Shown: piece after piece, positions 1 through 64,000 of the stretch | How positions within the stretch are numbered: the first letter of the stretch is position 1 | Layout of the letters: each line of letters begins with the position of its first letter | Source of the DNA: Escherichia phage KKP 3715 | Sequence record: OR067834.1 | Strand: one strand, 5' to 3' | Length of the DNA: 64,000 bases | Made by a program: the position numbers and the translations under genes | Notes under the pieces: model-generated | Seen by the model: only the letters and a program-made list of their open reading frames with translations | Databases searched by the model: none | Told to the model about the DNA's origin: nothing

Positions 1-1185
1 TCTGGTAATGGTCAGTTGATGACCCTCAGTAATTGTGTTCGAGCAAAAGTTGAAGGTACTCATTTCACTAAATCACCGAATGATGGTATTCGTTTAGTTG
101 GCTGTTCCTACTCTAGTGTTCTGGATGTACATGCTTACAATAACTTGAGTGTTGGTGTACAAGACAGGGATGGGTTATCTAACTTAATTCATGGTTGCTA
201 CTGCAATTACAATGGCGATACAGGTACAGTTAGTAATACTGGTGGGCGTGGTATTCTTCTTTGGAGAACCAAGAAGTCACTGGTATCTGATTGTTACACC
301 TATAACAATACGGAGTACGGTTTCCGTAACTATTCTCAGACTGGTGATGCTAGTGCATCATATCAAAACGTTGTGACTAATCTCCGTTCCGGGGACAACC
401 TTAAAATTGATGTCTATTCTTATAATGAAGAAGGCAGCATGGCTGAGATTGTATTTAGTAACTGTACTGTACGCAGAACAACGCAGCCTCAGGGTACTTG
501 TGTATCTATTCAGGGTAAAAATACTAATTACATTGGGGGCACTATTAAGAAAGAGGGTGACCGTCTTACTGTACCAGTGTTTTCTATTTATCAGACGACT
601 CGTGCTTCTGTACGAAATGTCACTATTGATAACGCTGGTCAACTTATTAGTTTGTCTTCTGATGTGGCTACTCAGTTGTCAGGGTTAGTAGCTGAATGCT
701 CTACCATTAGTAATGGGGGCAATGCTACTTACACAAACTGTTACTTTACCCATGGTGGTTCTGGTACTACAGATATTGGTATTGATGCAGGTACTGTGTC
801 TACCCCAGTCATTCAAGCTTGCACCTTTGATGGGTTTTATCGTTGTGTATCGTGGACAGCACAGAAAATGGTATTGGTTAATAACGTTAGTATTAATACT
901 ACTGATGTATCCCTTCGTATGTTTGGGGATGGTATTGCTAACTATTGGGCATCTGGTAACTGCTGGGATAAAGAAGGTAATCCGGATGTTATTAGTAATT
1001 TTACCAAACAAGGTGGACCAACTGCTAAACCAGTTATTTATGTTAACAACGCAGCACCTACTACTCTTACGTGGCCTGTAGGTGCTATTGCAATTAACAA
1101 GACACCTGTGGTTGGGCAACCTAAAGATTGGCGTTGTACTGTAGCGGGAACCCCCGGTACATGGGTTTCTGGTGGTAATCTGTAA
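1..1185 (+). CDS. tailspike / tail fibre-like protein, 5'-partial (frame open to window start)
   Basis: Frame is open from nt 1, so the gene likely starts upstream of the window. Repetitive Gly/Asn/Thr/Ser-rich segments typical of beta-helix receptor-binding proteins; sits in the late module and is followed by a second such gene. Confidence 0.4.
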   Translation, partial: SGNGQLMTLSNCVRAKVEGTHFTKSPNDGIRLVGCSYSSVLDVHAYNNLSVGVQDRDGLSNLIHGCYCNYNGDTGTVSNTGGRGILLWRTKKSLVSDCYTYNNTEYGFRNYSQTGDASASYQNVVTNLRSGDNLKIDVYSYNEEGSMAEIVFSNCTVRRTTQPQGTCVSIQGKNTNYIGGTIKKEGDRLTVPVFSIYQTTRASVRNVTIDNAGQLISLSSDVATQLSGLVAECSTISNGGNATYTNCYFTHGGSGTTDIGIDAGTVSTPVIQACTFDGFYRCVSWTAQKMVLVNNVSINTTDVSLRMFGDGIANYWASGNCWDKEGNPDVISNFTKQGGPTAKPVIYVNNAAPTTLTWPVGAIAINKTPVVGQPKDWRCTVAGTPGTWVSGGNL

Positions 1186-1235
1186 TACTTAGCCCCTCTT
1201 TGGAGGGGCATTACTTAGAATAAAACGAGGTATAT

Positions 1236-3224
1236 ATGAAAGACATGTTTGCTCAAGGTGGTTCTGGTTCTGCTGGAATCAAGACCAATAAACAAGCAAT
1301 TGCTCGTGCTTGTAACGTTAAAGTAAGTGAAGTCATTTATAGCAATGACACCATCACTACTCTTGATGGTAAAAAGGTTATCTATGATAAACCTAATCAG
1401 TATATCTGGGGCTTACCTTCTGGTATCCCATCTGGGGCTACCGTTGTAACTGTGACTGGGGCTACTCTGGTTTATAACCCTGGCAATATCTCAGTTACAT
1501 TGGAATTAGTTCCTAATTCTTCTGTTAACCAATTAAAACAAGATTTACTATCTTCAAACGGTTTTTCTTTAGTTGGTGGAATTAGGGGTATTGTTAAAAC
1601 CTCTGAAGTAGCTAACTTAGAAGATGCTATTACGTTAGCATTAGAAAATGATGCTGATGTTCTAGTAGATAATATTCAGAACATTACAGTACCAATCCGT
1701 AAATCCTTGAATGGAAAAGATATTAAAATAATTTCTACACCTAGTGGTTGGATTAACTTTACCCCAACGGATGCTAACACTTACTATCAGGTTCTGACTT
1801 TTGACGGAACTGGGGTGGAAAGCGTAACCACTAAAGTGAAGATAGATGGTGGTAAAGTTCGCGGCGTAGGTCGGGCTGTTGTAGGGATTACGGTAAATAA
1901 CGTTTACGCACATTATGAAAGCTCAGAGATGAGGAACATCAGCGCATGTGTAAACACAGTTACCGCCCAGATTCACCTGTGTTATGGGGCTAAATATTAT
2001 AACGTATTTCAACAACTTGCTTCTCAAGACTGGAGTGCTGGAGTGTATGGCTATGGTACTGTACCAATTGATTGTGAAACTGTATTAGTAGAAGCCAATA
2101 CATTTGGTTTGTCCGGTCAACCATTAGACCGTCATGCAGTTTATTGTTCTAGTCAAGCTGATGGAACAGGTGTAGTTCGTAATGCATTTGTCTGTAATAA
2201 CACAGCAGTAATGCGTGACTACACCACGGAAACAGCAGAGACAACAAGTGAACGCTGCTTTAAATTCATTGGTACAAACCGGGTACATCTTCACCATAAT
2301 ACATTACGTGGGGGATATGGGTTCTGTCTGATAACACTTCATAAATTCCAAACCATGGAAAACATCCGCATCGATAACAATAGAGCAAGAACTTACGCAA
2401 GCGGAATTATTATCGCAGGACAGAACGAAGCCTCGGCAGAACCTGATGCAACATGGTACGTTGATGAATTACAGATGGCTAATAACCATTTCCGTATGAG
2501 AGCTACGGTAGCTGGAACAAGTAATGGGGCTGAGTGGCGCAACACGTATCGTGTTAGTGACGTTGGCAGTTCGTATGTAAACGAGGCATTTGCAACGGTG
2601 AATGCGTTAACTGTTTACTACCCAAAAACAGACCGCATACGAACTGAGAGTTTCCGTTCCGAATCTTGCTACTATCAAGGGTTCCAAAATATCACCCGAG
2701 AAATGGCCCCCACTTACACCTATATAGATATTACATGCCGTAATGCTGTTAACACTCAGAATCCCCTGAATGCATCCGGCGCTACTGTCCAGAATGTAAA
2801 AGTACGGAGTCTTGATAACACGGCGATGTGGAAGGATTACACGGCTACCGCAATTGTAGGGTTCTCATACTACGACCCTAGCTTTCTTAAATTCATAAGA
2901 TGTGCAGGAGCTGGATTGTGGGAAGATGAAGATGGGTATCCAGTAGTTGGATTATCTACTGGCAGGCCCACTAGACTTCGTGAAGGTCTTAAATTCTACC
3001 AAACAGATTTAGCCACAATGATTACTTGGACCGGTTCTAACTGGGTTCTCCAGTCAGCAGGATATACTGGGATAATTAAATCAGGAACAACTCCACAAAT
3101 AAACTCTGTGAACAAGGCATTACTTGGTTATGGACATGTTATATATAACACCGACACCAAAAAACCGGCTTTCTTTGATCAATTAGCTCAGTCATGGAAG
3201 TACGCAGACGGTAGCGCAATGTAA
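1236..3224 (+). CDS. tailspike / tail fibre protein (beta-helix-like, possible depolymerase)
   Basis: 662 aa; ATG with GAGGT RBS about 6 nt upstream; beta-helix-like repeat composition; followed by an intrinsic terminator. Confidence 0.45.
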   Translation: MKDMFAQGGSGSAGIKTNKQAIARACNVKVSEVIYSNDTITTLDGKKVIYDKPNQYIWGLPSGIPSGATVVTVTGATLVYNPGNISVTLELVPNSSVNQLKQDLLSSNGFSLVGGIRGIVKTSEVANLEDAITLALENDADVLVDNIQNITVPIRKSLNGKDIKIISTPSGWINFTPTDANTYYQVLTFDGTGVESVTTKVKIDGGKVRGVGRAVVGITVNNVYAHYESSEMRNISACVNTVTAQIHLCYGAKYYNVFQQLASQDWSAGVYGYGTVPIDCETVLVEANTFGLSGQPLDRHAVYCSSQADGTGVVRNAFVCNNTAVMRDYTTETAETTSERCFKFIGTNRVHLHHNTLRGGYGFCLITLHKFQTMENIRIDNNRARTYASGIIIAGQNEASAEPDATWYVDELQMANNHFRMRATVAGTSNGAEWRNTYRVSDVGSSYVNEAFATVNALTVYYPKTDRIRTESFRSESCYYQGFQNITREMAPTYTYIDITCRNAVNTQNPLNASGATVQNVKVRSLDNTAMWKDYTATAIVGFSYYDPSFLKFIRCAGAGLWEDEDGYPVVGLSTGRPTRLREGLKFYQTDLATMITWTGSNWVLQSAGYTGIIKSGTTPQINSVNKALLGYGHVIYNTDTKKPAFFDQLAQSWKYADGSAM

Positions 3225-3230
3225 AACTAA

Positions 3231-3255
3231 CCCCGCTCAGGCGGGGTTTTTTGTT
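3231..3255 (+). terminator. Rho-independent terminator after tail fibre genes
   Basis: Hairpin ccccgc-tcag-gcgggg followed by tttttt. Confidence 0.6.
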
Positions 3256-3324
3256 GTGCCACAAACAAATCATTGGGTAGACTGTTTCAGTCAATTACGA
3301 CTTAACCAACCTGAGAAAGTCCCT

Positions 3325-3657
3325 ATGGGAAATGAACCAGATAACGTAACTCTAGCCAGACTCGAAGAGAGACTGAGAAACATTTTCGAAAACCAAACCC
3401 GTGAATCGAGGGAAAGGGAGAAAATGGAAGAGTCTATTAAAAAGCTAAGTGAGTCTATGGGCGACCTTAGTACCCGACTTAAACGGGTAGAAGAGAGCAT
3501 CACTAAGTCTGAACCTACCATCGAAGAGTTCATCACTATTAAACATAAGGTTGCTGGTGCTGGAATTTTTGGTAAGTGGGTGTGGGCTGGAGCAGGTGCA
3601 ATCATTGGTGTATTGGCTGCTGCAAGACGGGAGATATTCGCATGGTTTGCAGGCTAA
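3325..3657 (+). CDS. small membrane protein (holin/antiholin-like), N-terminal coiled coil and C-terminal glycine-zipper TMD
   Basis: ATG at 3325 with gagaaag RBS; the track start at 3256 is a GTG inside the terminator and was moved. C-terminus AGAGIFGKWVWAGAGAIIGVLAAA is hydrophobic; sits immediately upstream of the endolysin. Confidence 0.35.
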   Translation: MGNEPDNVTLARLEERLRNIFENQTRESREREKMEESIKKLSESMGDLSTRLKRVEESITKSEPTIEEFITIKHKVAGAGIFGKWVWAGAGAIIGVLAAARREIFAWFAG

Positions 3658-3902
3658 AAAGAAAGATAGGACTAGTACCTAACTGGAAGAAGTCCTGGAA
3701 GTGGGCATCTGTTCAGATTAGCACGTTTGGATTAATTCTGTTTTCCGTCGTAGATATTATCCAACCAATGCTAACAGGGCTACCTCGCCACATCCTGGAA
3801 GATATTCCACATGGTTCCAGCATTACAATCGCACTATTTGCCTTAAACATTGTAGGCAGACTAATACGATTCCATCCAAAGGAAGATTCTCATGAAAGCT
3901 AA
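3642..3902 (+). CDS. putative holin / pinholin (two predicted TMDs)
   Basis: 86 aa from the in-frame ATG at 3642; two hydrophobic helices (ISTFGLILFSVVDIIQPML, ITIALFALNIVGRLI); overlaps both neighbours as lysis genes often do. Confidence 0.4.
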   Translation: MVCRLKRKIGLVPNWKKSWKWASVQISTFGLILFSVVDIIQPMLTGLPRHILEDIPHGSSITIALFALNIVGRLIRFHPKEDSHES

Positions 3903-4527
3903 ACAGAAACTTGCTGCAAAAGGTGGTGCAGTGGGAGGAGTTGTCGCTGCTATTCTGGGGGCAGTGTTCTATATGGAAGGGGGGTACGTAAACAATCCTC
4001 GTGACCCAGGTGGGGAAACTAATCATGGTATTACTCAATCAGTAGCTAAGTCTCACAAAGAAGTTCTGGCTACTGAGTATGGTTGGGATGGTTCCATGAA
4101 GGGTTTATCTAAAGAGATGGCTGCTGAGATATACATAGATGACTACGTACTTAAGCCTAACTTCGTAGCTTTCGCTGATATATCTCCTGCTGTAACACAC
4201 AAACTGGTTGATGCTGGTGTTAACACAGGTGTAACCAGACCAGCTAAGTGGTTGCAGCAATCTCTTAATGAAATGTCCCGTGATGGCAAAGACTACCCTA
4301 AAATACAAGTTGATGGTAAAGTCGGTGCAGGTACTGTTAATGCATATAAAGCATTACAGAAAAAACGAGGCAAAGTTGCAGCATGTCAGGTAATGATTAA
4401 GTTACTTGATGCTAAACAACTGAACCACTACACCTCATTGAACATGCCAGACTTTACGTATGGTTGGGTAGCTAACCGAATTGGTAATGTACCACTGGAG
4501 GCATGTAATGAAGATGCTAATCTCTAA
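3892..4527 (+). CDS. signal-anchor-release (SAR) endolysin, GH108-type N-acetylmuramidase with peptidoglycan-binding C-terminus
   Basis: Motif EGGYVNNPRDPGGETNHGIT matches the GH108 signature EGGY..DPGG.T..GIT; N-terminal hydrophobic Gly/Ala-rich stretch KGGAVGGVVAAILGAVF consistent with a SAR domain. Confidence 0.75.
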   Translation: MKAKQKLAAKGGAVGGVVAAILGAVFYMEGGYVNNPRDPGGETNHGITQSVAKSHKEVLATEYGWDGSMKGLSKEMAAEIYIDDYVLKPNFVAFADISPAVTHKLVDAGVNTGVTRPAKWLQQSLNEMSRDGKDYPKIQVDGKVGAGTVNAYKALQKKRGKVAACQVMIKLLDAKQLNHYTSLNMPDFTYGWVANRIGNVPLEACNEDANL

Positions 4528-5008
4528 AGGTTGGCCTTATCTTCTGGTGGTGGTCCTCGGGGCCACCATTTACTTTTGGGGCAATTCCAATGGGCAGTCT
4601 ACTGTTCAAAAGAGGTGGGATGCCCAAAAGGTTGAAGACCTGAAGGCAACACAAAAACTACAGGACAAATACAATGCTCTCCAAAGAAACCATAGTTATG
4701 AAGTCGGGTTACTTACTTCCCGGTTGCAGACGGCTGAGAGTAATTACGCAAGCGAGCTTGCTCGCGTTAGCAGTGATTACGACAGCCGGATGCAACAGTC
4801 TGAAAGACGAGCATCGGTATATAAACGTCAAGCCGAAACCGGAACCCTTGAGTGCAGAAGTCTTGCAAGCCATGCAGCCAGACTCGACAACAGTCTTGAA
4901 GAAGGCAGACGTTTGGTTGAAGAACTCCGGGCAACTGTTAGACTCCGTGACAACCAACTAATTGAGTTGGGTAAGCAAATTCAGGCTGACCGTAAACTTT
5001 TTGAATAG
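4508..5008 (+). CDS. i-spanin (Rz-like)
   Basis: N-terminal TMD ([16 protein letters not shown]) then a long charged helical periplasmic domain; overlaps the endolysin stop; contains an embedded +1-frame lipoprotein ORF. Confidence 0.6.
4698..4961 (+). CDS. o-spanin (Rz1-like lipoprotein) embedded in the i-spanin gene
   Basis: MKSGYLLPG...LAVITTAGC: signal peptide ending in a lipobox-like TAGC, then a short Pro-containing periplasmic tail; lies entirely inside 4508-5008 in another frame. Confidence 0.55.
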   Translation: MKSGYLLPGCRRLRVITQASLLALAVITTAGCNSLKDEHRYINVKPKPEPLSAEVLQAMQPDSTTVLKKADVWLKNSGQLLDSVTTN

Positions 5009-5016
5009 GATTAACT

Positions 5017-7287
5017 ATGGAACACCAAGACACTTTTAAGCCTTTACCAGACCCGGCTCAATCAGAGAAGTTAACGGACTGGAAGAAGGAACCAAGTATC
5101 CAATTACTGAAGGGTGATTTGGAATCAGCTAAACCGGCTCACGATGCGATTATGGCACAGATTCGTGAGTGGAATGACCTGATGGAAGTCAAGGGTAAAG
5201 CTAAACCCCCAAAGGTTAAGGGACGCTCACAAGTCCAACCCAGACTGGTTCGCCGTCAGGCAGAGTGGCGATATGCTCCATTGTCTGAGCCGTTCCTCTC
5301 ATCTAATAAACTCTTTAAAGTAACTCCGGTTACCTTTGAAGATGAGTTAGCTGCACGTCAGAATGAATTAGTTCTTAACTACCAATTCCGTACCCAGCTT
5401 AATAAAGTAAAACTGGTAGATGATTACGTACACAGTGTCGTAGATGACGGTACTGGTATTGCTCGTATTGGTTGGGAACGTAAGACTGTTAAGATTAAAA
5501 CAGAAACTCCTGTATTTCAGTTGTATCCAATTGAGAACCAGGAACAGGCCGATGTTCTCCAGCAGGCTTTACAGCTTCAGGCAGAGAATCCTCGTGAGTA
5601 TGATGAAACAATGCCGGAAGATATTAAGGAAGCTGTTAACTACTTCAATGAAACTGGGGAAGCTACCTATGCAATCCAGACTGGGGTTACTGAAGTAGAA
5701 GTAGAGAAGGCACTGGTTAACAGACCTACTGTTGAAATGCTTAACCCTAATAACGTAGTTATTGACCCAAGCTGTAATGGTGATTTGGATAAGGCTCTTT
5801 ATGCAGTTATCTCGTTCGAGACATGCAAAGCAGACCTCATGAAGAACAAAGACCGTTACCACAATTTAGATAAGATTGACTGGGAAAGCTCCAGCCCTAT
5901 GACTGACCCAGACCATGAGAGTAAAACCCCTAGTGACTTCCAGTTTAAGGATGCACTTCGTAAGAAAGTTGTTGCTTATGAATACTGGGGATTTTACGAC
6001 ATTAATGATGACGGTTCTCTGGAACCCATTGTTGCTACCTGGATTGGTTCTACCCTTATTCGTATGGAGAAGAACCCATTCCCGGATGGTAAATTACCTT
6101 TAGTAGTTGTTCCTTACATGCCACGTAAACGAGAACTATTCGGTGAAGCTGATGCTGAACTGTTAGGAGATAACCAAGCAATTCTTGGTGCAACTATGCG
6201 TGGGATGATTGACCTGTTAGGTCGAAGTGCAAACGGTCAACGTGGCTATCCTAAAGGGATGTTGGATACACTGAACCGTCGTCGGTATGACGATGGGCAA
6301 GACTATGAATATAACCCAATGCAGGGCAATCCTAGTCAGGCCATTATGGAACATAAGTTCCCTGAGTTACCACAGTCGGCAATAATAATGACCCAGATGC
6401 AAAACCAGGAAGCAGAATCCCTAACTGGTGTTAAAGCATTCTCTGGTGGTGTAACTGGTTCAGCTTATGGAGATGTGGCTGCTGGTATTCGTGGTGCACT
6501 TGATGCAGCATCCAAACGTGAGATGGCAATCCTTCGTCGATTAGCTAAGGGTATGGCAGACATTGGTACTAAGATTTGTGCAATGAATGCCGTGTTCTTA
6601 TCAGAGAAGGAAGTAGTACGTATTACTAACGAGCAGTATGTAGAGATTAACCGTGAAGACCTTAAAGGTAACTTCGATATTGAGGTTGATATTAATACTG
6701 CCGAAATTGATAACCAGAAGTCTCAGGATTTGAGTTTCATGGTTCAAACATTGGGTAATACGGTTGACCAGACTATTACGTTATCTCTTGTAGCTAAGAT
6801 TGCAGAACTTAAACGTATGCCTGACCTGGCTCATGAGTTACGTACTTGGCAACCACAGCCAGACCCTATGGAAGAGCAGCTTAAGCAATTGGCGATTCAG
6901 AAAGCACAGCTTGAGAATGAAGAGTTACAAAGTAAGATTGCACTCAATATGGCTAAGGCTAAAGAGGCTGCTTCTAGTGGTGACCTTAAAGACCTGGATT
7001 ATCTGGAACAGGAATCTGGTACTAAACATGCCCGTGATATGGAAAAACAAAAAGCACAATCTCAAGGAAACCAGAACCTTCAGATAACTAAGGCATTGAC
7101 AACACCTATTAAAGAAGGGGAAACTACCCCCAACATATCTGCAGCTGTTGGATATAATACTTTGACTAACGGGAACTCTATACCAGAACGTGATTTAGCT
7201 GCTCAACAAGACCCGGCTTATTCACTCAGTTCCCAATACTATGACCCTAGCCAAGACCCAGCATCGGCTCTTGGCATGAACCTGTAA
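5017..7287 (+). CDS. portal protein
   Basis: 756 aa; AGGA RBS; size and position (three genes upstream of the capsid gene) match the N4 portal as recalled; acidic C-terminal tail. Confidence 0.55.
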
Positions 7288-7300
7288 GGCAGACCTTCAC

Positions 7301-7645
7301 ATGAGTAAAGAATCAACAATCGCTGGACTGGAACATCGACTGGAAGCTGCTAAAGGTGCAGTTGCACATGCAGAAGATGTACGTAAACTTCTGGAGAATC
7401 CACTGTTCCGTAAAGTAATCCTTCGCCAGTTCTGTACGGAAGATTGTGCACGTTACGTGCAAGAGTCTGGTGACCCACTGCTTGAAGCTAATAACCGTGC
7501 AGATGCATTGAACATGGCTCAAGCTGCTGGTCACTTACGTCGTTGGCTTGACCTCGCTATTCGTATGGGCGAAAACGAAGCTGACGTTATTCTACAGGTA
7601 GAAGAAGAACTCGACGCAGTTCGTGCTGAACCTGAAGACGAATAA
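7301..7645 (+). CDS. hypothetical protein (head module)
   Basis: 114 aa ORF packed between portal and putative scaffold. Confidence 0.45.
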   Translation: MSKESTIAGLEHRLEAAKGAVAHAEDVRKLLENPLFRKVILRQFCTEDCARYVQESGDPLLEANNRADALNMAQAAGHLRRWLDLAIRMGENEADVILQVEEELDAVRAEPEDE

Positions 7646-7664
7646 TTAACCGGAGATATTTCCT

Positions 7665-8885
7665 ATGACTACGGAAGCTGCAACCACAGCTTCCGACATT
7701 CTCGCAATGTCGGATGATGAGATTCTGAATATGGAAGCCCCAGCAATTATCGCTGAGGAAGATACTTCCACTCAGAACAACCCAGAAACCAACGGCGTAC
7801 AGACTCCTGATGAAGAAGTTGACACCCCTGCTGTTGAAGACCTACCAACCGAAGAAACCTCCCCTGAAGCCAAACCAGATGAAGAAGATTCAGCAAATCC
7901 TTTAACTTCTGATAAAGTTGATGATAAAGTTGTTGACACAGAAGTTGATAGTAACGGCGAGCCGATTACTAAAGCTGAACCTTCTACTACTGAACCAGGC
8001 CAGGAACAGAAAGAAGAAGGCAAACAGTCTGAAGGTCTGCCTGCTGACTTCAACTATAAGGAAAGTTACGAAAAGTTGATGGCTCCTTTTAAAGCTAACG
8101 GCAAAGTGATTACTCCCCGTTCACCGGAGGAGGCCATTAGCCTGATGCAGATGGGTGCTAACTATACTCGTAAGATGCAAGAACTAAAGCCTTACCGTAA
8201 GGTAATGCTGATGTTACAGAACAACGGTTTAATGGATGAGGATAAACTTTCTTTCCTGATTGACCTGGATAAAAAGAATCCTGAAGCCATTAAGAAGTTG
8301 CTCAAAGACTCTGGTACAGATCCCCTGGACTTTAATCCAGATGAGGAAATTAACTACCAGGGTGGCAATCACCGTGTTACCGACACCGAAGCAGATTTTG
8401 CAACCGAAATTGACGACTTAAAGTCTACTCAAGAAGGACAAGCTACATTAGGTGTTATCGGCTCGACATGGGATGCTGCCAGTAAAGATGCTCTTTACCA
8501 GAATCGTGGCCTACTCCAGACTATTCATGAACAACGTGAGAATGGTATTTATGACACCATTGCAAACGAAGTGAACCGTCTTCAGATGTTAGGCCAGATT
8601 CCGGTAGGTACTCCGTTTATTCAGGCTTATAACCACGTCGGTAACCTCCTTGCACAGCAAGGGGCATTTAACCGAGTGACTAAGCCTGAACCGGTACAAG
8701 CAGTTAAACCAGTAGTTCAGCCGGTAGTGCGTGTAGCACAACCTAAGCAGACTCTGGCTAACAGTGAGCAAGCTAAAGCAGCTTCCCTTAATCGGGCTGC
8801 TACACGTAAAGCTACACCTATTGTAAACCCACTCGCTATGAGTGATGAAGATTTCGCTAAACTCCCAGTACCGGGTAGTCTTTAA
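7665..8885 (+). CDS. putative scaffolding / head assembly protein
   Basis: 406 aa with a highly acidic, low-complexity N-terminal third (D/E/T/P-rich) and helical remainder; directly upstream of the capsid gene. Confidence 0.35.
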   Translation: MTTEAATTASDILAMSDDEILNMEAPAIIAEEDTSTQNNPETNGVQTPDEEVDTPAVEDLPTEETSPEAKPDEEDSANPLTSDKVDDKVVDTEVDSNGEPITKAEPSTTEPGQEQKEEGKQSEGLPADFNYKESYEKLMAPFKANGKVITPRSPEEAISLMQMGANYTRKMQELKPYRKVMLMLQNNGLMDEDKLSFLIDLDKKNPEAIKKLLKDSGTDPLDFNPDEEINYQGGNHRVTDTEADFATEIDDLKSTQEGQATLGVIGSTWDAASKDALYQNRGLLQTIHEQRENGIYDTIANEVNRLQMLGQIPVGTPFIQAYNHVGNLLAQQGAFNRVTKPEPVQAVKPVVQPVVRVAQPKQTLANSEQAKAASLNRAATRKATPIVNPLAMSDEDFAKLPVPGSL

Positions 8886-8901
8886 ACAGGAATAAGATGA
8901 T

Positions 8902-10104
8902 ATGTTAAACTATAACGCCCCAATTGACGGCCAGAAATCTAGCATTGATGGTGCTGGTTCCGACCAGATGAATACCTATTACTGGCTGAAGAAAGCTATT
9001 ATTCAGTCCCGTAAAGACCAGTACTTCATGCCACTGGCTAACACCATTAACATGCCGAAGAACTACGGTAAAACTGTTAAGGTGTATGAGTACGTTCCAC
9101 TGCTTGATGATAAGAATATTAACGATCAGGGTATTGATGCTAATGGTGCTACCATCGTTAATGGTAACCTGTATGGTTCTTCCCGAGACGTTGGTAACAT
9201 CACTTCTAAACTGCCTCTGCTGACAGAGAACGGTGGTCGTGTTAACCGTGTAGGCTTTACTCGTCTGTCTCGTGAAGGTTCCATCCATAAGTTCGGTTTC
9301 TTCTACGAATTTACTCAAGAGTCTCTGGACTTTGATTCTGATGACCAACTGAAAGAACACCTGTCTCGTGAACTGATGAACGGTGCTGTACAGTTGACTG
9401 AAGCTGTTCTCCAGAAAGACCTGTTGGCTGCTGCCGGTACTGTACTGTATGCAGGTGCTGCTACTTCTGATGCTACCATCACTGGTGAAGGTTCTACCCC
9501 GTCCGTAGTTTCTTATAAGAACCTGATGCGTCTTGACCAGATTCTTACTGAGAACCGTACTCCGACCCAGACTACTATCATCACTGGTTCTAAACTCACT
9601 GACACCAAAGTACTTGGTGGTACTCGTGTAATGTACGTTGGTTCTGAACTGGTTCCTGAGCTGAAAGCGATGAAAGACCTGTTCGGTAACAAAGCATTCA
9701 TCGAGGTTCAGCACTATGCTGATGCTGGTACTCTGATGAATGGTGAGATTGGTTGTATCGACAAGTTCCGTATTATCCAGGTTCCTGAGATGCTGCATTG
9801 GGCAGGTGCTGGTGCTCAGGTTACTACTAACCCAGGTTATCGTTCTTCTATGGTTAGTGGTCAGGAACACTACGACGTATTCCCGATGCTGGTAGTTGGT
9901 GATGACTCCTTCTCTACCATTGGCTTCCAGACTGATGGTAAGTCTGTTAAGTTCTCCATCATGACTAAGATGCCTGGTCGAGAAACTGCTGACCGTAATG
10001 ACCCGTATGGTGAGACTGGTTTCAGTTCCATCAAGTGGTACTACGGTATCCTGGTTAAACGTCCAGAACGTCTGGCTCTGATTAAGACTGTTGCTCCTCT
10101 GTAA
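8902..10104 (+). CDS. major capsid protein
   Basis: 400 aa (N4 major coat protein is about 400 aa as recalled); strong AGGA RBS; highly biased codon usage producing a long spurious antisense ORF; followed by hairpins/terminator. Confidence 0.65.
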
Positions 10105-10171
10105 TAGTCCTAAATAAAACAAGGGGGACTTATGTCCCCCTCTTAATAAAACTAGTTGAACCACAGGAAAT

Positions 10172-10813
10172 ATGAACATGAGCATTAACGATAAACCGAC
10201 CACTGACGTAGAACTGGACGTACAGGGCAACGAAGATACCGTTAACGATATTGCAATGCCTAGCGAACTTGAAGTTCTTAAGCAACGTGCAACGTTGATG
10301 AATATTAAGTTCTCTAACAACATCTCCGTTGAGAAGCTCCGTGAGAAGATTGAAGCTGCACAAGCAAAAGATGAACCAGAAGTAAAAGAATCAGCAGTTA
10401 ATCCTTTGGGTGAAAAACAGGAAGCTGGTGTTAAGAAAATGACCCTGGGTCAGAAGATTCGTGCAGAACAGACTCGACTGATTCGTGTACGTATCCAGAA
10501 CCTAGACCCTAAGAAGAAAGACCTGCCGGGTGAGATTATCACCGTAGCTAACGAATATATGGGTACTGTACGTAAGTTTGTTCCATTCGGTGAAGTCACC
10601 GACAATGGTTATCATATTCCGTACTGTATCTATGAGTTCCTTAAAGAGCGTAAGTTCATCAACATTACGACTCGTAAAGGTAAGAATGGCTTACCGGATA
10701 TCCGTGCAACAGAGGCACGTGAGTTCTCCATTGAAGTATTGCCTCCGCTGACTGAAGCAGAATTGACTCAACTGGCTCAAGCACAGATTGCTGCTGGTAG
10801 CCTGAACGATTAA
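10172..10813 (+). CDS. hypothetical virion-module protein
   Basis: 213 aa; AGGAAA RBS; followed by an intrinsic terminator. Confidence 0.45.
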   Translation: MNMSINDKPTTDVELDVQGNEDTVNDIAMPSELEVLKQRATLMNIKFSNNISVEKLREKIEAAQAKDEPEVKESAVNPLGEKQEAGVKKMTLGQKIRAEQTRLIRVRIQNLDPKKKDLPGEIITVANEYMGTVRKFVPFGEVTDNGYHIPYCIYEFLKERKFINITTRKGKNGLPDIRATEAREFSIEVLPPLTEAELTQLAQAQIAAGSLND

Positions 10814-10833
10814 CGTATAAGCTACAGTTCAAC

Positions 10834-10872
10834 ACGGCTCACTGGGGTAACTCCGTGGGCCGTTTCTTTTTG
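10834..10872 (+). terminator. Rho-independent terminator
   Basis: acggctcac...gtgggccgt stem (one mismatch) followed by ttctttttg. Confidence 0.5.
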
Positions 10873-10883
10873 AACCAAGAGGA

Positions 10884-11726
10884 ATGATTATGTCTTGTTC
10901 TGCTGAGGTAGAAGCTAACCGACTCCTAGAAGAGTTAACTAAGGGGGATGACTTTACCCTCCCTGACATTGATATGTCTGGTCCTGAATGGGATATCCCT
11001 GGTGGTGATGAATCCCCAATCTTTGGTGCCATTAGCAAAGTAACTAACGAATCGCTTACTACACGTGAAGTAGGTGGTAGTGGTACGTTTGATGCATTAA
11101 TGGAATCTGCACACAATCACCTTAGAGCTGAGTATAAAGCTAACCGTATTACCGGTGGTGAATACACCAAAGCCTATATTGCCATGATGGAATCATGCAT
11201 GAGTAATGCTGTTCAGTTCTTACTTGGTCGTGACCAAGCATACTGGGCTGCTGCTATGGCACAGATTCAGGCAGTTACTGCACGAGTGCAACTGGCAACG
11301 TCTAAGGCACAGTTTGTACTGGCTAAGATTCAGGCACTGTCTGCTAAGAGTGAATATGCTCTTACTAAGATGAAGATTGCTACTGAGTCTGAAACATACT
11401 GTGCTGCATTGTTTAATGTGAATAAAATTCTTCCTGCACAAGAACGTTTGATACAGGAACAATATGAAGTACAACGTGCACAGACCCAAGAAACTCGTTC
11501 TGATGCATTACCTATTCTTGGTTCTATTGGTAAACAGAAAGAGTTGTATTCCCAACAGATTACTTCTTATCAGCGAGATGCAGAAGTTAAAGCGGCTAAG
11601 CTGTTTACTGATGCATGGATTACACAGAAGACTATTGATGAAGGCTTGAACCCACCTAATGGTTTCACTAACGCAAGTATTGATACCATTCTGACCAAGC
11701 TGAAGTCTAACAACGGGCTGAACTAA
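10884..11726 (+). CDS. virion structural protein (hypothetical)
   Basis: 280 aa; AAGAGGAA RBS; in the block of virion genes upstream of the giant polymerase gene. Confidence 0.45.
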
Positions 11727-11727
11727 T

Positions 11728-14370
11728 ATGGGCTTATTCAGTGGGAAGACCAAAGTATACGTAGCATCCTCTGTCTATAACATGGCAGGGGATATACATA
11801 AGCGCCCAAACTATATGAAGACTGTAGTCATCGGTAAGATTGTTGCTGATACAGGATTCACTATGGCAGACACTATCTCTGATAGTTATCTGAATGGACC
11901 GGGTATTCGTATGCGACTGTTCTCCAGCTGGAGTAAGAACCACTATGATTCAGAAGTTGGTATGGCAGGAGCTTCATTAGGTGTGCTGGCTAAGATTGAC
12001 CCTACTATTATAGAGGGTCAAATTACCCCACCTGCTGGGGAGACTGTCTATGTTCAGGCAGCAGAGATTGGCTTTGCTGACTTTGAGCAATGGTGTGACC
12101 AGTATCTTTATGAGAATGCCCCAAGTCGAATAATGGAGCGATTCGACGTAGACATTGATGAAGATACTAATGAAATTACTATGACCTCCCTTGATGGTGG
12201 TTCTACCATTACATTCACACCTACTAACTTTGAACCAGGTGCTTTGTATCTCTATGCTGATTACACTTTCTATAAGTCCCCAGCTACCAATCCACCGGTA
12301 GTAGGGCCGACTACTGTCTATGATAATGAAGGCGACTTACCATCTACCCTGCTATGGACTACCATCTCAAGTGATACGACAGCTAATACAACCAATCTTA
12401 CTAAGACTATACAGACTCATTCTGTTTACTCTGATGGTAGACCGGATGAAGACAGTACTGTTACTGAACCAAGTGTGGATAACTGGAATTCTTACGTTAA
12501 GGTTTACCGTAGAGGATTTACTGAGAAACCTGATGATGTAACTGTGGTTGTATCTGACAGGGTAATGACTCATACAAAGTTTGGTGAGGTTCAATCTAGC
12601 ACTACTGTAACTACCAATGTTGTTGATTTAGGTGGTGGTGTTACTCGCACAGATACAATCACTACAACTACAGAGACACTGGTTCGTAAGTACTCATCCC
12701 AGACTACCCGTACTGATACTGAGATGACTGCTGTTGGTACACCTAAGATGCTTATCTATAAGCAGAACTCAGGCAACGTTGCACTTGATTCACTGTTTGA
12801 GACTGAAGCTACCGATAACCGATTCTACCCATTCATTCCAATCAGGAATGATAAGCAATGGGTAGAGAATGACCCAATCTACCCCCACTGTAAGAAGGCA
12901 CTCTATAAAGCTACCGGTGGTAAACTCAATAAAGTAGTGACTGAGCTTAAGAAGAATGACGACATAGATGATATCCAATACATCTATGGCACATTCGGTG
13001 TATCTCTTAATACTCCAGAGGATACTGCTAAGGAATACATCTACCGTTTCTTTCAGATGGCTACTGAAGCATTCCCACCTGACCCAACCTACCCTACACT
13101 GGAAGCAGTGATTGCAGGTTATCAGGCAGCAAATGATGCAGTTGATGCATACGTAGAATGGTGGAACAGGCAGGAAGGTCAGGTAGTTGGAACACCTCCT
13201 CCACTACCGGAATACCCTGTCATACCTAAGCGAGAGTTTAGGGTACATAGTAATAAGCAGTACAAGTATGACATGACTATTGGTTGGAACTATGTGTCTG
13301 AAACTACTCATTCTGGTGAAGCATGGTCTGGTGCTAAACAAGGACAACTTCGAGCCAGATATGCAGGGGATATAACTCTTACACGTAAGAACATACGTAC
13401 AGGTGCTAACAAAAAGCTGGAAGTTACCACTACGTTTTATTCTATGCAGGAGTATGAATTGCTTTGGCAGGATGGTAATGACACCTACCGTAAACTTAGG
13501 GTACTGGGTCTGAACCACAACAACAGGGTATATAAAAATAAGTCAGTGAGCATTGATGTTGCCGAAGCAATGGGTGATGCAGAAGAGAGTGGATTCATTA
13601 TTCCACTACACACTAACATCTACCGTTCAATGTCACTGACTCGTAGTACTCAACTGTCTACTGCTTGTTCCTACTTAGTGATGAACTCATATAAGAAGGT
13701 TAAGCAGAAGTGGTATACGACATCTGCCTTTAAGATTGTGGTTGTTGTAGTTGCTGTGGTTGTATCCGTATTCACTATGGGTGCTGGTGGTGCAGGTATT
13801 CTTGGGGCATACGGTGCAGTTGGTGCATCACTTGGTTTTGTTGGATTAGCTGCTGTAATAGTAGGTGCTGTAGCAAACGCTATTGCTGCAATGATTCTGG
13901 TATCTATTATCACTAAAGTATCCACTTCTCTGTTTGGTGATAAGCTAGGCTTTATCATTGCTGCTGTTGCTTCAATGGTAGCTATGAACGTTGGCACTGC
14001 TATGTCTACCGGTACATCCTTATCTACCTTAGCCAGTGAAATGATGAATGCCCAAAACATCATGCAGCTTACCAGTTCAGTAGGTAACGGTATTAGCCAG
14101 TATATTAATGCATCCACGGCTGCTACTATTCAGAAAGCAGAGAATGTAATGCAGCAGTACAATACTGATATGATGGCAATCAATAAGCAGTATGAAGAAA
14201 TGTTTGGTACTGCTGGACAGGGTGTAATTGACCCTATGCAATTTGTGTCAATTGAGTCGATGGATTCTTTCCTCTCACGTACTCTTATGACTGGTTCGGA
14301 TATAGCTGACATGTCTTTAAATATGATTGGAAGCTACTCTGATATGACTCTTAATACAGACCTTGTTTAA
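11728..14370 (+). CDS. large virion protein with C-terminal glycine-rich hydrophobic segments (possible ejection / membrane-insertion protein)
   Basis: 880 aa; the C-terminal ~130 aa contains VVVVVAVVVSVFTMGAGGAGILGAYGAVGASLGFVGLAAVIVGAVANAIAAMILVSI and further hydrophobic stretches. Confidence 0.45.
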   Translation: MGLFSGKTKVYVASSVYNMAGDIHKRPNYMKTVVIGKIVADTGFTMADTISDSYLNGPGIRMRLFSSWSKNHYDSEVGMAGASLGVLAKIDPTIIEGQITPPAGETVYVQAAEIGFADFEQWCDQYLYENAPSRIMERFDVDIDEDTNEITMTSLDGGSTITFTPTNFEPGALYLYADYTFYKSPATNPPVVGPTTVYDNEGDLPSTLLWTTISSDTTANTTNLTKTIQTHSVYSDGRPDEDSTVTEPSVDNWNSYVKVYRRGFTEKPDDVTVVVSDRVMTHTKFGEVQSSTTVTTNVVDLGGGVTRTDTITTTTETLVRKYSSQTTRTDTEMTAVGTPKMLIYKQNSGNVALDSLFETEATDNRFYPFIPIRNDKQWVENDPIYPHCKKALYKATGGKLNKVVTELKKNDDIDDIQYIYGTFGVSLNTPEDTAKEYIYRFFQMATEAFPPDPTYPTLEAVIAGYQAANDAVDAYVEWWNRQEGQVVGTPPPLPEYPVIPKREFRVHSNKQYKYDMTIGWNYVSETTHSGEAWSGAKQGQLRARYAGDITLTRKNIRTGANKKLEVTTTFYSMQEYELLWQDGNDTYRKLRVLGLNHNNRVYKNKSVSIDVAEAMGDAEESGFIIPLHTNIYRSMSLTRSTQLSTACSYLVMNSYKKVKQKWYTTSAFKIVVVVVAVVVSVFTMGAGGAGILGAYGAVGASLGFVGLAAVIVGAVANAIAAMILVSIITKVSTSLFGDKLGFIIAAVASMVAMNVGTAMSTGTSLSTLASEMMNAQNIMQLTSSVGNGISQYINASTAATIQKAENVMQQYNTDMMAINKQYEEMFGTAGQGVIDPMQFVSIESMDSFLSRTLMTGSDIADMSLNMIGSYSDMTLNTDLV

Positions 14371-14383
14371 CAGGAGAATCCCC

Positions 14384-14827
14384 ATGGATTTGTCATTCTT
14401 AACAGGCAACCAAACCCCACAGCCAGCTGCTATGTCTTGGATGTCTAATAACAATCAGAACTTTAATACCCCAGCTATGAACTATAACCCTGGTGCAGCT
14501 ATTGGTATGAATGCAGGTACAGGGTTAACTACACCTACATCTTTCTTATCTGGTTCAGCTAATCAGTTAGGTATGAACGTACCTACCTTCCAACTAGGAC
14601 TTGGTGCACTTGGTTCCTTAGCAGGTATCTATAGTGGTTTCCAGGCTAACAAACTAGCCAAAGACCAGTTGAACTTTACTAAGAGTGTTACTAACACTAA
14701 CCTGAATAACCAGATTAAGTCTTATAACACTGCACTGGAAGACCGTGCTCGTAGCCGTGCTACAGCAGAGAACCGTGATCAGTCTTCGGCTGATGCTTAC
14801 ATTGCAGCTAATAAACTAACTCGTTAA
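14384..14827 (+). CDS. small virion protein (hypothetical)
   Basis: ATG at 14384 with caggaga RBS (the track start at 14363 is a TTG overlapping the upstream stop); Asn/Gly/Thr-rich. Confidence 0.4.
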   Translation: MDLSFLTGNQTPQPAAMSWMSNNNQNFNTPAMNYNPGAAIGMNAGTGLTTPTSFLSGSANQLGMNVPTFQLGLGALGSLAGIYSGFQANKLAKDQLNFTKSVTNTNLNNQIKSYNTALEDRARSRATAENRDQSSADAYIAANKLTR

Positions 14828-14839
14828 TAGGAAACCATC

Positions 14840-16804
14840 ATGGCTCAAATTACATGGCGTAATGTTGATGCACCTAACTTCTCTGGAGTTGGTGACAGCA
14901 TTCGCACATTTGGCAGCATGATTGGTAACGCCACCTCCGGCTTAAGTGATGCACTGGGTAATTTCCAGAACGCTGCCAAGCAGGAGGCTGGCAATGCCGT
15001 CATGATGAATGCTATGCAGTACCAAGACCCGAATGAATACCGAAATGCTTTGGCATCCGGTGCATTGTTTCAGGGGGTTGACCCTTCACTGGTAAACCAA
15101 CGTACCCTTCAAAACCTGGATGAGCGAGCAGGAACACTACTGACTCAGCAGGGGCAGCAGGGAACCAATGACTACAATGCATATCGCTTTGGTCGTTTAC
15201 AGGATACTAACTCTGCATTAGATAATGCTTCCCCGGCTATTCGTTTACTATCTGAGGCTTATCAGTCCGGTGACCAGAACCGTATTAATGCTGCATTAAG
15301 TCAGACCCGTGATGCACTGTCTGCACTCCCTGCTGACCAGCAATTGGACATGCTTGGTCGTCTTCAAGGTCAGGGTGGTCAGGCTATTAATCAGGCACAG
15401 AACCGTTTTGACTTGGGTGTGGCTCAACGTAATGATGCCGATAGTCAGGCAGCTATGGGTGTAATGTCACAGATTACCCGTGGTGCTGAGAACCCCAATG
15501 ATGCCCGTCTGTTGGCTGAAGCATATAGTAAGAACCTGTCCCCGGTTGCACAGGCACGTTTGCAGGGATTACTGGCTAATGCTTACCCGGGTGTGTACGG
15601 TAACAATGTTGGTGCTACGTCTGCTCCGGGTACTGCTGGTACTCGTCAGGGTTCCCCTTACGATGTTACTTACCAGTTTGCTGGTACATCTACTCCTATT
15701 ACTCAAATGAGTATTGGTGATGTAATTAAACACCAGGATGGTATGAAGACGAACCAGGGTGCTTCACCTGTTGGTGCATTCCAGATTAACCAAGCTACTC
15801 TGAAAGACTTCGCTCCCAAAGTTCTTGGTTCAGATTGGCAAAGCCAGCCACTTTCTCCCGAGAACCAGGATAAGATTGGTAAGGCTATCTTTGAGGCCCG
15901 TAAGAATGGCAACCTTAAAGATACCTGGGCTGCTCTGCCTAACTCTACCCCAGGTGCTTATAAGGATATGACTTGGGAACAGATTAAACCTGTTATTGCC
16001 CAAGCTGAGGTGGGGGCTGACCCACTTGCTATGGTTCAGAATAATCAAGGTAATCAGGCAGTATCTACTCTGGCTCAGGGTATGATTGGTACTCGTTCTA
16101 TGCAGGATAACACCGGTAGTCTTAACACCGACTTCCTTGGTACTGTCACTGATAATACCCCAGTAGGTGAGATTGCTAACCGTCTGTTGGAAGGTGATTT
16201 TAAAGGTGCTGACCGTAACTGGGTACTGAACCGACTGAATGATATTTCTCAACGAGGGAATATGTCACCAGCTATGGCTGCTGCTGTTATGCAACGTGCA
16301 CAGACGGGTGTACCGGAAGGTTACATTAGCCGTGCTATTGATGCAGTTAACCCATTCATTACCAATGAAGCCGGTAATGGTATGCGTCTTAATGACCGTC
16401 AGGTAGAACAGTTAATCGAGGGTGTGAAACGGGGAGAGCCACTGGAAGGTAGTGTACGTAACCTTGGTCGTGCTCAGGCTATGCAGAACATTCAGGCAGC
16501 ACAGACTGCATATGATGCTGCTGTAGCTGCACTGACAAATACCCAGAATAAGATTAACACCGGACAAACTGGTCTTACTGCACTGTTACCTGCACGACAG
16601 GAGGCTGTTACTAAAGCTGCTGCAATGCTCCAAGCTGCACAGGCACAAGTACAGGCTGACCCAGCTAACCTGGCTCCAAGAGGTTTCCAGTCACAGTCTA
16701 GTGTGGACAGGGCACGAGCTAAGGAAGATGAAGAACGTGCTGCACGATACTTACGTCAGGCACAAGGACTGCCTGAGTATATGCAACCCAGACAAAATCG
16801 GTAA
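14840..16804 (+). CDS. virion protein with lytic-transglycosylase-like (SLT-like) segment
   Basis: 654 aa; internal segment VIKHQDGMKTNQGASPVGAFQINQATL resembles the SLT family pattern around the catalytic Glu-Ser and the GLMQ motif; rest is Gln/Ala/Asn-rich. Confidence 0.45.
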   Translation: MAQITWRNVDAPNFSGVGDSIRTFGSMIGNATSGLSDALGNFQNAAKQEAGNAVMMNAMQYQDPNEYRNALASGALFQGVDPSLVNQRTLQNLDERAGTLLTQQGQQGTNDYNAYRFGRLQDTNSALDNASPAIRLLSEAYQSGDQNRINAALSQTRDALSALPADQQLDMLGRLQGQGGQAINQAQNRFDLGVAQRNDADSQAAMGVMSQITRGAENPNDARLLAEAYSKNLSPVAQARLQGLLANAYPGVYGNNVGATSAPGTAGTRQGSPYDVTYQFAGTSTPITQMSIGDVIKHQDGMKTNQGASPVGAFQINQATLKDFAPKVLGSDWQSQPLSPENQDKIGKAIFEARKNGNLKDTWAALPNSTPGAYKDMTWEQIKPVIAQAEVGADPLAMVQNNQGNQAVSTLAQGMIGTRSMQDNTGSLNTDFLGTVTDNTPVGEIANRLLEGDFKGADRNWVLNRLNDISQRGNMSPAMAAAVMQRAQTGVPEGYISRAIDAVNPFITNEAGNGMRLNDRQVEQLIEGVKRGEPLEGSVRNLGRAQAMQNIQAAQTAYDAAVAALTNTQNKINTGQTGLTALLPARQEAVTKAAAMLQAAQAQVQADPANLAPRGFQSQSSVDRARAKEDEERAARYLRQAQGLPEYMQPRQNR

Positions 16805-16814
16805 TACTAATAAA

Positions 16815-16837
16815 AGCCCTACGGGGCTTTTTTCTTT
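16815..16837 (+). terminator. Rho-independent terminator
   Basis: agccc-tacg-gggct hairpin followed by tttttcttt. Confidence 0.6.
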
Positions 16838-16898
16838 AACTGGCTTACTGTAGAGTAAGTTACCTATATACGATATAAGTTTGAACAGGAAACATGCT

Positions 16899-19800
16899 AT
16901 GTCAACATTTGACCGTCTGGCAGGTTTCGCAGACAGCATCACTAATGCTAAGCAAGTCGATGTCTCTACTGCAACCTCTCAGAAGCAAGCTGCACAAGGG
17001 CAAAGCCCTTTCCAATTAACCCCAGAGAATGCTTACAATCTCCAGACTGGACGAGTAGGTAATCTTGGAATCGGTGCATTCGAACCAGATTCACTTCAGG
17101 CAGATTTCACTCAAGCCTCCCCATTAGAAATCATTAATAAATACGGTAATGAGCAAGGTTTACAGATTCTTAATAGCCGAGCTAATGCTGCTGATGTTGT
17201 ACGTCAGGACTTATCTAAACAGCGTACTAACGCAGAAGCATTTGGCGATACTCTTTCTGGTGTTGGTCTTGGTGTTGCTAATACCCTTGGGGGCATTGCT
17301 GCTCTTGGCACAGGTCTGGTCAATGATAATGCCGGGGCAACCATTGCTTCCGGGATGGATTGGTTGAATGAAGGCGTACACAATCTCCAGTCTGATGCAC
17401 TGAATGCTACCCGTAAAGTTGTTCAGAATCAGAACCAGATTTCTGCTCAAAAGAACCAGAAACTCTATGAAGAAGACATCAAAAATGGGGAGAGCGATTT
17501 GGTTGCCTCCTTGTCTCGCATTGGTCGTGACGCTTTCGATTCTGTTGCTAATACACTTGATAATGGTATGGCTGCTTCCGACGGACTGAGTGAAGGGGTT
17601 GGTTCCCTCTTTACTGGTGGTCCACTTATTCGTGGTGTATCTGCACTTGGTAAAGTAATGGTAGGTGGTGATAAAGCTGTTAAGGGTATTACCTTAGCTG
17701 CTGGGTTAGGTTCACGCCCTGCACAGGTTGCATTGTCTGCTGGTCGTGTTGCTGCACCTGCTATTGCAATCGGTGGTATGGAAGCTGGTGGTGCATACCA
17801 ACAGACTGCTTCTGAAATCATGAAGATGTCCCATCAAGAATTGGCAAGCAAGTCTCCTGTTTACCAACAACATATTGCTGATGGATTATCCCCTGATGAA
17901 GCACGTCGTCAGACTGCATCTGAAACAGGTATCATTGCTGCTGGCTTAACTGCTCCAGTTGCTGCTGCTACCGGCCCATTGGTATCTCGCTTTGAACTTA
18001 ATCCACTTAAGGTAGGTTCACTTGCAGGTGCTGGTTCTAATATGCTGCGTGAGACTGTAGAGGAAGGTATTCAGTCAGGCTTTGGTCAATATGCCCAGAA
18101 CCGTGCAATCAAGGAAAATGTTGATGCATCCCGTGACGTTCTCAAAGGAGTCGGTGAGCAAGCAGGTCTGGGTGCACTTTATGGCTTCGGTAGTGCTGGT
18201 GTTGCTCAAGCTCCTGGTGCAACTGTTAAAGCTGCCGGTGCTGCTGCTGGACCTGCTCTTCGTACTACTCTGGCTGGTGCTTCTCTGGTTGGTAAAACAT
18301 TAGCAAAAGCTGCATCTCCTCTTACTAATATCCTGGTTCAACGTGGTGAAGAAGTTGCTAAGCGTAATGAACAAGCATCCCCTGTAGCTGATGCTACGGT
18401 TAATGCTGCTGCACAGGAAGCTGCTGCTCAGGCAGAGCAAGCACAGGCAACTGTACAGGAAGCAGTAGATGCAATGGATATCTCTCCAGAAGAGAAAGCT
18501 GCTGCTACCCAATATGCTGCTGACTTAACTCAGGCAATGAAGTTTGATCCAGTAGAATTGGAACAAGCTAATCCAACAATCCGTGAAGCTGTTTCTGGTT
18601 CCACTAACCGTGTAGAAGCTATTCAGAAGATGGCTGACCTGGTTAATACTGCCGAAGACCCTAACGTTCAAATGGAAGCAGCAATCCAGATGTATGACAA
18701 TATCATGTCCATGGATAGCTTCATTAACCGTGACCCGGGTGCTCTGGCTAATCTGGAACAGGGTTCCCCTGCTGCTGCAATTGTAGACCAGTTCTCTGGC
18801 CTGATGGCTAACGTACAGAATACCCCTAAAGTACTTCGTGCATTCCGTGCTATTCATTCCATGATTCAGGAACAGGCTGAAGCAGGTAAGCTGAAAGCTA
18901 CTGAAGAAGCTAACCAAGCCCAGGCAAATAACATTGCTATGGCTGCTGATGTATCTCCAGAAGTGCTGGATGCAGATTCAGTGAACATGGTTCTGAAACA
19001 TGCAAGTGAAGGTAAGATTACATTAGGGAATCGTCAACGTGCTGCCCTGCAATCTGCTGCTGCCTTGTTACAGGGTGCACGTGAGTTCGACGCTAAAGCA
19101 GAAGAACTAGGCTTACGTCCTCAAGACATTGTTAGTAAACAGATTAAAACCGATGAGTCTCGTTCTAATGAAGGACAGTACTCTGCGTTGCAACATGCGA
19201 AACGCATTCGTTCTGCGTATAACTCTGGTAACTTCGATTTGGCCTCCGCTTATCTGAGCGACTTTATGAAGTTCGCCCAGCACATGCAGAATAAGGTCGG
19301 AGCGTTGAATGAGCATTTGATTTCGGGGAATGCGGATAAGAATAAGTCTGTTCATTATCAGGCTCTCTCGCCTTCCCGTGAATGGGTACGTAGTCGTACT
19401 GGCCTCGGTGTCAATCCTTACGATACCAAGTCTGTTAAGTTTGCCCAGCAAGTAGGACTGGAGGCCAAAACCGTAGCTGATATTGCTAATGCACTTGCTA
19501 CGGCTTACCCGGAGCTTAATGTTTCTCATGTGAAAGTTACCTCGTTGGATTCACGTCTGAACAAGCCAGCTGCCCAGGTAGTTAAAGAGTTCCGTCAAGG
19601 TGGTCTTGATGCCACTCAGTCTCAACAGACTAATGAACCAGTGAATCAGGTTGATGAATCTCCTGCACCAGTGCAAGAGGACACTACTACTGTACAGCCT
19701 AAAGCTAAACCAGTGGTAGAAAATAAGACTGCTCCTACTAAGGAGACTAGTCCAAAAACAGAAGAAGTCTCTACTACTAAGTCTGAAACAGTAGAAGCTA

Positions 19801-22800
19801 CCCCCACTAATGAGGATACCATCCAGGAAGTAGCCAAAACCAAAACAGAAATGGAAACAGTGTTCCCTGTCTATAACAATGAAAAGACACCGAACCAGTT
19901 CCTGAAAGCATTTACCTTACCAGAGGAACCTAAGTCTCGTACCGTTGGTTCTGAATCTCCTTTGGCTGATATTAAGCAAGCACTGTCTTCTGTTGCTCGC
20001 TTTGAGGCATTTACTCAAAAAGAAAATAACGTTCTCACAGGTGATGTGATTAAGCGTTATCAGGACTTAATGGACTTTGGGGAAACTCTGAAGACTACTT
20101 TGTCTGAACGATTGGCTAAGTTCCTTGCTAATAAGAACGTTGGTAAACGTTTTGCAGAAGGTACTGAAGCTAACCGTTGGGTAGGTGGCAAACTACTTAA
20201 TATCGTTGAACGAGATGGTGACACCTTTAAGTTTAATGACCAGTTGTTAGAGACTGCTGTACTTGCTGGTCTGCAATGGCGACTGACTGCTACACAGAAT
20301 GCTGCCATTAAAGACATGAAAGATGTGGCTGCTATTACTGGTGTAGAAGCATCTTTGTTACCAGAAGGTATTCTGGCTGAGTTTGAGAATGCCCAGACTC
20401 TGGTAGAAGCTACTAACTCACTGGCTCAGAAGATTGAATCCTACTGGGGTTTAAACCGTAATCCTAATGCACCACTTGGGTATACAAAAGGCATCCCAAT
20501 GGCAATGGCTACAGAGATTCTGTCTTCCCTCATTGAGATGGGTGAAGTTAAAGAATCTATGCTGGATGTGTCCGAGATTGACCCAGACTCCAATAAGACT
20601 GTCGGTCTGTATACTATTGAGAAGCTGGATGACAACGATGCCATTAACAAATTCCCTACTGCTATTGAGGAAGCTGTCCTCTTAGAACCAGAAGAGAAAA
20701 TGTATTTTGATGATGATATTCCTTCTGTGGCTCAAACTCAGTTGCGTAACCCTGCTGTTAAGAATACCCCAGAACAGAAAGCTGCACTTAAAGCTGAACA
20801 GGCTACTGAGTTCCGTGTACATATGCCGATGGTTAACTTCTATGAAGCATTAGGCCGTGACAACATTCTGGAACTGATGGGTGCTGGTACTCTTAATCCT
20901 GATTTGCTGAATAAAAACACTGCCAAATCTTTGGAAGGTAAAAACCTGTCCGTATCCATGGCATATGATTCTCTGTTCGGTGTAATTAATCAGATACGAG
21001 AACAAGAGAATGGTCTGGATACTCCTATTCACTACGGTTACAACATGACTCGTGTAGGTCGTATGCAGATGCTTGGTAAGAACAACCCACAATCCAGTAA
21101 ACTGGTTCGTGAAGCAATTCTGCCGACCTTCTCTACTATCGACTTGAGTAATGAAAACAGCCAAGCATTCTCTGACTTCCAGCTAGGACTGGCTCAGGCA
21201 TTAGGCATCAAGGTACATAAAATGTCACGTGAAGCTATGTCTGAAAATCTGACCAAAGCTCTGGAAGGCAATCTGAAGCCTGCTGTTGATATGATGGTTG
21301 AGTTTGATAAGGCTGGTTACTTACCTACTGATGCAGTAGATATTCTGAAGACTTCTCTGGGTGATAACAAATCCTTCGTGGCTCTCATGGCTCTGATGGA
21401 ATATGCCCGTTACCTGAACAGTGATGACCGTGCTAATTTTACTACTCCCTTGTACGTTGAAGCTGATGGTGTAACCAACGGCCCAATCAACGCAATGGTA
21501 TTAATGACTGGTGGTAAGTTCACGCCCGACTGGATTAAGAACACTGCCAAAGGTGGTTTGTTCTTTGGTCGTGCTGGTAAAACGATGAACGAACACTGTT
21601 CTATCGACGATAATGTTGACTTGTATGAAGCATCTACCAATGGTCTGCAACAAGCACTGAATGAGTTACGTACTACTTACCGTAACAACGTTCCGGTTAT
21701 GAGCCAGATGAATCATCTCCAGAAGTTAATGGACTTGTTCATTAAAGACTTTAATCTGAACGAAGACGGTACTCTGGACCTGAAACGTGGTATCGCTAAA
21801 AACCCACTGACCATTACCATCTATGGTTCTGGTGCACGTGGTATTGCTGGCAAGATGGTTAGTGCAATTACTGACACCATCTACGAACGCTTCAGTGACG
21901 TTCTGCAAGCACGGGCTGCTGACCCTAGCATTTCCCCAGCTATGGCAATGTTTGGTAAGGAGGCTGCGTCTGAGGCTGATGCTCAGGCTATGCTGGATAC
22001 TTTCCTTACTTCTATGGAAGCACTGACTGGCAATGTTCCAGTTATGCGTAAAGGTGAATTGTCTATTCAGCAAGTAGATGGTGCTCTGACTGGTAAGTTA
22101 GACCCTCAGAAGTTTACCGTATCCGGTAATGCTCTGAAGAACTTACAAGAGAACATGCTCCACCTGTTCGTTGAACCAATGCGTACCGGTATCCGGAATA
22201 CTGTTGGTGAAGGTCTGATGCACTCTACTGAGAATTTGCAGAAGGCTACCCAGATTCAATCTCTGGTATTGCAGGATATGTTCCAGCAAGCAGTACAGGC
22301 TAAGCTGGCAGAAAAAGAAAAAGACCCAACCTGGAAGAAGGGTGATTTCTTAACGCAGAAAGAACTGAATGAAATCCAGGAATCATTATCTCCACTGGCT
22401 CCAATGATTGAGACTGGCTCACAGACTTTCTACATTGCTGGCAGTGAGAATACTGATGTTGCTAACCAAGTACTGGCTACTAACTTAGATGATCGTATGC
22501 GTGTGCCAATGAGCATCTATGCTCCTTCACAGGCAGGTGTTGCAGGTATTCCATTTATGACCATCGGTACTGGTGATGGCATGATGATGCAGACCCTTTC
22601 TACTATGAAGGGTGCTCCGAAGAATACCCTGAAAATCTTTGATGGTATGAACATTGGTATCAGTGACATTACTGATGCAAGTCGTAAAGCTAACGAGGCT
22701 GTATACACTTCCTGGCAGGGGAACCCTATCAAGAATGTTTATGACTCCTACGCTAAGTTCATGAAGAATGTAGACTTCAGCAAACTGTCTGATGAAACCA

Positions 22801-25800
22801 AACAGGCTATCGCTAAATCTGCTCTGGAATATGACCTGCGTGAGGGTGCTACCGATGACCTGTTACGTGCAGGTGCTGAACAGATTGAACGTAACCTACG
22901 TAACATTGCTCTGGGTGTAGATATTCGTCACAAAGTGATGAACCAGGTACAGACCACTGTTGACCAGATGGCTGCTGTAGGTGCTCCTTATGTGAACAAC
23001 GGTAAAATCTCTCTGGAAGGTCTGACTGTAGACCAGCAAGTAGCTAAGCTAAACGAACTATTTGATGCTGAATTAAATAAGCGTCGTGATGCAGTACGTG
23101 CTGCTAAAGCAGAACCTGTTAAAGAAGTGCCAGCTATGGAACAAGTTGGTCGTGTACTGAAGTCTGGTGTACGTCTGTTGTCTAATACTGCTATCACTAA
23201 GCTGGCTAAAGAGATGACTTCTGAACAGCAAGCAGTATTGAAAGAAGTACAGAAATCCCTTGCTGCTAAAGACTACAAGGTTGTTTACGGTACTCCTGCT
23301 CAACTGGATGCTTATGCTATTGAGAAGAACATTACTCGCCCAGCACCGGAAGATATTGAAGCTGCCGAAGCTGGTAATGCATATGGCTGGACTAACTTTG
23401 ATGATAAAACCATCTACTTAGTTACCCCTTCCTTAGAGACTCTGGTTCATGAATTAGTACATGCTTCTACTTTTGAATCTGTACTGGCTCACTATGAGGG
23501 TACTCCTAACGAAGCAGTCCAGAACATCGAAGATCTTATGAACCAGTTCCGTACTCTGGATGTTAAGAACGAATCCCCGGCAGTACGTGAAGCATATGCT
23601 GATGCACTCAATACCATTAACGGTCACTTGTCTAATGGCTTTATTGAACCTGCAATGGCTAAAGCTGCTGCACTGAATGAGTACATGGCATGGGGCTTAA
23701 CCAATCGTGAACTGATTGGTAAGCAGAAGAAGACCACTGCACTGAAAACTATGGTTCAGTCTGTGTATGAAGCAATCAAGCGTCTGGTATTTGGTCGCAA
23801 GAAAGCACCTGCTAATGCAGATGATATGTTCTCCGGATTACTGTTTAACTCTTCAGTAGTTATGCGTGGGCAGGCTCCTACTGCTGCTGTATCCAAAGAC
23901 ACTACCTTGTTCCATAACAAAGCATATGGAGATAATACCCGTCTTGAAGAATTGGGGCAGACCTTTGATAAGCTGATTACTAACTACATTGGTTCTGAAC
24001 CAGTGCAGCAAGTAATTCGTAAAGGTAAGTTCTCTGATGCAGTAGTGAATGCAACTAAAGTAACTCGTGATGTTCAGGCTTATGGCTTTACCATGAATAT
24101 GCAGGAACAGCGATTGTTCACTAATATCGTTGCTGCTTTGGCTACTGAAGCTGCTATTAGTCCGGCTGCTCTTTCTCGTGCACAGGAATACTATGCACAC
24201 GTTACTAAGAACCTGACCGTTGAATCATTCATGGCTGACCCGGATAGTACTAACCCTGCTGACCGTTACTATGCTCAACAGAAGTTCGATACCATCATGG
24301 GTGCTAACAATATTGAGTTTGATGCACAAGGTCGTTCTTCCTTACTGCCTACCTTTGTTGGTCTGGCAATGGTAAGTGAAGAGGTGCGTAACGTACTGGC
24401 TAACATTCCTGTTATGAAAGCAGATAAGAAATCTGGTAATACCGTTGATGCAATGCTGACTAACATTGGTACTGCTGCAATGTCTAGCCTGAACGCTCGT
24501 GTAGCAGGTGATACCAAAGCTACTAACGTACAGGAAGGTATGGATGCACTGGCTCAGACAATCATGCAGACAAGTCTTAATGCACAGTCATTCTATGATT
24601 CCGTTGCTACTCCTAGTGGTAATGCTATTGACCGTGCTAACCAGTATCTGGTGGATTCTATTGATGCACTGTCTACTCGTGCTTTAGAAAGTGCTCGTGA
24701 AGTTGCAGCTAATACCAAGAACCCATTGGTTAAGGGTGCTGCTCATGCTGCACAATTGGTGGCTGCTATTGCTACTGAGAAGAACGGTGCAATCGTGGCA
24801 GAAGGTGTTATGGCTGCAATGAACCAGGGCAAGGTATGGCAACCTTTCCACGACTTGGTTAATGACTTAACTGGTCGTACTAAGAGCAATGCTTCTGTAT
24901 ACGATTTGATTAAAGCAGTTCGTGCACAGGTACAGGCTGACCGTCAGCAGTTCCGTGAACATCTGCCTACCACTATCGCATCTAAGTTCAGCCGTAAGCT
25001 GACTAACGATGAGTGGAAAGCAATGCACACCGGTATGGGTAAAACTGACTTAGCTGTTCTGCGTGACACTATGTCTCTGGCTGAAATCCGTGACCTGCTG
25101 TCTGACCAGAAGATTGTTGACCGTGAAGTGAATAAGCTGGAAGCAGATTTGCAGAAACAAGCTGGTCGTAACTGGCCTCTGATTAACCGTAAATCTAAGC
25201 AACTGGCTCAGTACATGATTAACGGTACGGTCGGTAATAACCTGCTGCGTAATGCTACTGCAATCTCCCGTATGCTGGGTGAACGTCAGGCTGCTCGCTC
25301 TACTGTAGATGTAGCTCAACTGGATAAACTGATTACCCTGTATGCACTGGAAGCAATGAACAAGTCCGACCGTGAGACGTTATCTTCACTGGCTCAGACA
25401 GAAGTTGAGGGAATGGACTTTGCTACTTCTTACCTGGTTGGACAACGTAAAGATGAAATGGCTAAAGCCAAGTCTGATATGCGTGCAACCCTGAACCAGT
25501 ACAAAGGGCATATTCCTAGTGAGACTAAACAGGGTGTTAATCTGATTGTTGCTGAAGATAGCCAGTTTGCTGATTTGATTGAGAAGTCCTATGTACGTCT
25601 GGGTACTTATCAAGGTAGCTCTGCTAACCGTGGTCCGGCACGTAGCTATTACTTTGCACCAGTACAGGCACAGGCTCCTTTCTCACAGGGTATCCTACAG
25701 AACGTTCGTAATACTGCTGGTGGTGTAGACCTCGGCACAGGCTTTACGATGGGTTCCATGGTAGCTGGTCGTATTACTGACAAGCCTTCCGTAGACCGTA

Positions 25801-27251
25801 TCACTAAAGCACTGGCTCGTGGCGAACGTGGTAATGAACCACTGCTGCCTGTATATGACGATAAAGGTAATGTAGTTGCCTATGAGCAATCCATTGACCC
25901 TAATATGCTGAAGCACATTGAGGGTGAGAACCATCTTGCCCGTGCAATCGGCGTATGGCGTGGTCGTCAGGTGGAAGAAGCTAAGGCTCAGCGTTTCAAC
26001 GATATGCTGATTGAGAACCTGCATAGCATGTATGAGAACGACATTAAGATGTCTGCCTCTAATAAGTCCCAGTACGTTAACCTTCTTGGTTCTAAATTGG
26101 ACCCAGTAACTGCTGATGCTCTTAAGCTAATGAATAGTGAAACCCGTCAGAAAGCAGAGAGTTTGTTCGGTGAGGGTGAACTGTGGGTACGTCGTGACAT
26201 GCTTAATGATGCACTTGGTTATCGTGCAGCTTCTGTAGGTGATGCCTGGTCTGGTAATTCTCGTTGGTCTCCGGAAACATTGGATACCTTTAAGAAAGCT
26301 ATGCTGGGTGTATTTGGTAACCGTGCCTATAAGTACACAATGGGTGGTGAGAACCTGGTTCAAAACTTAGTTAAAGAAGCTAAGACTCTGATTGTAGTTA
26401 AGTCAGTAGTCGTACCTGCTGTTAACTTCTTAGCTAACCTTTACCAGATGGTTGCCCGTGGTGTACCGGTTAAGAACATTGCTAAGAGCATTCCACAGAA
26501 GACTGCTGAGATTAACCAGTACCTTAAATCACGTCTGCGTCAGGTAGATGCAGAAGCAGAATTACGTGCAGCTACTAACCCGAACCAGATTCGTAAACTT
26601 AAGGCTGAGATTCAGTCCATTACTGATAGCCATAAGCGTATGAGTATCTGGCCTCTGTTGGAAGCCGGTGAGTTCTCTTCAATTGCAGACGCTGGTATTG
26701 GTCGTGATGACATCCTGATTACTGAAGGCAAACTCCACGAATACATGGATAAGCTGGCAGATAAGTTACCTAAGTCTGTGCGTACTGCCGGTCGTTATGC
26801 ACTTATTACTAAGGATACTGCTCTGTTCCAGGGTATCCAGAAGACGGTTGAGTACTCTGACTTTATCGCTAAAGCAATCATCTATGATGAACTGACTCAG
26901 CGTAAAGGTAAGACTCGTGAAGAAGCACTTGGGCGTGTAACGGAAGAGTTCGTTAACTATGACCGTTTACCTGGTCGCTTCCGTGGGTACATGGAAAGTG
27001 TTGGTTTAATGTGGTTCTACAACTTTAAGATTCGTTCAGCTAAGGTTGCTGTGTCCATGATTCGTAATAACCCTGTACATGCAACAATGGCGATGCTGGC
27101 TCCAACTCCTACCATGTTTGGTAACGTTGGCTTACCTATTCAGGACAACATCTTTAGTATTGCTGCTAAGGGTAGTCTGGATTACTCATGGGGCTTTGGT
27201 CAGGGTCTTCGTGCTCACAACCTGAACCCTTGGATGAACCTGGTAAACTAA
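16899..27251 (+). CDS. virion-encapsidated RNA polymerase (N4 vRNAP-like giant protein)
   Basis: About 3450 codons from the first ATG (AGGAAA RBS). Contains a single-subunit RNAP motif B-like RGIAKNPLTITIYGSG (Rx3Kx7YG) and a motif A-like EADGVTNGPINA; T/E/P/K-rich low-complexity linker near codons 910-990. Size and position match N4 vRNAP as recalled. Confidence 0.7.
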   Translation: MSTFDRLAGFADSITNAKQVDVSTATSQKQAAQGQSPFQLTPENAYNLQTGRVGNLGIGAFEPDSLQADFTQASPLEIINKYGNEQGLQILNSRANAADVVRQDLSKQRTNAEAFGDTLSGVGLGVANTLGGIAALGTGLVNDNAGATIASGMDWLNEGVHNLQSDALNATRKVVQNQNQISAQKNQKLYEEDIKNGESDLVASLSRIGRDAFDSVANTLDNGMAASDGLSEGVGSLFTGGPLIRGVSALGKVMVGGDKAVKGITLAAGLGSRPAQVALSAGRVAAPAIAIGGMEAGGAYQQTASEIMKMSHQELASKSPVYQQHIADGLSPDEARRQTASETGIIAAGLTAPVAAATGPLVSRFELNPLKVGSLAGAGSNMLRETVEEGIQSGFGQYAQNRAIKENVDASRDVLKGVGEQAGLGALYGFGSAGVAQAPGATVKAAGAAAGPALRTTLAGASLVGKTLAKAASPLTNILVQRGEEVAKRNEQASPVADATVNAAAQEAAAQAEQAQATVQEAVDAMDISPEEKAAATQYAADLTQAMKFDPVELEQANPTIREAVSGSTNRVEAIQKMADLVNTAEDPNVQMEAAIQMYDNIMSMDSFINRDPGALANLEQGSPAAAIVDQFSGLMANVQNTPKVLRAFRAIHSMIQEQAEAGKLKATEEANQAQANNIAMAADVSPEVLDADSVNMVLKHASEGKITLGNRQRAALQSAAALLQGAREFDAKAEELGLRPQDIVSKQIKTDESRSNEGQYSALQHAKRIRSAYNSGNFDLASAYLSDFMKFAQHMQNKVGALNEHLISGNADKNKSVHYQALSPSREWVRSRTGLGVNPYDTKSVKFAQQVGLEAKTVADIANALATAYPELNVSHVKVTSLDSRLNKPAAQVVKEFRQGGLDATQSQQTNEPVNQVDESPAPVQEDTTTVQPKAKPVVENKTAPTKETSPKTEEVSTTKSETVEATPTNEDTIQEVAKTKTEMETVFPVYNNEKTPNQFLKAFTLPEEPKSRTVGSESPLADIKQALSSVARFEAFTQKENNVLTGDVIKRYQDLMDFGETLKTTLSERLAKFLANKNVGKRFAEGTEANRWVGGKLLNIVERDGDTFKFNDQLLETAVLAGLQWRLTATQNAAIKDMKDVAAITGVEASLLPEGILAEFENAQTLVEATNSLAQKIESYWGLNRNPNAPLGYTKGIPMAMATEILSSLIEMGEVKESMLDVSEIDPDSNKTVGLYTIEKLDDNDAINKFPTAIEEAVLLEPEEKMYFDDDIPSVAQTQLRNPAVKNTPEQKAALKAEQATEFRVHMPMVNFYEALGRDNILELMGAGTLNPDLLNKNTAKSLEGKNLSVSMAYDSLFGVINQIREQENGLDTPIHYGYNMTRVGRMQMLGKNNPQSSKLVREAILPTFSTIDLSNENSQAFSDFQLGLAQALGIKVHKMSREAMSENLTKALEGNLKPAVDMMVEFDKAGYLPTDAVDILKTSLGDNKSFVALMALMEYARYLNSDDRANFTTPLYVEADGVTNGPINAMVLMTGGKFTPDWIKNTAKGGLFFGRAGKTMNEHCSIDDNVDLYEASTNGLQQALNELRTTYRNNVPVMSQMNHLQKLMDLFIKDFNLNEDGTLDLKRGIAKNPLTITIYGSGARGIAGKMVSAITDTIYERFSDVLQARAADPSISPAMAMFGKEAASEADAQAMLDTFLTSMEALTGNVPVMRKGELSIQQVDGALTGKLDPQKFTVSGNALKNLQENMLHLFVEPMRTGIRNTVGEGLMHSTENLQKATQIQSLVLQDMFQQAVQAKLAEKEKDPTWKKGDFLTQKELNEIQESLSPLAPMIETGSQTFYIAGSENTDVANQVLATNLDDRMRVPMSIYAPSQAGVAGIPFMTIGTGDGMMMQTLSTMKGAPKNTLKIFDGMNIGISDITDASRKANEAVYTSWQGNPIKNVYDSYAKFMKNVDFSKLSDETKQAIAKSALEYDLREGATDDLLRAGAEQIERNLRNIALGVDIRHKVMNQVQTTVDQMAAVGAPYVNNGKISLEGLTVDQQVAKLNELFDAELNKRRDAVRAAKAEPVKEVPAMEQVGRVLKSGVRLLSNTAITKLAKEMTSEQQAVLKEVQKSLAAKDYKVVYGTPAQLDAYAIEKNITRPAPEDIEAAEAGNAYGWTNFDDKTIYLVTPSLETLVHELVHASTFESVLAHYEGTPNEAVQNIEDLMNQFRTLDVKNESPAVREAYADALNTINGHLSNGFIEPAMAKAAALNEYMAWGLTNRELIGKQKKTTALKTMVQSVYEAIKRLVFGRKKAPANADDMFSGLLFNSSVVMRGQAPTAAVSKDTTLFHNKAYGDNTRLEELGQTFDKLITNYIGSEPVQQVIRKGKFSDAVVNATKVTRDVQAYGFTMNMQEQRLFTNIVAALATEAAISPAALSRAQEYYAHVTKNLTVESFMADPDSTNPADRYYAQQKFDTIMGANNIEFDAQGRSSLLPTFVGLAMVSEEVRNVLANIPVMKADKKSGNTVDAMLTNIGTAAMSSLNARVAGDTKATNVQEGMDALAQTIMQTSLNAQSFYDSVATPSGNAIDRANQYLVDSIDALSTRALESAREVAANTKNPLVKGAAHAAQLVAAIATEKNGAIVAEGVMAAMNQGKVWQPFHDLVNDLTGRTKSNASVYDLIKAVRAQVQADRQQFREHLPTTIASKFSRKLTNDEWKAMHTGMGKTDLAVLRDTMSLAEIRDLLSDQKIVDREVNKLEADLQKQAGRNWPLINRKSKQLAQYMINGTVGNNLLRNATAISRMLGERQAARSTVDVAQLDKLITLYALEAMNKSDRETLSSLAQTEVEGMDFATSYLVGQRKDEMAKAKSDMRATLNQYKGHIPSETKQGVNLIVAEDSQFADLIEKSYVRLGTYQGSSANRGPARSYYFAPVQAQAPFSQGILQNVRNTAGGVDLGTGFTMGSMVAGRITDKPSVDRITKALARGERGNEPLLPVYDDKGNVVAYEQSIDPNMLKHIEGENHLARAIGVWRGRQVEEAKAQRFNDMLIENLHSMYENDIKMSASNKSQYVNLLGSKLDPVTADALKLMNSETRQKAESLFGEGELWVRRDMLNDALGYRAASVGDAWSGNSRWSPETLDTFKKAMLGVFGNRAYKYTMGGENLVQNLVKEAKTLIVVKSVVVPAVNFLANLYQMVARGVPVKNIAKSIPQKTAEINQYLKSRLRQVDAEAELRAATNPNQIRKLKAEIQSITDSHKRMSIWPLLEAGEFSSIADAGIGRDDILITEGKLHEYMDKLADKLPKSVRTAGRYALITKDTALFQGIQKTVEYSDFIAKAIIYDELTQRKGKTREEALGRVTEEFVNYDRLPGRFRGYMESVGLMWFYNFKIRSAKVAVSMIRNNPVHATMAMLAPTPTMFGNVGLPIQDNIFSIAAKGSLDYSWGFGQGLRAHNLNPWMNLVN

Positions 27252-27289
27252 AATAAAAAAGCCCCTCTAATGAGGGGCTTCTATTTTAC
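27252..27289. terminator. bidirectional intrinsic terminator at the convergent junction
   Basis: Hairpin gcccctc-taat-gaggggc flanked by an A-run on the left and ttctatttta on the right, so both strands see a stem followed by a U-tract. Confidence 0.6.
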
Positions 27290-27618
27290 TTCTTAGCTAC
27301 AAGAATTTTTTTACCAGTCTTGATTACATAATCAATCTTGTTGGCTTCAAAATGAATATCTACAAAATCAGCATGTACACTTTGATAAGTACCATTGTTT
27401 CTACGAATACCTAACTTCTTACAGAGAACCATTGCAATTCCTGTATCTGGTACGGCAATCCAATTACTACCATCAATTTGTACATCACAGCCAAAGGTTA
27501 AACGGTGTCTTGCTTTACGATGTACATGCAATCCACCAATACGCTTTGGTATAAGCTGACCTTTCTTAAAGAGTTCCATAGTGCCCCTAGAATCTTTTGA
27601 TTCATTTAGTAAGAACAT
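27286..27618 (-). CDS. hypothetical protein
   Basis: 110 aa ORF; an internal ATG (MELFKKG...) with AGGGG RBS may be the real start; bracketed by hairpins. Confidence 0.35.
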   Translation of the reverse strand: MFLLNESKDSRGTMELFKKGQLIPKRIGGLHVHRKARHRLTFGCDVQIDGSNWIAVPDTGIAMVLCKKLGIRRNNGTYQSVHADFVDIHFEANKIDYVIKTGKKILVAKK

Positions 27619-27731
27619 ACAGATATGATAAAGCCCTCACTAGGAGGGCTTGTTTTGTTTTGGCTTCTAGAGCCTTACCACATGTCGGGTAGTTCTGTAC
27701 CTTTCGGTAAAAACTACCTTACCCTTATTTG

Positions 27732-28112
27732 TTAAATGGTACAACCACCACCATCACAGGTGTTGATTTCTGCAAAGGAAGCCAGAGCCTTAGCAGTTTC
27801 CTCTTTCTCATGCAGTACCTGCCGTAGCAGGTAACCCTCTTTTTCCCAAATCTTATCGAATGCTTTTTCATATGCATACTGACGGCCTTTCTGCTCATCA
27901 TAGATAGCCGGGTCAACACAGGCAGATACACCTTCAACTTTGAAGCCGTTTTCCAGGATGATAATACAATGGGTTGTCAGACCCAGATTAGCCAAATCAT
28001 CTGCTGGAATTGCAGATGGGTCAACGAATGCAGACTTCACTGCATCTGCACCATTGAAATAGTAGACGCTCTTAATTTTAGCTTCGATTGATTCTTTACT
28101 TACTGTTGCCAT
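27732..28112 (-). CDS. hypothetical protein
   Basis: 126 aa; GAGGCT RBS about 8 nt upstream; C-terminal CDGGGC. Confidence 0.45.
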   Translation of the reverse strand: MATVSKESIEAKIKSVYYFNGADAVKSAFVDPSAIPADDLANLGLTTHCIIILENGFKVEGVSACVDPAIYDEQKGRQYAYEKAFDKIWEKEGYLLRQVLHEKEETAKALASFAEINTCDGGGCTI

Positions 28113-28280
28113 TATTAGCCTCGTAGAGTGGTTTGAGTTTGTATTTAAACATGACTGCGTTGTTATAGGCTACGCTACCTGCAAACACCAAAGACTTACG
28201 TCCCCGGTTATCCGTTACCTCATAGGCATACGGGGTTAAGATTAGGTCAATCATATGAATCGTCCTATAAGTAGTTCTCA

Positions 28281-28319
28281 AATAAAAAAGTCCCCCAGAG
28301 TGACGGCTCTGAGGGACTT
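28281..28319 (-). terminator. Rho-independent terminator closing the tRNA-containing transcript
   Basis: On the - strand: imperfect GC-rich hairpin (GTCCCTCAGAG...CTCTGGGGGAC) followed by TTTTTTATTT. Confidence 0.5.
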
Positions 28320-28551
28320 AGTGACTTTAACGCAGTCAACGAGGCAGGCCGTCAAACTACTATCACTACAGGGTTAAGCGACCATGGGTTGATAGCCCGA
28401 TAGTAGTAAGACGTAGGTTTGGATTTCTAAGTGTTACCTTCACTAGCGAAATTCCCGTCGAGGGGAATAACAATACATTAGCAGCCACTGGACTGTCTTA
28501 CCAGTGTTGTCTTTAGAGTGCTGTGCAATCAGGACTATGTTACTGCTGAAT

Positions 28552-28628
28552 GGGTGTCCACTACTGGATTTGAACCAGTGACCTTCTGATTATTAGTCAG
28601 TTGCTTTCCCAGTCTAAGCTAAGTGGAC
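28552..28628 (-). tRNA. tRNA gene, isotype undetermined (anticodon loop reads CUAAUAA)
   Basis: Hand-folded on the - strand: 7-bp acceptor stem GTCCACT/AGTGGAC, D-stem GCTT/AAGC, perfect T-arm ACTGG-TTCAAAT-CCAGT, discriminator A, then CCCA. Anticodon stem has 4 bp plus an A-A mismatch. Confidence 0.5.
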
Positions 28629-28637
28629 ATAATATGA

Positions 28638-28710
28638 TTACCCGGGCAGGAATCGAACCTGCGTCCTAGTTAGTTTACTAGTGGGGCTTTACCACTAAGC
28701 CTACCGGGTA
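28638..28710 (-). tRNA. tRNA gene, isotype undetermined (anticodon loop of 6 or 8 nt, not 7)
   Basis: Hand-folded: 7-bp acceptor stem TACCCGG/CCGGGTA, D-stem GGCT/AGCC, T-arm GCAGG-TTCGATT-CCTGC at canonical positions 49-65, no encoded CCA; lies 9 nt from the previous tRNA. Confidence 0.45.
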
Positions 28711-29524
28711 TTAATGGAAGGGTAGTGCAGCCTTACACTGCCACAGATTGACTGCCTCGTAACTAGTACGAGCTACCCATAATAGGGTGAGGCTGTACCT
28801 CTGGGTGTAGCAGCCCAGTGTTGTGCACCTACTGTAGAACATAAGTACAGCCTCAATTAGGTGAGTCATGCCAGGCTCTAACTGGCTCCTTCTTCGCAAT
28901 CCTTACATACCCCTACATAATTATTGCGTTAAGCTTTTTTTGTTTAAGTTTAAGTGAAGGCGTTCTTGCTGACTCATTGTTTGGTTTCCTGATTACATGG
29001 GCTTCCACCATATCATGACGAGTTTGAGTCTGTGGAGCGACTTCCTCAATGCAGTTACCTGCCACCAGTAAACTGGCGTTCTTTGGTCCATCGTCTTCAA
29101 CCATACTGTCTTAACCATATAGGGATTCAGGCAGTTTTGGCGGTAATCAGGAAATCTGGTTTGAGATGGGAGTCCGAGTCCTGTACAGCCTTACCGTCTC
29201 CACATTGGCAGCGTATCTAGAATAGCACTTCCGGGTACGGATTTAACTGTTACATCTCAAATAGGGTAGGGGCGTCCAGAGGTTTCATCTAGTACTTACG
29301 CCGTCGTATTTACGACTTACCCCCATAATTCCTTTAATCCAAAGAAATAATCTTTAAATATTCTCTTGTTAGATGAGGAGTTTGACGAATGACTAGTTCG
29401 TTACTACCTCGTTGTTTGCCATAAGTACCTGGCGACTTCTATTTGGTTTTACCAATTCAGAGTAACACTCACACAAGAATGTGTCTTTGAATACCGGGAA
29501 GTATAAACGAGTGCTACTTTGAAT

Positions 29525-29648
29525 TGGTTACCAGTGAAGGATTCGAACCTCCGGTTGGAGTCTATAGCTTACCGCAGCAGCCCTCCAATCTAGCGGTGTC
29601 ACACTTAGTCCAAACTTGAACATGTCAAGCCATCTCGTGCAACTGGCA
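29525..29648 (-). ncRNA. tRNA-like element, about 121 nt (T-arm, acceptor stem and encoded CCA; over-long body)
   Basis: 3' end GGAGG-TTCGAAT-CCTTC then ACTGGTA-A-CCA; the only good 5' partner (TGCCAGT) lies about 120 nt upstream; internal hairpins (CTTGA/TCAAG, TTGGAG/CTCCAA) sit where D and variable arms would be. Confidence 0.3.
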
Positions 29649-29650
29649 AT

Positions 29651-29716
29651 TGGTTCCGGCGTCTGGACTCGAACCAGAACACTCATGTCGTGCACGACAC
29701 TAGTACCTACACCGGA
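29651..29716 (-). ncRNA. tRNA-like element, about 63 nt plus CCA (no D-arm, palindromic central hairpin)
   Basis: T-arm TCTGG-TTCGAGT-CCAGA, acceptor TCCGGTG/CGCCGGA with one G-U, encoded CCA; the centre is the palindrome TGTCGTGCACGACA rather than an anticodon arm; abuts the previous element with a 2-nt spacer. Confidence 0.3.
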
Positions 29717-29779
29717 ATAGTTGCCAGGGATTCCACCTGGCTCCATCTGTTTTTATAGTCACTCAGATATCGTCTGGAC

Positions 29780-29860
29780 TATGACCATCTGGGGATTCGA
29801 ACCCTCATCTCGGTGGCCAACCGTGCATTTGCCTCATGCTACTCTGGTCATAGTTGGTCC
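29780..29860 (-). ncRNA. degenerate tRNA-like element
   Basis: Contains GGGTTCGAATCCCC (a T-loop with GC stem) and a D-arm-like GCAT-GAGGCAA-ATGC, but acceptor and anticodon stems pair poorly by hand. Confidence 0.2.
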
Positions 29861-30530
29861 CCCGTTTCTAATACATGGACGGGAGAACTCCACGATCGTT
29901 TGTTAATCAGGACGACTCACTCCTGACTGAGGTTACGCTGTTAGGCGACCATCAGATACGCTTCTTCGTTTGCATTTATGTTATTGGTTCGTTTCTAAAA
30001 AACCGCATAATCGCTACGAAAACTATCAATGAGTACACTCTGTGGATTCATTTTACAGGGACTTCATTTCATTCCCTGACCTCAATCAAATGTACTCATT
30101 GATAGCCCATAATAGGAGGGAGGGGACGAATCCTCCCTTTATACCCTATGTTGCATGTAAGATCTAACAGTTCGGTGTTGTAGACGGATGGGCTTATGCT
30201 TACCGGCATTAAACTCCCGCCCCCTTATTGGGCTGGGTTAATTAATATACTCAACATTGAGCAGTTAGTTTGATAAGGGATCTGAAGCCTTATCCCAAAG
30301 ATACTAACCTTTGGGATATAGCCTAAGATTCAGAAATGGCCCCTATAGGAGAGGCCATTGATTAACCCGAATGTTGCTTTACATTTTCTGAGGTAACCAA
30401 TTCTTAAAATAGTCTGTCTGACGGATGGGGGGCCACCCCTAGCGTCAGTGCCATACGGCAAAGATTAAGTTAAGAAAGGTTATGATAGGAGTTCCTATCT
30501 CAAAGGATTCTGACAGAACCCTTCACGATA

Positions 30531-30701
30531 TTAACTACTCTTTTTCAATGCTTCAACTTCACCATCTTTATACCAAGTATAAGGTATTAAGATTTTGCAG
30601 CCTTCTGAATCAATGTGGAATGCTTTGTTTCCTTCAGCGGGTTCTCCACCCATGAAAGAACTAACCTTTCCATTGAGCCAGTGAATAGTAAATTTGTTCA
30701 T
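30531..30701 (-). CDS. hypothetical small protein
   Basis: Track ORF 30531-30797; an internal ATG at 30701 (MNKFTIHW...) with a GGGG RBS is more plausible. Weak call. Confidence 0.25.
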   Translation of the reverse strand: MNKFTIHWLNGKVSSFMGGEPAEGNKAFHIDSEGCKILIPYTWYKDGEVEALKKSS

Positions 30702-30932
30702 ATTAACCCCGATTGAACCAATGGACTGGGGAGAGTATTCCAATCCACTGGTTCGGTTGTTGTTATTCTGGCGGCTTGTCACCACCGTGTTTACCACTGC
30801 ATTTCCACAGGATAATGACAGTGATGATAAAAGCTATGTATGGAGCCGACACGTCTATAATCCTGACTAGTAGTAGCATCAGGACTATAAACACTACCAC
30901 ACCTAGCAGCAGCTTCTGAGCCACCTACCAGA

Positions 30933-31382
30933 TTAACTACGTTTTAGGCCAGCGAACAGTGAAGGCTTCGCAGCAGGTTTCTCTGCTGGTTCTTCTGCCT
31001 TAACTTCCTCCTGCACAACTTCTTCTTGTGCTTCTGGTTCAGCTACTGCTTCTTCAGGTTCCGGCGTAGAACTCCCGTTCGGTCCACCAGTAGAGGTCTG
31101 GATTTCTTCCTCCTTTACCTCTTCTTCAGCTTCATCCTCAACAACCGGTTCCGGTTCTACCGGACGGTGTTTGGCTTCTTGGGGGTTCTTACGAGGACGG
31201 CGAGTCTTCTTCTCTACCACGGGGGGAGTGTCATCACTATGACCGACCTCTTCATTGATACCAATGGTGGCAGTACCATCTGCATTCACCAGGATATTAA
31301 TGTCCCCGGCAAGGTTAACTTGTTCATTTACATAAGCTTCAATAGCAGCTTCTACTTCAGACTGGTTCAGAACGATTTGCAT
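30933..31382 (-). CDS. acidic low-complexity protein (hypothetical)
   Basis: 149 aa: ~50-aa N-terminal domain, basic patch KKTRRPRKNPQEAKHRP, then an E/P/V/A-rich acidic tail. Confidence 0.45.
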   Translation of the reverse strand: MQIVLNQSEVEAAIEAYVNEQVNLAGDINILVNADGTATIGINEEVGHSDDTPPVVEKKTRRPRKNPQEAKHRPVEPEPVVEDEAEEEVKEEEIQTSTGGPNGSSTPEPEEAVAEPEAQEEVVQEEVKAEEPAEKPAAKPSLFAGLKRS

Positions 31383-31383
31383 A

Positions 31384-31938
31384 TTATGCCTTTATTAATT
31401 TAATGAGATTCTGGAAAGCTGGGAGATTTACCCCAGCGTGGATTGCACCGATTGCATCAGCTAAGTGCTCATTTTTATTCAGAAGTTTACCCTTCTTATC
31501 CGTGAGCCAGTTGGCTTCAGGATAGATGGCATGAGCAGCACGAATCATCGTGTCTTTGGATGCAGTTTTATCACCGACCAGTGCAAGTTTGTTTTCAATT
31601 GGGGATACTTCAAAGATTGGGCAACCCAATGCACGGAATGCACCGATTAGTCCTACGCATACACCATAGGACTTCATACCGTTAGCAGACTGAGAGCCTA
31701 CTGGTACTTCTACAAATACTGCTTTAGCAGACCGTAACCATTCCTCACAACCAAGAAACAAATCATGGGCAGCTTGTATATCTTTGGAGTTGGTTCGAAC
31801 TTGTTTGTTGTGGTCAACTTCAGTTTGAACCAGTTTAAGTTCGACCTGCTCAAAGACACCAGACTCAATGTCCAGCATCCCACGAGCTAATCCCCAATTG
31901 CGGAGGCTAATGTCTGCACCGACAATTGGGATTTTCAT
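31384..31938 (-). CDS. RuvC-like Holliday junction resolvase
   Basis: 184 aa; N-terminal KIPIVGADISLRNWG (acidic residue in a beta-strand) and C-terminal HLADAIGAIHAG resemble the RuvC/YqgF catalytic strands; start overlaps the upstream stop (TAATG). Confidence 0.5.
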   Translation of the reverse strand: MKIPIVGADISLRNWGLARGMLDIESGVFEQVELKLVQTEVDHNKQVRTNSKDIQAAHDLFLGCEEWLRSAKAVFVEVPVGSQSANGMKSYGVCVGLIGAFRALGCPIFEVSPIENKLALVGDKTASKDTMIRAAHAIYPEANWLTDKKGKLLNKNEHLADAIGAIHAGVNLPAFQNLIKLIKA

Positions 31939-32741
31939 TAACGTTTACCGAACAGAGATTTACCACCGGCTGGAGTAGTACCTGTGCCAGCACCTGCACC
32001 CGGTTTAGGAGGCAAGCCACCTTTACCATTACCACCAGCAGAACCCTTGGTCTTATCGCGGGTTTTACCTTTGTTCTTTTCCAGCCATGCTGCATAGAAT
32101 ACAGCCAGCTCTGGAGTCAGTTCTTTCTCAGCCTTCTCTGCTTCCTGAGCCTCGACGACTGTGACCAGCAGTTCCGGATGAAACACTTTCTGAATCTCGT
32201 TTACTTCACGAGTTTCGCCGGAGTCAACATAACCGTTGTCACCTTTAACCTGCTTAGCTTCCAGAACCTTTTCCAGAGCGAAGGTAACAGTCTGACCAAC
32301 CAGGTCAACTGGAACCATGACAGACTTATTGGTTTCAGCTTTCAGATCGAAGTCATAGACTTTAACAATCTTCTCTTCGAAGTCTGCATCCGGCAGTTCA
32401 CAACCAGTAGCCATAAGCATCATGTCATTAATGACAGTGTAACCAGGCAGGAAGTATTCTTTACCATTCTTCTCGTAAGTAGGCTTATTGCCTTTAGCAT
32501 TACCAGAGGTAAAGTACACCTGAGCACGGAACTCACCAGCATCATTGCCGTCAGAACCTTTCAGGTTTTCAATGATTAACTGCATCCAGTCTGCACCAGA
32601 GTCAGCTTTACCTACGTAAGCTACTTTTACAGTACCGGTGTAGATATCAGATTCTTTTGCACCGAAGCCACCACCACCAAGGGTGTCTTTTGCAGCTTCA
32701 ACGTTTTTGGTCTTTTCTTTCAAGTTACCGAACAGTGACAT
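31938..32741 (-). CDS. putative single-stranded DNA-binding protein (N4 SSB-like)
   Basis: 267 aa, Gly-rich N- and C-terminal tails, AGGAAA RBS; size and position next to the resolvase and ATPase match N4 SSB as recalled. Confidence 0.4.
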   Translation of the reverse strand: MSLFGNLKEKTKNVEAAKDTLGGGGFGAKESDIYTGTVKVAYVGKADSGADWMQLIIENLKGSDGNDAGEFRAQVYFTSGNAKGNKPTYEKNGKEYFLPGYTVINDMMLMATGCELPDADFEEKIVKVYDFDLKAETNKSVMVPVDLVGQTVTFALEKVLEAKQVKGDNGYVDSGETREVNEIQKVFHPELLVTVVEAQEAEKAEKELTPELAVFYAAWLEKNKGKTRDKTKGSAGGNGKGGLPPKPGAGAGTGTTPAGGKSLFGKR

Positions 32742-32781
32742 AATATTTTTCCTAATAAGTGATTAACAACCAGGCAAACGC

Positions 32782-33534
32782 TTAAGCGTAGTATTCAGCC
32801 AGATGGTCTAAGAGTTTCTGGGCATCATTGTCGATATAAGTCTGTGACTTATCAAACATACCCATCGGTGAGCGAAGACGTTTACCAACAGACTTCTTGG
32901 TTGGACGAGTCTGGAATACGTGCTTATAGCCTAAGTCACGTTCTTCTTCCGTAATATCAAGCATCTTGTTGCCATACTTCTCCAGTTCCTTAATGTCTAC
33001 ACGTTCTGCGTAAACCACTGTAGAGAAGTAAGCCTCAAGGCCATTGTTCTTCAGGGAACCCTTAACTGGGATGAATGTTTTCATCACACCAGCAGCTTCG
33101 TCGAGTTCATCTTTGGCATGAGCAGTAATGATTACTGGTTTACCAAACTTAACGACTTTCTGTTGCAACAGTATTTTAAAGAACTGTGCAAAGTCTCCCC
33201 AGGCTTTCTGGGTATTAGCAGAAGGCAATACATACTGGGATTCCAGCATGTCCATCATGAAGGTAGCAGAGTCGATAATGATGCCATCAACATCGTCTGC
33301 CATTTCACCACCAGGAGATGCAACATCAAATGCTTCCCAAATCTGATATGGGTCTTCAATGTTGTAGGTGTTGAACTTATTACGGAAAGGTAGACGCTTG
33401 CCTGCTTCTGTATTCAGATACAGCCATCGTTCCTGGTTCCGGATATTGCGCAGTGATGCTGATTTACCACTCGCTGAAAATCCTGCAATCAGGATTAGCT
33501 GAGTGTTCATATCGTTGGAGATTTCTTCGGACAT
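32782..33534 (-). CDS. P-loop ATPase (replication-associated, hypothetical)
   Basis: Walker A-like LILIAGFSASGKSAS near the N-terminus; 250 aa. Confidence 0.45.
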   Translation of the reverse strand: MSEEISNDMNTQLILIAGFSASGKSASLRNIRNQERWLYLNTEAGKRLPFRNKFNTYNIEDPYQIWEAFDVASPGGEMADDVDGIIIDSATFMMDMLESQYVLPSANTQKAWGDFAQFFKILLQQKVVKFGKPVIITAHAKDELDEAAGVMKTFIPVKGSLKNNGLEAYFSTVVYAERVDIKELEKYGNKMLDITEEERDLGYKHVFQTRPTKKSVGKRLRSPMGMFDKSQTYIDNDAQKLLDHLAEYYA

Positions 33535-33591
33535 TATTTTTTCCTCGTTTAGTTTAGGAGTCCTTCAAACCAAAGAAAGACTCCTGTTTTC

Positions 33592-35745
33592 TTACTTGCC
33601 AGCGAAGCGTTTAGCCACGGTGACCATTACGGTTGAATTCAATTCATCATCTGGTAATGGATTAGCCAGTTTCTTATTGAATGAGTAGACGGCTTGCTGT
33701 ACTTGAGCAAAGTCCCAACCACTGTCTACTAATGCCAGTGCGTACTTAATCATTTGATTATTACGATTACCGGAGGCAATACGACCAGCGAACCAACGCT
33801 CCAGATTGTCTAACGACTGTACTTCCTTCATCTGGTTCTGGAACTGCTCGTTCTTACTGGTACGAGGAATAAAGTCACGTACATCCAACAGATTCGCATC
33901 AAGGTTGTAATGATAGGAACCAGTCTCACAGGACATCCACTTCTTGGCTCGTTGGTTAGCAGACTCATCCGTTTCGAATGGTAGCCAAGCCATAACGTTA
34001 TTCATGAACTCTTTGTATTCCTCTGTGTCGAGGTGTAACTCATAGTTCATTGGAATAATCAGACGGAAGCGGTTCTCTTCGTCGGTATGACGCTTAGTGG
34101 TATAGGTCATGAACTTATATTCCTTCATTAGTTCATGGCACGTATGCAGAGGTACTCCACCGTCACAGTCAATAACAATCATGTTAAATCCTGGAATAAC
34201 GTTCTCTTCAGAACGATGTCCATTCTTCATGTGATGGTTTACCCAGTGCATACCGGGAGCTTGGGTTAATACATGTAGCTGGTCAAACGGTACACGTTCA
34301 CCAACATAGTCATAAGCAAAGCTATCACTATATGCCACTATCATCTCATTGGTGTCAGTCTCTTTCAGAGTCTCACCACGAAAGAACTCAATGCCCTCAT
34401 TGAAGGTTTTCTTAATAATGATGTGCTGTTTGTAACCCCATGCTGTAGCAAGAGTCATCATCTCATTACGAGCTGCATTACCACTCTTATAGAACGGTAA
34501 TGACTCCAGCAAGTCAGCATGAGTAACTTCTTTGCCCACAGAGGCAATGTACTTAGCCAGTTTCACATAGGCTTTCTCGCGATTGAGAATACCCTGGAAT
34601 GCTGCCCCGGATTCTTCTACGAGCAGGATTGCTTGTTTAAGGTGAGACATCTCAATGAATGAACTCTGATCAACAAACGCCAGTGCACCTGCCAGCTTAA
34701 GAGCCTTGAAGTAACGGTGAGAGATTTCAGCCTTACGAATTTCTTCATGGTCAGCCATAGCTTCTGCTTGTTTCTCACAATCAATTTTGTAAGTAATCAG
34801 AGCAATACCCACTGCATCTTCCACAATCATCTTAAAGCCAAACAGGTTTGGGTCAGCCAGACTATGGAAGTGGTTAGCCCACTTACCAAGAGACTGAACG
34901 TTATCCTGCTTAATAAGGTTACGGTAGATTTCTTCCGGGGTCATCGTTGCATGTGCTCGCTTGTCTAAGTGCCCAATGGCAAACAGACAACGACGTGCAT
35001 ACCCTGTATCAAGGAAGTCATAGAACTGGTCTTCAGTCTGCCCACCATCCAGCAACTTACTCGGAGTACCGAACAGCAGCAGGTTAGCAGGAGTCTTACC
35101 ATCCAGTTCTTCACCACGAATACTTTCAGCAGTGTTCTTGGTTAACTTCTGTTTTACTTTCCCCTGGTCATATAACTCAAGGAACAGGTTAAGCACTTCA
35201 ACGTTGGCAATGAGGTTGGAACCAATCTCATCAATCTGTAAGTTAATAGCACCACAACCAGCCATTAGCAGCTTGTGACGTAGCTGTTTTACAGCAGGTG
35301 CTGTACCAGAGTCGAATGTGAATGGGAATGCCCCAGCACGTTTATACTCTGCTTCAACTTTGTCGAACTCATCATTCTGGTCCGTACCCTGACGAGCAGC
35401 CCGTTCGTTAGCAATCTTCCATAAACGGTCATTTGCAATAACGGGCATGGTGTCTTCCATAAAACGCTTACGGAAGCCAGTCATAAACCCGTCTTCAATG
35501 ATATTTACCGAGTGACCTTTACCGAAACCAGATGTAGCCAACGCCATAGCGTAGATGTTTACCGGCAGGTCACCACGGTCTTTAGTTACGATGGTTGCAC
35601 CCATGCAGGATGCCATTTTAGCCAAGAAGTAGGCTACTTCGACACGGAAAAATCCCCGGTCGTTATTCTGGGTTTTATTGCAGAGCACATCTACGATTTC
35701 TTCAATCGCTGGATGGTGCACTACTCCGGTAAGGTCAATACTCAT
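33592..35745 (-). CDS. putative DNA primase / replication initiation protein
   Basis: 717 aa from the ATG at 35745, which overlaps the upstream stop as ATGA; large protein between nuclease and ATPase in the replication module. Primase function is inferred from position, not from a recognised motif. Confidence 0.35.
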   Translation of the reverse strand: MSIDLTGVVHHPAIEEIVDVLCNKTQNNDRGFFRVEVAYFLAKMASCMGATIVTKDRGDLPVNIYAMALATSGFGKGHSVNIIEDGFMTGFRKRFMEDTMPVIANDRLWKIANERAARQGTDQNDEFDKVEAEYKRAGAFPFTFDSGTAPAVKQLRHKLLMAGCGAINLQIDEIGSNLIANVEVLNLFLELYDQGKVKQKLTKNTAESIRGEELDGKTPANLLLFGTPSKLLDGGQTEDQFYDFLDTGYARRCLFAIGHLDKRAHATMTPEEIYRNLIKQDNVQSLGKWANHFHSLADPNLFGFKMIVEDAVGIALITYKIDCEKQAEAMADHEEIRKAEISHRYFKALKLAGALAFVDQSSFIEMSHLKQAILLVEESGAAFQGILNREKAYVKLAKYIASVGKEVTHADLLESLPFYKSGNAARNEMMTLATAWGYKQHIIIKKTFNEGIEFFRGETLKETDTNEMIVAYSDSFAYDYVGERVPFDQLHVLTQAPGMHWVNHHMKNGHRSEENVIPGFNMIVIDCDGGVPLHTCHELMKEYKFMTYTTKRHTDEENRFRLIIPMNYELHLDTEEYKEFMNNVMAWLPFETDESANQRAKKWMSCETGSYHYNLDANLLDVRDFIPRTSKNEQFQNQMKEVQSLDNLERWFAGRIASGNRNNQMIKYALALVDSGWDFAQVQQAVYSFNKKLANPLPDDELNSTVMVTVAKRFAGK

Positions 35746-36722
35746 GATGGAAAATATCTCTCTCTTTGTTTGCAAATAGATGCGACAGGGCAGTAAAGAC
35801 ATCTTTTAACCTGTCCCTCCACGACCTTGATAGCACCCTTGCCACCTTTTTCAGCCATGAAGATACGGGCAGATGCCATATCGTCAAAGTTTTTGGTACT
35901 TCTGGCTCCAGGTACATCTACCTTAGAAGCATCAGAGAAGTATTTGAACTGTGGCTCTGTTCGCCACAACTCCTCGTCAGTACATTCAGGGATTTCCTCT
36001 TCAGGTGCATCCCAGTACTTTTCGATTAGATGAATCTTCTCCTCTACCCAACGCTCAGTCTTCTCGACAGACAGTAACGGAATATCCTTATGCATAATAC
36101 GATTAGCAGGATAGTTCGGATTGCTGTTAGCCATGTGTTTCATGAAGTCGGTGAAGATGTAGTTAATACGAATTACATCCTCAGTAATGATGTCGTTGTG
36201 AATCCAACGGTATAAGCTGCCTTGCATCTTGTGTTCATCATCACGAGAACCAGCAACCCAGGAATAGGTTGAGGTAGACTTGAAGTCTTGCAACAGACCT
36301 TCTGTTACGATGTCGAATTTACCACCAATAGTCCATCCCCTAACCTGCTTGGTTCCACGTTGTTCAATGTAGATTGGGATAAGGTCAGGATTAGCAGCAA
36401 AGTCTGCTTTGGTTGGGTTAATGACTACTGCATCAATTACTCGCTGAGGATAACCCAGCTTCTTCAATGCAGTTTTATGACCTAGCTTCCAGGCTTTCTC
36501 GATAGAATCATGTAAGCCAGTACCCATTGATGTGGATACAAAATCCATAACATCAATAGACTGGTCACTAAAATCTACACGATGTTTCATGACGATTTGC
36601 TTAATGGGCTTAAGCAATGTAGTAGCAGACAGGTACTTAGGATTGTCTACGTAATCATACTCGTCATGTAATAGCCATACAGCCAGGGCTAGTGAGACAT
36701 CATGGTTGTTGGTTATTTTCAT
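35742..36722 (-). CDS. PD-(D/E)xK-type nuclease with C-terminal cysteine cluster (Cas4/RecB-like exonuclease)
   Basis: 326 aa; central GGKFDIVTEGLLQDFK (D...E.K-like) and C-terminal CLYCPVASIC typical of Fe-S nucleases; start overlaps the previous gene's stop. Confidence 0.35.
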   Translation of the reverse strand: MKITNNHDVSLALAVWLLHDEYDYVDNPKYLSATTLLKPIKQIVMKHRVDFSDQSIDVMDFVSTSMGTGLHDSIEKAWKLGHKTALKKLGYPQRVIDAVVINPTKADFAANPDLIPIYIEQRGTKQVRGWTIGGKFDIVTEGLLQDFKSTSTYSWVAGSRDDEHKMQGSLYRWIHNDIITEDVIRINYIFTDFMKHMANSNPNYPANRIMHKDIPLLSVEKTERWVEEKIHLIEKYWDAPEEEIPECTDEELWRTEPQFKYFSDASKVDVPGARSTKNFDDMASARIFMAEKGGKGAIKVVEGQVKRCLYCPVASICKQRERYFPS

Positions 36723-37216
36723 TAGTAGAAAATCCTATAACGGTAAACATCTGCCCAATCGATATGTAGTTCTCCCGGAAAGCATGTGTATGTTTTACAA
36801 TGGTTTTTGTACTCATACTCAATCTTCTTCCACTTACGCATGAAGGATGGTCTTTCATTACTGTAAACCCAATCGGTACAGGATTCTTCCAACGCAACTA
36901 CTTCACCACTACACACAGAGTTAAGGACATCTTTGACTACTGGATCCTCTGCTAACCTTTCTTTAGCGAGAATACGATTAGCGTAATGAACCAGCTTCTC
37001 ACATTCATACAGGGCTTTGTTACCTGGTTTACCATTACCCATACGGGCAGCAGCATTTCGCCATAGAGCTTTAAAGGCACAACCTTCATCGAAGGTCATG
37101 CCTAGTGCTTGGATAATATCCTCACACTCTGCTTGATATGGCTCTTGCTCTTTCCGTTGGGGATTCTTAATTGAAACTACATAGTAGTTATTAAGACCAC
37201 CGGAGAGCTTAGTCAT
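36722..37216 (-). CDS. hypothetical protein (Cys-rich)
   Basis: 164 aa; translationally coupled to neighbours. Confidence 0.4.
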   Translation of the reverse strand: MTKLSGGLNNYYVVSIKNPQRKEQEPYQAECEDIIQALGMTFDEGCAFKALWRNAAARMGNGKPGNKALYECEKLVHYANRILAKERLAEDPVVKDVLNSVCSGEVVALEESCTDWVYSNERPSFMRKWKKIEYEYKNHCKTYTCFPGELHIDWADVYRYRIFY

Positions 37217-37521
37217 TATTCCCCCTTGGGAATCATGTTTGCCTGGAACTCCGGTTCAGACATCAGACCCAGGTTGTTAATAGACAGATAAACAATGTCT
37301 TTCAGGTCAACCGAGGTGTCGAAACGCTGGTCCAGACTAATCTTCAGGGAATGATTGACACGGGCCAAATCTTTATAAGTCACATGAGGTTCGTCAGTGA
37401 GCAGCATTGTGTTCATGGTAAGCAGGGAACCATCATCGGCTTTAGGAAGCTGGAAGATTACCTGTGCTGCCACCATCCAATGATATTTTTTGACGACGGT
37501 TTCTTTAGTACTTTTAGTCAT
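37216..37521 (-). CDS. hypothetical protein
   Basis: 101 aa ORF directly downstream of the DNA polymerase gene. Confidence 0.4.
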   Translation of the reverse strand: MTKSTKETVVKKYHWMVAAQVIFQLPKADDGSLLTMNTMLLTDEPHVTYKDLARVNHSLKISLDQRFDTSVDLKDIVYLSINNLGLMSEPEFQANMIPKGE

Positions 37522-40097
37522 GCGAATGCCTTTTGAATTATTTGATGAACTTCTTCTGGGGTAGCGTGATTTGGAATCTCAATCTCGTTAGCCCACGTTG
37601 GGTAAAACAAGGATAGTTCCCCACCCAAACCAACTTCTGGATGAGCAATATCAGGATGGTCTTGCCAGTTAACGGCTTCAACCAAGTGCTTGTTCGTGTA
37701 CTGCAAGGTATCCATGTTGTCACGAATCATGAAGTACTGAGCATCATGAATGTGAATACTAGGACGTATATCTAACCTGAACTCACTGGCTCTGACTTTA
37801 CGCATAAATTCTGAACCAGCACGGTTATTCAGTAGACACCAGCTTTGCCCCAAGGCATTACCAGCAGTTCTACCTTCTGCTTCTGCTTCATATGGAGTCT
37901 TACATGTCCCACGTAATACCTGAGCCAGTAAAGGAGTACGCACTCTCAAACCAAATGCAGCAGTTACATAACCAGTCTTAGCAGCTTCGTCTAGTTTAGC
38001 CTGAACCCACATATCACTAACTACATAAAGGTCGTGATAACGTTTCTCTGTTGTCTTAGCTTTCTCTTCCGAGAAGCCACAGTTTTTCATCAAGCCCATA
38101 TACGTGCCACCATAGGTAAGCAAGAATGTTGGGGCTTTAGAATCACTACGCAAGTGCTTGTACTTTGTCTGAATAGAATTAATTGACTCAACCGTATCTA
38201 CAATGTCTGGCATCTGCTCACCAAAGTAAGCATACGCACGGAGACTATGCCCATCATAACCATCGGTATACACCTTAAGTTTCTGAGGGTCTTTCGTAGT
38301 CAATGCAGATATTCTGTCTTCCAGCGAGGCGAAGTCCAAACCGCAAAATATCCAGCCAGGAGGGGCTTCGAAGCATTTCTTAATCTTCTTGGCATATTTA
38401 GAACCGGATGGAATTGTTTGTAGATTTGGCTCTGAAGCCGATAGCCTACCGGAGACTGTGCCTCCCAGATTGAGGTTGCCGAATAGGTAGTGCCAGCCAT
38501 CTGGCCCCGGTTGGGCATTCCTGAAAGCTGGTATAAAACTAGTGATAATCTTATCCACGAGTTTATAGTCGATAAGTGCATTGAGCAGTTCCTTAACATC
38601 TTCACTCTGCGTATGTGTACGCAGTGCTTTAATAGTGTCACCGTCAGTAGCAGGTTGCTTGCTCTTAGTAAGACCAAGAACCGGTAAGCCAATATAATCA
38701 AATAACAGTTTCTGTAATTGTGGACCGGAGTTAGGATTAAACTCGATGTCACAATCAGCCAGAGTTACCTGCTTCTTCTTTAGCTTAGCATTCTTATCGT
38801 CTACCCATTCTTGACGAAGCATCAGGGTGAAGTTTTTCATGAGCTTAGACTCACGAATAGTTTTCAGAGCCTGGTTCCTGTCAGTTTCCATCTCTTCAGC
38901 TACTTGGTTAACGGTTTCCATATTCATGGGCATACCGGTTAACTGCATCTGAATAATGTCTTCACAGGCTGGTTTAAAGATGTTGTTGTAAACATCCAAT
39001 TGGTTATCAGCAATGAGAGTATCCCAGTGCTTCTCGTAGGTGTACCACGTACACAAACCATCAATGAGGTTGTAGCGTAGCAGTTGCTCATTAGGAATAA
39101 GACGAATGTCTTTAATATCATCCTGAGCATAGTTACCAGCATATTCCTGAGCCTGATCTTTCAGGCTAAGGTGATTGCCAGCACAACTGTTAGTAGCCAG
39201 GTAGGTGATTAACTTAGTACAGTCCCAATTACGTAGCATGATTTCCATGCCATGCAGTAAGCCTTCTGTATCAATCAGGTTATCCATGAATAACTGATAG
39301 ATAAGTATGTACACGTCATAGCTAATGTTGTGATACATCTGCCGTTGAGTGTACTTAATGAAGAACTCACGTAACAGGTTACGAACAACATCATTCCTGT
39401 TAATACGCCCATAAGGAGCTTCAGTAGCCCCCTTAATCGGCTCGTAGTCCACATTAAAGGCTATGCCTTGTGTCTTACTCCAACAGAACGTAATCGTTCC
39501 TATGCCTGCGTTATAGTGCTTTAAACCGAATGATTCGATGTCTATAGCCAGAGGCTTATTCATCTCAAGCAACTGGTCTAGCCAGGCTTTAATTTTTTCG
39601 GGTGTATCTGGATAGGCTTCAAACTCAATGATTCCCTGACCTGGTTCAGCATACTGTCCACGGATGTGGTTAAGTAATGCAACCATACCCTGAGCAATCT
39701 TGGCTTTTACTACAGGTGGGTCATAAAAGACCTGTCTGTAACTAGGTGTATAGATAACCTTCTGTTTACCCCATACTGAATCACAAACATAGCCGAGGTT
39801 AGCCTCTGCTTTAGCTTCTTTAGTCAGTATTTTAAAGTAGTCAGAATCGGTACAGATAATGTACTGAGTTTCTGCATCATCCAGTACTTGTTGCAGTTCC
39901 TGCTGTATGAACTCTTTAATCTCCCTTGCAGGAGTTTTCTTCTTACCTGGGGCAGAATGAAGTTCAAGGAAGATGAAGTCTTCCATGCTTAGGTCATAAG
40001 GCAGCAGGTAGGTTTTAATCATCTCCTCCCTTCGGATTTGATGACCGAGGATAGCAATAGGATACTTGCCAGTATCCTGAGAGGTGATGTAACGCAT
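37518..40097 (-). CDS. DNA polymerase, family A (Pol I-like) with 3'-5' exonuclease domain
   Basis: 859 aa; exo motif DIESFG; polymerase motif A DFASLEDRI, motif B RSDSKAPTFLLTYGG (K...YG), motif C IHIHDAQ; AAGG RBS. Confidence 0.85.
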   Translation of the reverse strand: MRYITSQDTGKYPIAILGHQIRREEMIKTYLLPYDLSMEDFIFLELHSAPGKKKTPAREIKEFIQQELQQVLDDAETQYIICTDSDYFKILTKEAKAEANLGYVCDSVWGKQKVIYTPSYRQVFYDPPVVKAKIAQGMVALLNHIRGQYAEPGQGIIEFEAYPDTPEKIKAWLDQLLEMNKPLAIDIESFGLKHYNAGIGTITFCWSKTQGIAFNVDYEPIKGATEAPYGRINRNDVVRNLLREFFIKYTQRQMYHNISYDVYILIYQLFMDNLIDTEGLLHGMEIMLRNWDCTKLITYLATNSCAGNHLSLKDQAQEYAGNYAQDDIKDIRLIPNEQLLRYNLIDGLCTWYTYEKHWDTLIADNQLDVYNNIFKPACEDIIQMQLTGMPMNMETVNQVAEEMETDRNQALKTIRESKLMKNFTLMLRQEWVDDKNAKLKKKQVTLADCDIEFNPNSGPQLQKLLFDYIGLPVLGLTKSKQPATDGDTIKALRTHTQSEDVKELLNALIDYKLVDKIITSFIPAFRNAQPGPDGWHYLFGNLNLGGTVSGRLSASEPNLQTIPSGSKYAKKIKKCFEAPPGWIFCGLDFASLEDRISALTTKDPQKLKVYTDGYDGHSLRAYAYFGEQMPDIVDTVESINSIQTKYKHLRSDSKAPTFLLTYGGTYMGLMKNCGFSEEKAKTTEKRYHDLYVVSDMWVQAKLDEAAKTGYVTAAFGLRVRTPLLAQVLRGTCKTPYEAEAEGRTAGNALGQSWCLLNNRAGSEFMRKVRASEFRLDIRPSIHIHDAQYFMIRDNMDTLQYTNKHLVEAVNWQDHPDIAHPEVGLGGELSLFYPTWANEIEIPNHATPEEVHQIIQKAFA

Positions 40098-40106
40098 AGC
40101 TTTACC

Positions 40107-40637
40107 TTAGAAAATCAGATGGGAAGCTGCATAGTACTCAATAGAAGGTAGAATCTTCTCATACTGTTTAATTGCCATAGCATCACCAGCAAGAGTCCAT
40201 GCTGCTTCACGAGTACGTGGTAGTCCTTTGTACTGACCAGTCTGGTCTTGTGCTACCAGACATTCAGGTAAAGCATCACGTACATCCTGATAGGACATAC
40301 AACCACGAACCAGGCGATATACAGTCTGGTTCACAAGGTGTACTTCCATAATCAGACGGCTGGAGGCTTTCAGATACTTGTCCATTGCAGGCCAAAGTTC
40401 TGGGTTAAGTGTTAATCGTTCACCGTAGGTTGGGGGTCTGGTAGCATTAGAACGCTGATAGAATTCCCCTTGGTGAAGGAATCCAGCCGATACATCCACA
40501 CCATTGATACGGTCATTCTTATCAATGATACCGTTTAACACACCATCAAGACGAACCAGTTCTGCTAAGAACAGATGCTTGACTATCTCACTGCTATTGG
40601 CAACTTGACCAATAGTCGCTGAACCAATCTGAGGCAT
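40107..40637 (-). CDS. hypothetical protein
   Basis: 176 aa ORF between helicase and polymerase. Confidence 0.4.
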   Translation of the reverse strand: MPQIGSATIGQVANSSEIVKHLFLAELVRLDGVLNGIIDKNDRINGVDVSAGFLHQGEFYQRSNATRPPTYGERLTLNPELWPAMDKYLKASSRLIMEVHLVNQTVYRLVRGCMSYQDVRDALPECLVAQDQTGQYKGLPRTREAAWTLAGDAMAIKQYEKILPSIEYYAASHLIF

Positions 40638-40647
40638 ATACCCTCCC

Positions 40648-41958
40648 TTAGAAAGTTAGACCACCGTACTTACTGGCAAGATTGCCATAGAACACCACAC
40701 GCTTACGGGCACGAGACACAGCGACGTAAAGCAGACGGGCAACCATATCAGGTTGGCGACAGCTTGAGAGGTCATTTGCATCAATAAAGATTGTGTCGTA
40801 AGTAGAGCCTTGTGATTTATGAACAGTACATGCATGAGTAGCACGCAGGTCTGGAATGGTTTCTTTAAGACGGAAGTAAGGTTCCCAATTCTTCTCTTTA
40901 CCCAACCACTTAACCAAACGGTTGAAGTAGTCCGGGTCGGTAGGAATTGGAACTTCACTAACAATACCACCATAACCAAGGTCTAGCGTACTATCACGGA
41001 CTTCCAGTTCCAGGTCACCTGTAACTTTAATCATGCGAGTACTACTATCCTGGTCGATAAGTTTTACGTCCTGCTCGATAGACAGACGGTCATCCACACC
41101 TAAGCGAACGGCTGAGTTAGAAACAAGCTGTTCACCTATGGAGTATTCACCTACGTAGCCGTTAGCTTCACGAATGTAGTTATTATAATTAATAACTTGG
41201 TCATTTGTGTAAGCGACAATACGACTGTTGGTGGGTTGAGTGAAATGACTGAGAACCAGTTTCTCCATTTCTTCCTCCTGCACCCAGTCAATAATGCCCG
41301 GGATACATTTAATAGGCAGGAAGCCTGTCTTACCTTCCACCGTATCACGCAATTGCTGGTGCAATGCTTTGAGTTCCGGTGTATCAGTACGCATCTGTTC
41401 AGTCAGATAGTGTGTTGGGATATTACCTGCATACACTGGAGACTTACTCTCTTTAACAGGCAGAAGCTGACAAGCATCACCTACGAATACCAGTTTGCAC
41501 TGGTGAGTACCTTCACGAGCATACTTAAGTAACTGACGGTCAATCATGGATGCTTCATCTACGAAGATAATTTTGTTCTTCTTAATAGTGAATGATTTAG
41601 AAGGTACGACATTAGCCTCACCAGTTTTAAAGTCATTCTTAACAATCAGTCCCTGGAAGGAATGATAGGTAGACGTTGGACGTCCTGTAGCTTGAGCCAG
41701 AACTTCAGCAGCTTTGTTCGTGGTCGCTGTCATGACAACTTCGTTATACAGAGGCTTGGTTCCCATCAGAGAACAGGTTTCCATATATGCAGGCATAGTG
41801 TCATCAATCAGGTGCGACATCAGGAATGTCTTACCAGTTCCCCCAGGTCCACTAATATTGAATTCTGAGGCATTAGGGTCGAGCAGGAAGTCGAAGAACT
41901 CCTTCGCAACCGCTTCTTGCCCCTGGTTCAATGGGGCTTTGGTAGGTTTGGAAAACAT
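40648..41958 (-). CDS. SF1 DNA helicase (Dda/RecD-like)
   Basis: Walker A GPGGTGKT, Walker B IIFVDEASM, and C-terminal TVHKSQGSTYD typical of SF1 helicases; GGAG RBS. Confidence 0.8.
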   Translation of the reverse strand: MFSKPTKAPLNQGQEAVAKEFFDFLLDPNASEFNISGPGGTGKTFLMSHLIDDTMPAYMETCSLMGTKPLYNEVVMTATTNKAAEVLAQATGRPTSTYHSFQGLIVKNDFKTGEANVVPSKSFTIKKNKIIFVDEASMIDRQLLKYAREGTHQCKLVFVGDACQLLPVKESKSPVYAGNIPTHYLTEQMRTDTPELKALHQQLRDTVEGKTGFLPIKCIPGIIDWVQEEEMEKLVLSHFTQPTNSRIVAYTNDQVINYNNYIREANGYVGEYSIGEQLVSNSAVRLGVDDRLSIEQDVKLIDQDSSTRMIKVTGDLELEVRDSTLDLGYGGIVSEVPIPTDPDYFNRLVKWLGKEKNWEPYFRLKETIPDLRATHACTVHKSQGSTYDTIFIDANDLSSCRQPDMVARLLYVAVSRARKRVVFYGNLASKYGGLTF

Positions 41959-41991
41959 TTAAATCTCCAGTAAAAAACCCTCCGTAGAGGG

Positions 41992-42450
41992 TTAGATGTA
42001 AGGGGTTAAATCTGGGGGAGTGTAGTCTTTCCCCTTCATGACTTTCTTGTTCTCGTTGAAGATAGGTTCCCCATCTTCGAACTTGGAATAGTTTGAGCGA
42101 TTGACTTCAGCCAATGCTCCGGGGACATTCATCCCAAGGAAAGTACCGACGCCAGTTGCTGTAACAATCTGGTCAGCAATGCTGTCCAAAAGTCCGATAC
42201 GGTCTTTCGCAACAATACCACCGTTTTGTTTAATACGGTCTGCTACGTAGTTAATAGCATCATGTAAGGAAGCAAGTATTTTAGCGTCATCTTTATTGAC
42301 ACTACTAATTGTCTCCAGCATTTCAGCTACTTCTTCCAGATGGCATCCAACTTGTGTACTGATGTTTTTACTCGTCGGATTCGGTACGGCTTTTAGAAAC
42401 CATTGCCGTGTGCTTTCCAGCGTACAAACGGATGAACTTGTCATGCTCAC
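41992..42450 (-). CDS. MazG-like nucleotide pyrophosphohydrolase (tentative)
   Basis: 152 aa; CHLEEVAEMLE and LLDSIADQIVTATGVG resemble the MazG/HisE helical core, with a C-terminal NRSNYSKF...KGKDYTPPDL tail. Overlaps the upstream HTH gene by about 80 nt. Confidence 0.35.
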   Translation of the reverse strand: MSMTSSSVCTLESTRQWFLKAVPNPTSKNISTQVGCHLEEVAEMLETISSVNKDDAKILASLHDAINYVADRIKQNGGIVAKDRIGLLDSIADQIVTATGVGTFLGMNVPGALAEVNRSNYSKFEDGEPIFNENKKVMKGKDYTPPDLTPYI

Positions 42451-42763
42451 TCTCTTGGTTAAGGTGGCGATTATTATATGCCTCCAGAATCAAGTCCCTT
42501 ACGTATGAACGAATCTCATAAGCAGGACCAACTTGCTCTGATAGCCAATCTGCCACATGGGTTGGTAATGGACGGAGTACATTCTCCATGAACGTCCGAC
42601 GTGTATCGGCTGGTTCAATGTTTAAAGAACGCAATCGCAAAGTAACCGTAGTGGGGTGAACCCCCAACGTCTTAGCGATAGTTGCGAGGGACAGACCAAC
42701 AGCATTCATACGAATGATGTCTTCATCAGTTGCTTTGCGATTAACTCTGTAAACTTTACTCAT
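42368..42763 (-). CDS. helix-turn-helix DNA-binding protein
   Basis: Start moved to the ATG at 42763 with GAGGAAA RBS (track start is a GTG inside a palindrome); HTH-like GLSLATIAKTLGVHPTTV. Confidence 0.45.
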   Translation of the reverse strand: MSKVYRVNRKATDEDIIRMNAVGLSLATIAKTLGVHPTTVTLRLRSLNIEPADTRRTFMENVLRPLPTHVADWLSEQVGPAYEIRSYVRDLILEAYNNRHLNQESEHDKFIRLYAGKHTAMVSKSRTESDE

Positions 42764-42785
42764 AGTACATTTCCTCTTCAAATTT

Positions 42786-42811
42786 ACCCTCACTTTATTA
42801 TAAGTGAGGGT
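42786..42811. promoter_or_regulatory. perfect 10-bp inverted repeat between rIIB-like and HTH genes (operator or RNA hairpin)
   Basis: accctcactt-tattat-aagtgagggt, about 23 nt upstream of the HTH gene start; no U-tract on either side. Confidence 0.3.
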
Positions 42812-42825
42812 ATTTGAACAGGCTA

Positions 42826-44874
42826 TTACTTAACGGCTTTGACCAGTTTGGTAGCTAACTTAGCTTCTTCTTCAGTCAGGCCCATTGCAGTGAATGACTT
42901 CTTAGCATGACGCTTATAGTCTTGCAGAGCATGACCTTTCTGATAGTCGGAGTAGGACGTATCATTCAGGATGCTACGCAGGTTATCGGCGTGTGTTCCA
43001 TTAATTGGTTTAGGGGCAGCTTTAGTAACCTTAGCTTTCTTCACTGGTTTTGGTTTGCCGATAGGTTTAGCTGTGTAAGTTGTACGTACATCAGCAATCT
43101 TAGCCACCACATCGGAACCAACACCTAAAGCAGCCCATGGCTTACGAGCCTTACCTCGCATTTCCACAAGTAAGTCAGCAGCAGCTAATTTATCTTCCGG
43201 AGTAGTAGCGTTAAGGAACTCTTTAATTAGTTCCTGGATTTGTTCTTTCACGGTAGGAGCCTTATTAACAATAGGTTTAAGGTCAGTAGCCTTCACTGGT
43301 TCAGCAGCTACAGCTTCATTCAGTGACTCTTCCATATTCAGTGCTTCTTTATTAGCAACTGTACGGAACTGTTCTACAGAACCAGACGAGAGATTAGTGT
43401 ATTTGAGGTTAGTACCACGATGCCCACCAACCATAACAAGTGTGGTAGGTGAACTATGGTTCCCAACGATGGCATCATTAAGTAATTTCTTACCTACTTC
43501 TGTCTTAGACAGATAGATGCCATTGTTAACGTTGCAACGTTCCTCTTCTGGTAGTTCAGCAATAATGTGATACGCAGCTACACGCATCTTATTAGTGTTG
43601 TACTCAGGAACAGCAAATACATCTTCTGGTGCTACTTTACCAAGGATAGTTACGTTACCACCGAAGGTACGGATGTAACTCATGGATGCTACGTGCAGAC
43701 CATTAGAGCAGTCCTGACGACGGTCAGGGTCTACCAGGTCTTCTCGTACCTGTACTTTACAGCCTACCCACTGACGGATGTTGCCTGAGTGACAGTCAAC
43801 AAATACACGTTTACCATTTTCTTCACCTCTGAACTTAAGGCGTTTCAGGAACAGGATAGAACCATCATCAGCGATAGGCAGTTCAGCAGTTTCCATGAAC
43901 TTCATCAGGTCTTCCACTGAGTGCAGACGGTCTTTAATAACCGGAGCCAGACGCTCAAGGAACTTGGTAAAGCCCTTATAGTCTTTTAGCTGGGCAGACT
44001 GACGTAGGTGACGTTGTAGGTTCTCAATTCCAGGGATAACCCCATTGTTGGTAACAGCAACAACCACTTCATCCTCCTTCACATCAGTGTGGAAGTTAGC
44101 ATCATCGGTACTGATAGCACCTAATGCAGCCAGCTTCTCTGAAGCAGCAGCCAGCTTATCCTGGTTCGTAGTTTTAACCACTTCCACATAAGGCAGTGGT
44201 GTTACCCCACTCCCACGGTTGGTAAATACAACATGTACACCCTTGATGTTCTGAGCTTGTTTAGTAAACTCCCCCATTTCATCATCAGATACTGCACGAA
44301 TTGCAATAGGCCATTCCTGTCTAAGTACGATGTCGGTGAGGTCAGTACTCATCCATAGTACGTCGTTAATAAAACGAACCAGTGCAGGATGGTTATGGTC
44401 TTTATCCCAGCCAGTAACCCACATCAGATTGTCACGTTTGTCGTAGTAACCATCTGCTACTGTTACCTCTGGTTCATTAGCCTGAACAGCCAAGAAGGTA
44501 TCCATAGCTTTGGATACTAATGTCTTAGTAGGATTACCCAGCTTAATATCTGAAACAATACGGACTGGTGAAACACCTGTACCATCCTCGAAGAACTCTT
44601 TAAGTTTAGCCTTAGCTACCTTGAAGAAACGGACGAATCCGTTGGTGTTCTTCTCTGCTTCTAGGTATTCAGTACGCAGTTCTACTTCTGGTGCAATGTT
44701 TACTTCTATTTGGTCTTGGGTAGTACCAAGACCTTTGGTCTGTGCTTCAGATACAATACGAGCAACCCGTGGGTCGCTCTGAGGATATACAACCGTGGAG
44801 CCATCAGGCTTCCACAGTGTGAGGTTTCGACTGTCAACTGCCAGTGCGATGATAGAAATCAATTCGATTTTCAT
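42826..44874 (-). CDS. rIIB-like protein (tentative, by pairing with the rIIA-like gene)
   Basis: 682 aa directly downstream of the rIIA-like gene; Lys/Pro/Ala-rich C-terminal tail; no diagnostic motif recognised. Confidence 0.3.
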   Translation of the reverse strand: MKIELISIIALAVDSRNLTLWKPDGSTVVYPQSDPRVARIVSEAQTKGLGTTQDQIEVNIAPEVELRTEYLEAEKNTNGFVRFFKVAKAKLKEFFEDGTGVSPVRIVSDIKLGNPTKTLVSKAMDTFLAVQANEPEVTVADGYYDKRDNLMWVTGWDKDHNHPALVRFINDVLWMSTDLTDIVLRQEWPIAIRAVSDDEMGEFTKQAQNIKGVHVVFTNRGSGVTPLPYVEVVKTTNQDKLAAASEKLAALGAISTDDANFHTDVKEDEVVVAVTNNGVIPGIENLQRHLRQSAQLKDYKGFTKFLERLAPVIKDRLHSVEDLMKFMETAELPIADDGSILFLKRLKFRGEENGKRVFVDCHSGNIRQWVGCKVQVREDLVDPDRRQDCSNGLHVASMSYIRTFGGNVTILGKVAPEDVFAVPEYNTNKMRVAAYHIIAELPEEERCNVNNGIYLSKTEVGKKLLNDAIVGNHSSPTTLVMVGGHRGTNLKYTNLSSGSVEQFRTVANKEALNMEESLNEAVAAEPVKATDLKPIVNKAPTVKEQIQELIKEFLNATTPEDKLAAADLLVEMRGKARKPWAALGVGSDVVAKIADVRTTYTAKPIGKPKPVKKAKVTKAAPKPINGTHADNLRSILNDTSYSDYQKGHALQDYKRHAKKSFTAMGLTEEEAKLATKLVKAVK

Positions 44875-44878
44875 CAGA

Positions 44879-47443
44879 TTATTTACCTTTCAGTTTATTT
44901 AGACGATTACGGTAGAGGGACTTAAACCCAGGAATATCCTCTGGATTCTTCTTGAGATGTTTAACTAAATTACCCAAGTCCAGGCTCTGTAGGATGTCAC
45001 CAGCACTCCAGCTATAACAGAATAGTTCTTTGTACTTTTTAAGTACTTCGTAATGCTTATGCATACGAGGATTAACCATGCATTTATACGGCTCTAGGTC
45101 ATACATCGACTTAATGAGGCCCATTTCAATGAGTCTATCCTTGCTACTTGATTGGTTTCTTAAGAAGACGCATGCCCATTCATACTCTGGTTTAAAAACC
45201 AGACTCTGCAATGGTTTGAATGTCAGACCCAGAATATCGAGGATTTCCCAATATTCTCTGTCATCCAGTCCTACGTATTCCAGAACACCGATACGCTGTT
45301 CAGTGGCATACTTCTTGAATCCCTTACTGGTAATAACAGACATCAATTCATTAAGACGAATATCGTCAATGTGAATAGCACCACGACGTTTGGCTTTGTT
45401 AACTTCGATTTGATTACGACAGACAACAGTCTCTGCTTTCATCTCATCAGACAACTCCCACCATTTCCACATGGTTCCAATCTTGGCAGTTTCTGGTCTA
45501 TCAGAACCAACCTGATTGGCTGGTACGTAGTACTTAGGCAATTCTACTTCAACGAATCTAGGTTCCTCATGGAATCTCGGGTCAGCAAAATCCTTGTCAA
45601 TGTGTGGTTTAGATACCAAATCTCCATTTTTATCTCGTACAGGGGTAGTACCAAGTACTGCATTCAATGAAACCAGTGCATTAGTTTTACCACCTGCTTT
45701 GGTTTTATTGGCAGCTATTGTCTTAGCACGTTTCTCAGCAGCTATCTTAGCCTGTTCTCTGCGGAAGTTAGTTGGTTTGTCCCACTCATTATATTGAGTA
45801 AGGTCAATAACCCGATAACCCATAGCAGTGAACTTAGCTACAGCTTCTGCCGCTTCCCCTTTCTTAGGACCAACGACGTGAACAAAAGCAGTACGCTCCA
45901 GGTCACCTCGGTTGTACTCAGGGAAGTATGAGAAAGAGTCTGCACAGTCAGATAAACGTCTTGTAACTACAACGTTCTTGGTAGTGAAAATACCAATACC
46001 CAAATGGTTGTTATAGCCCATCTTAAAGTAGTCAGTAAGTTTACCTTTCACCAAGTCAACACGGTTACCCCGGTTCATTATGTAACCAGACCACTTAGCA
46101 CCAGTAGCTTTTAAAGCAGCAAGCTGAGGTAGGTGCAGATGACGGTATACTAAATCCTGGAATGAGTAACTATTATCACCTACACGAGTATTCTTAAGAG
46201 CACGCATAGCCTTACTATACAGTTTCTTAAGACCTGCATACTCAGGACGAGCTAACAATGCCTTATTGGATAGATTACGCCAGTGCTTAATATGATGTTT
46301 ACGTTGCTTAGCCCACAAGCTAGAGGACATATAGCGTTGAACAGTTCTGTCTGTAACAGCACCCAGGAAAGATGGGTATTCCCAGTAACGAGTAGAAGAT
46401 TCAGAGGCATATTCTTCAATCTGCTTAATAGCTTCAGGAATCTTAGCCTTAATCTCTTTCTCCATACGGTCTACTAAATCTACGCATAGAGTAGTAATAC
46501 CATCGTCAGTTAACTTCTGGTTAGACAGTGTTTCGCGACTAGGGGCAATAGCTAAGGTATCTGGTGCAGCCTGAACTACTAGAGTGTCAGCACCAATGAT
46601 ATTCATGAAGTTGAGGATAAGACCCACAGCCTCTTCACTAGCAGGACTAGATACTATTGGGTACATTACGTTACCGTAGCGAACAAAGATGTTACTGTTA
46701 CCCATATAGCCTTGATACCAGCTATCAGACATATCATATGAACCAGGTTCAAATGACATACCTAGGGTATTCAGTAGAGTGAAGTCACCCTGCTGAATAC
46801 TATTGCCTGTTTCTTCACGAATTAATTTGGGAATACTAAGCTCAGCCTTAATTTCACCGTTAAACACAATTGATGTGATGTAGTGTACAAAGGTATTTAC
46901 ATCATGTTTACCTAACTGGAATTTAACTTCCAGTCCAGATTCCTCAGTAGGAATATTGGTAACAATAGGAACAATACCCGGTTTACCATCATTCTCAATC
47001 GCAGCCTTAGCTACGTTATATACCGACATCTTTCCTTGGTTCCATGAAGTAACCTGGAAGCTATCTGTATAGGCGAATGGGGACTTACATCCCAGACCAA
47101 AGCCACCAGTAACACTACTGTTGGACTTCTTAGTAGATGCACCATAGACGCCATAAATGGAACCAATGAGTTCATCCGGGATTCCGTTACCAAAGTCACG
47201 GAAGGTAATAAAGTTGTCGGTATCAATAGTAATACGGATAGGAGTATCAGTCTTACCTGCTTCAATATGAGCATCCCAACTGTTACAGATAGTCTCACGG
47301 ACTACTGCTAGAGTAGGGTTGTTATACAAGGAAGTACTTAATACGTGAAAGAATGCCGGGTCATCAGAGATGCCAAAGGCGATTGCTTCTTTGCCACCCA
47401 GTGTCGCTGAAGTAGCTGATTGATTGGTATCTGCAACTAACAT
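44879..47443 (-). CDS. rIIA: rIIA-like protein with N-terminal GHKL (histidine-kinase-like) ATPase domain
   Basis: 854 aa; N-box-like RETICNSWDAH, G1-like RDFGNGI, G2-like GGFGLGCKS near the N-terminus; GGAGAG RBS. Confidence 0.55.
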   Translation of the reverse strand: MLVADTNQSATSATLGGKEAIAFGISDDPAFFHVLSTSLYNNPTLAVVRETICNSWDAHIEAGKTDTPIRITIDTDNFITFRDFGNGIPDELIGSIYGVYGASTKKSNSSVTGGFGLGCKSPFAYTDSFQVTSWNQGKMSVYNVAKAAIENDGKPGIVPIVTNIPTEESGLEVKFQLGKHDVNTFVHYITSIVFNGEIKAELSIPKLIREETGNSIQQGDFTLLNTLGMSFEPGSYDMSDSWYQGYMGNSNIFVRYGNVMYPIVSSPASEEAVGLILNFMNIIGADTLVVQAAPDTLAIAPSRETLSNQKLTDDGITTLCVDLVDRMEKEIKAKIPEAIKQIEEYASESSTRYWEYPSFLGAVTDRTVQRYMSSSLWAKQRKHHIKHWRNLSNKALLARPEYAGLKKLYSKAMRALKNTRVGDNSYSFQDLVYRHLHLPQLAALKATGAKWSGYIMNRGNRVDLVKGKLTDYFKMGYNNHLGIGIFTTKNVVVTRRLSDCADSFSYFPEYNRGDLERTAFVHVVGPKKGEAAEAVAKFTAMGYRVIDLTQYNEWDKPTNFRREQAKIAAEKRAKTIAANKTKAGGKTNALVSLNAVLGTTPVRDKNGDLVSKPHIDKDFADPRFHEEPRFVEVELPKYYVPANQVGSDRPETAKIGTMWKWWELSDEMKAETVVCRNQIEVNKAKRRGAIHIDDIRLNELMSVITSKGFKKYATEQRIGVLEYVGLDDREYWEILDILGLTFKPLQSLVFKPEYEWACVFLRNQSSSKDRLIEMGLIKSMYDLEPYKCMVNPRMHKHYEVLKKYKELFCYSWSAGDILQSLDLGNLVKHLKKNPEDIPGFKSLYRNRLNKLKGK

Positions 47444-47576
47444 TTATTTACTCTCCAGTTTAAATGTTGCTTATAGGAAAAGACTGAACACAACTACGGA
47501 AATACCTATGGCTGTTCCGTATGTACCCAATAGCTCGTTAAGTATGTAGGGTAGAGCCATGAAATAGTTGAATACT

Positions 47577-47903
47577 TCAACCATTGCGTTTACCTGCCAT
47601 TGCTTGAAGAACGAATACAGCCATATCAGATGCCATATCATCAGTAATATCATTAACCGTTCCGTAAGGTAACGGACCATTATCTTCCCAGTTATCAAGC
47701 ACATTCTGCACTTCAGCTAAACCAGCCTGAATCATCTCTTTGCTTGGTTCCAACCATAATTTACGTTCTTCTGCCAGTGCAGCAATGCACATACACAGGG
47801 AAGCGATATTAGCTGGGCAAGCAGCAATATCACCAGTAACTGCAATATCACTAAGTGGAACAGCCTTACCAGTTTTACTATGAATAACTTCAGGATTAAT
47901 CAT
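47577..47903 (-). CDS. hypothetical protein
   Basis: Start moved to the internal ATG at 47903 with GGAG RBS. Confidence 0.3.
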   Translation of the reverse strand: MINPEVIHSKTGKAVPLSDIAVTGDIAACPANIASLCMCIAALAEERKLWLEPSKEMIQAGLAEVQNVLDNWEDNGPLPYGTVNDITDDMASDMAVFVLQAMAGKRNG

Positions 47904-48138
47904 GGATTTGCTCCAGGTTATGGGCAGGAATTGGGAAGCATGGATAGTCACCGGTAGGGTCCAGTGTTACAGATACATGCAGTGTATTTGTCATTTGAGT
48001 TAACATCAGAGCAGCATTGAAATCATCCTGGATACAGGCATATACAATGTCACCTTTCCCACCCTCACACATTAGTGGTGTGTCTTTGATACGGTATTTA
48101 GCAGGCATATGCCCTCCCAAAAGAGTTAATAGATTCAA
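47896..48138 (-). CDS. hypothetical protein
   Basis: 80 aa ORF with a TTG start in the track. Weak call. Confidence 0.25.
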   Translation of the reverse strand: MNLLTLLGGHMPAKYRIKDTPLMCEGGKGDIVYACIQDDFNAALMLTQMTNTLHVSVTLDPTGDYPCFPIPAHNLEQIHD

Positions 48139-48167
48139 AAAAAGACCTCCCGGAGGAGGTCTTAGGT

Positions 48168-48404
48168 TTACTTACGATTCCGTCCTACGAATTGTAATAG
48201 ACGTTCCTTAGCAACATCCTGTTCCTTGATAGCTACATAGTCGCGTGCATAGTAATACACACACCATAAGCCAATAGAACATGCAGAATATCGAGCCACT
48301 ACGAAGAACATCTCTTCCAGGCTCTGTGCACCATGCAGTGCAAATACAAATTCCAGAACCAGGATGATACTTATAATCATTGCTTGGATAGCTAAACGTT
48401 TCAT
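48168..48404 (-). CDS. small membrane protein (hypothetical)
   Basis: 78 aa with two hydrophobic helices. Confidence 0.35.
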   Translation of the reverse strand: MKRLAIQAMIISIILVLEFVFALHGAQSLEEMFFVVARYSACSIGLWCVYYYARDYVAIKEQDVAKERLLQFVGRNRK

Positions 48405-49345
48405 TCTTTAATTGTTTCTCCGGGGATTAGTTTACGGAATTGGATGAAATCCAGTAAGTTACCTGAATACAGCTTACCTTCACGATCCATTGAAGTAACA
48501 CCCTGTTCCCAGGTTAATGGGTTCTGGTTGTTAATGAACTTATCACCGAACAGCATAGGAGTTGCCTGGTGTTCGGTAGGGGACGCATGAATAGGTTGGT
48601 TCTCAACTAACTTAGCAAACAATCCTAAGTCTTCTTCAATAGTAGAAGGACGGCCCTCGAAGTTGTTGTAAGAAGCACGAGCACAACGAGCAGCACTTAC
48701 TTTAAGAAGTAAGCCATACACTTCTGCATCACTTGGTTCATCGCGAGTAATTCGTTGATGTTTGCAGAAATCATAAGCAACATAAAGATCATTATCAGTG
48801 ATATACGGCATATGCCAATGCCCTTGCATGAGTTTTGATGGAACACTTTCATTATGAGCCTTACGCATTGCTTGAGCCAGTTCACGAATCTCTGGTTGAG
48901 CATCTTCATGGTCACGTAAGCCATAGAAGTTAGCCCAGCTAGTTGAAGTTACCACTACACGGATATGTGTGAATGGTTCCAGAATACGGTTAACAATCTG
49001 CTTATGTACTTGTCCACGACGCAGTTGTTCAGCATAAACAGCAGCAGCAGATGCAGCGTTATCCCAGATAAACTTAGCATCCTCAATCTCCATAGGAGTG
49101 AGTTCTTCCTCTGCTTGCATACCTTTCTGGTTCTTGCCCCAGTGACTTGGCATCACTGGTTCATTACGAACCTGTTCGATGAGCTTAGAAGTAGGGATAG
49201 CACGACTACTTGAAGCATTTCTGTTGAATACACGGTGGGTCATAAACTCACTGTGGATGAATCGGGGATAGACCAATTCAAAGGTAGTAATACGAGTACC
49301 CGTTGCATGATGAACGGAATCTGCAATGACAGTTGCCTTAATCAT
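48401..49345 (-). CDS. flavin-dependent thymidylate synthase-like protein (ThyX-like, tentative)
   Basis: 314 aa; segment FMTHRVFNRNASSSRA resembles the ThyX RHRx7-8S signature but with THR instead of RHR. Confidence 0.35.
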   Translation of the reverse strand: MIKATVIADSVHHATGTRITTFELVYPRFIHSEFMTHRVFNRNASSSRAIPTSKLIEQVRNEPVMPSHWGKNQKGMQAEEELTPMEIEDAKFIWDNAASAAAVYAEQLRRGQVHKQIVNRILEPFTHIRVVVTSTSWANFYGLRDHEDAQPEIRELAQAMRKAHNESVPSKLMQGHWHMPYITDNDLYVAYDFCKHQRITRDEPSDAEVYGLLLKVSAARCARASYNNFEGRPSTIEEDLGLFAKLVENQPIHASPTEHQATPMLFGDKFINNQNPLTWEQGVTSMDREGKLYSGNLLDFIQFRKLIPGETIKE

Positions 49346-49788
49346 TAGAATGACCTTAGATAGTTGGTAATACCACTACGGTTTTCTGTAATCCTCTTGG
49401 CCTGAACATATACCAGCTTAAACTCACTACGGGGTAGTTCCTGTAATACTGCTATACCTTCAGTAAGGGCCACAGAACACGCTACAGCGGTTTCTTTTTT
49501 AAAGGAGTACAAGTCTTCATACATGAGGGCTTCATACTCTTTACGGAGCATACAGAGAGCATCTCTTGCCTTATCACTTACTTCTTGTGAACCAGCAGAC
49601 ATAGCTAAGCTGTATATGATAAAGACTTGTTCGAAAACAAAGTCCAGTAATCTATCAGGGTTGCTAGTCCCCATGAACAATTTTGTTATATAGGAACGAG
49701 CTTTACGGTTGAGTTCGTACTCATCCTCTATGCCTTTATTATAAAGAACAGGATTTCGCTCCCTTTTTCTTAGGAATGGAATACGCAT
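49345..49788 (-). CDS. hypothetical protein
   Basis: 147 aa ORF, translationally coupled to neighbours. Confidence 0.4.
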   Translation of the reverse strand: MRIPFLRKRERNPVLYNKGIEDEYELNRKARSYITKLFMGTSNPDRLLDFVFEQVFIIYSLAMSAGSQEVSDKARDALCMLRKEYEALMYEDLYSFKKETAVACSVALTEGIAVLQELPRSEFKLVYVQAKRITENRSGITNYLRSF

Positions 49789-50276
49789 TAGTATTTACTA
49801 CCTCTTCTATACCAAGGGTAATGGTGGGTAGTGCTCTTGCCTTTGAACACATCCTTGGTATAAGGATTCTTTTGTATTTGAGCCAGGTAAAGATGCATGT
49901 CGTCATAGCAAGGACTAAGCCAGAACTTATCTATGATACGATCTACCTTAGCTTTCAGATGAGGTTCAGGAGGGATGTATGGGAAAACATTAAATGATCT
50001 ACTAGTCCATCCTTTCTGAATAGCAGCTTGCATTGCTGCGTAAACATCGGGACCAATTCCATTTTCTTCTACTTGGTCATGTATAGTTTTACCTAAAGTA
50101 AGCATTGCAGTTTGTTCCAGTTTACTTAAGTCCAGTCCATATAAGATAGACTTACCATTTTGTCTGTTTGACATAAGAGTACCTGTAATTAAAAAAGCCC
50201 ACTGGTTAGGTGGGCTTGGATTAGGAGATGGATAAGCAATGAGCTGGAAGTAACTTCCACAAGCATCACTATACAA
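49788..50276 (-). CDS. hypothetical protein
   Basis: 162 aa ORF. Confidence 0.4.
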   Translation of the reverse strand: MYSDACGSYFQLIAYPSPNPSPPNQWAFLITGTLMSNRQNGKSILYGLDLSKLEQTAMLTLGKTIHDQVEENGIGPDVYAAMQAAIQKGWTSRSFNVFPYIPPEPHLKAKVDRIIDKFWLSPCYDDMHLYLAQIQKNPYTKDVFKGKSTTHHYPWYRRGSKY

Positions 50277-50291
50277 TGATGCTTAGGTTAG

Positions 50292-50534
50292 TTACTCTGC
50301 TTTACTGCCACCATTGGTTTGAACAACAGTTACATTTGTAACTTGGTTCTGACCTTTGTTGGACAGTGACCAAATCAGTGCTACTACCCAGAAGACTAAA
50401 GACCAGCCTAATACGATATTGAGTACACCAATGCCCCACTTAGAGGCATGGCCTCGTGCAAAAGCAATAATGGTAGGGATAAGGTATACAGCTAGTGCAA
50501 ATAACAGAACAAGGATTGCTGCTAAAGATTCCAT
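50292..50534 (-). CDS. superinfection-immunity-like small membrane protein
   Basis: Start moved to the ATG at 50534 (AGGAAC RBS). YLIPTIIAFARGH...NIVLGWSLVFWVVALIWSL matches the pattern of the Imm-type superinfection immunity family as recalled (two TMDs with a conserved GW). Confidence 0.45.
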   Translation of the reverse strand: MESLAAILVLLFALAVYLIPTIIAFARGHASKWGIGVLNIVLGWSLVFWVVALIWSLSNKGQNQVTNVTVVQTNGGSKAE

Positions 50535-50607
50535 GATGGTTCCTATGTGGGGTTGAGTTAGTTTCTTCACAAATAGCCCAACTATGCTGGGCTATTTAGG
50601 CAGCTAC

Positions 50608-50817
50608 TTACTCAGCATCTTTGCTTGCAGGAGCAAGAGCTTTCTTCAGGTAATTACGTACCGAACGATAGGTTTCTTTGGTGTCCATAGCGCTATCATT
50701 TACAAATACGATACGTGCACAGTCAGACAGCGGAATCTGTTCTACTGCAATTACATTTGCAGCATTAATGGTTAAGCGTACATCTGAGGTTGCATGAGTT
50801 ACTTGAAATACTGACAT
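50608..50817 (-). CDS. hypothetical protein
   Basis: 69 aa ORF. Confidence 0.3.
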   Translation of the reverse strand: MSVFQVTHATSDVRLTINAANVIAVEQIPLSDCARIVFVNDSAMDTKETYRSVRNYLKKALAPASKDAE

Positions 50818-50847
50818 ACTGTTTCCTTGATTAATCTGGATAGCCTT

Positions 50848-51300
50848 TTATTTTGAAGGTCTAGCAGATACTGGTTTGTTTGGTTGACACTGGTACTTAC
50901 CTTCATAACGACAATGCTCTGCTATCTCTTCGAAGATAACCTGAGCTATGCCAGTACCAGCTTTTATTGTAACAGGCAAAACACCCGAATAACGAAGCTC
51001 AAGAGTAAGGAAACCTTTCCACCCTGGTTCGATATTGGTTGTCATGCTTGCATCAATCCCCTTTCTGGCCCATGTACTCTTATTAAGTACACGGCCCATA
51101 AGGTTTGGTGGTACGTCAAACTCTTCTATGGCTGACGCTAGTACGAATCGACGCCCCAAGAACATAGTCACATCCTGCTTAATACGAATATCGTATCCGC
51201 ATTCTGTAAGACCCCAAGAGAAACCATTACTGGTTTGCTTAGAGTCCACCATGTTCTTTATAGGAGCCAGTTCTAATAAACGACTGCGGTTAATAATCAT
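50848..51300 (-). CDS. dCTP deaminase / dUTPase-superfamily protein
   Basis: 150 aa; NIEPGWKGFLTLELRYSG resembles the dCTP deaminase active-site region (G..G.LTLE). Confidence 0.45.
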   Translation of the reverse strand: MIINRSRLLELAPIKNMVDSKQTSNGFSWGLTECGYDIRIKQDVTMFLGRRFVLASAIEEFDVPPNLMGRVLNKSTWARKGIDASMTTNIEPGWKGFLTLELRYSGVLPVTIKAGTGIAQVIFEEIAEHCRYEGKYQCQPNKPVSARPSK

Positions 51301-52472
51301 TTCATTCCTTTAGGGATATGAACTACCTCCCCAAAAGGTACGGTAGCATTGGGATTATTCAGAACACACCATATGATAGGAATATCAAATGGTAATTCTT
51401 CCATAGGGCGAACATACATATCAGAGAATATGATTGCAGCGGTTGGCTTATTCTTAATAATCCAATCACGTACCGGTACAAGGTTTGTACCACCACGACC
51501 GGTAATCTTAATCTCTTCAAAAGTATCTTCTTCAGTGATGTCTATTTCTTCTTGGATAATATCGTCGAAGGTAATAAGAGTCATCTTCTTAGGATTGAAC
51601 TGGCTCTTGACGTAGGCAACCTCTGAGTTAAAACGCAGAGAGTCAGCACTACTAATAGAACCGGATACATCTTCAAAGTAGGCTAAGTGCCGTAAACGTC
51701 CTTCATCATCTTCCAGTGATGGTAGATAGATGTCAGTGAATCGACGATTAGGTCTGGCCCACGTATAGTGTGTATCATCAATGTCGGTAAAGAAATTCAG
51801 CAGGACTTCCTGCCATGGAACCACTGGTTTTAGGAATTGGGTAATAACCTCTTCCATACGACCAGCACCTTTACCGGGCATCATTCCACCAGCCATCTTC
51901 TGGCTTTGCATTGCACGTACTACGTTGTTGACAACAGCACCCTGGGACTGCCCCGAAGAGGGAGCTTTCATGTCGCCAGCAAGACCTGCTCCAGCACCCC
52001 CTGACGGCTTCTGCCTTTTCTGAGGGTTCTTCATCAGGTCATCGTAGATGTCTTCTTCGACCCATCCTTTATATTGAGGGTCTTTGCAAATGCCTTCGTC
52101 GATACCAGTGAACTTGTAACCATCTTCCTCTAACTGAAGGTTGATGAAGTGGTCACATGCTTGGTTCCATACTTCCGGGTCACGGCTTCCACAACGGATG
52201 CCATGCAGATATGCTACATGCCAGAGTTCGTGCATTAGCACTGTTTCTCTTGCATCAGGGCACATCCAAATAAAGAAGTCTGGGTTGAAATGGAGTTCTA
52301 TCCCATCGGTACATGCAGTGGGACAGTCTTCACGTTTCCATGAGAACTTAAGGCTACACAGCAATGAACCAAAAAACGCAGCAGACTTGCCTAGAAAGGC
52401 TTGGGCCTGAATACGGTCATACTCACGCATGAGTTGTTCATCACTGAGTGTGTGCTGAGGTATCTGGTTCAT
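51297..52472 (-). CDS. vWA-domain protein with N-terminal HExxH metallopeptidase-like domain (MoxR partner)
   Basis: Start moved to the ATG at 52472, just past the upstream stop; zincin-like MHELWHVAYLHG, Gly-rich linker, then a vWA-like C-terminal region; directly downstream of the AAA+ ATPase. Confidence 0.45.
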   Translation of the reverse strand: MNQIPQHTLSDEQLMREYDRIQAQAFLGKSAAFFGSLLCSLKFSWKREDCPTACTDGIELHFNPDFFIWMCPDARETVLMHELWHVAYLHGIRCGSRDPEVWNQACDHFINLQLEEDGYKFTGIDEGICKDPQYKGWVEEDIYDDLMKNPQKRQKPSGGAGAGLAGDMKAPSSGQSQGAVVNNVVRAMQSQKMAGGMMPGKGAGRMEEVITQFLKPVVPWQEVLLNFFTDIDDTHYTWARPNRRFTDIYLPSLEDDEGRLRHLAYFEDVSGSISSADSLRFNSEVAYVKSQFNPKKMTLITFDDIIQEEIDITEEDTFEEIKITGRGGTNLVPVRDWIIKNKPTAAIIFSDMYVRPMEELPFDIPIIWCVLNNPNATVPFGEVVHIPKGMK

Positions 52473-52479
52473 GTTGTGA

Positions 52480-53532
52480 TTATCCGTGAATGTAACGAGA
52501 GATGTTGGCAGCAGCCTTACGCCATTCAGGGGTAGCCTGAATTTCTGGTAATGCTTTGCCCACTGTACGGAAGTACAGAATCTTATGAGTGAACGTTTTA
52601 AAGCGTTCAATGTACTGAAGTACATCAACGAAATTATCTTCAGTGGTCTTGTTAGCCAGATGGTTAACGGTAGCCCAGCACAGGTTATTATCTTCCGGCA
52701 GTGCACAGCCCAAAGGGTCTTTGACTACCTTCTCAATCGTAATCATACGATTATATACCTGGGTGAACTGAACAAACTCTACAGCCTTACCTGGTGTAAC
52801 GAAACCACTGTAGTACAGGGAATCCTCGTCAGGCAAAGCACCTTCTGGTTGGTTCTTGAGGTCTTTATTAATGAAGTCCCAAGTACGAGGGCAACAGAAT
52901 GTTTTGTTCTTATGAGCAGGATCGAAGTCGTGCAAATAACCCGGGTTAGCATGTAAGAATGCAACCAGACGCTCATCCCATTCTTGTGGAATCATTACGT
53001 CTTCAACAAAGATGTCGAAGTTAAGTTCCATTTCGAAGTGGACGACACGGGACTGCATTGCAGTACCCAGTGGGTTAACGATAGCACGGTCAGTAGCTTT
53101 GTTACCGGCACAGATAATCATCACATTAGGGTGAAGTTTCTTCTGACCAGTCATACGGTCGAGAATCAGTTTGTATGCAGCAGCTACTACTTCTTTCTTA
53201 GCTGAGTTGAACTCATCAAGGAACAGGAGCCAGCCATTATAACCTTCTGGTACTTCATCTCCCTCAATAGGGAATAAGTCAGCGAAAGGGATAAACTCTG
53301 CTCGGTCACCATTACGGAATGGTAGACCAGACAAGTCTTCCGGGGCAGAAGTAGACAGACGATGGTCAATCAGCTTCATACCAAATTCTTCTGCAACAGA
53401 ACGAATAATTGCAGACTTACCCATGCCAGGTGATGAAGTCAGGAACGGTACGTTACCTGCTTGCAAGGCACGGATAATAAAGTTACGGGCTTGGCGTGTA
53501 TTACATACAGTCAAGGAGTCAATGCTCGCCAT
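52480..53532 (-). CDS. MoxR-like AAA+ ATPase
   Basis: 350 aa; Walker A SSPGMGKSAI, Walker B LLFLDEFNSAK; paired with a vWA gene as in MoxR-vWA chaperone systems. Confidence 0.6.
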   Translation of the reverse strand: MASIDSLTVCNTRQARNFIIRALQAGNVPFLTSSPGMGKSAIIRSVAEEFGMKLIDHRLSTSAPEDLSGLPFRNGDRAEFIPFADLFPIEGDEVPEGYNGWLLFLDEFNSAKKEVVAAAYKLILDRMTGQKKLHPNVMIICAGNKATDRAIVNPLGTAMQSRVVHFEMELNFDIFVEDVMIPQEWDERLVAFLHANPGYLHDFDPAHKNKTFCCPRTWDFINKDLKNQPEGALPDEDSLYYSGFVTPGKAVEFVQFTQVYNRMITIEKVVKDPLGCALPEDNNLCWATVNHLANKTTEDNFVDVLQYIERFKTFTHKILYFRTVGKALPEIQATPEWRKAAANISRYIHG

Positions 53533-53566
53533 TTACTTACTCTCCTAAAGTTAATGGAATTACTAA

Positions 53567-53893
53567 TTAAGATTTAACGCATGGATACGCTGTATCAATC
53601 GCTAACAGAACCATGTCTGATGGTATTTTTACTGCATTAACCTTTCGGTCATACAGAATAATAGAGGCCACTCTGTCAAAAATGTGCCCTAACTTCATAT
53701 CGTCAGGTACACAGTTCTTTCCTGCTTCCACCCCCATAGTAACCATGCCCATGAAGTAACCCTGATTCACAAAGTTTGCATTATTGGCTTTGTAGTCAGC
53801 AGCAGCTTCCAGCAAGGTTGCACGACTAGATGCTTGAGCACCGAATGACAGAACTGATAAAGCTACTACAGCAACAGTAATTAAAGTTTTCAT
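53567..53893 (-). CDS. secreted small protein with cleavable signal peptide (hypothetical)
   Basis: N-terminus MKTLITVAVVALSVLSFGAQA looks like a Sec signal peptide with an AxA site; two Cys. Confidence 0.4.
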   Translation of the reverse strand: MKTLITVAVVALSVLSFGAQASSRATLLEAAADYKANNANFVNQGYFMGMVTMGVEAGKNCVPDDMKLGHIFDRVASIILYDRKVNAVKIPSDMVLLAIDTAYPCVKS

Positions 53894-54079
53894 TTAGTTA
53901 CCTTTTAACTCATTGAGTTGAAGTACTCCGGTAGGGGTTAATGACCACCCAAGACCAGCATTGAACTGTACTAAGCCCAGCTTCTTAAGAGACTGTGCGG
54001 TTTTATTATTACGGTTGCTGGTGGCAGAACCACCTTGAACCATGCGAAGGAAAATTGCTTGGGACTGAGTAAGTTTCAT
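53894..54079 (-). CDS. hypothetical small protein
   Basis: 61 aa ORF coupled to neighbours. Confidence 0.3.
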   Translation of the reverse strand: MKLTQSQAIFLRMVQGGSATSNRNNKTAQSLKKLGLVQFNAGLGWSLTPTGVLQLNELKGN

Positions 54080-54297
54080 TTCTTCTCCGGTACGAACTGC
54101 ATTACACAGTTTTGATTACGAGGGATATTCAATTCACATTCATGCTTGAGGGTTTGGGTTACAGAGTTTGGAGTAGAACCAAAGTAGGTATTAGAAATAG
54201 CTACAATTCCTGCACCAAAGAACCCTCCTAACACGAACGAGAAGAATGCAATCTCTTTATACATTTCCTGGCTCCAGATGTGAAAAACCCCAGTCAA
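54076..54297 (-). CDS. small membrane protein (hypothetical)
   Basis: 73 aa, one strong hydrophobic helix (IAFFSFVLGGFFGAGIVAI). Confidence 0.35.
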   Translation of the reverse strand: MTGVFHIWSQEMYKEIAFFSFVLGGFFGAGIVAISNTYFGSTPNSVTQTLKHECELNIPRNQNCVMQFVPEKK

Positions 54298-54325
54298 TGC
54301 TGGGGTTTATCTATCAGTTTATACT

Positions 54326-54586
54326 TTACAGACCATGAGGTCGGCATAGACTACCTGAACCAAAGGAACGGTGTCCAAGTCGGCCCAGGATTAGATTGCT
54401 TACTTCAGCAGCAGCACGGCTGAATGCTTTAAAGTCAAAGACTACGACACCAAATAGCGGGGCTGCGATAGCAGCTACCATGACCGGTGTCAGGTCATTT
54501 AGTGACATACCCAAGATTACGTGGGCAGCATAAGCAATAAGGCCCATAACAGCACTACAACCGAATCCAATAGCAATTTTACGCAT
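54326..54586 (-). CDS. small membrane protein (hypothetical)
   Basis: 86 aa, two hydrophobic helices. Confidence 0.35.
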   Translation of the reverse strand: MRKIAIGFGCSAVMGLIAYAAHVILGMSLNDLTPVMVAAIAAPLFGVVVFDFKAFSRAAAEVSNLILGRLGHRSFGSGSLCRPHGL

Positions 54587-54643
54587 AGTTACCTTCTTAG
54601 TTAGTAGATTGATACATATTCATATAACAGACAAACAATAGTC

Positions 54644-54672
54644 AAAAAAAGACCCCCCTTCAATAGGGAGGT
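54644..54672 (-). terminator. Rho-independent terminator after the decoration-protein gene
   Basis: On the - strand: GACCTCCC-TATTGAA-GGGGGGTC followed by TTTTTTT. Confidence 0.6.
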
Positions 54673-54723
54673 CAATCTTGAGGGTTTCCTTTCGGGGTTT
54701 ATAACCCCAAATAAGGGATACCC

Positions 54724-55557
54724 TTACTCTGCAACAGTAACAGCGATGGTTACGTCTACAGTACCATTGGTAACTACTACAGAAGTAGCATCACCAGCAG
54801 CCACTGGTTTAACTGTCAGTACGTTACCAGCAATGGTAGCTGTAGCACGGGCGGAATCCGGAGCAGTCTTGATAGATAAAGTACCAACAGACGCTCCAAC
54901 AGGCATAGCAGTAATGGTTACAGTCTTACCATCTGTGGTATCGTCAGCAACGGACAGAGCCAGTGAAGCAGGAGTAGCTACCAGTGAGCTTGCTTCGTAG
55001 TAGCCTACAGCCAGCAGTGAGGTATCTTCTACCGTGGTTCCATTAGCATCAGTAACAATCACTTTATAAGTACCAGCAGAAGCAGCTGTTACGTTACTAA
55101 GGGTCAGTGTTGCAGTAGCAGCAGATGCGTTATCACCAGAATCAATATCAGCGAATACTGCACCAGCAGTGTTAGCTTTGTATTGCCACTTATAAGTAAA
55201 TGGTGCTTTACCGCCTGCTACATCAATGTGCCAGTTAATATCTTCACCTTCGATAGTGGAGATTACACGAGGCAGTTTGGTAGCAATAGTTAGTCGTGGA
55301 GTAGCTTGCATGTCGATAGTGACCGACTGCATATCCACGATGTTGTCAGGCCAGAAGCCTTCTTCAGCAGGGTTTTTAGCAGAGCGTTTATACAACAGGT
55401 CACGAACACCGTGAAAGATAACTAAGCTATCGGGGTAAGTGGCATCTGGATGTACAAAAGTACCTACTTCCACAGAACCACCTGGAACACTACCACCTGA
55501 ATCAAGCACGGTAGCAACGTTGGTAGTTTTATTAAACGCAATCTTTAAGGTTGGCAT
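54724..55557 (-). CDS. Ig-like capsid decoration protein (N4 gp17-like, tentative)
   Basis: 277 aa, Thr/Ala/Val/Ser-rich beta-type composition with repeated xTVxV patterns; followed by a strong terminator; position just downstream of the split RNAP genes matches N4 gene order as recalled. Confidence 0.4.
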   Translation of the reverse strand: MPTLKIAFNKTTNVATVLDSGGSVPGGSVEVGTFVHPDATYPDSLVIFHGVRDLLYKRSAKNPAEEGFWPDNIVDMQSVTIDMQATPRLTIATKLPRVISTIEGEDINWHIDVAGGKAPFTYKWQYKANTAGAVFADIDSGDNASAATATLTLSNVTAASAGTYKVIVTDANGTTVEDTSLLAVGYYEASSLVATPASLALSVADDTTDGKTVTITAMPVGASVGTLSIKTAPDSARATATIAGNVLTVKPVAAGDATSVVVTNGTVDVTIAVTVAE

Positions 55558-55603
55558 GCATGTATCCTCTTGAGTAAATATGCCTAATCATTATGAAGGC
55601 TGA

Positions 55604-55633
55604 TAAAAAAGAAAGCCACCCTCAAGGGTGGCT
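55604..55633 (-). terminator. Rho-independent terminator
   Basis: On the - strand: AGCCACCC-TTGA-GGGTGGCT followed by TTCTTTTTTATC. Confidence 0.55.
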
Positions 55634-55814
55634 AGTTGTTGATGTGGTAAATCCAGTAAGCTATCCAACCGGCTAATACAAAACATCCGGCAGAGTACGC
55701 TCCATAGTAGCAATAAGCAAACTTGGATTTGTGGGCGTTAACTATAGTGAGTATCACAATAGCAGATAAAACTATCAGTACGGTTTTAGTAATAACATCA
55801 TAGATGTCTGGCAT
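55632..55814 (-). CDS. small membrane protein (hypothetical)
   Basis: Start moved to the ATG at 55814 with GGAGGT RBS (track start lies inside the upstream terminator); two hydrophobic helices. Confidence 0.4.
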   Translation of the reverse strand: MPDIYDVITKTVLIVLSAIVILTIVNAHKSKFAYCYYGAYSAGCFVLAGWIAYWIYHINN

Positions 55815-55831
55815 GTTGACTACCTCCAAGC

Positions 55832-55868
55832 AAAAAATAAAAAGCCCCATACCCGAAGGTATGAGGCC
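55832..55868 (-). terminator. Rho-independent terminator after RNAP subunit gene
   Basis: On the - strand: GCCTCATACC-TTCG-GGTATGGGGC followed by TTTTTATTTTTTG. Confidence 0.55.
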
Positions 55869-55874
55869 AGTTTA

Positions 55875-57092
55875 TTAACTTAATGCATAATCCGTTTCAA
55901 GAATGTCCTGCCAGAGGCTGTCATCCAGCTTACCAGCAGAAAACTCTTGTCCCAGTACCTGAGACAGAATGAAGCCCAGCAAATCACTCTTAGCAATGTC
56001 AGACAGAATCTGATTGTACTGACGACGCAGGTCATTGCCATAGTTAGGGTGACAACGGAAGCAGTCATGTACGGTCATTACAGGGAATGGTTTCTTAGGC
56101 ATGGTATTGATCATAGCCATGATTACATCTGTATCAACCAATGCAATCGTTTCTGAGTCCAGATAGTCAAAGATACGGGTAGACAGGAATCCCGACTTCT
56201 CATAGCTAGCCCATAGTGTGTTAACCATTTCATGGTTAGCATCAGGAACAACTATGTATTCACTGGTTCCTTCACAGAGGGACTTAATATAGTTCACCTG
56301 GTTCATGTTGAAGTTACAACGACGCAGCATCTCACGTACCACCATCCCATCAATAGAGTGGGTGATGTTAGCAGAGAGCATACGAGTCTTCTCTTCAGTA
56401 CCCTGAACCATACGAGTGATGTCGAATGGTTTACCTAAGAAGTTAACGGTCTGTACTTCTGGAACCATGACCTTAATGACAGCATGGTAGTTGTCAGGCA
56501 ATACCCATACGTAACGGTTAGCATCCGGGTTACCACATTGCAGTAAGAACTTGTTCAGTGCCCAAGGTCCACTAGCAACAGTTTCCATTACATTCTCAAA
56601 AGTCTTGAGACGGATACCTTCACCGAATACTTCTTTAGGCTTAGCTTCTGAACCGTAGAACGCAGTCATAACTGCCTGCTTGGTGTCACTACGTTTAATA
56701 CGAGATGCTTCACCAAGGATGTCCAGCATCTTGTGATAGATAACTGTATAAGCATCACGACGTAATGGCTTACCATTCTCTCCCATGTAGTTAACTACGT
56801 TACACAGTTCAGCAGCAGAACGGTCACCAGTCAGGCAAGCCAGTAACTGTAAGCCAGATGATGTAGCATCCAGAGCTACGGCATAGCCAATAGGCTTACC
56901 AGCTTTCATGTCTTTCCATGCGTTTATACCTGCATAGAACAGTGCAGATTCTTCAGCTTCATCTACCAGATTGAGCAGGTTAGCTTCGTTCTCATCGAAC
57001 CAGCTAATACGTTCATCCCATGTCTTCTTGTCTAAGCCATAGTTGTTAGCGATATCTACTTTCAGGTATTCACGGGCAGTTAACAGTTGCAT
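55875..57092 (-). CDS. T7-like single-subunit RNA polymerase, C-terminal catalytic part (N4 RNAP II large subunit-like)
   Basis: 405 aa; motif A-like DATSSGLQLLA (T7 DGSCSGIQH), motif B-like RSDTKQAVMTAFYGS (T7 RSVTKRSVMTLAYGS), motif C-like VHDCF (T7 HDSF). Confidence 0.65.
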   Translation of the reverse strand: MQLLTAREYLKVDIANNYGLDKKTWDERISWFDENEANLLNLVDEAEESALFYAGINAWKDMKAGKPIGYAVALDATSSGLQLLACLTGDRSAAELCNVVNYMGENGKPLRRDAYTVIYHKMLDILGEASRIKRSDTKQAVMTAFYGSEAKPKEVFGEGIRLKTFENVMETVASGPWALNKFLLQCGNPDANRYVWVLPDNYHAVIKVMVPEVQTVNFLGKPFDITRMVQGTEEKTRMLSANITHSIDGMVVREMLRRCNFNMNQVNYIKSLCEGTSEYIVVPDANHEMVNTLWASYEKSGFLSTRIFDYLDSETIALVDTDVIMAMINTMPKKPFPVMTVHDCFRCHPNYGNDLRRQYNQILSDIAKSDLLGFILSQVLGQEFSAGKLDDSLWQDILETDYALS

Positions 57093-57148
57093 TTTATATT
57101 CCTTTTGCTTCTTGGCTCCCCACTATGGAGAGCCTGCTTATTGGATGA

Positions 57149-57391
57149 TTAACCAGCATTAAAAGATGACAATACTATTCCTGGCTCTACGCCTTCGGTG
57201 GCAATACCAAGGTACTCAACATGTACTTTATCTGGGGAAGAACACCAAGCTGAGTATGTACTCCATTCCCCATCTGGGCTAATAAGACGAGCCTCTTCAG
57301 CAGTTTTAGCTGCTACCACAACAGAATCGAATGTATCCCACCCCTTACGCTCATTCTGGCTAATAAGCCATAGCTTTAATATCTCACTCAT
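57149..57391 (-). CDS. hypothetical protein between the two RNAP genes
   Basis: 80 aa ORF overlapping the upstream gene by 8 nt. Confidence 0.35.
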   Translation of the reverse strand: MSEILKLWLISQNERKGWDTFDSVVVAAKTAEEARLISPDGEWSTYSAWCSSPDKVHVEYLGIATEGVEPGIVLSSFNAG

Positions 57392-58202
57392 CGTTTACTA
57401 ACTCCTTATCAGCGAACTCCAGTACAGCTTTGTTGTAGCTGGTTCCCTGATAGTTGATGTGATAGCCCTGAGCGTAAGTACGCCCACGTTTGTCATATTT
57501 GTGACCCAGTGAGAAGTTATTACCTTCCTGAGTCACTAACTCCATTACTTCCTTAGCAGTACGGCTGTACTTCTCAAAGGCTTTAACACGTTTCTCATAT
57601 TCCTGACGGGTTTCACCCTCTTTGGGTTTATCCATGTTAGGACGAGAGTCTTTTACATAGTTAGCAACGTCCCAGTTAATACAGAGACGTTGGTTGTTCA
57701 TACGGTTGATGTGGTCAAGGCAGACATCCATCTCATGATGGTTCTTCTTGAGGATAATGCTTCCTTTGGTCTGGTAGTATCCAGTATCCCTGTTAGTTCT
57801 GACAGGATTAGGAGCACTTACGATAGGTAATGGATACTGGAATGCTTCCAGTTCCATCTGAACATCTTCACTAATCTCATAGATAACACCGAATTTGTCG
57901 ATGGTAGGGTCATAGTTGAAGCAGTCATTCTCTGCCATCTTATACAGACAGTCGGCGATGTACTGAGCATCATCTGAATGGCTCATGAGAGAGCCAATCA
58001 TAGTCTGGATGTCAGCACGTTTATGTAGGGCAATCTGCACCATTGCATCAATGAGCAGCTTATAATCAATTTCTAAATAGGCAGCGAATGCCTTAAAGTC
58101 AATTTCTTTGGAGTCCTCGAATTCCTTCCTCATGCGAGGCAGTAATTGATTTTTATTAAATAGGACTTCAAGCTGCTTCTGATGTTCAATAGATGAGTAC
58201 AT
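57384..58202 (-). CDS. T7-like RNA polymerase, N-terminal part (N4 RNAP II small subunit-like)
   Basis: 272 aa; HKYDKRGRTYAQGYHINYQGTSYNKA resembles the T7 RNAP segment around DWRGRVYA; separate ORF from the catalytic part. Confidence 0.5.
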   Translation of the reverse strand: MYSSIEHQKQLEVLFNKNQLLPRMRKEFEDSKEIDFKAFAAYLEIDYKLLIDAMVQIALHKRADIQTMIGSLMSHSDDAQYIADCLYKMAENDCFNYDPTIDKFGVIYEISEDVQMELEAFQYPLPIVSAPNPVRTNRDTGYYQTKGSIILKKNHHEMDVCLDHINRMNNQRLCINWDVANYVKDSRPNMDKPKEGETRQEYEKRVKAFEKYSRTAKEVMELVTQEGNNFSLGHKYDKRGRTYAQGYHINYQGTSYNKAVLEFADKELVNDE

Positions 58203-58250
58203 CGCATATTCTCCAATTAGTTAATTACCACAAGGTGCGGAGCACCCTTC

Positions 58251-58598
58251 TTATGACCAGTAGTTGTAAGCATCACCTAAGTGCTTTCTCCACTGTTCAG
58301 GGAGCAGTACATTACCGGTGACATTAACGAATTGATGTGGAAGTAGGTCTTCCGAGATTGCTACTTTGAAATCCCATTGTGGTTTCATAGAAGCATAGGC
58401 AATAAATCCATTAATAAACTTCTGTGTATATTCCTGGCTCAATAATCCATCTGGTCCTTTAGTAGGAATAGCAAAGCTATTGCCATATTGACCATAAGCC
58501 ATACCCCAGCGAGCACCGTGTTTCTTATAAGCTAACTTAGCAGCTCCCTTAGTGTGCTGACCTAAGGTGTTAGTAGTGAATATGAAGATTTCTTTCAT
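58251..58598 (-). CDS. hypothetical early protein
   Basis: 115 aa; Gly-rich motif TKGAAKLAYKKHGARWGMAYGQYGNSFAIPTKG; function not recognised. Confidence 0.4.
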   Translation of the reverse strand: MKEIFIFTTNTLGQHTKGAAKLAYKKHGARWGMAYGQYGNSFAIPTKGPDGLLSQEYTQKFINGFIAYASMKPQWDFKVAISEDLLPHQFVNVTGNVLLPEQWRKHLGDAYNYWS

Positions 58599-58601
58599 GG
58601 G

Positions 58602-58991
58602 CTATCCTTTTGGATTTTCTACAAAATATTTATACATAGCTTTTACTAGCTTCTCTTTAATAACCTCACCATGACATGGTTTCGGATAACAGAAGCACTG
58701 TAAGGCTAGTCCTTTCTCGTCAATGGCTTTATTACCCAGACGATTAAGTTCATCCAGTACAACTGGATTTCCTTTATCAATCTGTTCTTGCAGCCAGACC
58801 TTATACTTAGCAATTACTTGCTCTCTGGTTCCATGTTTACCAATGACGAATGGATTGCCTAATGGTGAGCCACGTCCAATATACTCACCGGATTTACCGT
58901 GATGTTTATTAACAATGATAATTGGACGTGCGGATACACCCAGCAAAGCATTGGTGTTATCACCTAATGCGTTAGTGATTATCTCTTTCAT
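58602..58991 (-). CDS. DUF4326-like protein (tentative)
   Basis: 129 aa; YIGRGSPLGNPF and CFCYPKPCHGEVI match the motif pattern recalled for the DUF4326 family. Confidence 0.35.
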   Translation of the reverse strand: MKEIITNALGDNTNALLGVSARPIIIVNKHHGKSGEYIGRGSPLGNPFVIGKHGTREQVIAKYKVWLQEQIDKGNPVVLDELNRLGNKAIDEKGLALQCFCYPKPCHGEVIKEKLVKAMYKYFVENPKG

Positions 58992-58992
58992 G

Positions 58993-59217
58993 TTATTTAC
59001 CTTGAATTACTAGGTGAGATTCAAATAATTCAACTTTTGCTGAACTTACTACAGGTATTATTTCATCCGTCTTACAAATACGCATAGCAGAGCATCCAAT
59101 TTTCATCCATAAGTATGTGTTAGAGTCCTCGTTCAGGAAACGGAATACATCACCGTTTGACAGGTCTTGAAATTGGAGCACAGGCAACGGTTTCTTATTA
59201 ATTACTTTAACTTTCAT
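58993..59217 (-). CDS. hypothetical early protein
   Basis: Start moved to the ATG at 59217 with AAGGA RBS. Confidence 0.3.
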   Translation of the reverse strand: MKVKVINKKPLPVLQFQDLSNGDVFRFLNEDSNTYLWMKIGCSAMRICKTDEIIPVVSSAKVELFESHLVIQGK

Positions 59218-59221
59218 TTGA

Positions 59222-59542
59222 TTAATCCTTTGGTTTAAGTACCTGGAAGGCATATACAGGACGTTTACTACGCCATTGGTTCATAGCCAGTTCACTGGCA
59301 GGAGAGCCATCATGTAAGTCATATATGAATGTAATTATATACTCTGGTTCCTCTGGGAAGTTCTCTGTAGAGAATGGTAGACCAGCTTCCTTTAATACAG
59401 GAACCAGTGGTGATTCTGGTTCACAGTAAATAGTGAACTCTTCGTTGAATGCTTTACTGGTCTGAGATACATAATCAATATTACGCATCATCTTATCTAC
59501 ATCTTTAAATGTATTATCATGTACTACTACGATGTTATTCAC
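59222..59542 (-). CDS. hypothetical early protein
   Basis: 106 aa ORF. Confidence 0.35.
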   Translation of the reverse strand: MNNIVVVHDNTFKDVDKMMRNIDYVSQTSKAFNEEFTIYCEPESPLVPVLKEAGLPFSTENFPEEPEYIITFIYDLHDGSPASELAMNQWRSKRPVYAFQVLKPKD

Positions 59543-59796
59543 TCTACTTTCTCCAGGGTTAGGTATACTGTATTTGGTTGAGGTACATAATCACAAAAAC
59601 CAATTTCCTCTTGTCTACCGCTAGACTTCCAAATACAGTTTTCGGTTAGCTTAGGCTTTCTACTAAATCCAATTAGTGATGCATTCTTACTCTTCTGAGG
59701 ACGAGGTAATAAGGCTACATATTTAACCCATAATGGGACTTCAATAGTTTGTCCCATATAGTTAAATGATTTAGTTACAGGGAATGTAATAATCAC
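59539..59796 (-). CDS. hypothetical early protein
   Basis: 85 aa ORF coupled to neighbours. Confidence 0.3.
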   Translation of the reverse strand: MIITFPVTKSFNYMGQTIEVPLWVKYVALLPRPQKSKNASLIGFSRKPKLTENCIWKSSGRQEEIGFCDYVPQPNTVYLTLEKVE

Positions 59797-60156
59797 TTAG
59801 TACCTCACCACTATTACTTTCTTATTATTGAACCGTGTCATAATATCAATCATGTGCTTGGTTCCTTTGGAATTACCATCCCAGAATGCTACAAGAACAT
59901 CTGCGAATTTAGCCATTTCAATATTACGTACATAACCTGCACGCTTACCTAGTCTGTCCCAGTCAGCATGGAACTCATGTATTACCATTCCTGCTTCATT
60001 CCAGAGATTATATGCTGTAAGGTCTGCTCCTCTAGCCATACCACATACAAGTTCAGGTGAATCAGTTATTTCACCTGATTCTACTAGCTTCTGTAATTCA
60101 GCAATCATACGATTGGTGTCAGTGAAGTCACGTCCACCAGCTACAATCAGTTTCAT
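59797..60156 (-). CDS. SLOG/DUF2493-like Rossmann-fold protein (tentative)
   Basis: 119 aa; KLIVAGGRDF...CGMARGADL...AGYVRNIEM follows the pattern recalled for the YspA/DprA-like SLOG family. Confidence 0.35.
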   Translation of the reverse strand: MKLIVAGGRDFTDTNRMIAELQKLVESGEITDSPELVCGMARGADLTAYNLWNEAGMVIHEFHADWDRLGKRAGYVRNIEMAKFADVLVAFWDGNSKGTKHMIDIMTRFNNKKVIVVRY

Positions 60157-60374
60157 TTCTGATACCCCTGTATATAGTTAATACGGCGAATACGCTGAGT
60201 AGATGCCTTAACAGCCATCTGTTGATTCTCTTCTTTGTGCTGATTATTTAACAACTTATCCCATTCTTCCTGGTTCCGTTGTTTCTGCAATATACGTCTA
60301 CAACGTTTATGATTGGCAACTCCACGTCCTTTCTTACAGACTGGGCATATACCATAATCGTTCGTGTACATCAT
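60153..60374 (-). CDS. small basic protein with CxxC (zinc-ribbon-like)
   Basis: 73 aa; GICPVCKKGRG then a Lys/Arg/Gln-rich tail. Confidence 0.3.
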   Translation of the reverse strand: MMYTNDYGICPVCKKGRGVANHKRCRRILQKQRNQEEWDKLLNNQHKEENQQMAVKASTQRIRRINYIQGYQK

Positions 60375-60685
60375 TGGCTTAAAGCCTCCATTAATATTTT
60401 ACGAATAACGTTAACATCAGATTCAGTACCAATTAAACCAACAGGTTTCTTAGTACTATCTGTGACAAAGGATGCAATCCTCTCCATCTCTGCTGTAATT
60501 AATTTGTCACCACTAATAAGACGATTACGAAGGTAAGCCTCATAAGCTACCTCTATATCTTCTACAGTGGTTCTTTCATTACGAGTGAATGGATTACTTA
60601 ATGGGAAGGGTAGATGTACCCGTATATTCCTGTCAGCTACTTTAGCTAAGTGAGGAAGAATACATACTATTTCATTTAGACTCAT
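60371..60685 (-). CDS. hypothetical early protein
   Basis: 104 aa ORF. Confidence 0.35.
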   Translation of the reverse strand: MSLNEIVCILPHLAKVADRNIRVHLPFPLSNPFTRNERTTVEDIEVAYEAYLRNRLISGDKLITAEMERIASFVTDSTKKPVGLIGTESDVNVIRKILMEALSQ

Positions 60686-60893
60686 CGACTAACCTTAATA
60701 CGTGTGACAGTTTCATTAACATAACTGCATCGGATAACTTGCTAGCATCACTATGGATGATAGCTCCATGATTACCTAGTGAATGATATTCTTCACTGGT
60801 TTCTTTAGCGTAATTACTAATAGCCTTAGTTACTTCATACGCACCATACATACGACACATATACTGTAATTGCTCAATGTGTTCTTGTTCCAT
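60672..60893 (-). CDS. hypothetical early protein
   Basis: 73 aa ORF. Confidence 0.3.
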   Translation of the reverse strand: MEQEHIEQLQYMCRMYGAYEVTKAISNYAKETSEEYHSLGNHGAIIHSDASKLSDAVMLMKLSHVLRLVDESK

Positions 60894-60931
60894 TATCCAC
60901 TCCTATTTAAATACATATCTAACTATTCAAG

Positions 60932-60966
60932 AATAAAAAATAGGAGCCTCCTATTGGAGGACTCCT
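60932..60966 (-). terminator. Rho-independent terminator (early region)
   Basis: On the - strand: AGGAGTCCTCC-AAT-AGGAGGCTCCT followed by TTTTTTATTC. Confidence 0.55.
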
Positions 60967-61024
60967 AGTTCTACTAATGCACCGTAGGTTAACAGTGCAC
61001 ACATAATTAATGTTATAGGCCAAT

Positions 61025-61237
61025 TCATATAAATGGATATAGGTAGTTGACTACACAATAGTATATGAACCATAAGCTATAGCCTATGCTCAATCCCTTA
61101 GTTAATGCAGTAACATAACCAAATATTGCAAAACCTCTGGCATCATTATTAGTAACAAAGGTTTTAGTGATATTACCGGCTACATTAGTGAGCCATACGT
61201 TCAGGTACAGTAATACTATAAAGATTATAAAATACAT
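61025..61237 (-). CDS. small membrane protein (hypothetical)
   Basis: 70 aa, two hydrophobic helices. Confidence 0.35.
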   Translation of the reverse strand: MYFIIFIVLLYLNVWLTNVAGNITKTFVTNNDARGFAIFGYVTALTKGLSIGYSLWFIYYCVVNYLYPFI

Positions 61238-61239
61238 GG

Positions 61240-61371
61240 TTAGTTTCCTAAGATTGGATGATTGAAGGTAACAATCTTACGTACTGGTTCAGATGTCTGT
61301 TGCTTAGCAGCTAGACGCTCTTTCATCTTTTGTACGTCAGCTTTGGTTCCCATGATTAATGACTTACGCAT
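61240..61371 (-). CDS. unannotated 43-codon ORF (basic small protein), not in the supplied ORF track
   Basis: ATG at 61371 with GGAG about 9 nt upstream; MRKSLIMGTKADVQKMKERLAAKQQTSEPVRKIVTFNHPILGN; stop lies 2 nt before the next gene's ATG; fills an otherwise empty ~300-nt gap. Confidence 0.3.
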   Translation of the reverse strand: MRKSLIMGTKADVQKMKERLAAKQQTSEPVRKIVTFNHPILGN

Positions 61372-61533
61372 GTTTAGTACTCCACATAAAGTTAAAAGGT
61401 TTATTGTTACGTACAATTCTTACAGCCATTTGATAACCATTGAGTTGCACTACACCATAGTGTCTTTTCTGTACTCCAGTGTGATATCTACGGAAGATAC
61501 ATTCTTCAATGGCATCCTCAATGTTAGTGAATA

Positions 61534-61752
61534 TCACTGGTTCCTCTTTGTGAACTCTTCTGCTTCTTTAGCCCAGAGTTGCTTACGAACTTCTTTAGCT
61601 ACTATGGAAGCAAACAGACACTTAACGAATACAACTGGTAACTTACAGATAAGTACCAGCTTAGTTCTTACCCACTTGGCTCCATTGAGAATGTAACCAC
61701 GCAGGCGATACAGTACATAGCAGAGTATTACAAACGCAATGAAGTCCAACAT
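61534..61752 (-). CDS. small membrane protein (hypothetical)
   Basis: 72 aa, N-terminal hydrophobic helix. Confidence 0.35.
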   Translation of the reverse strand: MLDFIAFVILCYVLYRLRGYILNGAKWVRTKLVLICKLPVVFVKCLFASIVAKEVRKQLWAKEAEEFTKRNQ

Positions 61753-61756
61753 AGTC

Positions 61757-62071
61757 TTATCCTTTCAGGCAGTTAGTATGTGCATAGTTTAAGTTATCCA
61801 AGGTAAATTCTTTACCTAGTTCTATTCTCTTACCACACTCATAGCATTTTTGTGATAGGTAATGTTTTTGCACATTGTGCAGTTTACGGATTTGTTTACG
61901 AGTAGGCTTAGCTACAAAGAAGTAGTCATAAGTACGTTCCCTGTTATCAGCTACAGATACCTGCCAACGAGCATCTAACGACATACCACAGGTGAAACCT
62001 CTAGATGCCATATGCCTTTCTAATGTTTCTACTAATTTCTGAGAGTTATAACGGTTACATAGTACACGCAT
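61757..62071 (-). CDS. early protein, paralog family member 1 (KPTxKQIR motif; C-terminal CxxC...C)
   Basis: 104 aa; AAGGAG RBS; shares W...Y.F.AKPTRKQIRKL with two other early ORFs; ends with CYECGKRIE...NC. Confidence 0.45.
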   Translation of the reverse strand: MRVLCNRYNSQKLVETLERHMASRGFTCGMSLDARWQVSVADNRERTYDYFFVAKPTRKQIRKLHNVQKHYLSQKCYECGKRIELGKEFTLDNLNYAHTNCLKG

Positions 62072-62176
62072 CTTGATTACTCCTTACTCTAAGTTATCTG
62101 CTTCTGTTTACATTTAAGTTTTAGTGACTCTTCGTCGAAAAGCCCCTAAAAGTTAAACTTAGTTTATCGCTGAGTT

Positions 62177-62208
62177 AAAAATAAAAGGACTACCCGAAGG
62201 TAGTCCCT
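62177..62208 (-). terminator. Rho-independent terminator (early region)
   Basis: On the - strand: perfect 8-bp GGACTACC-TTCG-GGTAGTCC followed by TTTTATTTTT. Confidence 0.6.
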
Positions 62209-62215
62209 TAGTTGA

Positions 62216-62512
62216 TTAGAAAGTCAGTTTACGAGCATATTTATTCTCGTCTGCTGGGATGTCAGCAGCCTCTGCTTTCACACGACGAAGTTGAACTTGC
62301 AGGTTAATGATACCTTCTTCACCTGGTTCCAGGTTCTGAGCATATTCGATTAACTGTTCCAGCAAATCGTTCTGTGCACAACGCATAGCACGGAAGTCAG
62401 CATTGCTGCTGTTAGTAGGCAGTGGTTCCTGAGTATCCAGTGGAATACCAGTAGGCAGAGAGATGAATTTCTCATCCTCAGAGCCTTCATTAGCAATATA
62501 ACCAATGTTCAA
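62216..62512 (-). CDS. hypothetical acidic early protein (TTG start in track)
   Basis: 98 aa, strongly acidic; no ATG near the 5' end, only a TTG with weak RBS, so the start is uncertain. Confidence 0.3.
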
Positions 62513-62534
62513 CCAGAACTGAGCCTTAGGCTTA

Positions 62535-62600
62535 GCAGTTTTTAGTTTCAGTGGTAGCAGCAGCGTTAGATTGACCGAAAGTGAATTTTTGAATAGACAT
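62535..62600 (-). CDS. unannotated 22-codon ORF with strong RBS
   Basis: ATG at 62600 preceded by GGAGAG; [22 protein letters not shown]; first ORF downstream of the 62711-62725 hairpin. Confidence 0.25.
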
Positions 62601-62710
62601 TTTGTACTCTCCAGATAAATGATTGTTTGATTTATGGGTTTGTCCGTCGGTGACTAAACCCAAGAAAAGACTTAAGATTTCAATGATTAGTGGATGCATT
62701 TACATCCTTT

Positions 62711-62725
62711 AGACGCGGAGCGTCT
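62711..62725 (-). promoter_or_regulatory. candidate virion-RNAP hairpin promoter (AGACGC-GGA-GCGTCT)
   Basis: 6-bp stem, 3-nt GGA loop, no U-tract; same core as the hairpins at 63045 and 63907; upstream of leftward early ORFs. Confidence 0.45.
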
Positions 62726-62731
62726 TGATAT

Positions 62732-63010
62732 TTACTTGAAGAAATGTGGATAGTCTTCTATGAATTGAGCTAAGTCATGTACATGCTCAATGACAGCTTT
62801 ACGCTTGCACTGGCGTACTTGTTTAGCCGTAGGCTTAGATGTGAAAGCATACTGATGTACAGATGCAGACATAGGGTTATCATCAACTGATATCTCTACA
62901 TCTACGGCCCAGTGTGCAGGATTAGAAGTGTACATCATTTGAGATTTAGTAAATGTAGTTGAATGATTAAATGGTGGTACATAGTGGATTGAGGTATGAA
63001 TAGTACGCAT
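62732..63010 (-). CDS. early protein, paralog family member 2 (KPTxKQVR motif)
   Basis: 92 aa; GGAGAT RBS; HWAVDV...YAFTSKPTAKQVRQ aligns with the other two paralogs. Confidence 0.45.
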   Translation of the reverse strand: MRTIHTSIHYVPPFNHSTTFTKSQMMYTSNPAHWAVDVEISVDDNPMSASVHQYAFTSKPTAKQVRQCKRKAVIEHVHDLAQFIEDYPHFFK

Positions 63011-63044
63011 AGCTTAATCTCCAATAGTTGAATGATATCCAATA

Positions 63045-63057
63045 GACGCGGAGCGTC
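63045..63057 (-). promoter_or_regulatory. candidate virion-RNAP hairpin promoter (GACGC-GGA-GCGTC)
   Basis: 5-bp stem, GGA loop, about 35 nt upstream of the ORF starting at 63010. Confidence 0.45.
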
Positions 63058-63091
63058 GTTACCTTACAGGCAACGCCTGCGGTCTGGTTTT

Positions 63092-63454
63092 TTAAGCATA
63101 CTGTGCAGTTTCTTTACGGAATGCACGTCGTAGTTTACGGATTTGTTTCTTTGTAGGTTTAGCATGGAATGTATGACATTCAATAATACGTAGTCTGTAC
63201 TTGATGACACCCTCTTCAGTGAACCATAGTTTCCAGCAAGCAAGGCTATGACCACCAAAGGTTATTCCTGGTTTTACGTAGTAAACATCAGTATTGAATC
63301 GCATTTTTACTTCTCCGTTAGCAGGATGGATTTTACTTTTTTGACCATTACCATAGTCAGTATTTACCAGAGGTTTTCCCATATGTACGGAAACCATAAC
63401 AACAAGTGCAAGGGCAATAACAATTGTGATTAGTGCATCTATTACTTTGCTCAT
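63092..63454 (-). CDS. early protein, paralog family member 3 (N-terminal membrane anchor, KPTKKQIRKL motif)
   Basis: Start moved to the ATG at 63454 (track start is TTG); N-terminal hydrophobic helix IDALITIVIALALVVMV; C-terminal CWKLW...HTFHAKPTKKQIRKL. Confidence 0.4.
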   Translation of the reverse strand: MSKVIDALITIVIALALVVMVSVHMGKPLVNTDYGNGQKSKIHPANGEVKMRFNTDVYYVKPGITFGGHSLACWKLWFTEEGVIKYRLRIIECHTFHAKPTKKQIRKLRRAFRKETAQYA

Positions 63455-63504
63455 AGTAGGATTCTCTTTTAACTTTTTATGCAAACTAGACTATCTATCT
63501 AATG

Positions 63505-63533
63505 TTTATAAAAGGAGACTCCGAAGAGCCTCC
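63505..63533 (-). terminator. Rho-independent terminator (early region)
   Basis: On the - strand: AGGAGGCTC-TTCG-GAGTCTCCT (one mismatch) followed by TTTTATAAAC. Confidence 0.45.
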
Positions 63534-63540
63534 TATTGAT

Positions 63541-63864
63541 TTAGTCTTTAGTCAGGATGTCAATTACTTTTGAATATTCTGCATTATAGATACGAGCGTT
63601 CTCTGAATCTTTGCAGAATTCTTCAATACTTTTCTTACGCATAGTCTCGTTCATAGCTGTTTCTTCAGCTAATTTGTTTACGAATGTATGCATTTCTAAT
63701 TTAGTACGAATGGCTTGTTTCTCTGCCATAGTAGATACATATGAGTTAAGCATACCTACTGCTTTAGTAGCTGTGCCAAATGTATCTGCAACAGTAGTAG
63801 CAGCAGAGTTAACAGTACCCAGTAAAGTTCCTGCGGTCATACGTACAGTAGCGGTAGTAGTCAT
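63541..63864 (-). CDS. hypothetical early protein
   Basis: 107 aa; first ORF downstream of the hairpin at 63907-63921. Confidence 0.4.
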   Translation of the reverse strand: MTTTATVRMTAGTLLGTVNSAATTVADTFGTATKAVGMLNSYVSTMAEKQAIRTKLEMHTFVNKLAEETAMNETMRKKSIEEFCKDSENARIYNAEYSKVIDILTKD

Positions 63865-63906
63865 GATGATAGCTCCAATAGTTGATGATAGGACGACATG
63901 TCCATA

Positions 63907-63921
63907 ACATGCGGAGCATGT
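63907..63921 (-). promoter_or_regulatory. candidate virion-RNAP hairpin promoter (ACATGC-GGA-GCATGT)
   Basis: 6-bp stem, GGA loop, about 45 nt upstream of the ORF starting at 63864. Confidence 0.4.
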
Positions 63922-64000
63922 GTAACGTGTAAGGTGGGGTAGGGTAGTGGCTACAGGGTCAACATACCGGGGGGGATGGTTGAGTGTAAGGGTGTAGCCC

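Follow-up and report, generated by a model that had tools for sequence, protein, structure and literature searches.

A probable exchangeable two-tailspike cassette at the left edge of a G7C-like coliphage sequence

In the podophage G7C, the tailspikes gp66 and gp63.1 are encoded by two neighbouring genes, each followed by a hairpin, that sit between gp67 and gp63/holin, and work on this phage has led to a docking model for the two proteins (PMC8825819; PMC5764931). St11Ph5 is described as sharing the conserved architecture while its receptor-recognition units differ completely (PMC5764931). A comparable arrangement is found in the Ackermannviridae (CBA120, with TSP1-4, and Det7), where gp10-like XD2/XD3 branching domains are located in the anchor (PMC8825819) and a TSP1/TSP3-type N-terminal module in the docked protein. 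Both features recur in the locus described here, although the Ackermannviridae carry four tailspikes on a myovirus baseplate, whereas the present phage is a podovirus with two tailspikes and an N4-type tail. Positions 1-3224 of the 64,000-nt stretch of DNA analysed here (the window) very probably, at a rough estimate of 90%, represent the right-hand 89% of a swappable host-recognition cassette, the two-branched tailspike device of a G7C-like podophage.

DNA identity to G7C-type genomes is high and the two are collinear, which places the window in Gamaleyavirus, Schitoviridae, as the greater part of the genome of an ordinary lytic, G7C-type (N4-like) coliphage; this narrows the N4-like label given in the preliminary description. 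Its DNA is 90-97% identical to that of the E. coli phages F22, E20, PhAPEC7 and G7C with the exception of nt 1-3221, the F22 match spanning 57.2 of the 64 kb at this identity, and 42 phage records each cover at least 80% of positions 40000-64000. The giant virion RNA polymerase gene and the N4-type early/late layout are present in the window, with late genes on the plus strand and early and middle genes on the minus strand; an ORF of 3456 aa at 16881-27251 is collinear with gp50 of F22 and G7C. The genomes of the relatives are linear and lytic, measure 71-73 kb and carry terminal repeats, and the phage is an ordinary new member of this well-described group.

The exception at the left edge agrees with the expectation that tailspike genes are the most variable part of such genomes: compared with F22, 1-3221 is the largest unmatched stretch, the runner-up being 612 nt. 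Backbone homology to F22 and E20 picks up again at 3222, and among the matches listed from 95 phage records homology starts at 3222-3505. Megablast with 1-3300 as the query, over 50,697 phage records, returned a single match, 112 nt of PD205 (1193-1304, 92% identity) at the start of the second tailspike gene, so none of the sequenced phages in that collection carries the cassette. F22, E20, PhAPEC7 and St11Ph5 are 90-97% identical in DNA and fully collinear beyond the cassette, yet have zero nucleotide match to the tailspike bodies. The comparison confirms that in G7C-like phages the backbone is near-constant and the tailspike bodies alone are exchanged.

The layout of the cassette follows that of G7C: the two tailspike genes stand next to each other, with gp63 and the holin gene downstream and, on a near-identical public contig described below, gp67 directly upstream. 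Between the two genes is a GC-rich hairpin, GCCCCTC-TTTG-GAGGGGC (1192-1209, plus strand), with no 3' T-run and a fold of -16 kcal/mol (z -2.8); at the equivalent position the G7C record is annotated with a 16-nt repeat_region. The right boundary of the variable cassette is an intrinsic-terminator-like hairpin with a T-run (3229-3256, plus strand; 8-bp stem with 6 GC pairs). The first conserved backbone gene past the cassette is the gp63 homologue (3325-3657, plus strand; 96% amino-acid identity to G7C gp63), followed by holin, endolysin, spanin and portal genes (PHROG and Pfam). A sigma-70 promoter scan of 1-4000 gave 1 site, compared with 9.4 in shuffled sequences, and is not informative for this region.

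The first of the two genes is the edge-cut 3' part of a gp66-type (anchor/branching) tailspike gene (ORF1; 1-1185, plus strand). As the preliminary description had noted, it is open to nt 1: frame 1 is stop-free over 395 codons until the TAA at 1183-1185. The resulting 394-aa fragment has a Pfam Beta_helix match (E 3e-10). Since a search of PDB sequences with this fragment found nothing at E <= 1, a fold comparison was needed, and the AF2 model (pLDDT 92.5) is an all-beta solenoid whose top Foldseek matches are phage depolymerases and tailspikes, namely the K1 lyase 7w1c, CBA120 TSP2, LKA1 gp49 and HK620.

The part of the gene beyond the window was recovered from a Logan contig (L007, from SRR24296945), retrieved through a look-up of the exact ORF2 sequence. 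This contig shares 99.99% identity with the window and closes the gap between the window's two ends by 6,894 nt. The added stretch holds small gp70-72-type right-end ORFs, gp69, TerL (contig positions 4922-6511, outside the window), gp67 and the first 514 aa of the gp66-like protein, encoded by the 5' 1.5 kb of gene 66; TerL is 99.6% identical, and gp67 and gp69 are each 98.7% identical, to their G7C counterparts. These are the genes expected from the order in G7C and F22 (gp69, gp68 (TerL), gp67, gp66, gp63.1, gp63, holin), in agreement with the earlier statement that the window does not reach the left end of the late module. The absence of a terminase from the window also held: tblastn with gp67, gp68 (TerL) and gp69 of G7C and F22 and with the phage's own TerL gave a best E of 2.6, the remaining window is collinear with F22 genes, none of which is a terminase, and a Pfam scan of ten further late or unassigned ORFs found nothing related to packaging. 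The preliminary description had called for extending the assembly past both ends; done through the public contig, this showed the ends to be joined by phage genes, and it illustrates how public read-archive assemblies can resolve a truncation at a window edge with no new sequencing. That the element is integrated or otherwise flanked by bacterial DNA at the window edges is accordingly a reading with next to no probability: the contig runs from both ends into phage genes only, with gp1/gp2 on one side and the gp70-72-type ORFs, gp69, TerL, gp67 and gp66 on the other, and the relatives are linear lytic genomes with terminal repeats. Host genes just beyond the edges, which the preliminary description had named as the refuting observation, are absent from this contig; nothing was found in favour of an integrated prophage, which was rejected on the basis of these wholly phage flanks.

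In L007, gene 66 is called as two overlapping ORFs (7225-7728 and 7725-9950), the frame changing at a G6 run. Taken at face value, the gene at the gp66 position would be genuinely broken, by a split or a frameshift, into a 167-aa anchor fragment and a 741-aa tailspike, which we regard as very unlikely; just as improbable is the corollary that the edge-cut ORF is a separately translated protein, or a pseudogene unable to attach to the tail. Contig and window differ at three sites, each a homopolymer run that is shorter by one base in L007, and at one of them the contig's endolysin gene is broken. Insertion of a single G gives an uninterrupted 908-aa protein that is collinear with gp66 of G7C and F22 across the junction. 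Because all three differences are of this type, a homopolymer under-call is preferred and is most likely the cause of the split; a real division into 167 and 741 aa was rejected. The frame-change site itself sits outside the window.

Read as one continuous gene, ORF1 (identical to L007 8766-9950) is about aa 515-908 of a protein of ~908 aa, comprising the right-handed beta-helix receptor-binding/enzymatic domain and a C-terminal cap. Upstream of it, on the near-identical contig and beyond the window, are the anchor's N-terminal tail-binding domain and gp10-like XD2 and XD3. The N-terminal ~400 aa (aa 1-401) of the repaired protein are 67% identical to aa 1-399 of G7C gp66, so this part of the G7C protein is conserved here, whereas G7C gp66 is longer (1063 aa) and has a different beta-helix. 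The repaired protein matches PDB 9d80_D (E 5e-144), 6w4q at aa 138-393 and 7rej at aa 75-211, resembles the XD2/XD3 region of CBA120 TSP2, and from aa 422 matches the Pfam families Pect-lyase_RHGA_epim and Beta_helix. No identical full-length version turned up in a homologue search, in which the best match was 88% identical.

The second gene (ORF2; 1236-3224, plus strand) is complete, occupies the gp63.1 position and encodes 662 aa. An N-terminal docking module (aa 1-90, nt 1236-1505) is joined by a flexible linker (aa 92-116) to a beta-helix body with a C-terminal domain (aa 117-662, nt 1584-3221), all on the plus strand. Residues 1-88 match G7C gp63.1 (4qnl, E 8e-16), CBA120 TSP1 (4oj5, E 6e-17) and B2 Gp48 (9d84_A, E 2.5e-17), and the N-terminus is also like that of CBA120 TSP3; the module is 43% identical to G7C gp63.1 aa 1-130. 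Beyond it the proteins diverge: gp63.1 has 851 aa and is an SGNH esterase, whereas ORF2 is a beta-helix (AF2 model, pLDDT 86.5) with no SGNH domain, and its top Foldseek matches are CBA120 TSP3, TSP2 and TSP1, Det7 and HK620. Both receptor-binding bodies of this phage are unrelated to those of G7C. The Pfam scan of ORF2 found zero families, and an SGNH/GDSL esterase domain was found neither by Pfam nor in the model; among its homologues, SGNH domains (PF13472/PF00657) are confined to two distant ones (P0162 and P0183) that share the N-terminal module alone.

By analogy with G7C, we propose that the gp66-type protein would attach to the tail through its N-terminal domain and carry the T4-gp10-like XD2/XD3, that its beta-helix (1-1185) would bind and probably cleave a surface polysaccharide, and that ORF2 would dock via its conserved ~90-aa N-terminal module onto XD3. 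Docking would bring in a second, unrelated beta-helix and form a two-protein complex on the virion, an adsorption device with two branches, each with its own glycan specificity. One or both of the beta-helix proteins could instead be binding-only adhesins or O-antigen modifiers such as deacetylases. G7C gp63.1 is itself an esterase and not a depolymerase, and ORF2 has no Pfam family, which lend this alternative some weight, but an SGNH/GDSL domain is seen in neither the ORF1 nor the ORF2 protein, the folds closest to theirs are those of endoglycosidase tailspikes and polysaccharide lyases, and the full gp66-like protein matches Pect-lyase_RHGA_epim; we consider it unlikely. Both bodies have a parallel beta-helix fold like that of solved tailspikes, with an identity to biochemically characterised enzymes of at most 15%.

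Relatives of the two bodies occur in other contexts. P22-like E. coli prophage tailspikes (head-binding PF09008 plus beta-helix) carry bodies that are 54% (ORF1) and 65% (ORF2) identical behind P22-type head-binding domains, N-terminal attachment domains wholly unlike those of this phage. The closest relatives of both bodies (79-88% identity) are found on contigs of 152-158 kb, one of which (L008) has a four-tailspike cluster beside baseplate genes. The occurrence of body relatives in these settings shows module exchange. We suggest that both receptor-binding bodies were gained by horizontal exchange, the putative breakpoints lying downstream of XD3 in gene 66 and at the terminator that follows the second gene.

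The preliminary description had held that the host cannot be assigned from the window. This is too strong, since the backbone and the closest receptor-binding relatives place the host within the Enterobacteriaceae, with E. coli as the most probable species; the part that stands concerns species and serotype, as near-identical backbones are also found in Shigella and Klebsiella phages. The tailspike homologues of E. coli prophages were rejected as a source for an O-serotype, 54-65% identity being too low to transfer specificity. Both bodies are at most 88% identical to anything in the searched collections, and it is conceivable, at somewhat less than even odds, that they recognise O-antigens or capsules for which there is no characterised phage enzyme and that their pairing confers an unreported dual-serotype host range. 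Sequence alone cannot give specificity, which needs measuring. For phage therapy and typing, the two new receptor-binding domains are candidate O-antigen- or capsule-specific enzymes.

At the opposite end of the window, the suggestion that the G-rich tail approaches the other genome terminus was borne out. Of the 80 nt in the segment 63921-64000 (no strand assigned), 35 are G (0.44; window mean 0.216, sd 0.045), and the most G-rich 80-mer of the entire window begins at 63913. In the G7C and PhAPEC7 records, the blastn counterpart of the segment is nt 7-86, window nt 64000 falling on nt 7. The left end of G7C is reported to have been determined experimentally (PMC5764931), and the terminal-repeat feature is record nt 1-1160. 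Transferred by this alignment, the canonical left genome terminus would lie 6 nt beyond the right end of the window, which would itself fall within the terminal-repeat region. The neighbouring gp1 homologue (63541-63864, minus strand; from the ORF list) is collinear with G7C gp1 (record nt 145-468), and with it the early genes begin at the canonical left end of the genome; the identical gene on L007 matches the Pfam family Phage_N4_Gp1. A perfect hairpin, ACATGC-GGA-GCATGT (63907-63921, plus strand), lies 43 nt upstream of gp1, is a unique exact match in the window and has the G-rich segment directly past it. It is on the gp1 template strand and is seen in the minus-strand fold, and we take it to be a candidate early promoter of the N4-type virion RNA polymerase.

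This element is an ordinary new G7C-like phage carrying a new pair of tailspike bodies. Megablast matches place it among the G7C-like N4-like phages of the genus Gamaleyavirus, Schitoviridae. Late genes run on the + strand from nt 1 up to a 3456-aa ORF (16881-27251), and replication, middle and early genes occupy the - strand up to nt 64000. By megablast, window 40000-64000 matches E. coli phages F22, E20, SP5M, PhAPEC7 and PhAPEC5 with 81-88% coverage and 89-94% identity, and window 3222-9000 shares 94-97% identity with F22, E20, PhAPEC7 and G7C. Across the whole genome, F22 aligns to 57.2 of the 64 kb at 90-98% identity. Since the longest stretch without an F22 match is window 1-3221 and the second longest only 612 nt, variation in this genome is greatest in the tailspike region, as the preliminary description anticipated from N4-like phages in general. 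The next-longest unmatched stretches (58599-59210, 612 nt; 62700-63303, 604 nt; 50829-51295, 467 nt) lie in early and middle gene regions and look like the small accessory-gene replacements typical of the genus.

The remark that the window edge cuts a tailspike gene is bookkeeping; the observation is confirmed and its interpretation supported. Frame 1 is stop-free from nt 1 until a TAA at 1183-1185, and tblastn with G7C/F22 gp67, gp68 and gp69 and the phage's own large terminase subunit (TerL) found no TerL, gp67 or gp69 in the window (best E 0.17; for TerL, 2.6). G7C and F22 share one gene order, which in window orientation starts with the terminal repeat and the small leftward ORFs gp72-70 and continues through gp69, gp68 (TerL), gp67, gp66 (1038-1063 aa) and gp63.1 (751-851 aa) to gp63 and the holin, endolysin, spanin and portal genes. 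An exact-sequence look-up with the second tailspike ORF (ORF2) returned one Logan contig, SRR24296945_0 (59,307 nt). Because the fetched part of this contig (L007) matches both window 1-13225 (99.99%) and window 62128-64000 (99.9%), L007 1872-8765 forms a 6,894-nt bridge joining the two window ends. The bridge carries six small leftward ORFs, gp69 (98.7% identity to G7C), a 529-aa TerL (99.6% to G7C gp68; Pfam Terminase_6C), gp67 (98.7%; SU10_adaptor, slightly under the Pfam cut-off) and the 5' portion of the gene at the gp66 position, so the left part of the late module indeed lies beyond the window. No bacterial genes were found in this bridge, and thus the flanking host genes that would have spoken for an integrated element do not appear. 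The collapsed genome amounts to 64,000 + 6,894 = 70,894 nt; once a terminal repeat is counted as well, this agrees with the 71-73 kb genomes of related phages.

At the right end, window 63921-64000 contains 44% G, about 5 sd over the window mean, and the most G-rich 80-mer starts at 63913. When this end is reverse-complemented and aligned with the G7C and PhAPEC7 records, its first base falls on nt 7 of both; the G7C left end was confirmed by experiment according to PMC5764931, and nt 1-1160 of the G7C record are marked as containing the terminal repeat. Homology thus supports the suggestion that the G-rich segment may approach the other genome terminus, with the window ending about 6 nt before the canonical genome end. 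The Logan contig continues through this point directly into right-end genes, as expected where assembly has collapsed a terminal repeat. A perfect hairpin, ACATGC-GGA-GCATGT (6-bp stem, 3-nt loop; 63907-63921, + strand, the gp1 template), occurs once in the window, 43 nt upstream of the start of gp1; it resembles the hairpin promoters used by the N4 virion RNA polymerase and is a candidate early promoter of that type. The F22 record OP870143.1 opens with 237 nt that duplicate the adjacent sequence in inverted orientation, probably an assembly artefact.

In the Logan contig, the gp66-position gene is called as two ORFs of 167 and 741 aa, the frame changing at a G6 run (L007 7674-7680). A true split of gene 66 into two such products would account for these calls, yet it is very improbable: at each of the three sites where contig and window differ (L007 12744, 412 and 1209; window 3979, 62539 and 63337), the contig is one base short in a homopolymer run, at one of them breaking its endolysin gene, which is intact in the window, and adding one G at the G run yields a continuous 908-aa gp66-like protein. 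For these reasons, a sequencing or assembly error is the probable cause of the split. The repaired protein matches G7C gp66 over aa 1-401 (67%), F22 gp66 over aa 1-408 (66%) and PDB 9d80_D over aa 1-416 (E 5e-144), with aa 75-211 matching TSP4-N (7rej), aa 138-393 the XD2/XD3 region of CBA120 TSP2 (6w4q), and Pect-lyase_RHGA_epim and Beta_helix matches from aa 422 on. Its 394 residues visible in the window (ORF1; Pfam Beta_helix, E 3e-10) are modelled as a right-handed beta-helix (pLDDT 92.5), for which the nearest solved folds are phage depolymerases and tailspikes (Klebsiella K1 lyase 7w1c, K64-1 S2-4, CBA120 TSP2, LKA1 gp49 and HK620).

ORF2 (1236-3224, 662 aa) yielded no family in a Pfam search. 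Residues 1-88 match the N-termini of G7C gp63.1 (4qnl), CBA120 TSP1 (4oj5) and TSP3, and Shigella phage B2 Gp48 (9d84), with E from 1e-8 to 2.5e-17. In the AF2 model (pLDDT 86.5), a small N-terminal domain is joined by a disordered linker (aa 92-116) to a long beta-helix and a C-terminal domain, and the top PDB fold matches of the model are the CBA120 TSP3/2/1, Det7, Dettilon, HK620 and P22 tailspikes; unlike G7C gp63.1, ORF2 has a beta-helix and lacks the SGNH esterase. In G7C, gp66 reportedly joins gp63.1 in a stable two-branched complex, in which the gp66 N-terminus binds the tail and the gp66 XD3 domain is needed for gp63.1 binding (PMC8825819). Phage St11Ph5 is described as retaining that architecture, although its recognition units differ completely (PMC5764931). 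Since every sequence-level feature of the G7C architecture is present here, the gp66-like protein and ORF2 probably assemble in the same manner. Both bodies most likely act as depolymerases, either hydrolases or lyases.

Nucleotide homology to F22/G7C ends at L007 8326-8357, ~410-440 nt outside the left window edge, and returns at window 3222, directly after the ORF2 stop at an intrinsic-terminator-like hairpin (3229-3248 plus T-run); these breakpoints delimit an exchanged cassette of ~3.63 kb, 3.22 kb of it in the window. Another hairpin (1192-1209) lies between the two tailspike genes, and G7C has short repeat features annotated at positions equivalent to both. Beta-helix bodies are well known to move among different attachment scaffolds, and the relatives of both bodies follow this pattern. 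The ORF1 body has its closest relative, P0001 (88% identity), on a 158-kb metagenomic contig (L008), where four consecutive tailspike-like genes (1149, 618, 958 and 662 aa; L008 4445-14811) adjoin baseplate-wedge genes, an Ackermannviridae-type branched tailspike arrangement; E. coli prophage tailspikes that carry head-binding domains of the P22 type share 54% identity with the ORF1 body. For the ORF2 body, relatives at 73-88% identity occur on contigs roughly 72 kb and 152 kb long, followed by E. coli prophage 'head-binding domain' proteins (65%) and proteins of Enterobacter and Symbiopectobacterium (about 60%). Among deposited phages, the top matches reach only 44% for ORF1 (JulesPiccard lateral tail fibre) and only 52.5% for ORF2 (Phagiculus tail fibre). 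The C-terminal 149 aa of ORF1 (aa 246-394, window 736-1182) share 87-88% identity with short 'hypothetical protein' pieces of Dickeya phages RC-2014, phiDP10.3 and phiDP23.1, in which ORF1 is otherwise unmatched, suggesting that phages of plant pathogens contain remnants of this tailspike body.

The earlier view that the host cannot be assigned was too strong. Of 95 backbone-matching phage records, 69 are from Escherichia, 13 from Klebsiella and five from Shigella, and both binding bodies have their relatives among enterobacteria, chiefly E. coli; these counts and relatives point to an enterobacterial host, most probably E. coli. The serotype cannot be inferred, and the species is not certain because one Klebsiella phage shares 96.5% backbone identity.

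Elsewhere in the window, tRNA-Ile (anticodon aat) and, 8 nt further on, a second tRNA-like gene without a called anticodon occupy 28551-28710 (- strand), and the sequence around them (28634-29850) is partly without homology to F22. A 472-aa ATG-initiated ORF (8905-10323, - strand) lies antisense over the whole major capsid gene (8902-10104) and is probably a chance open frame.

Follow-up and report, generated by a model that had tools for sequence, protein, structure and literature searches.

The segment at positions 3325-5008 of the window, a 64,000-nucleotide stretch of Escherichia phage KKP 3715 (OR067834.1), is, with a probability of about 0.88, the late-expressed set of lysis genes of a coliphage belonging to Gamaleyavirus (G7C-like, N4-like Schitoviridae), and sequence comparison indicates that this multigene cassette is orthologous gene by gene to the cassette of phage N4. 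Our re-reading of the open reading frames from the sequence yielded five co-directional, overlapping genes (A to E below) just 3' of the tail-spike terminator, colinear with N4 gp63-gp62-gp61-gp60/gp60a at protein identities of 59/53/67/56/62%. The initial annotation had described a five-gene overlapping lysis cassette after the tail fibre terminator, and both its coordinates and all five identities were borne out by orthology to N4 and by the match to G7C, Bas96, and Mimir124. The transmembrane domains (TMDs) and the lipobox, on which that reading had been made to depend, are both present in the sequence. The five-gene module as such is already known, being annotated in near relatives and having been experimentally examined in its N4 versions. 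The functional assignments are carried over from N4 orthologs at 53-67% identity, and the N4 source is a preprint (Awuah et al., bioRxiv 10.1101/2025.11.12.688109).

Organization and conservation of the cassette

At the DNA level, the segment is about 96-97% identical to the Gamaleyavirus phages G7C, Bas96, SP5M, and E20, with a range of 94-97% for the annotated cassettes of G7C, Bas96, and Mimir124 and of 95-97% over the full cassette for the Gamaleyavirus records (G7C, Bas96, SP5M, E20, PhAPEC5/7, Mimir124), with which the encoded proteins share 95-100% identity. The annotated cassettes of G7C, Bas96, and Mimir124 have the same genes in the same order, with the same sizes and overlaps. Point substitutions constitute the sole sequence difference from G7C (vB_EcoP_G7C, HQ259105) and other Gamaleyavirus records. 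These records already carry the labels gp63, gp62 (holin), gp61 (N-acetylmuramidase), and gp60/gp60' (Rz/Rz1), and they disagree with one another over the label of gene A, the start of the i-spanin (the equivalent of 4508 or 4514), and the start of the o-spanin. With N4, the window shares the same five genes, their order, strand, and overlaps, the embedded o-spanin, and the domain families. The successive genes A/B, B/C, and C/D overlap by 16, 11, and 20 nt, which suggests translational coupling that fixes their stoichiometry. Minus-strand open reading frames within 3291-5033 (up to 104 aa) were dismissed, as they lie antisense to conserved genes and are without family support.

The upstream edge of the cassette is marked on the plus strand by an element resembling an intrinsic terminator at 3229-3256, consisting of a hairpin (3229-3248; arms AACCCCGC-TCAG-GCGGGGTT) with an 8-bp stem containing 6 GC pairs, followed by a T-run, and located directly 3' of the tail-spike stop at 3224. 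This element and the adjoining intergenic DNA are 88-90% conserved even in Ackermannviridae phages. In the same phages, a 5' fragment of the pinholin gene remains as a scar adjoining a tail-spike gene. A search for a sigma-70-like promoter on the plus strand between the terminator and gene A found none; the late promoters of N4 are weak and activator-dependent.

Gene A encodes the candidate pinholin

Gene A (3325-3657, plus strand, ATG start) encodes a gp63-like protein of 110 aa that matches phrog_5211 over residues 1-110 (E=2.8e-49) and is 100% identical to a protein of phage SP5M. Its product combines a charged helical N-terminal part, presumably cytoplasmic, with a 'Receiver' motif and, at the C-terminus (about 77-100), one TMD rich in Gly and Ala. 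The hydrophobicity profile has a single peak at 81-99 (KD19 1.59), within and around which lie the small-xxx-small motifs A79xxxG83, A88xxxA92, G91xxxG95, and G95xxxA99, in agreement with the earlier description of a C-terminal glycine-zipper TMD. The AlphaFold2 model consists of one continuous helix from residue 6 to 109 (pLDDT 91), and the positive-inside rule gives an ambiguous orientation, with K73/K75 before the TMD and R101/R102 after it.

In N4, gp63 has been identified as a pinholin that complements the S21 pinholin and not lambda S105, kills cells on its own, and can be deleted only with compensating mutations in the SAR domain (10.1101/2025.11.12.688109). Because N4 gp63 is experimentally a pinholin, the 110-aa protein was assigned as the probable pinholin of the cassette, an assignment supported by its orthology. 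Residues 61-110 are identical to N4 gp63 at 43/50 positions, against 22/60 in residues 1-60, so that the TMD and 'Receiver' region is 86% identical, whereas the N-terminal 60 residues are only about 37% identical; the alternative start of N4 (Met13/Met17) is, moreover, absent from the gene A of the window. The 'Receiver' motif, EPTIEEFxTIKHKV, occupies residues 63-76, is invariant except for I70/T in 15 close homologs, and remains recognizable in 46 distant ones. Rapid-lysis mutations of N4 map to this region of gp63 and to the SAR domain of gp61 (10.1101/2025.11.12.688109), and both of the mutated threonines, T65 and T71, are kept in the gene A product.

In many records, gene A is labeled as a 'tail length tape-measure protein'. 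This label was rejected, given that the product has only 110 aa, matches no structural family in Pfam or PHROG, and has phrog_5211 as its sole significant family. Weak Pfam matches (CLZ, leucine zippers, and DUF1515 in 6/46 family members) fall below the curated cut-offs and were regarded as coiled-coil noise.

The system of phage 21 (S21-68/R21/Rz-Rz1) provides a functional parallel, in that depolarization through small holes frees a SAR endolysin and embedded two-component spanins finish lysis. The two systems have, however, no sequence relationship: S21 carries two TMDs, one of them a SAR domain, whereas in the gene A product a long cytoplasmic helix precedes the single, C-terminal TMD. The single hydrophobic peak and the one continuous helix of the AlphaFold model place the gene A product outside the S21-type (class II) pinholins. 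R21 is a lysozyme whose sequence family is not known to be related to GH108.

Gene B encodes a putative lysis regulator

Gene B (3642-3902, plus strand, ATG start) encodes an 86-aa protein, a gp62-like lysis regulator or late holin-like protein, which matches the Pfam family DUF7940 (PF25612) with 52.8 bits (cut-off 27) and phrog_1356, 'holin' (E=2.7e-28), and is 53% identical to N4 gp62. As had been claimed from the sequence, it has two hydrophobic peaks, at residues 22-40 and 59-77. Its N-terminus is rich in Lys/Arg (7 in residues 1-21), and by the positive-inside rule we infer an N-in/C-in topology with both termini probably cytoplasmic. The ATG is preceded, 8 nt upstream, by the Shine-Dalgarno sequence GGGAG. 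A longer form of 108 aa, starting at GTG 3576, is possible though unsupported. In this frame, which is opened by a TAA created by the conserved Gly-Lys codons of gene A and overlaps the most conserved part of that gene, the upstream start codon is a GTG here and an ATG in N4 (where the equivalent has 109 aa), and the start is absent in several lineages. The short start has the better Shine-Dalgarno sequence and is the first available start in lineages L014-L016, L030, L032, L047, and L049; the 108-aa form was thus set aside as unproven.

The N4 counterpart, gp62, has been characterized as a 'lysis regulator' that the phage can do without and that shows holin-like activity late; it becomes lethal after triggering with CCCP, slowly releases SAR as well as soluble endolysins, and in co-expression with gp63 makes lysis faster (10.1101/2025.11.12.688109). 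These properties bear on three other ways of dividing the roles between genes A and B. It is improbable that the 86-aa protein is the true holin and the 110-aa protein an accessory, regulatory, or even structural component. The 'holin' label of phrog_1356 and the 'putative holin' label in G7C, the class-II-like topology (two TMDs, N-in/C-in), and the CCCP-triggered lethality and slow endolysin release of N4 gp62 are in its favor, as is lineage L033, where DUF7940 and gp63-like proteins are paired with a soluble endolysin (Hydrolase_2), which needs large holes. On the other hand, deletion of N4 gp62 left plasmid-driven lysis unchanged and the phage viable, no gp62 mutant occurred among more than 60 N4 rapid lysers, and it is gp63 that alone complements S21, kills, and requires compensating SAR-domain mutations for its deletion. 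The structural variant is further weakened by the unsupported 'tape-measure' label and the missing Pfam/PHROG structural match.

The initial annotation had considered a possible pinholin/antiholin pair. The pinholin half of this proposal stands, with the 110-aa protein in that role by way of N4 gp63, while the antiholin half is improbable; N4 gp62 accelerates lysis together with gp63. An inhibitory 86-aa protein that delays lysis by the 110-aa pinholin is very improbable, even though 60/65 N4-like genomes carry both genes, these overlap by 16 nt as neighbors, and the wild-type N4 delta-62 phage lysed about one hour earlier. This delta-62 phenotype was not complemented in trans, surplus gp62 left lysis timing unchanged, and gp62 with gp63 in a SAR-endolysin background produced faster rather than slower lysis; G7C-type phages, moreover, are reportedly without lysis inhibition.

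Finally, the gp63-like and gp62-like proteins might be two obligate components of one holin, as in the Bacillus XhlA/XhlB system (SPP1 gp24.1/gp26), a reading to which we attach scarcely any probability. The architecture and neighborhood are the same, namely a coiled-coil protein with a TMD at its C-terminus beside a two-TMD holin, as in SPP1, where gp24.1 belongs to the XhlA family, the endolysin is encoded by gene 25, and gp26 falls into Holin_SPP1. The synergy of N4 gp62 and gp63, the pairing of the gp63 family with soluble endolysins as well, and a weak match of gene A to phrog_1193, 'hemolysin' (E=3.4e-4), point in the same direction. However, only 2/46 family members match phrog_1193, none of the 46 matches Pfam XhlA (PF10779), and an hhalign comparison of the 46-member family profile with SPP1 gp24.1 gave a probability of 10%, confined to the coiled-coil part; N4 gp63, furthermore, works alone as a pinholin, with gp62 being dispensable. 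Homology of gene A to XhlA/SPP1 gp24.1 was therefore rejected, the resemblance being architectural only (0/46 in Pfam, 10% in hhalign). The preferred assignment remains a 110-aa pinholin with an 86-aa accessory partner.

Gene C encodes a predicted SAR endolysin

Gene C (3892-4527, plus strand, ATG start) encodes a gp61-like protein of 211 aa, identified by Pfam and N4 orthology as a probable SAR endolysin with a GH108 N-acetylmuramidase domain. Both Pfam domains score above their cut-offs (Glyco_hydro_108, PF05838, residues 24-113, 71.9 bits against 21.2; PG_binding_3, PF09374, residues 117-196, 33.1 bits against 24.6). The predicted SAR anchor covers residues 1-28 (3892-3975), with 4 Lys in residues 1-10 followed by an uncharged stretch at 11-28, GGAVGGVVAAILGAVFYM, of which 50% is Gly+Ala. 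This hydrophobic stretch abuts the catalytic Glu of EGGY at residue 29, without a polar c-region, and in all nine phages compared a basic N-terminus leads into an uncharged hydrophobic stretch that immediately precedes the EGG motif. The earlier claim of a GH108 endolysin with a SAR-like N-terminal anchor is thus confirmed at the level of sequence.

In N4, gp61 is a SAR endolysin that complements an R21 defect, and its G12E substitution is a rapid-lysis allele (10.1101/2025.11.12.688109; for the enzymology of gp61, this source cites Stojkovic & Rothman-Denes 2007). The gene C product is 67% identical to gp61 and keeps the Gly run of its SAR domain, the site of the rapid-lysis mutation, which supports a SAR endolysin of the N4 gp61 type whose anchor, by orthology, would remain uncleaved. 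It differs from gp61 in starting with ATG and three extra N-terminal residues, where N4 has a GTG. The closest solved structures are the Salmonella muramidases 6V3Z (Sen1395; E=3.8e-27) and 6V40 (E=2.7e-20), which share the GH108 + PG_binding_3 fold family and the EGGYVN motif, with EGGY at residue 29 aligning to KEGGYVN of 6V3Z, but which originate from bacterial type 10 secretion systems and not from a phage lysis module.

Genes D and E encode a putative embedded spanin pair

Gene D (4508-5008, plus strand) encodes a gp60-like i-spanin of 166 aa that matches phrog_6197, 'Rz-like spanin' (E=7.4e-77), and is 56% identical to N4 gp60; its ATG at 4508 is preceded, at a distance of 6 nt, by GGAGG. 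The product is a type-II membrane protein in which an N-terminal TMD at about 8-24 (KD peak 3-21) is followed by about 142 residues in the periplasm; its only Cys is residue 116. These features are consistent with the i-spanin originally proposed. Gene E (4698-4961, plus strand), a gp60a-like o-spanin gene encoding an 87-aa precursor, lies wholly inside gene D in the +1 frame, with a further upstream ATG at 4674. The precursor comprises a 31-aa signal peptide, the lipobox ITTAG|C (Cys codon 4791-4793), and a mature lipoprotein of 56 aa with Asn as the +2 residue (non-Asp; outer-membrane sorting). The mature length is 56 aa in N4 too, whereas the signal peptide there has 16 aa, with MKS as a second start.

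Frame length is not significant in itself, as an equally long open +1 frame arose in 242 of 5000 sequences obtained by shuffling the codons of gene D. Gene E was judged to be real because of its conservation, which is stronger evidence than a length reached in about 5% of shuffles. All nine phages compared retain both the lipobox Cys and the mature sequence, and the motif YINVKP...QAMQPDST...NSGQLLDSV is conserved in the o-spanins of Bas96, G7C, Mimir124, Jgk1, N4, KP8, HN05, and phiEaP8. With the N4-like phages of Stenotrophomonas, Delftia, and Xanthomonas, a DNA alignment is still possible at positions 4800-4960 only. The per-codon rates of gene D at the three codon positions are 0.20/0.15/0.19 in the overlap with gene E, compared with 0.30/0.27/0.40 before it and 0.14/0.11/0.35 after it; this loss of the third-position excess in the overlap indicates a probable dual coding constraint. 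The lipobox, the conserved Cys, and the codon-position pattern together uphold the proposed lipoprotein o-spanin in the +1 frame, which the Bas96 record names o-spanin and the G7C record gp60'. N4 gp60/gp60a complement lambda Rz/Rz1 (10.1101/2025.11.12.688109), and genes D and E are accordingly supported as a putative two-component embedded spanin of the Rz/Rz1 type in the N4 gp60/gp60a family, for which outer-membrane disruption would follow by orthology.

Proposed course of lysis

The mechanism outlined here is deduced by orthology, with experimental demonstration for N4 only. The GH108 muramidase would be exported by the Sec system and kept inactive at the periplasmic face of the inner membrane by its uncleaved, weakly hydrophobic, Gly/Ala-rich SAR helix, with the catalytic Glu29 held directly at the membrane. 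The 110-aa tail-anchored pinholin would meanwhile build up in the inner membrane and, at a programmed time, open small lethal holes that collapse the proton-motive force. Depolarization would let the SAR helix exit the bilayer around the whole cell, leading to degradation of the murein, after which a complex of the inner-membrane i-spanin and the outer-membrane o-spanin lipoprotein, spanning the periplasm, would disrupt the outer membrane. The 86-aa two-TMD protein may act as an accessory, non-essential modulator with a slow holin-like activity of its own, which together with the pinholin would hasten lysis.

The wider gp63 family and the Receiver motif

In distant N4-like contigs, members of phrog_5211 adjoin soluble endolysins that lack an N-terminal anchor. 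A gp63-family gene lies next to an Amidase_2 endolysin in L031, a Hydrolase_2 endolysin with a DUF7940 partner in L033, and, in L039 and L042-L046, a GH24 lysozyme accompanied by an unrelated protein with two TMDs. Since a strict pinholin is unable to release soluble endolysins, 'pinholin' may not describe the whole gp63 family. Tentatively, the family could represent a general tail-anchored lysis trigger that acts with a second membrane protein, beyond SAR-endolysin pinholins, although we consider this rather unlikely.

The 'Receiver' motif of N4 gp63 has been proposed as the target of a lysis-inhibition signal. N4 shows lysis inhibition, and G7C-type phages reportedly do not; the motif is nevertheless fully conserved in the G7C-type lineage. 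Its retention where lysis inhibition is reportedly absent may mean that it serves hole formation itself or contact with a partner, and not the reception of a signal.

Dozens of deposited Gamaleyavirus genomes contain the pinholin/SAR-endolysin/spanin module, and this further example matters little in itself. Annotations can, however, be corrected: the labels 'tail length tape-measure protein' and 'hypothetical protein' for gene A should give way to pinholin-family protein, lysis regulator or holin-like protein is the better name for the product of gene B, and the embedded o-spanin is absent from many records. As a lineage reported to be without lysis inhibition, these phages, set against N4, offer a natural control by which the proposed 'Receiver' model of lysis inhibition in N4 can be judged.

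A five-gene lysis cassette colinear with that of phage N4

An ORF listing and the raw sequence revealed five genes on the + strand, flanked by those for the tail spike (1236-3224) and the portal (5017-7287; Pfam SU10_portal, E=3.6e-151): gene A (gp63-like, 3325-3657, 110 aa), gene B (gp62-like, 3642-3902, 86 aa), gene C (gp61-like, 3892-4527, 211 aa), gene D (gp60-like, 4508-5008, 166 aa), and gene E (gp60a-like, 4698-4961, 87 aa, or 95 aa from ATG 4674), the last lying wholly in the +1 frame of gene D. Genes A to D overlap in turn, by 16, 11, and 20 nt, and the coordinates and descriptions of all five in the initial annotation were accurate. Megablast returned 95 phage records, with the best matches (E20, F22, ST4, SP5M, Bas96, PhAPEC5/7, and G7C; 96-97% identity, 98-99% query coverage) belonging to Gamaleyavirus (Schitoviridae, Enquatrovirinae). 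G7C (HQ259105) is annotated with a hypothetical gp63, a putative holin gp62, an N-acetylmuramidase gp61, and Rz/Rz1 as gp60 and the embedded gp60', and Bas96 with a holin, endolysin, Rz-like spanin, and o-spanin. The N4 cassette (NC_008720, gp63-gp60) is colinear with that of the window, with global identities of 59% (A), 53% (B), 67% (C), and 56% (D), and 62% for the gene E product by tblastn. The finding is real and correctly interpreted, and the system is known, annotated, and experimentally characterised in N4. A GC-rich hairpin with a T-run (3229-3256) lies 3' of the tail-spike stop. No sigma-70-like promoter was found on the + strand from this terminator to the first lysis gene (3249-3324); the cassette may be transcribed by read-through or from an activator-dependent late promoter.

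Endolysin and spanins

The gene C product matched Glyco_hydro_108 and PG_binding_3, both above curated cut-offs, and its nearest solved structures are the Salmonella GH108 muramidases 6V3Z and 6V40. Its N-terminus reads MKAKQKLAAK, followed by GGAVGGVVAAILGAVFYM, which is uncharged and half Gly/Ala, and then the catalytic EGGY at residue 29; judged by composition, this is what would be expected of a signal-anchor-release (SAR) domain. These features uphold the proposed GH108 endolysin with a SAR-like anchor. In N4, gp61 is a SAR endolysin that leaks slowly by itself and rescues endolysin defects in lysogens of both lambda, which has a canonical holin, and hy21, which has a pinholin (Awuah et al., bioRxiv, 10.1101/2025.11.12.688109).

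The gene D product, with a TMD at its N-terminus, matched phrog_6197 'Rz-like spanin' (E=7e-77); its start at 4508, with GGAGG 6 nt upstream, agrees with the M-K start in N4. The gene E product shows a basic n-region, a hydrophobic core, and the lipobox ITTAG|C with Asn at +2, giving a mature lipoprotein of 56 residues. Since about 5% of gene D codon shuffles contained an open +1 frame this long, length alone proves little, and three other lines provide stronger evidence that gene E is real. Eight phages (Bas96, G7C, Mimir124, Jgk1, N4, KP8, Burkholderia phage HN05, and Erwinia phage phiEaP8) retain the frame together with its lipobox Cys and mature sequence (YINVKP...QAMQPDST...NSGQLLDSV). 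The third-position excess of gene D vanished within the overlap in eight pairwise comparisons, with per-codon rates of 0.30/0.27/0.40 before, 0.20/0.15/0.19 inside, and 0.14/0.11/0.35 after it. Moreover, only 4800-4960 of the cassette can still be aligned at the DNA level with N4-like phages infecting Stenotrophomonas, Delftia, Xanthomonas, Alcaligenes, and Pseudomonas, as double coding constraint predicts. The start of gene E must be 4698 (or 4674); the o-spanin signal peptide has 31 aa here, compared with the 16 aa given by a second internal MKS start in N4. The i-spanin with an embedded lipoprotein o-spanin was correctly recognised, and N4 gp60/gp60a complement lambda Rz/Rz1 (10.1101/2025.11.12.688109).

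The two upstream membrane proteins

The gene A product, identical (100%) to a protein of SP5M, combines a highly charged N-terminal 75 residues with a single hydrophobic segment (81-99) bearing several small-xxx-small motifs, and its AlphaFold2 model (46-sequence alignment) is a single helix from 6 to 109 (pLDDT 91). Residues 61-110 share 43 of 50 positions with N4 gp63, compared with only 22 of 60 for residues 1-60. An exhaustive profile search (E<=1e-3, clusters at 50% identity) gave 168 clusters, nearly all of 100-130 aa with the same layout and a consensus retaining PTIxEF...K..V.GAG.LG..LW; all 46 sampled members belonged to phrog_5211, and none of the 46 reached a Pfam cut-off. Since a weak PHROG match agrees with an architectural resemblance to Bacillus XhlA/SPP1 gp24.1, homology to these proteins was tested, and none was found.

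The gene B product has a Lys/Arg-rich N-terminus, hydrophobic segments at 22-40 and 59-77, and matches to Pfam DUF7940 (52.8 bits) and phrog_1356 'holin'. Its ATG at 3642 is preceded by GGGAG 8 nt upstream. The frame is also open for 22 codons upstream (3576-3641), with an in-frame GTG at 3576, directly after a TAA, that would give a 108-aa form equivalent to the 109-aa gp62 counted in N4, which has ATG at this position (10.1101/2025.11.12.688109). This TAA is created by conserved Gly-Lys codons of gene A, and 3576-3641 falls wholly within the TMD-coding part of gene A, overlapping its most conserved segment. Several lineages lack an equivalent of this GTG, and their earliest usable start is the short one.

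In N4, induction of a gp60-63 clone leads to lysis of E. coli after about 25 min, and gp63 is the pinholin; gp62 is non-essential, lethal once CCCP-triggered, slowly frees both SAR and soluble endolysins, and together with gp63 gives faster lysis; the authors termed it a 'lysis regulator' (10.1101/2025.11.12.688109). In light of these data, the 'hypothetical' and, in many records, 'tail length tape-measure protein' labels of gene A are wrong, and the PHROG and GenBank 'holin' label of gene B is imprecise. The suggestion of a pinholin/antiholin pair holds for the 110-aa protein as pinholin, but the 86-aa protein is without any demonstrated antiholin activity. By orthology, the muramidase would be exported and held inactive by its SAR helix. 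Its release would come at a programmed time, through depolarisation of the membrane by the tail-anchored pinholin; disruption of the outer membrane by the spanin complex would follow, with the 86-aa protein modulating timing. Rapid-lysis mutations in N4 map to the gp63 'Receiver', a conserved stretch beside the TMD (e.g., T65I, T71A), and to the gp61 SAR domain (G12E), and G7C is described as lacking lysis inhibition (10.1101/2025.11.12.688109). T65 and T71 are present in the gene A product.

Apparent module exchange and the wider gp63 family

Most Gamaleyavirus relatives align only from about 3475 onward, many with 93-94% identity from about 3475-3487 (gene A codons ~51-55) and unrelated sequence upstream, and the N-terminal half of Mimir124 gene A is nearly identical to that of Klebsiella phage KP8, unlike that of the window. 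The break and this likeness place a mosaic junction within the pinholin gene, where its invariant segment begins, and the variable cytoplasmic N-terminus appears to move along with the tail-spike module. Similarity of the 662-aa tail-spike to the Bas96 and PC3 tail proteins is confined to its N-terminal ~90-120 residues (the adaptor part). Its receptor-binding part matched no Pfam family, so the tail-spike probably represents a separate module for host range. The intergenic DNA (3249-3324) is kept even in Ackermannviridae: the 155-kb phages PC3 and A221 carry, unannotated and just downstream of a tail-spike gene ('tail spike 3'), a stretch that matches the terminator, the intergenic region, and codons 1-24 of gene A at 88-90% identity, followed by unrelated sequence (window 3223-3400; Escherichia phage PC3, L009, 3001-3180; A221, ON862890.1, 3514-3665). 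This stretch has the look of a scar left when a tail-spike module passed between Gamaleyavirus and ViI-like phages.

Most of the 40 IMG/VR loci compared that carry a gp63-like gene repeat the arrangement of the window. Distant gp63-like (phrog_5211) genes adjoin soluble endolysins without an N-terminal anchor instead of the SAR GH108 enzyme: Amidase_2 in locus L031 (15-1097), Hydrolase_2 with a DUF7940 gp62-like protein in L033 (2965-4039), and Phage_lysozyme/GH24 in L039 (3001-4478), L042 (178-1526), L043, L044, L045 (2998-4214), and L046, where the partner is an unrelated two-TMD protein encoded after the endolysin. As a strict pinholin is unable to release soluble endolysins, the role of the gp63 family may be broader than the 'pinholin' label given in N4.

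Follow-up and report, generated by a model that had tools for sequence, protein, structure and literature searches.

A lambda-lysozyme-like domain lacking the canonical catalytic helix is predicted in gp51, the putative periplasmic-tunnel protein of a G7C-like coliphage

Background

Podophage ejectosomes have to traverse the murein layer, and T7 uses the SLT domain of gp16 for this; T7 mutants in the gp16 transglycosylase are defective on stationary-phase or low-temperature cells. Peptidoglycan-degrading modules on podophage ejected proteins include this N-terminal SLT domain and the lysozyme domains of phiKMV-type internal virion proteins (PMC4819975); the T7 module, part of IVP-D (gp16), is a canonical GH23 domain with a catalytic Glu. 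Proteins of the IVP-C type sometimes house tail lysozyme domains as well (Hardies et al., PMC4819975), and some N4-like virion RNA polymerases (vRNAPs) carry lysozyme fusions (Iyer et al., PMC5512222).

N4 gp51, earlier proposed as an analogue of T7 gp15 (IVP-C) (Hardies et al., PMC4819975), is an oligomeric protein that is ejected, refolds upon ejection, and assembles as a decamer into a periplasmic tunnel like that of T7 gp15 (Bellis et al., Nat Commun 2026, PMC13434306). The cryo-EM construct covered residues 1–359, of which only 52–255 were ordered, and its authors view peptidoglycan hydrolysis as supplied in trans (PMC13434306). In the literature searched we found no description of the gp51 domain presented here, its family, or its missing helix, and no report of muralytic activity of the N4 virion or of gp51 activity. 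One GenBank record, MT682708, names its gp51 orthologue “lysozyme containing protein”.

The described enzyme against which this domain is compared below is the endolysin R of phage lambda, a GH104 lytic transglycosylase (PDB 1AM7; CDD cd00736) with its catalytic Glu19 in the N-terminal helix AFLDMLAWSEGT. Engineered circular permutants of T4 lysozyme, in which the N-terminal helix A was moved to the C-terminus, provide a precedent for a C-terminal helix carrying the catalytic Glu.

Results

Genomic context of gp51

The window, a 64,000-nucleotide stretch of Escherichia phage KKP 3715 (OR067834.1), belongs to a G7C-like (N4-family) coliphage and has a G+C content of 43%. The gene at 14,840–16,804 shares 95% DNA identity with Gamaleyavirus genomes, among them that of Escherichia phage vB_EcoP_G7C. 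On the + strand, the order of products of 880, 154, 654, and 3456 aa is that of N4 gp53-gp52-gp51-gp50 (vRNAP):

11,728–14,370, + strand: gp53 homologue, 880 aa, predicted tail plug (ORF list, PHROG search, N4 synteny; PMC13434306)
14,363–14,827, + strand: gp52 homologue, 154 aa, predicted outer-membrane ejection protein (ORF list, PHROG search, N4 synteny)
14,840–16,804, + strand: gp51 homologue, the 654-aa ORF (matches to PHROG 6126 and PDB 11mn_A; function of N4 gp51 from PMC13434306)
16,881–27,251, + strand: gp50 homologue, predicted giant vRNAP, 3456 aa (ORF list, DNA similarity, N4 synteny)

The 654-aa ORF is matched end to end (residues 1–653) by PHROG 6126, “virion structural protein”, and its residues 1–357 match N4 gp51 (PDB 11mn_A, “66 kDa protein”) with E = 3.6e-129; both matches agree with the sequence-only reading, which had described a 654-aa virion protein. 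Homology identifies the ORF as the predicted orthologue of N4 gp51, that is, an ejected periplasmic-tunnel protein and T7 gp15/IVP-C analogue. By the same orthology, we infer that the window’s gp51 would be packaged in the virion, ejected, and assembled into a decameric channel.

A conserved domain in the middle of gp51

A predicted domain of ~125 aa (aa ~268–395) lies mid-protein in gp51, with the following features:

15,599–15,655, + strand: Gly/Ala/Thr/Pro-rich linker, aa 254–272, at the place of the lambda R catalytic helix (column counts, hhalign)
15,641–16,024, + strand: predicted lambda-lysozyme-type (GH104-like) domain, aa 268–395 (profile search, conservation, hhalign; AF2 model of aa 286–400)
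15,722–15,802, + strand: motif VIKHQDGMKTNQGASPVGAFQINQATL, aa 295–321, which runs from the last part of helix 1 through a loop into the GxYQ strand (translation, AF2 model, GH104 alignment)
15,737–15,739, + strand: codon of D300, which stands opposite the catalytic Glu of Slt70 in an ungapped alignment, is unconserved, and pairs with R51 of lambda R
15,773–15,784, + strand: G312-A-F-Q315, the invariant GxYQ, common to lambda R (GRYQ) and, more loosely, to SLT (GLMQ)
15,965–16,015, + strand: last helix, aa 376–392, TWEQIKPVIAQAEVG, which ends in the invariant E390 (codon 16,007–16,009); candidate relocated catalytic helix

An exhaustive HMMER search with aa 268–437 returned 431 representatives of clusters at 50% identity. 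Nearly all of them are proteins of 550–800 aa with the match mid-protein. Since the motif lies in a domain conserved in all of these, chance cannot account for it. The cultured phages that carry the domain all have N4-like genomes of ~70–76 kb (134–137 records), and their hosts are Escherichia, Klebsiella, Shigella, Erwinia, Achromobacter, Burkholderia, Stenotrophomonas, Xanthomonas, and some Pseudomonas. Homologue searches with the domain alone gave one fragment and with the full protein only homologues of at least 68% identity, and hmmsearch of the gp51 family profile against PDB sequences found nothing beyond N4 gp51. In 151 aligned sequences, G312, Q315, T320, Q343, and E390 were invariant or nearly so, and G307, S309, G330, W333, L359, W363, L366, and G372 were conserved above ~85–90%. 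The AF2 model of aa 286–400 had a pLDDT of 82.7 (42.6 for a single-sequence model of aa 241–437), and in BFVD the domain model matched myophage baseplate-hub and gp5-like proteins with probabilities of 0.96–1.0.

Scans of the whole protein against Pfam, NCBIfam, and PHROGs gave no informative domain match. An NCBIfam RipA match at aa 506–626 was far under its cut-off, and we attribute it to coiled-coil composition.

The domain resembles lambda R rather than SLT

The sequence-only reading had placed a motif parallel to the SLT pattern at 15,706–15,800. The peptide is there, at 15,722–15,802; the start first given lies ~16 nt too far upstream and out of frame. The parallel itself extends to a GLMQ-type motif, the Thr that follows, and a downstream (D)PxxN-type motif: G312-x-(Y/F)-Q315 and T320 are invariant, as is Q343 of P340-E-N-Q343-D. 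These features do not define SLT, as they are common to other lysozyme-clan families. The catalytic Glu(-Ser) expected where a helix ends, ~18 residues before GLMQ, is absent, the equivalent positions being Q299/D300. Against the isolated segment, Pfam SLT (PF01464) stayed below threshold (E = 0.03; 14.3 bits for a gathering score of 21.3), with a match spanning only GLMQ to motif III. Across 68 diverse members, the sole recurrent Pfam matches, all sub-threshold, were SLT (10/68, best 4e-4) and the Rpf-like Transglycosylas family (15/68). With hhalign, a five-member SLT alignment (Slt70, EmtA, MltD, MltC, and T7 gp16) gave a probability of 5–6%. Membership in SLT/GH23 was rejected on the Pfam E-value and on this comparison with a real SLT alignment.

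Compared by hhalign with a GH104 profile built from ten phage sequences (35–100% identity to lambda R), the gp51 family scored 96.2% (E = 2e-9), and 97.1% (E = 5e-11, 95 columns) with upstream sequence included, which paired aa ~268–376 with lambda R 27–137. These E-values are those of single pairwise profile comparisons, with a small GH104 profile picked after the resemblance had been noticed and with SLT and GH104 as the only families compared. The resemblance became decisive only once the family profile was used: the single lambda R sequence gave 30% in hhalign, and BLASTP of the gp51 segment against lambda R alone was weak (E = 0.039). Pfam-A, which has no GH104 model, leaves lambda R itself undetected at E ≤ 1, which accounts for the empty Pfam result for the gp51 domain.

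The alignment pairs SPYDVTYQF with GYDVIVGG, IGDVIKHQ with FTDYSDHP, ASPVGAFQ with STGAGRYQ, LSPENQD with FSPKSQD, and WAALP…PGAY with WASLPGAGYG, so that the likeness to lambda R 27–137 takes in its GYDV strand, FTDYSDHP segment, STGAGRYQ, FSPxSQD, and WASLPGAGYGQ. The GH104 core motifs are present as GAFQ (312–315), PENQD (340–344), and WAALP (363–367), and the G, Q, Q, W set shared with lambda R is invariant or above 90%. On this profile evidence, the gp51 domain is homologous to lambda-R-type (GH104) lysozyme. It differs from lambda R in lacking the N-terminal Glu19 helix, in a 9-residue insertion of the “TSTPITQMS” type, and in its setting, within a 654-aa ejected tunnel protein and not in a free endolysin.

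The canonical catalytic helix is missing

The gp51 family as a whole has no counterpart of the lambda R N-terminal helix, and the aligned part of lambda R opens with residue 27. In its place, the linker (aa 254–272) has conserved glycines at 264, 267, and 271 and no conserved acid. The “ARMLAEGT” segment farther upstream in N4 was considered as a lambda-type catalytic helix and rejected, being unconserved and without profile support; a profile of aa 205–272 against the GH104 N-terminus gave 0.2% in hhalign.

The residues that the sequence-only reading had put in the catalytic position, Gln-Asp for Glu-Ser, fare no better as a replacement. The ungapped Slt70 alignment sets Glu478 against D300, not Q299, and the GH104 alignment pairs H298-Q299-D300 with the non-catalytic H49-P50-R51 loop of lambda R. 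Among the 151 aligned sequences, position 300 is N in 61, D in 23, E in 16, and Q in 10, and in Klebsiella-phage homologues of 69% identity it is A, T, S, Q, or V; position 299 is Gly in most members (G 87, Q 57). An SLT that uses Asp is thus disfavoured, as residue 300 is D/E only in some clades and residue 299 is mostly Gly. Acidic residues make up 76% at position 294, ~50% at 297, and ~26% at 300, and none of these is invariant. Alignment across the family establishes, at the level of sequence, that the canonical catalytic helix is gone from the domain and that the cleft residues and one Glu are absolutely conserved.

An invariant glutamate in the last helix

That Glu is E390, the family’s only invariant acid (264/264 homologues, down to ~30% identity). 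It closes the C-terminal side of the last helix, where it is followed by V/S/T and G (E-(V/S/T)-G; among others EVG 157, ESG 35, ETG 12). GH104 members, in contrast, are variable at the collinear position, with E, D, K, A, T, or L.

We built a permuted construct in which aa 376–392 were moved ahead of aa 268–375, the order of lambda R. Against GH104, the alignment grew from 65–69 to 104 columns (lambda R 12–133), KPVIAQAEVG paired with LDMLAWSEGT, and E390 fell on Glu19. The score was 68.1, compared with 62.4–62.8 for the native, core-only, and reversed-helix constructs, and was reached by 4 of 150 column-shuffled helices (p about 0.03) and by none of 31 decoy helices from the same proteins. 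A similar swap against the SLT alignment raised the probability from 5.7% to 32% (reversed control, 4.7%). Pfam scans of the permuted sequences showed no change, which is uninformative because Pfam has no GH104 model. The apparent likeness between the last gp51 helix and the catalytic helix of GH104 is specific but modest.

Related proteins in other phages

The nearest relative found with the canonical order is WEM34326 of Xanthomonas phage X1, a 200-kb non-schitovirus, a hypothetical protein of 741 aa whose gene adjoins the baseplate hub gene. It matches the gp51 family at 98.5% (E = 1.5e-15), with the match starting exactly at “GYD”, and has the gp51-type insertion (“KPVSQMTFGEV”), SSAVGRYQF, and ENQDKLA in common with it. 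Unlike gp51, the X1 protein retains the catalytic helix at its N-terminus (…IAAGEAG…GYD), and its residue at the position of E390 is Gln. Its N-terminal helix FERDLLNQIAAGEAG aligns with QRKAFLDMLAWSEGT of lambda, Glu on Glu19 (96.8%, E = 3e-10, 117 columns). X1 is thus a natural intermediate, a gp51-type core with a canonical helix, and bears out the missing-helix reading of gp51.

In the schitoviruses ZC08 and ZC03, the gene slot of gp51 is occupied by gp16, an 831-aa virion protein named “peptidoglycan hydrolase”, and the order in ZC08 (vRNAP, hydrolase gene, 150-aa gene, ~900-aa gene) is as in the window. Like gp51, ZC08 gp16 has a lysozyme-superfamily domain mid-protein after a Gly/Ser/Thr-rich linker; unlike that of gp51, it is assigned by Pfam to canonical SLT/GH23 (E = 2e-18), with ES…GLMQ…AYN intact. 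Outside the domain, gp51 and ZC08 gp16 share no similarity by BLASTP, so the equivalence of the two is one of synteny only. Compared with T7, where the module is on gp16, the gp51 module would be on the gp15/IVP-C analogue, is GH104-like, and has no canonical helix.

N4 gp51 has the same domain at ~270–397, with SAYDTT at 274, GAYQ at 314–317, and E392 corresponding to E390 of the window. The N4 cryo-EM construct (1–359) stops within it, and residues past 255 are disordered (PMC13434306). The position of the construct’s end inside the domain may explain both this disorder and the domain’s escape from notice.

Discussion

We propose that aa ~268–395 of gp51 form a GH104-like peptidoglycan-engaging domain between the N-terminal tunnel “leg” and a C-terminal helical part. 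Its ancestor would be a canonical lytic-transglycosylase domain like that of X1, from which the N-terminal Glu helix was lost; the sugar-cleft residues (GxYQ, T320, the Q343-D pair, and W363-A-x-L-P) and E390 are kept invariant. After ejection, the gp51 tunnel would cross the periplasm and present a ring of these domains at the murein layer, gripping glycan strands. We consider this domain identity and the targeting of peptidoglycan highly probable; the location at the murein layer and the binding of peptidoglycan are inferences. The ring would most likely also cleave glycans by lytic transglycosylation, E390 taking over the general-acid role of the lost Glu19, and ten copies around the tunnel would cut a murein hole for the passage of the 383-kDa vRNAP and the genome. 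We hold catalysis through E390, and with it the full explanation, only tentatively, at a little less than even odds. That gp51 is a naturally rearranged lytic transglycosylase with its general-acid Glu moved to E390 (E392 in N4), and so the “missing” hydrolase of the N4 ejectosome, is a plausible suggestion that we would not yet call probable.

The domain may instead be a pseudoenzyme that lost its catalytic helix for good and serves as a glycan-binding anchor or orienter of the tunnel in murein, with a structural E390 and with cleavage left to host enzymes or another virion protein. The absence of the Glu19 helix across the family and of any invariant acid upstream fits such a role, as does the conservation of the cleft residues, which a binding module would need. 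The N4 authors also place hydrolysis in trans (PMC13434306), and in the A-1(L) hub paper only the endoglucanase and peptidase domains, not the lysozyme-named domain, are reported to be hydrolytic. A Glu that is invariant in 264 homologues, at a helix C-terminus before small residues, would however be unusual if purely structural beside a disordered linker; in the permuted test it aligns with the catalytic Glu, the X1 protein is complementary (N-terminal Glu present, Gln at the 390 position), and the syntenic ZC08 protein retains a catalytic SLT domain. We favour catalysis by E390 over binding alone, which we regard as a realistic but lesser possibility. A further variant would complete the active site in trans, with the catalytic helix coming from elsewhere in gp51, from a neighbouring protomer, or from gp52/gp53, so that the enzyme is active only in the assembled ejectosome. 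Exactly one structural element is absent from the domain, gp51 forms oligomers and changes its fold upon ejection (PMC13434306), and a lambda-like “ARMLAEGT / ARLLAEAYS” occurs ~45 residues upstream in N4 and G7C-type proteins. This upstream segment is nevertheless not conserved in the family (position 227 is E in 37/137) and belongs to the part of N4 gp51 that was resolved as the leg fold (PMC13434306), and hhalign shows no GH104-like N-terminal helix upstream of the domain (0.2%); on this evidence from gp51, we consider a split enzyme highly improbable.

The active enzyme of the sequence-only reading, a divergent SLT (GH23) in which Glu-Ser became Gln299-Asp300 and Asp300 is the catalytic acid, has several points in its favour: an ungapped alignment from the common “SPVGA” sets Slt70 Glu478 and the ZC08 Glu against D300, the residue is D or E in the Gamaleyavirus and N4 clades, the AF2 helix of aa 292–303 ends near it, and Pfam SLT matches below threshold. 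Against it stand the variability of residue 300 even in close relatives, the predominance of Gly at 299, the profile support of 5–6% for SLT versus 97% for GH104, and the placing of HQD on the HPR loop of lambda R; we judge it very unlikely. The observation behind that reading is confirmed in part, and its interpretation is supported in part. We give the least credence of all to an absence of lysozyme kinship, in which a family-specific helical tunnel-protein domain would carry a chance or convergent motif. Three concordant profile-profile results (96–98.5%, E 1e-9 to 1e-15), one of them with the independent bridging sequence of X1, the invariant residues common to GH104, and the BFVD matches all speak against it, and the negative Pfam result carries no weight, since Pfam-A misses lambda R.

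If E390 is indeed the catalytic acid, gp51 would be a natural case of catalytic-residue relocation, or of circular permutation, in a lysozyme fold. The T4 lysozyme permutants were engineered in a GH24 enzyme, whereas the gp51 rearrangement is natural and hypothetical, and, unlike those permutants, it may be a relocation of the residue onto the existing last helix and not a true permutation. The case also shows how such domains slip past routine annotation, with Pfam-A missing lambda R too. The domain occupies exactly the part that was truncated and disordered in the structural study of N4 (PMC13434306), and it could be the cell-wall cutter recently said to be absent from N4-like phages. An active domain would represent a new architecture within the lysozyme fold and a virion-derived candidate for an enzybiotic module; an inactive one would be a clear case of a lysozyme converted to a murein anchor.

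Limits and loop variation of the lysozyme-like domain

Window positions 15641-16024, within the 654-aa homologue of N4 gp51, correspond to N4 gp51 residues ~270-397. The published N4 deltaC-gp51 construct used for cryo-EM (PDB 11mn, residues 1-359) stops midway through the lysozyme-like domain, at '…ARKNG|NLKSTW…'. The disorder past residue 255 in that structure may arise because the construct cuts through this domain. Among close homologues, residue 300 and the three positions that follow it vary together (aa 300-303, window 15737-15748): Gamaleyavirus/N4-type proteins have (D/E)-G-M-K, and KP8-type Klebsiella phages have (A/S/T/V)-N-M-I. The pattern suggests two alternative local solutions for the loop.

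Profile matches and annotation

Lambda endolysin R (L001:394-870, the lambda R locus) matched zero Pfam-A families at E<=1, and GH104-type domains are therefore invisible to Pfam-based annotation. One NCBIfam model gave a sub-threshold match (23.7 bits, cut-off 625) in the 654-aa protein:

16355-16717 (aa 506-626), helical C-terminal part: RipA NlpC/P60 model

We set aside a peptidase at this position and read the match as coiled-coil composition.

Labels for the gene (window 14840-16804) and its GenBank orthologues were inconsistent between records. RefSeq uses the name 'virion structural protein', MT682708 has 'lysozyme containing protein' and OY979416 has 'RNA polymerase'; the records of phages Bp4 and Uz-1 divide the gene among three CDS.

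Gene starts and overlaps

The neighbouring vRNAP ORF, as called mechanically, starts at TTG 16881; translation may really begin at an ATG six codons further on (MSTFDRLAGF…), the two candidate starts lying within window 16881-16901. For gp52, the ORF begins at TTG 14363 and has 8 nt (14363-14370) in common with the gp53 ORF, up to the gp53 stop. Two ORFs on opposite strands overlap nearly exactly in the late-gene block:

8902-10104, plus strand: 400-aa ORF
8905-10323, minus strand: 472-aa ORF, probably a shadow ORF

Related lysozyme domains in other phages

ELBI_18 of Anabaena phage Elbi (L016), an A-1(L) gp15-type hub, carries a lambda-R-like lysozyme domain (35% identity) with 'IASKEAAPG' at the site of lambda Glu19; the A-1(L) paper reported hydrolysis for the endoglucanase and peptidase domains only. 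Xanthomonas phage X1, a 200-kb phage, encodes a 741-aa 'hypothetical protein' (L018:811-3036; OQ427096 85502-87727) adjoining the baseplate hub gene, in which a lambda-type lysozyme domain in canonical order is combined with gp51-type features. Since this domain is accompanied by a long, Ala/Gly-rich N-terminal half that is probably membrane-associated, the X1 protein is likely to serve as a tail or ejection lysin.

Follow-up and report, generated by a model that had tools for sequence, protein, structure and literature searches.

A 3450-codon gene of Escherichia phage KKP 3715 predicted to encode an N4-type virion RNA polymerase

The virion RNA polymerase (vRNAP) gene is a textbook hallmark of the Schitoviridae, so that finding it in a further member has little discovery value. 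For gp50 of coliphage N4, kinship between the fold of the mini-vRNAP and that of T7 RNA polymerase (RNAP) has been established by crystallography (PMC13492108, PMC13434306). Residues 907-1006 of the N4 protein form a low-complexity linker that joins the N-terminal domain and the RNAP (PMC13434306), and R119 and W129 of the mini-vRNAP recognize the promoter base at -11 (PMC13492108). We here have analyzed 64,000 nucleotides of Escherichia phage KKP 3715 (OR067834.1; hereafter the window), which represent a typical Gamaleyavirus genome with about 94-96% identity to several phages already deposited. As a preliminary description of this DNA had stated, the + strand contains a single unbroken ORF of 10.35 kb, from an ATG at 16899 to a stop at 27251 (3450 sense codons plus stop). 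Judging from its homology, the ORF almost certainly encodes a single-subunit, T7-like, virion-encapsidated vRNAP, the N4 gp50 ortholog of a G7C-like coliphage (Gamaleyavirus, Schitoviridae); none of the results speaks against this. The gene is of an already known kind in a known phage genus and is an ordinary, well-described ortholog.

Homology and domain layout

Overall identity to N4 gp50 is 67% in an end-to-end alignment. A phmmer search of the PDB returned the full-length N4 vRNAP chains 11gp and 9pnr (query residues 1-3449 against 1-3499, E = 0, 5023 bits) as well as the mini-vRNAP crystal structures 2po4, 3c2p and 3q0a (about 1696 bits), which answers the proposal to compare the central region with the N4 mini-vRNAP. 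The vRNAP-specific Pfam entries PF21624, PF21894, PF21867 and PF21769 all matched far beyond their gathering scores (N4_RNAP_helical 7e-101, vRNAP_dom_2 2e-58, vRNAP_dom 1.2e-55, vRNAP_plug 2.7e-24), and PHROG 2206 'virion RNA polymerase' covered 25-3449 with 4131 bits. The N4 vRNAP architecture originally proposed for this gene is thereby borne out by full-length colinear homology, by four vRNAP Pfam domains and by a PHROG. Nucleotide matches to the gene occur in 88 phage records, while a protein-level search with the central 1106 aa as query reached 361 phage records across the Schitoviridae. Packaging in the virion, injection into the host and an early transcription resistant to rifampicin would be expected from the identities of 98% to Gamaleyavirus orthologs and 67% to N4.

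The domain boundaries are listed in Table 1 with the other features of the locus. By homology, the N-terminal domain is probably lipid-binding and injection-related, and the C-terminal domain autoinhibitory and needed for encapsidation (PMC13434306, PMC13492108). The conserved HExxH of the C-terminal domain could mark an active metallopeptidase, an idea that is already in the literature for N4. Linker 1, identified at the outset as a T/E/P/K-rich segment, aligns with the published low-complexity linker of N4, to which it is 43.5% identical. Its aa 914-984 (nt 19640-19850) consist of 21% T, 15.5% E, 12.7% V, 11% P and 11% K and contain the richest 40-aa T/E/P/K/S/Q/V segment of the whole protein. 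The length of this linker varies among relatives, being about 25-30 aa longer in N4 and 139 aa longer in E20.

Table 1. Positions of the vRNAP gene, its domains and motifs, its neighbours and the candidate promoters in the window
Feature	Position	Strand	Basis
gp52 ortholog, 147 aa from ATG, ejection protein	14384..14827	+	PDB 9yf4, E = 1.2e-43
gp51 ortholog, 654 aa, ejection protein, same operon as vRNAP	14840..16804	+	PDB 11mn, E = 3.6e-129
vRNAP gene (predicted N4 gp50 ortholog), 3450 codons + stop	16899..27251	+	ORF, homology, Pfam, PHROG
N-terminal domain, aa 1-901 (N4 1-906), 60.5% identical to N4	16899..19601	+	alignment
Linker 1, low-complexity, T/E/P/K/V-rich, about aa 902-987 (N4 907-1006)	19602..19859	+	composition, alignment
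Polymerase (mini-vRNAP) domain, about aa 988-2071 (N4 about 1008-2104), 71.9% identical to N4	19860..23111	+	vRNAP_dom_2, vRNAP_plug, N4_RNAP_helical, vRNAP_dom
R1084 and W1094 (N4 mini-vRNAP R119 and W129)	20148..20180	+	alignment; PMC13492108
T/DxxGR motif TRVGR, aa 1384-1388; R1388 = N4 R424	21048..21062	+	alignment, BLASTP vs T7
Motif A, EADGVTNGPINA, aa 1521-1532; catalytic D1523 = N4 D559	21459..21494	+	alignment
Motif B, RGIAKNPLTITIYGSG, aa 1630-1645; R1630, K1634, Y1642, G1643 = N4 R666, K670, Y678, G679	21786..21833	+	alignment
Motif C, TLKIFDGMNIG; catalytic D1915 = N4 D951	22626..22658	+	alignment
C-terminal domain, aa 2082-3450 (N4 2123-3500), 69.4% identical to N4	23142..27248	+	alignment
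Conserved HExxH (HELVH), aa 2184-2188, subdomain C1	23448-23462	+	alignment
G+C-rich, terminator-like hairpin between converging late (+) and middle (-) units	27257..27282	both	hairpin scan, RNA folding
P3-like candidate, GGTGC-GGA-GCACC, upstream of RNAPII small-subunit (gp15) ortholog 58202-57384	58234..58246	+	hairpin scan, folding
P2-like candidate, AGACGC-GGA-GCGTCT, upstream of gp2-like gene	62711..62725	+	hairpin scan, folding
Extra candidate, GACGC-GGA-GCGTC, upstream of DUF7279 ORF 63010-62732	63045..63057	+	hairpin scan, folding
P1-like candidate, ACATGC-GGA-GCATGT, flanks matching N4 P1	63907..63921	+ (= template)	hairpin scan, folding

Polymerase motifs and candidate early promoters

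The catalytic residues of N4, R424, D559, R666/K670/Y678 and D951 in mini-vRNAP numbering (as given, citing Kazmierczak et al. 2002, in PMC2784036), are all conserved in the alignment, with identical local contexts, as R1388, D1523, R1630/K1634/Y1642 and D1915. Motif B, initially put at about 21783-21835, could be placed within a few bases of that estimate and equated with N4 R666/K670/Y678. Its pattern Rx3Kx7YG is found once in the protein, with 0.015 expected by chance. The segment that had been called 'motif A-like' contains the catalytic Asp that corresponds to D559 of N4. The description 'T7-like' holds for the four motifs, which occur in order, but not for direct sequence comparison: BLASTP against T7 RNAP (gene 1) was not significant (best E = 0.11, on the T/DxxGR motif, TRVGR/DWRGR). 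Neither Pfam RNA_pol PF00940 nor NCBIfam had a match in the protein, and a phmmer search of the PDB with the palm/fingers region, extended to E = 10, returned N4 chains only and no T7 or mitochondrial RNAP. To our knowledge, homology to T7 and mitochondrial RNAP is likewise undetectable in the sequence of the N4 vRNAP itself. Since direct sequence searches failed, T7-likeness is here drawn from motif order and identity and from the N4 structures. The 72% identity to the N4 polymerase domain points to a right-hand (palm, fingers, thumb), Pol I-like fold, which crystal and cryo-EM structures have revealed in N4 (PMC13492108).

Four candidates for N4-type DNA-hairpin promoters, each with a GC-GGA-GC core and CC at +1/+2, are present in the early region of the window (58.2-63.9 kb), all of them on the strand that would serve the early genes as template, in keeping with the earlier suggestion that early promoters would be hairpins. 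The scan rule (GGA loop, stem of at least 5 bp, CC at +1/+2) also recovers the published oligonucleotide sequences of N4 P1 and P2 and the N4 site before gp15, and shuffled sequences, in which only the mononucleotide content was preserved, gave 0.075 sites per window vs the four observed. The predicted +1 positions, read on the - strand, are 58223, 62707, 63040 and 63903. Because an exact search of the window with the N4 P2 hairpin gave only 2-mismatch matches, the structure-based scan was needed for all four sites. The DNA hairpins are predicted to be of modest stability (-4.3 to -5.3 kcal/mol, z -1.7 to -2.7), as is expected for short stems needing supercoiling and SSB. Among N4, E20, PhAPEC7 and the window the stems covary, and the GC-GGA-GC core is fixed. 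From the P1-like candidate, transcription would proceed leftward into the gp1 ortholog (63864-63541), and TTAATTACCA downstream of the P3-like candidate is common to the N4 promoter before gp15.

The stem of the fourth candidate, at 63045-63057, is identical to that of the P2-like one. The gp2-like early gene carries a homopolymer frameshift, with a probable indel at 62539-62543. It seems unlikely that this phage, with a fourth vRNAP hairpin promoter driving an extra DUF7279 paralogue and, in addition, a frameshifted gp2-like RNAPII cofactor gene, differs from N4 in its early/middle regulation; if promoter and frameshift were nevertheless real and not sequencing errors, the vRNAP regulon would be expanded and gp2 would be split or recoded.

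A vRNAP homolog without polymerase activity, with a purely ejection-related or structural role like that of T7 gp16, is conceivable in that the protein also has an ejection role analogous to that of gp16 (PMC13434306). Such a derivative is nonetheless highly improbable here, as every catalytic and promoter-recognition residue is intact, the polymerase domain is the most conserved of the domains relative to N4 (71.9%), and matching candidate hairpin promoters with CC starts precede early genes.

Reading-frame integrity and genomic neighbourhood

The ATG at 16899 (MSTFDRLAGF...) is the biological start of the vRNAP gene, with an N-terminus equal to those of N4 and PhAPEC7 and with AGGAAA 5-10 nt upstream; the ORF listing, 16881..27251 (+), counts from an in-frame TTG upstream of this ATG. 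The chance of 3450 stop-free codons at this base composition is about 1e-88. A sigma-70 promoter scan across the gene gave 4 sites, fewer than in shuffles (18.7), and internal promoters are thus unsupported. A chimaeric assembly, an objection already raised in the preliminary description, or a fusion of separate genes (e.g. internal virion protein, polymerase and structural protein) could draw some colour from the exceptional ORF length and from the probable indel at 62539-62543, a sign that the sequence is perhaps not error-free. As an explanation of the ORF it has a negligible probability and is effectively refuted: dozens of phages that were sequenced independently have the gene as one, colinear across 100% of its length, 60 phage records span at least 80% of it, mostly as a single colinear piece, residues 1-3449 align to the 3500-residue N4 protein, which was purified and solved as one chain (PMC13434306, PMC13492108), and there are zero indels relative to the PhAPEC7 vRNAP.

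The genes for the ejection proteins gp52 and gp51 lie directly upstream of the vRNAP gene, which is the last of the gp54-gp51 operon. The order gp54-gp53-gp52-gp51-gp50 followed by a terminator matches that of PhAPEC7 and N4, and the genome also encodes RNAPII (gp15/gp16). The bidirectional terminator proposed at the end of the ORF corresponds to a hairpin detected on both strands, which folds as RNA with -18.9 kcal/mol (z = -5.4) on the + strand and -20.9 kcal/mol (z = -6.3) on the - strand, the latter having the better U-tract. Terminators on both strands are annotated at the equivalent spot after the vRNAP gene of PhAPEC7.

Proposed mechanism and comparison with described systems

The ORF, its homology, domain boundaries, residue conservation and neighbours, the terminator hairpin and the presence and placement of the candidate promoters were established directly here, and the mechanism is proposed by orthology from N4 (PMC13434306, PMC13492108, PMC2784036). 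Within the capsid, a few copies of the vRNAP would be stored as loosely folded, 'beads-on-a-string' chains. Upon adsorption, gp52 and gp51 would be ejected to form an envelope-spanning channel, and the vRNAP would follow, its N-terminal domain associating with the membrane and gp51 and remaining tethered via the low-complexity linker while the polymerase domain at the centre of the protein folds anew in the cytoplasm. This domain would then recognize hairpins that extrude where the DNA of the leading genome end is negatively supercoiled; these would have a stem of 5-7 bp and a 3-nt loop with a purine at -11, read by the residues equivalent to R119/W129. Initiating with GTP on template CC, the vRNAP would transcribe the early genes (gp1, gp2-like, RNAPII subunits), and transcription may also help to pull the genome in.

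Motif B, motif A and the linker make the gene recognizable in raw sequence. Together, the conserved residues and covarying stems of N4, PhAPEC7, E20 and this phage make up a small comparative data set, which agrees with the structural model of how the promoter is recognized, with a GC-GGA-GC core that is invariant, an outer stem that varies and a CC start.

With T7 RNAP, the vRNAP shares the order of T/DxxGR and motifs A, B and C (T7 DWRGR 421-425, D537, R627...G640, D812) and an identical Rx3Kx7YG spacing of motif B (T7 R627...G640). Outside the motifs there is no significant sequence similarity, and the vRNAP is about four times larger, would be packaged and injected, and would recognize single-stranded DNA hairpins, whereas T7 uses duplex promoters. 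The virion RNAP gp66 of the crAss-like phage phi14:2, compared from the literature alone, is likewise a giant, virion-packaged and ejected RNA polymerase, but belongs to another fold class (RNAi-type/two-barrel RNAP-related) and has no homology to the vRNAP (PMC13434306).

N4 gp50 (YP_950528.1; PDB 2PO4, 3C2P, 3Q0A, 9PNR, 9PNQ, 11GP) and the protein described here have a common three-domain architecture (N-terminal domain, linker, polymerase, linker, C-terminal domain), with the same T7-like motifs, catalytic residues, plug, motif-B loop regions, R119/W129 and HExxH in subdomain C1. Hairpin promoters with a purine-rich 3-nt loop and a CC start are a further likeness, those here being candidates. 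Of the 50 aa by which the present protein falls short of N4 gp50, most are accounted for by linker 1 (about 25-30 aa) and linker 2 (8 aa). There are four promoter candidates vs three promoters in N4, and the P1-like loop is GGA vs GAA in N4 P1. The absence of cysteine has been noted for the vRNAPs of N4 and of roseophages. One Cys is present here, at aa 1567 (TGT), vs none in N4, PhAPEC7 and E20, which leaves family membership unaffected, the trait being descriptive and not defining and the position variable (R/H/C).

The closest named system is the vRNAP of Escherichia phage vB_EcoP_PhAPEC7 (YP_009056186.1; Gamaleyavirus APEC7), which has the same 3450 aa without indels, is 98.1% identical in amino acids and 95.1% in nucleotides, and is encoded in the same gp54-53-52-51-50 operon. 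The two differ by 66 substitutions, whose density is highest in the linker (5.5%) and the polymerase domain (2.6%) and which include the Cys at aa 1567, Arg in PhAPEC7, and by the opposite-strand gene downstream, which encodes a 110-aa PHROG 29107 protein here vs a DUF2829 gp49-like protein in PhAPEC7.

Identity and architecture of the virion RNA polymerase

The long + strand gene of KKP 3715 encodes an N4-type virion RNA polymerase (vRNAP), as the preliminary description had proposed. In a phmmer search of all PDB chains, residues 1-3449 align with residues 1-3499 of the N4 'Virion DNA-directed RNA polymerase' (11gp, 9pnr and others; 5023 bits), four vRNAP-specific Pfam domains are present (N4_RNAP_helical, 7e-101; vRNAP_dom_2, 2e-58; vRNAP_dom, 1.2e-55; vRNAP_plug, 2.7e-24), and residues 25-3449 correspond in PHROGs to phrog_2206, 'virion RNA polymerase'. 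The central region matches mini-vRNAP, the central polymerase domain of the N4 protein, with residues ~995-2069 hitting the crystal structures 2po4, 3c2p and 3q0a at ~1696 bits in the same search.

The gene is a single uninterrupted + strand frame, listed as an ORF from an in-frame TTG (16881..27251). The true start is the ATG at 16899. The N-terminus read from there (MSTFDRLAGFADS...) is common to N4 (MSVFDRLAGFADS...) and to Escherichia phage vB_EcoP_PhAPEC7 (PhAPEC7), and AGGAAA is located 5-10 nt upstream. From this ATG, 3450 sense codons lead to a TAA stop ending at 27251, the length that had been read from the sequence; the probability of so many codons without a stop is ~1e-88 given this base composition. 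The hairpin that follows scores as a terminator on either strand (-18.9 kcal/mol, z -5.4 on +; -20.9 kcal/mol, z -6.3 on -), in keeping with the bidirectional terminator described at this end.

Domain limits (Table) were obtained by alignment with N4 gp50 and PhAPEC7 and transfer of the published N4 boundaries, which are NTD 1-906/919, linker 907-1006, RNAP 1007-2104 and CTD 2123-3500 (PMC13434306, PMC13492108). The T/E/P/K-rich linker noticed earlier is the published low-complexity tether and aligns with N4 linker 907-1006; nt 19640-19850 (aa 914-984) form the most biased segment of the vRNAP (T 21%, E 15.5%, V 12.7%, P 11%, K 11%). Linker 1 varies widely in length among close relatives, even inside the genus, N4 having ~25-30 aa more and the related phage E20 139 extra residues, inserted after window aa 982 in a protein of 3604 aa, consistent with a flexible tether whose sequence is little constrained. 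CTD subdomain C1 contains an HExxH motif (HELVH, aa 2184-2188, window 23448-23462) conserved with N4 (aa 2228), where it was noted as zincin-like by Bellis et al. 2026 (PMC13434306).

Table. Features of the vRNAP gene, its surroundings and the candidate hairpin promoters (window coordinates)
Feature	Position (nt)	Residues (aa)	Strand	Remarks
gp52 ortholog	14384-14827		+	PDB 9yf4 '16.5 kDa protein', 1.2e-43
gp51 ortholog	14840-16804		+	PDB 11mn '66 kDa protein', 3.6e-129
Weaker hairpin and T-run	16812-16831			-12 kcal/mol; between gp51 ortholog and vRNAP gene; annotated in PhAPEC7 too
NTD		1-901		60.5% identity to N4
Linker 1	~19602-19859	~902-987		43.5% identity to N4; ~25-30 aa shorter than in N4
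Pol domain		~988-2071		71.9% identity to N4
R424 equivalent		R1388		context MTRVGRM; alignment with N4
Motif A peptide EADGVTNGPINA	21459-21494	1521-1532	+
Motif A, D559 equivalent		D1523		context YVEADGV; alignment with N4
Motif B peptide RGIAKNPLTITIYGSG	21786-21833	1630-1645	+
Motif B residues		R1630, K1634, Y1642, G1643		alignment with N4
D951 equivalent		D1915		context KIFDGMN; alignment with N4
Linker 2		2072-2081
CTD		2082-3450		69.4% identity to N4
Terminator-like hairpin	27257-27282		both	G+C-rich; A-run and T-run on flanks; 5 bases past vRNAP stop
Hairpin promoter candidate	58234-58246		+ (template)	shares TTAATTACCA with N4 gp15 promoter; just before RNAPII small-subunit ortholog
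Hairpin promoter candidate, P2-like	62711-62725		+ (template)	structure scan
Hairpin promoter candidate, extra	63045-63057		+ (template)	GACGC-GGA-GCGTC, CC at +1/+2; ahead of DUF7279 ORF
Hairpin promoter candidate	63907-63921		+ (template)	N4 P1 flanks in common: ACATGTCCATA... and ...GTGTAACGTG

Catalytic motifs and the relationship to T7 RNA polymerase

The four T7-like motifs of N4 and its motif and catalytic residues R424, D559, K670, Y678 and D951, in mini-vRNAP numbering (PMC2784036, citing Kazmierczak 2002), are represented in the window vRNAP by identical residues in identical contexts. Both peptides singled out beforehand were exactly right: that given as motif B maps onto the N4 motif, and that given as 'motif A-like' holds the counterpart of D559. 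ORF, peptides, linker and terminator are confirmed in each detail. The -11 base readers of N4, R119 and W129 (PMC13492108), have their equivalents in R1084 and W1094.

The label 'T7-like' holds for the motifs but not for direct searches. T/DxxGR, A, B and C follow one another as they do in T7 RNAP, and Rx3Kx7YG occurs once in each of the two proteins, with a chance expectation of 0.015 per 3450 aa. Pfam RNA_pol, however, has no match in the vRNAP, phmmer at E up to 10 returns N4 chains only and no T7 RNAP, and BLASTP against T7 gene 1 reaches no better than E = 0.11, although this top local alignment falls on the correct T/DxxGR motif (IHYGYNMTRVGR vs IWFPYNMDWRGR). As in the literature, the T7 relationship rests on the motifs and on solved N4 structures.

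The vRNAP gene has a lone Cys codon (TGT, aa 1567, window 21597-21599) at a variable position, whereas the vRNAPs of N4, PhAPEC7 (Arg, CGT) and E20 (His) are cysteine-free. With one Cys alone, an intramolecular disulfide is impossible. The absence of Cys has been noted for vRNAPs as possibly relevant to ejection (PMC2784036).

Candidate hairpin promoters of the early region

Early promoters had been predicted to be hairpins, and four candidates were indeed found. The N4 P2 hairpin, with the query sequence taken from PMC13492108, matched the window twice, each time with two compensatory mismatches (GACGC-GGA-GCGTC vs GAAGC-GGA-GCTTC). A structure scan for hairpins with a perfectly paired stem (5 bp or longer), a loop of GGA and, on the template, CC at 11 and 12 nt to the 5' side of the loop centre returned four sites. 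All lie on the + strand, from which the leftward early genes would be transcribed; shuffles preserving mononucleotide base composition averaged 0.075 sites per window and never exceeded 1. The predicted DNA fold is the expected hairpin at all four (-4.3 to -5.3 kcal/mol). Applied to N4, this rule picks out P2 at 557-573 and the site ahead of gp15 at 4546-4562; with the loop relaxed to GAA it also picks out P1 at 90-102, which agrees with the oligonucleotide given for P1 in PMC13434306. In PhAPEC7 and E20, three GCGGAGC cores apiece lie at equivalent places, with differing, covarying outer stems. By sequence and position, the four hairpins are promoter candidates.

The count of four compares with three in each of N4, PhAPEC7 and E20. 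The extra candidate has a stem identical to that of the P2-like site and is followed by a DUF7279 paralogue, a 92-aa ORF (62732-63010); a second DUF7279 ORF lies at 63092-63484. The neighbouring N4 gp2-like early gene (62216-62699, -) is an RNAPII cofactor gene, and its counterpart in N4 acts as a cofactor in middle transcription. Here the gene is broken into two ORFs, of 55 and 98 aa, whereas PhAPEC7 has a single 161-aa gene. The cause is one extra base, T5 at 62539-62543 (A5 on the coding strand) as against T4 in PhAPEC7 and E20, and an in-frame 3-nt deletion lies close by. The T5 run is probably a homopolymer sequencing error; otherwise, the frameshift would be real. In the E20 record the gp2-like gene (9984-10367) is mislabelled 'integrase'.

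Genome context, proposed mechanism and relatives

Relative to a Gamaleyavirus genome, the window represents about the first 64 kb in reverse complement. The + strand carries late and virion genes, the vRNAP gene among them, between 1 and 27.2 kb; middle and early genes are on the - strand up to the right end, the equivalent of the genome's left terminus. Orthologs of N4 gp54, gp53, gp52 and gp51 lie 5' of the vRNAP gene on the same strand. In N4, gp52 and gp51 are ejection proteins, which pass the tail before the vRNAP and form an envelope channel (PMC13434306). By orthology with N4 (PMC13434306, PMC13492108), a few vRNAP copies would be encapsidated as loosely folded multi-domain chains; on receptor binding, gp52 and gp51 would be expelled and build the channel, and the vRNAP would come next, its NTD remaining with the membrane and gp51 and linker 1 serving as tether, while the Pol domain would bind supercoil-extruded hairpin promoters, initiate with GTP and transcribe the early genes. 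The CTD would be autoinhibitory and, in addition, necessary for packaging.

The first gene past the terminator (27286-27618, -) encodes a 110-aa protein of PHROG 29107, in the position taken by a DUF2829 gp49-like gene in PhAPEC7 and N4; megablast matches of PhAPEC7, PhAPEC5 and SP5M begin only past it, whereas E20, F22 and Bas96 match through, and it looks like a small cassette replacement. Window 1-3224 (+), with probable tail spike/fibre genes (ORFs 16-1185, with Beta_helix, and 1236-3224), is unmatched by megablast in the genomes that are closest elsewhere, where alignments start at ~3222-3244, a receptor-binding module exchange typical of G7C-like phages. ARAGORN finds a 79-nt tRNA-Ile (anticodon AAT; 28551-28629, -) and an adjoining tRNA-like gene whose two-base anticodon the program leaves undetermined (28638-28710, -), where PhAPEC7 has an annotated 'tRNA-Xle'. 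The gp44-like AAA ATPase/Sak4 gene (32782-33534, -) is one intact 250-aa ORF; its PhAPEC7 ortholog (21369-22353 of that record) is annotated as split by a putative endonuclease-encoding intron. In the capsid-gene region, a 472-aa ORF (8905-10323, -) antisense to a 400-aa + strand ORF (8902-10104) is most likely spurious.

Observation and interpretation of the vRNAP gene were both correct, and it is an already known gene in a known phage genus. With tblastn, the central 1106 aa match 361 phage records throughout Schitoviridae, from 97.5% down to ~22% identity, most of them annotated as virion RNA polymerase; several deposits misannotate the protein as 'DNA polymerase', 'translation initiation factor 2' or 'hypothetical protein'. 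The gene shares 92-95% nt identity with ~45 other G7C-like coliphages, and the remainder of the window 93-96% with the genus Gamaleyavirus. The annotated vRNAP gene of PhAPEC7 (Schitoviridae; Enquatrovirinae; Gamaleyavirus) is 95.1% identical in nucleotides across 100% of the length, and its protein 98.1% identical with zero indels.
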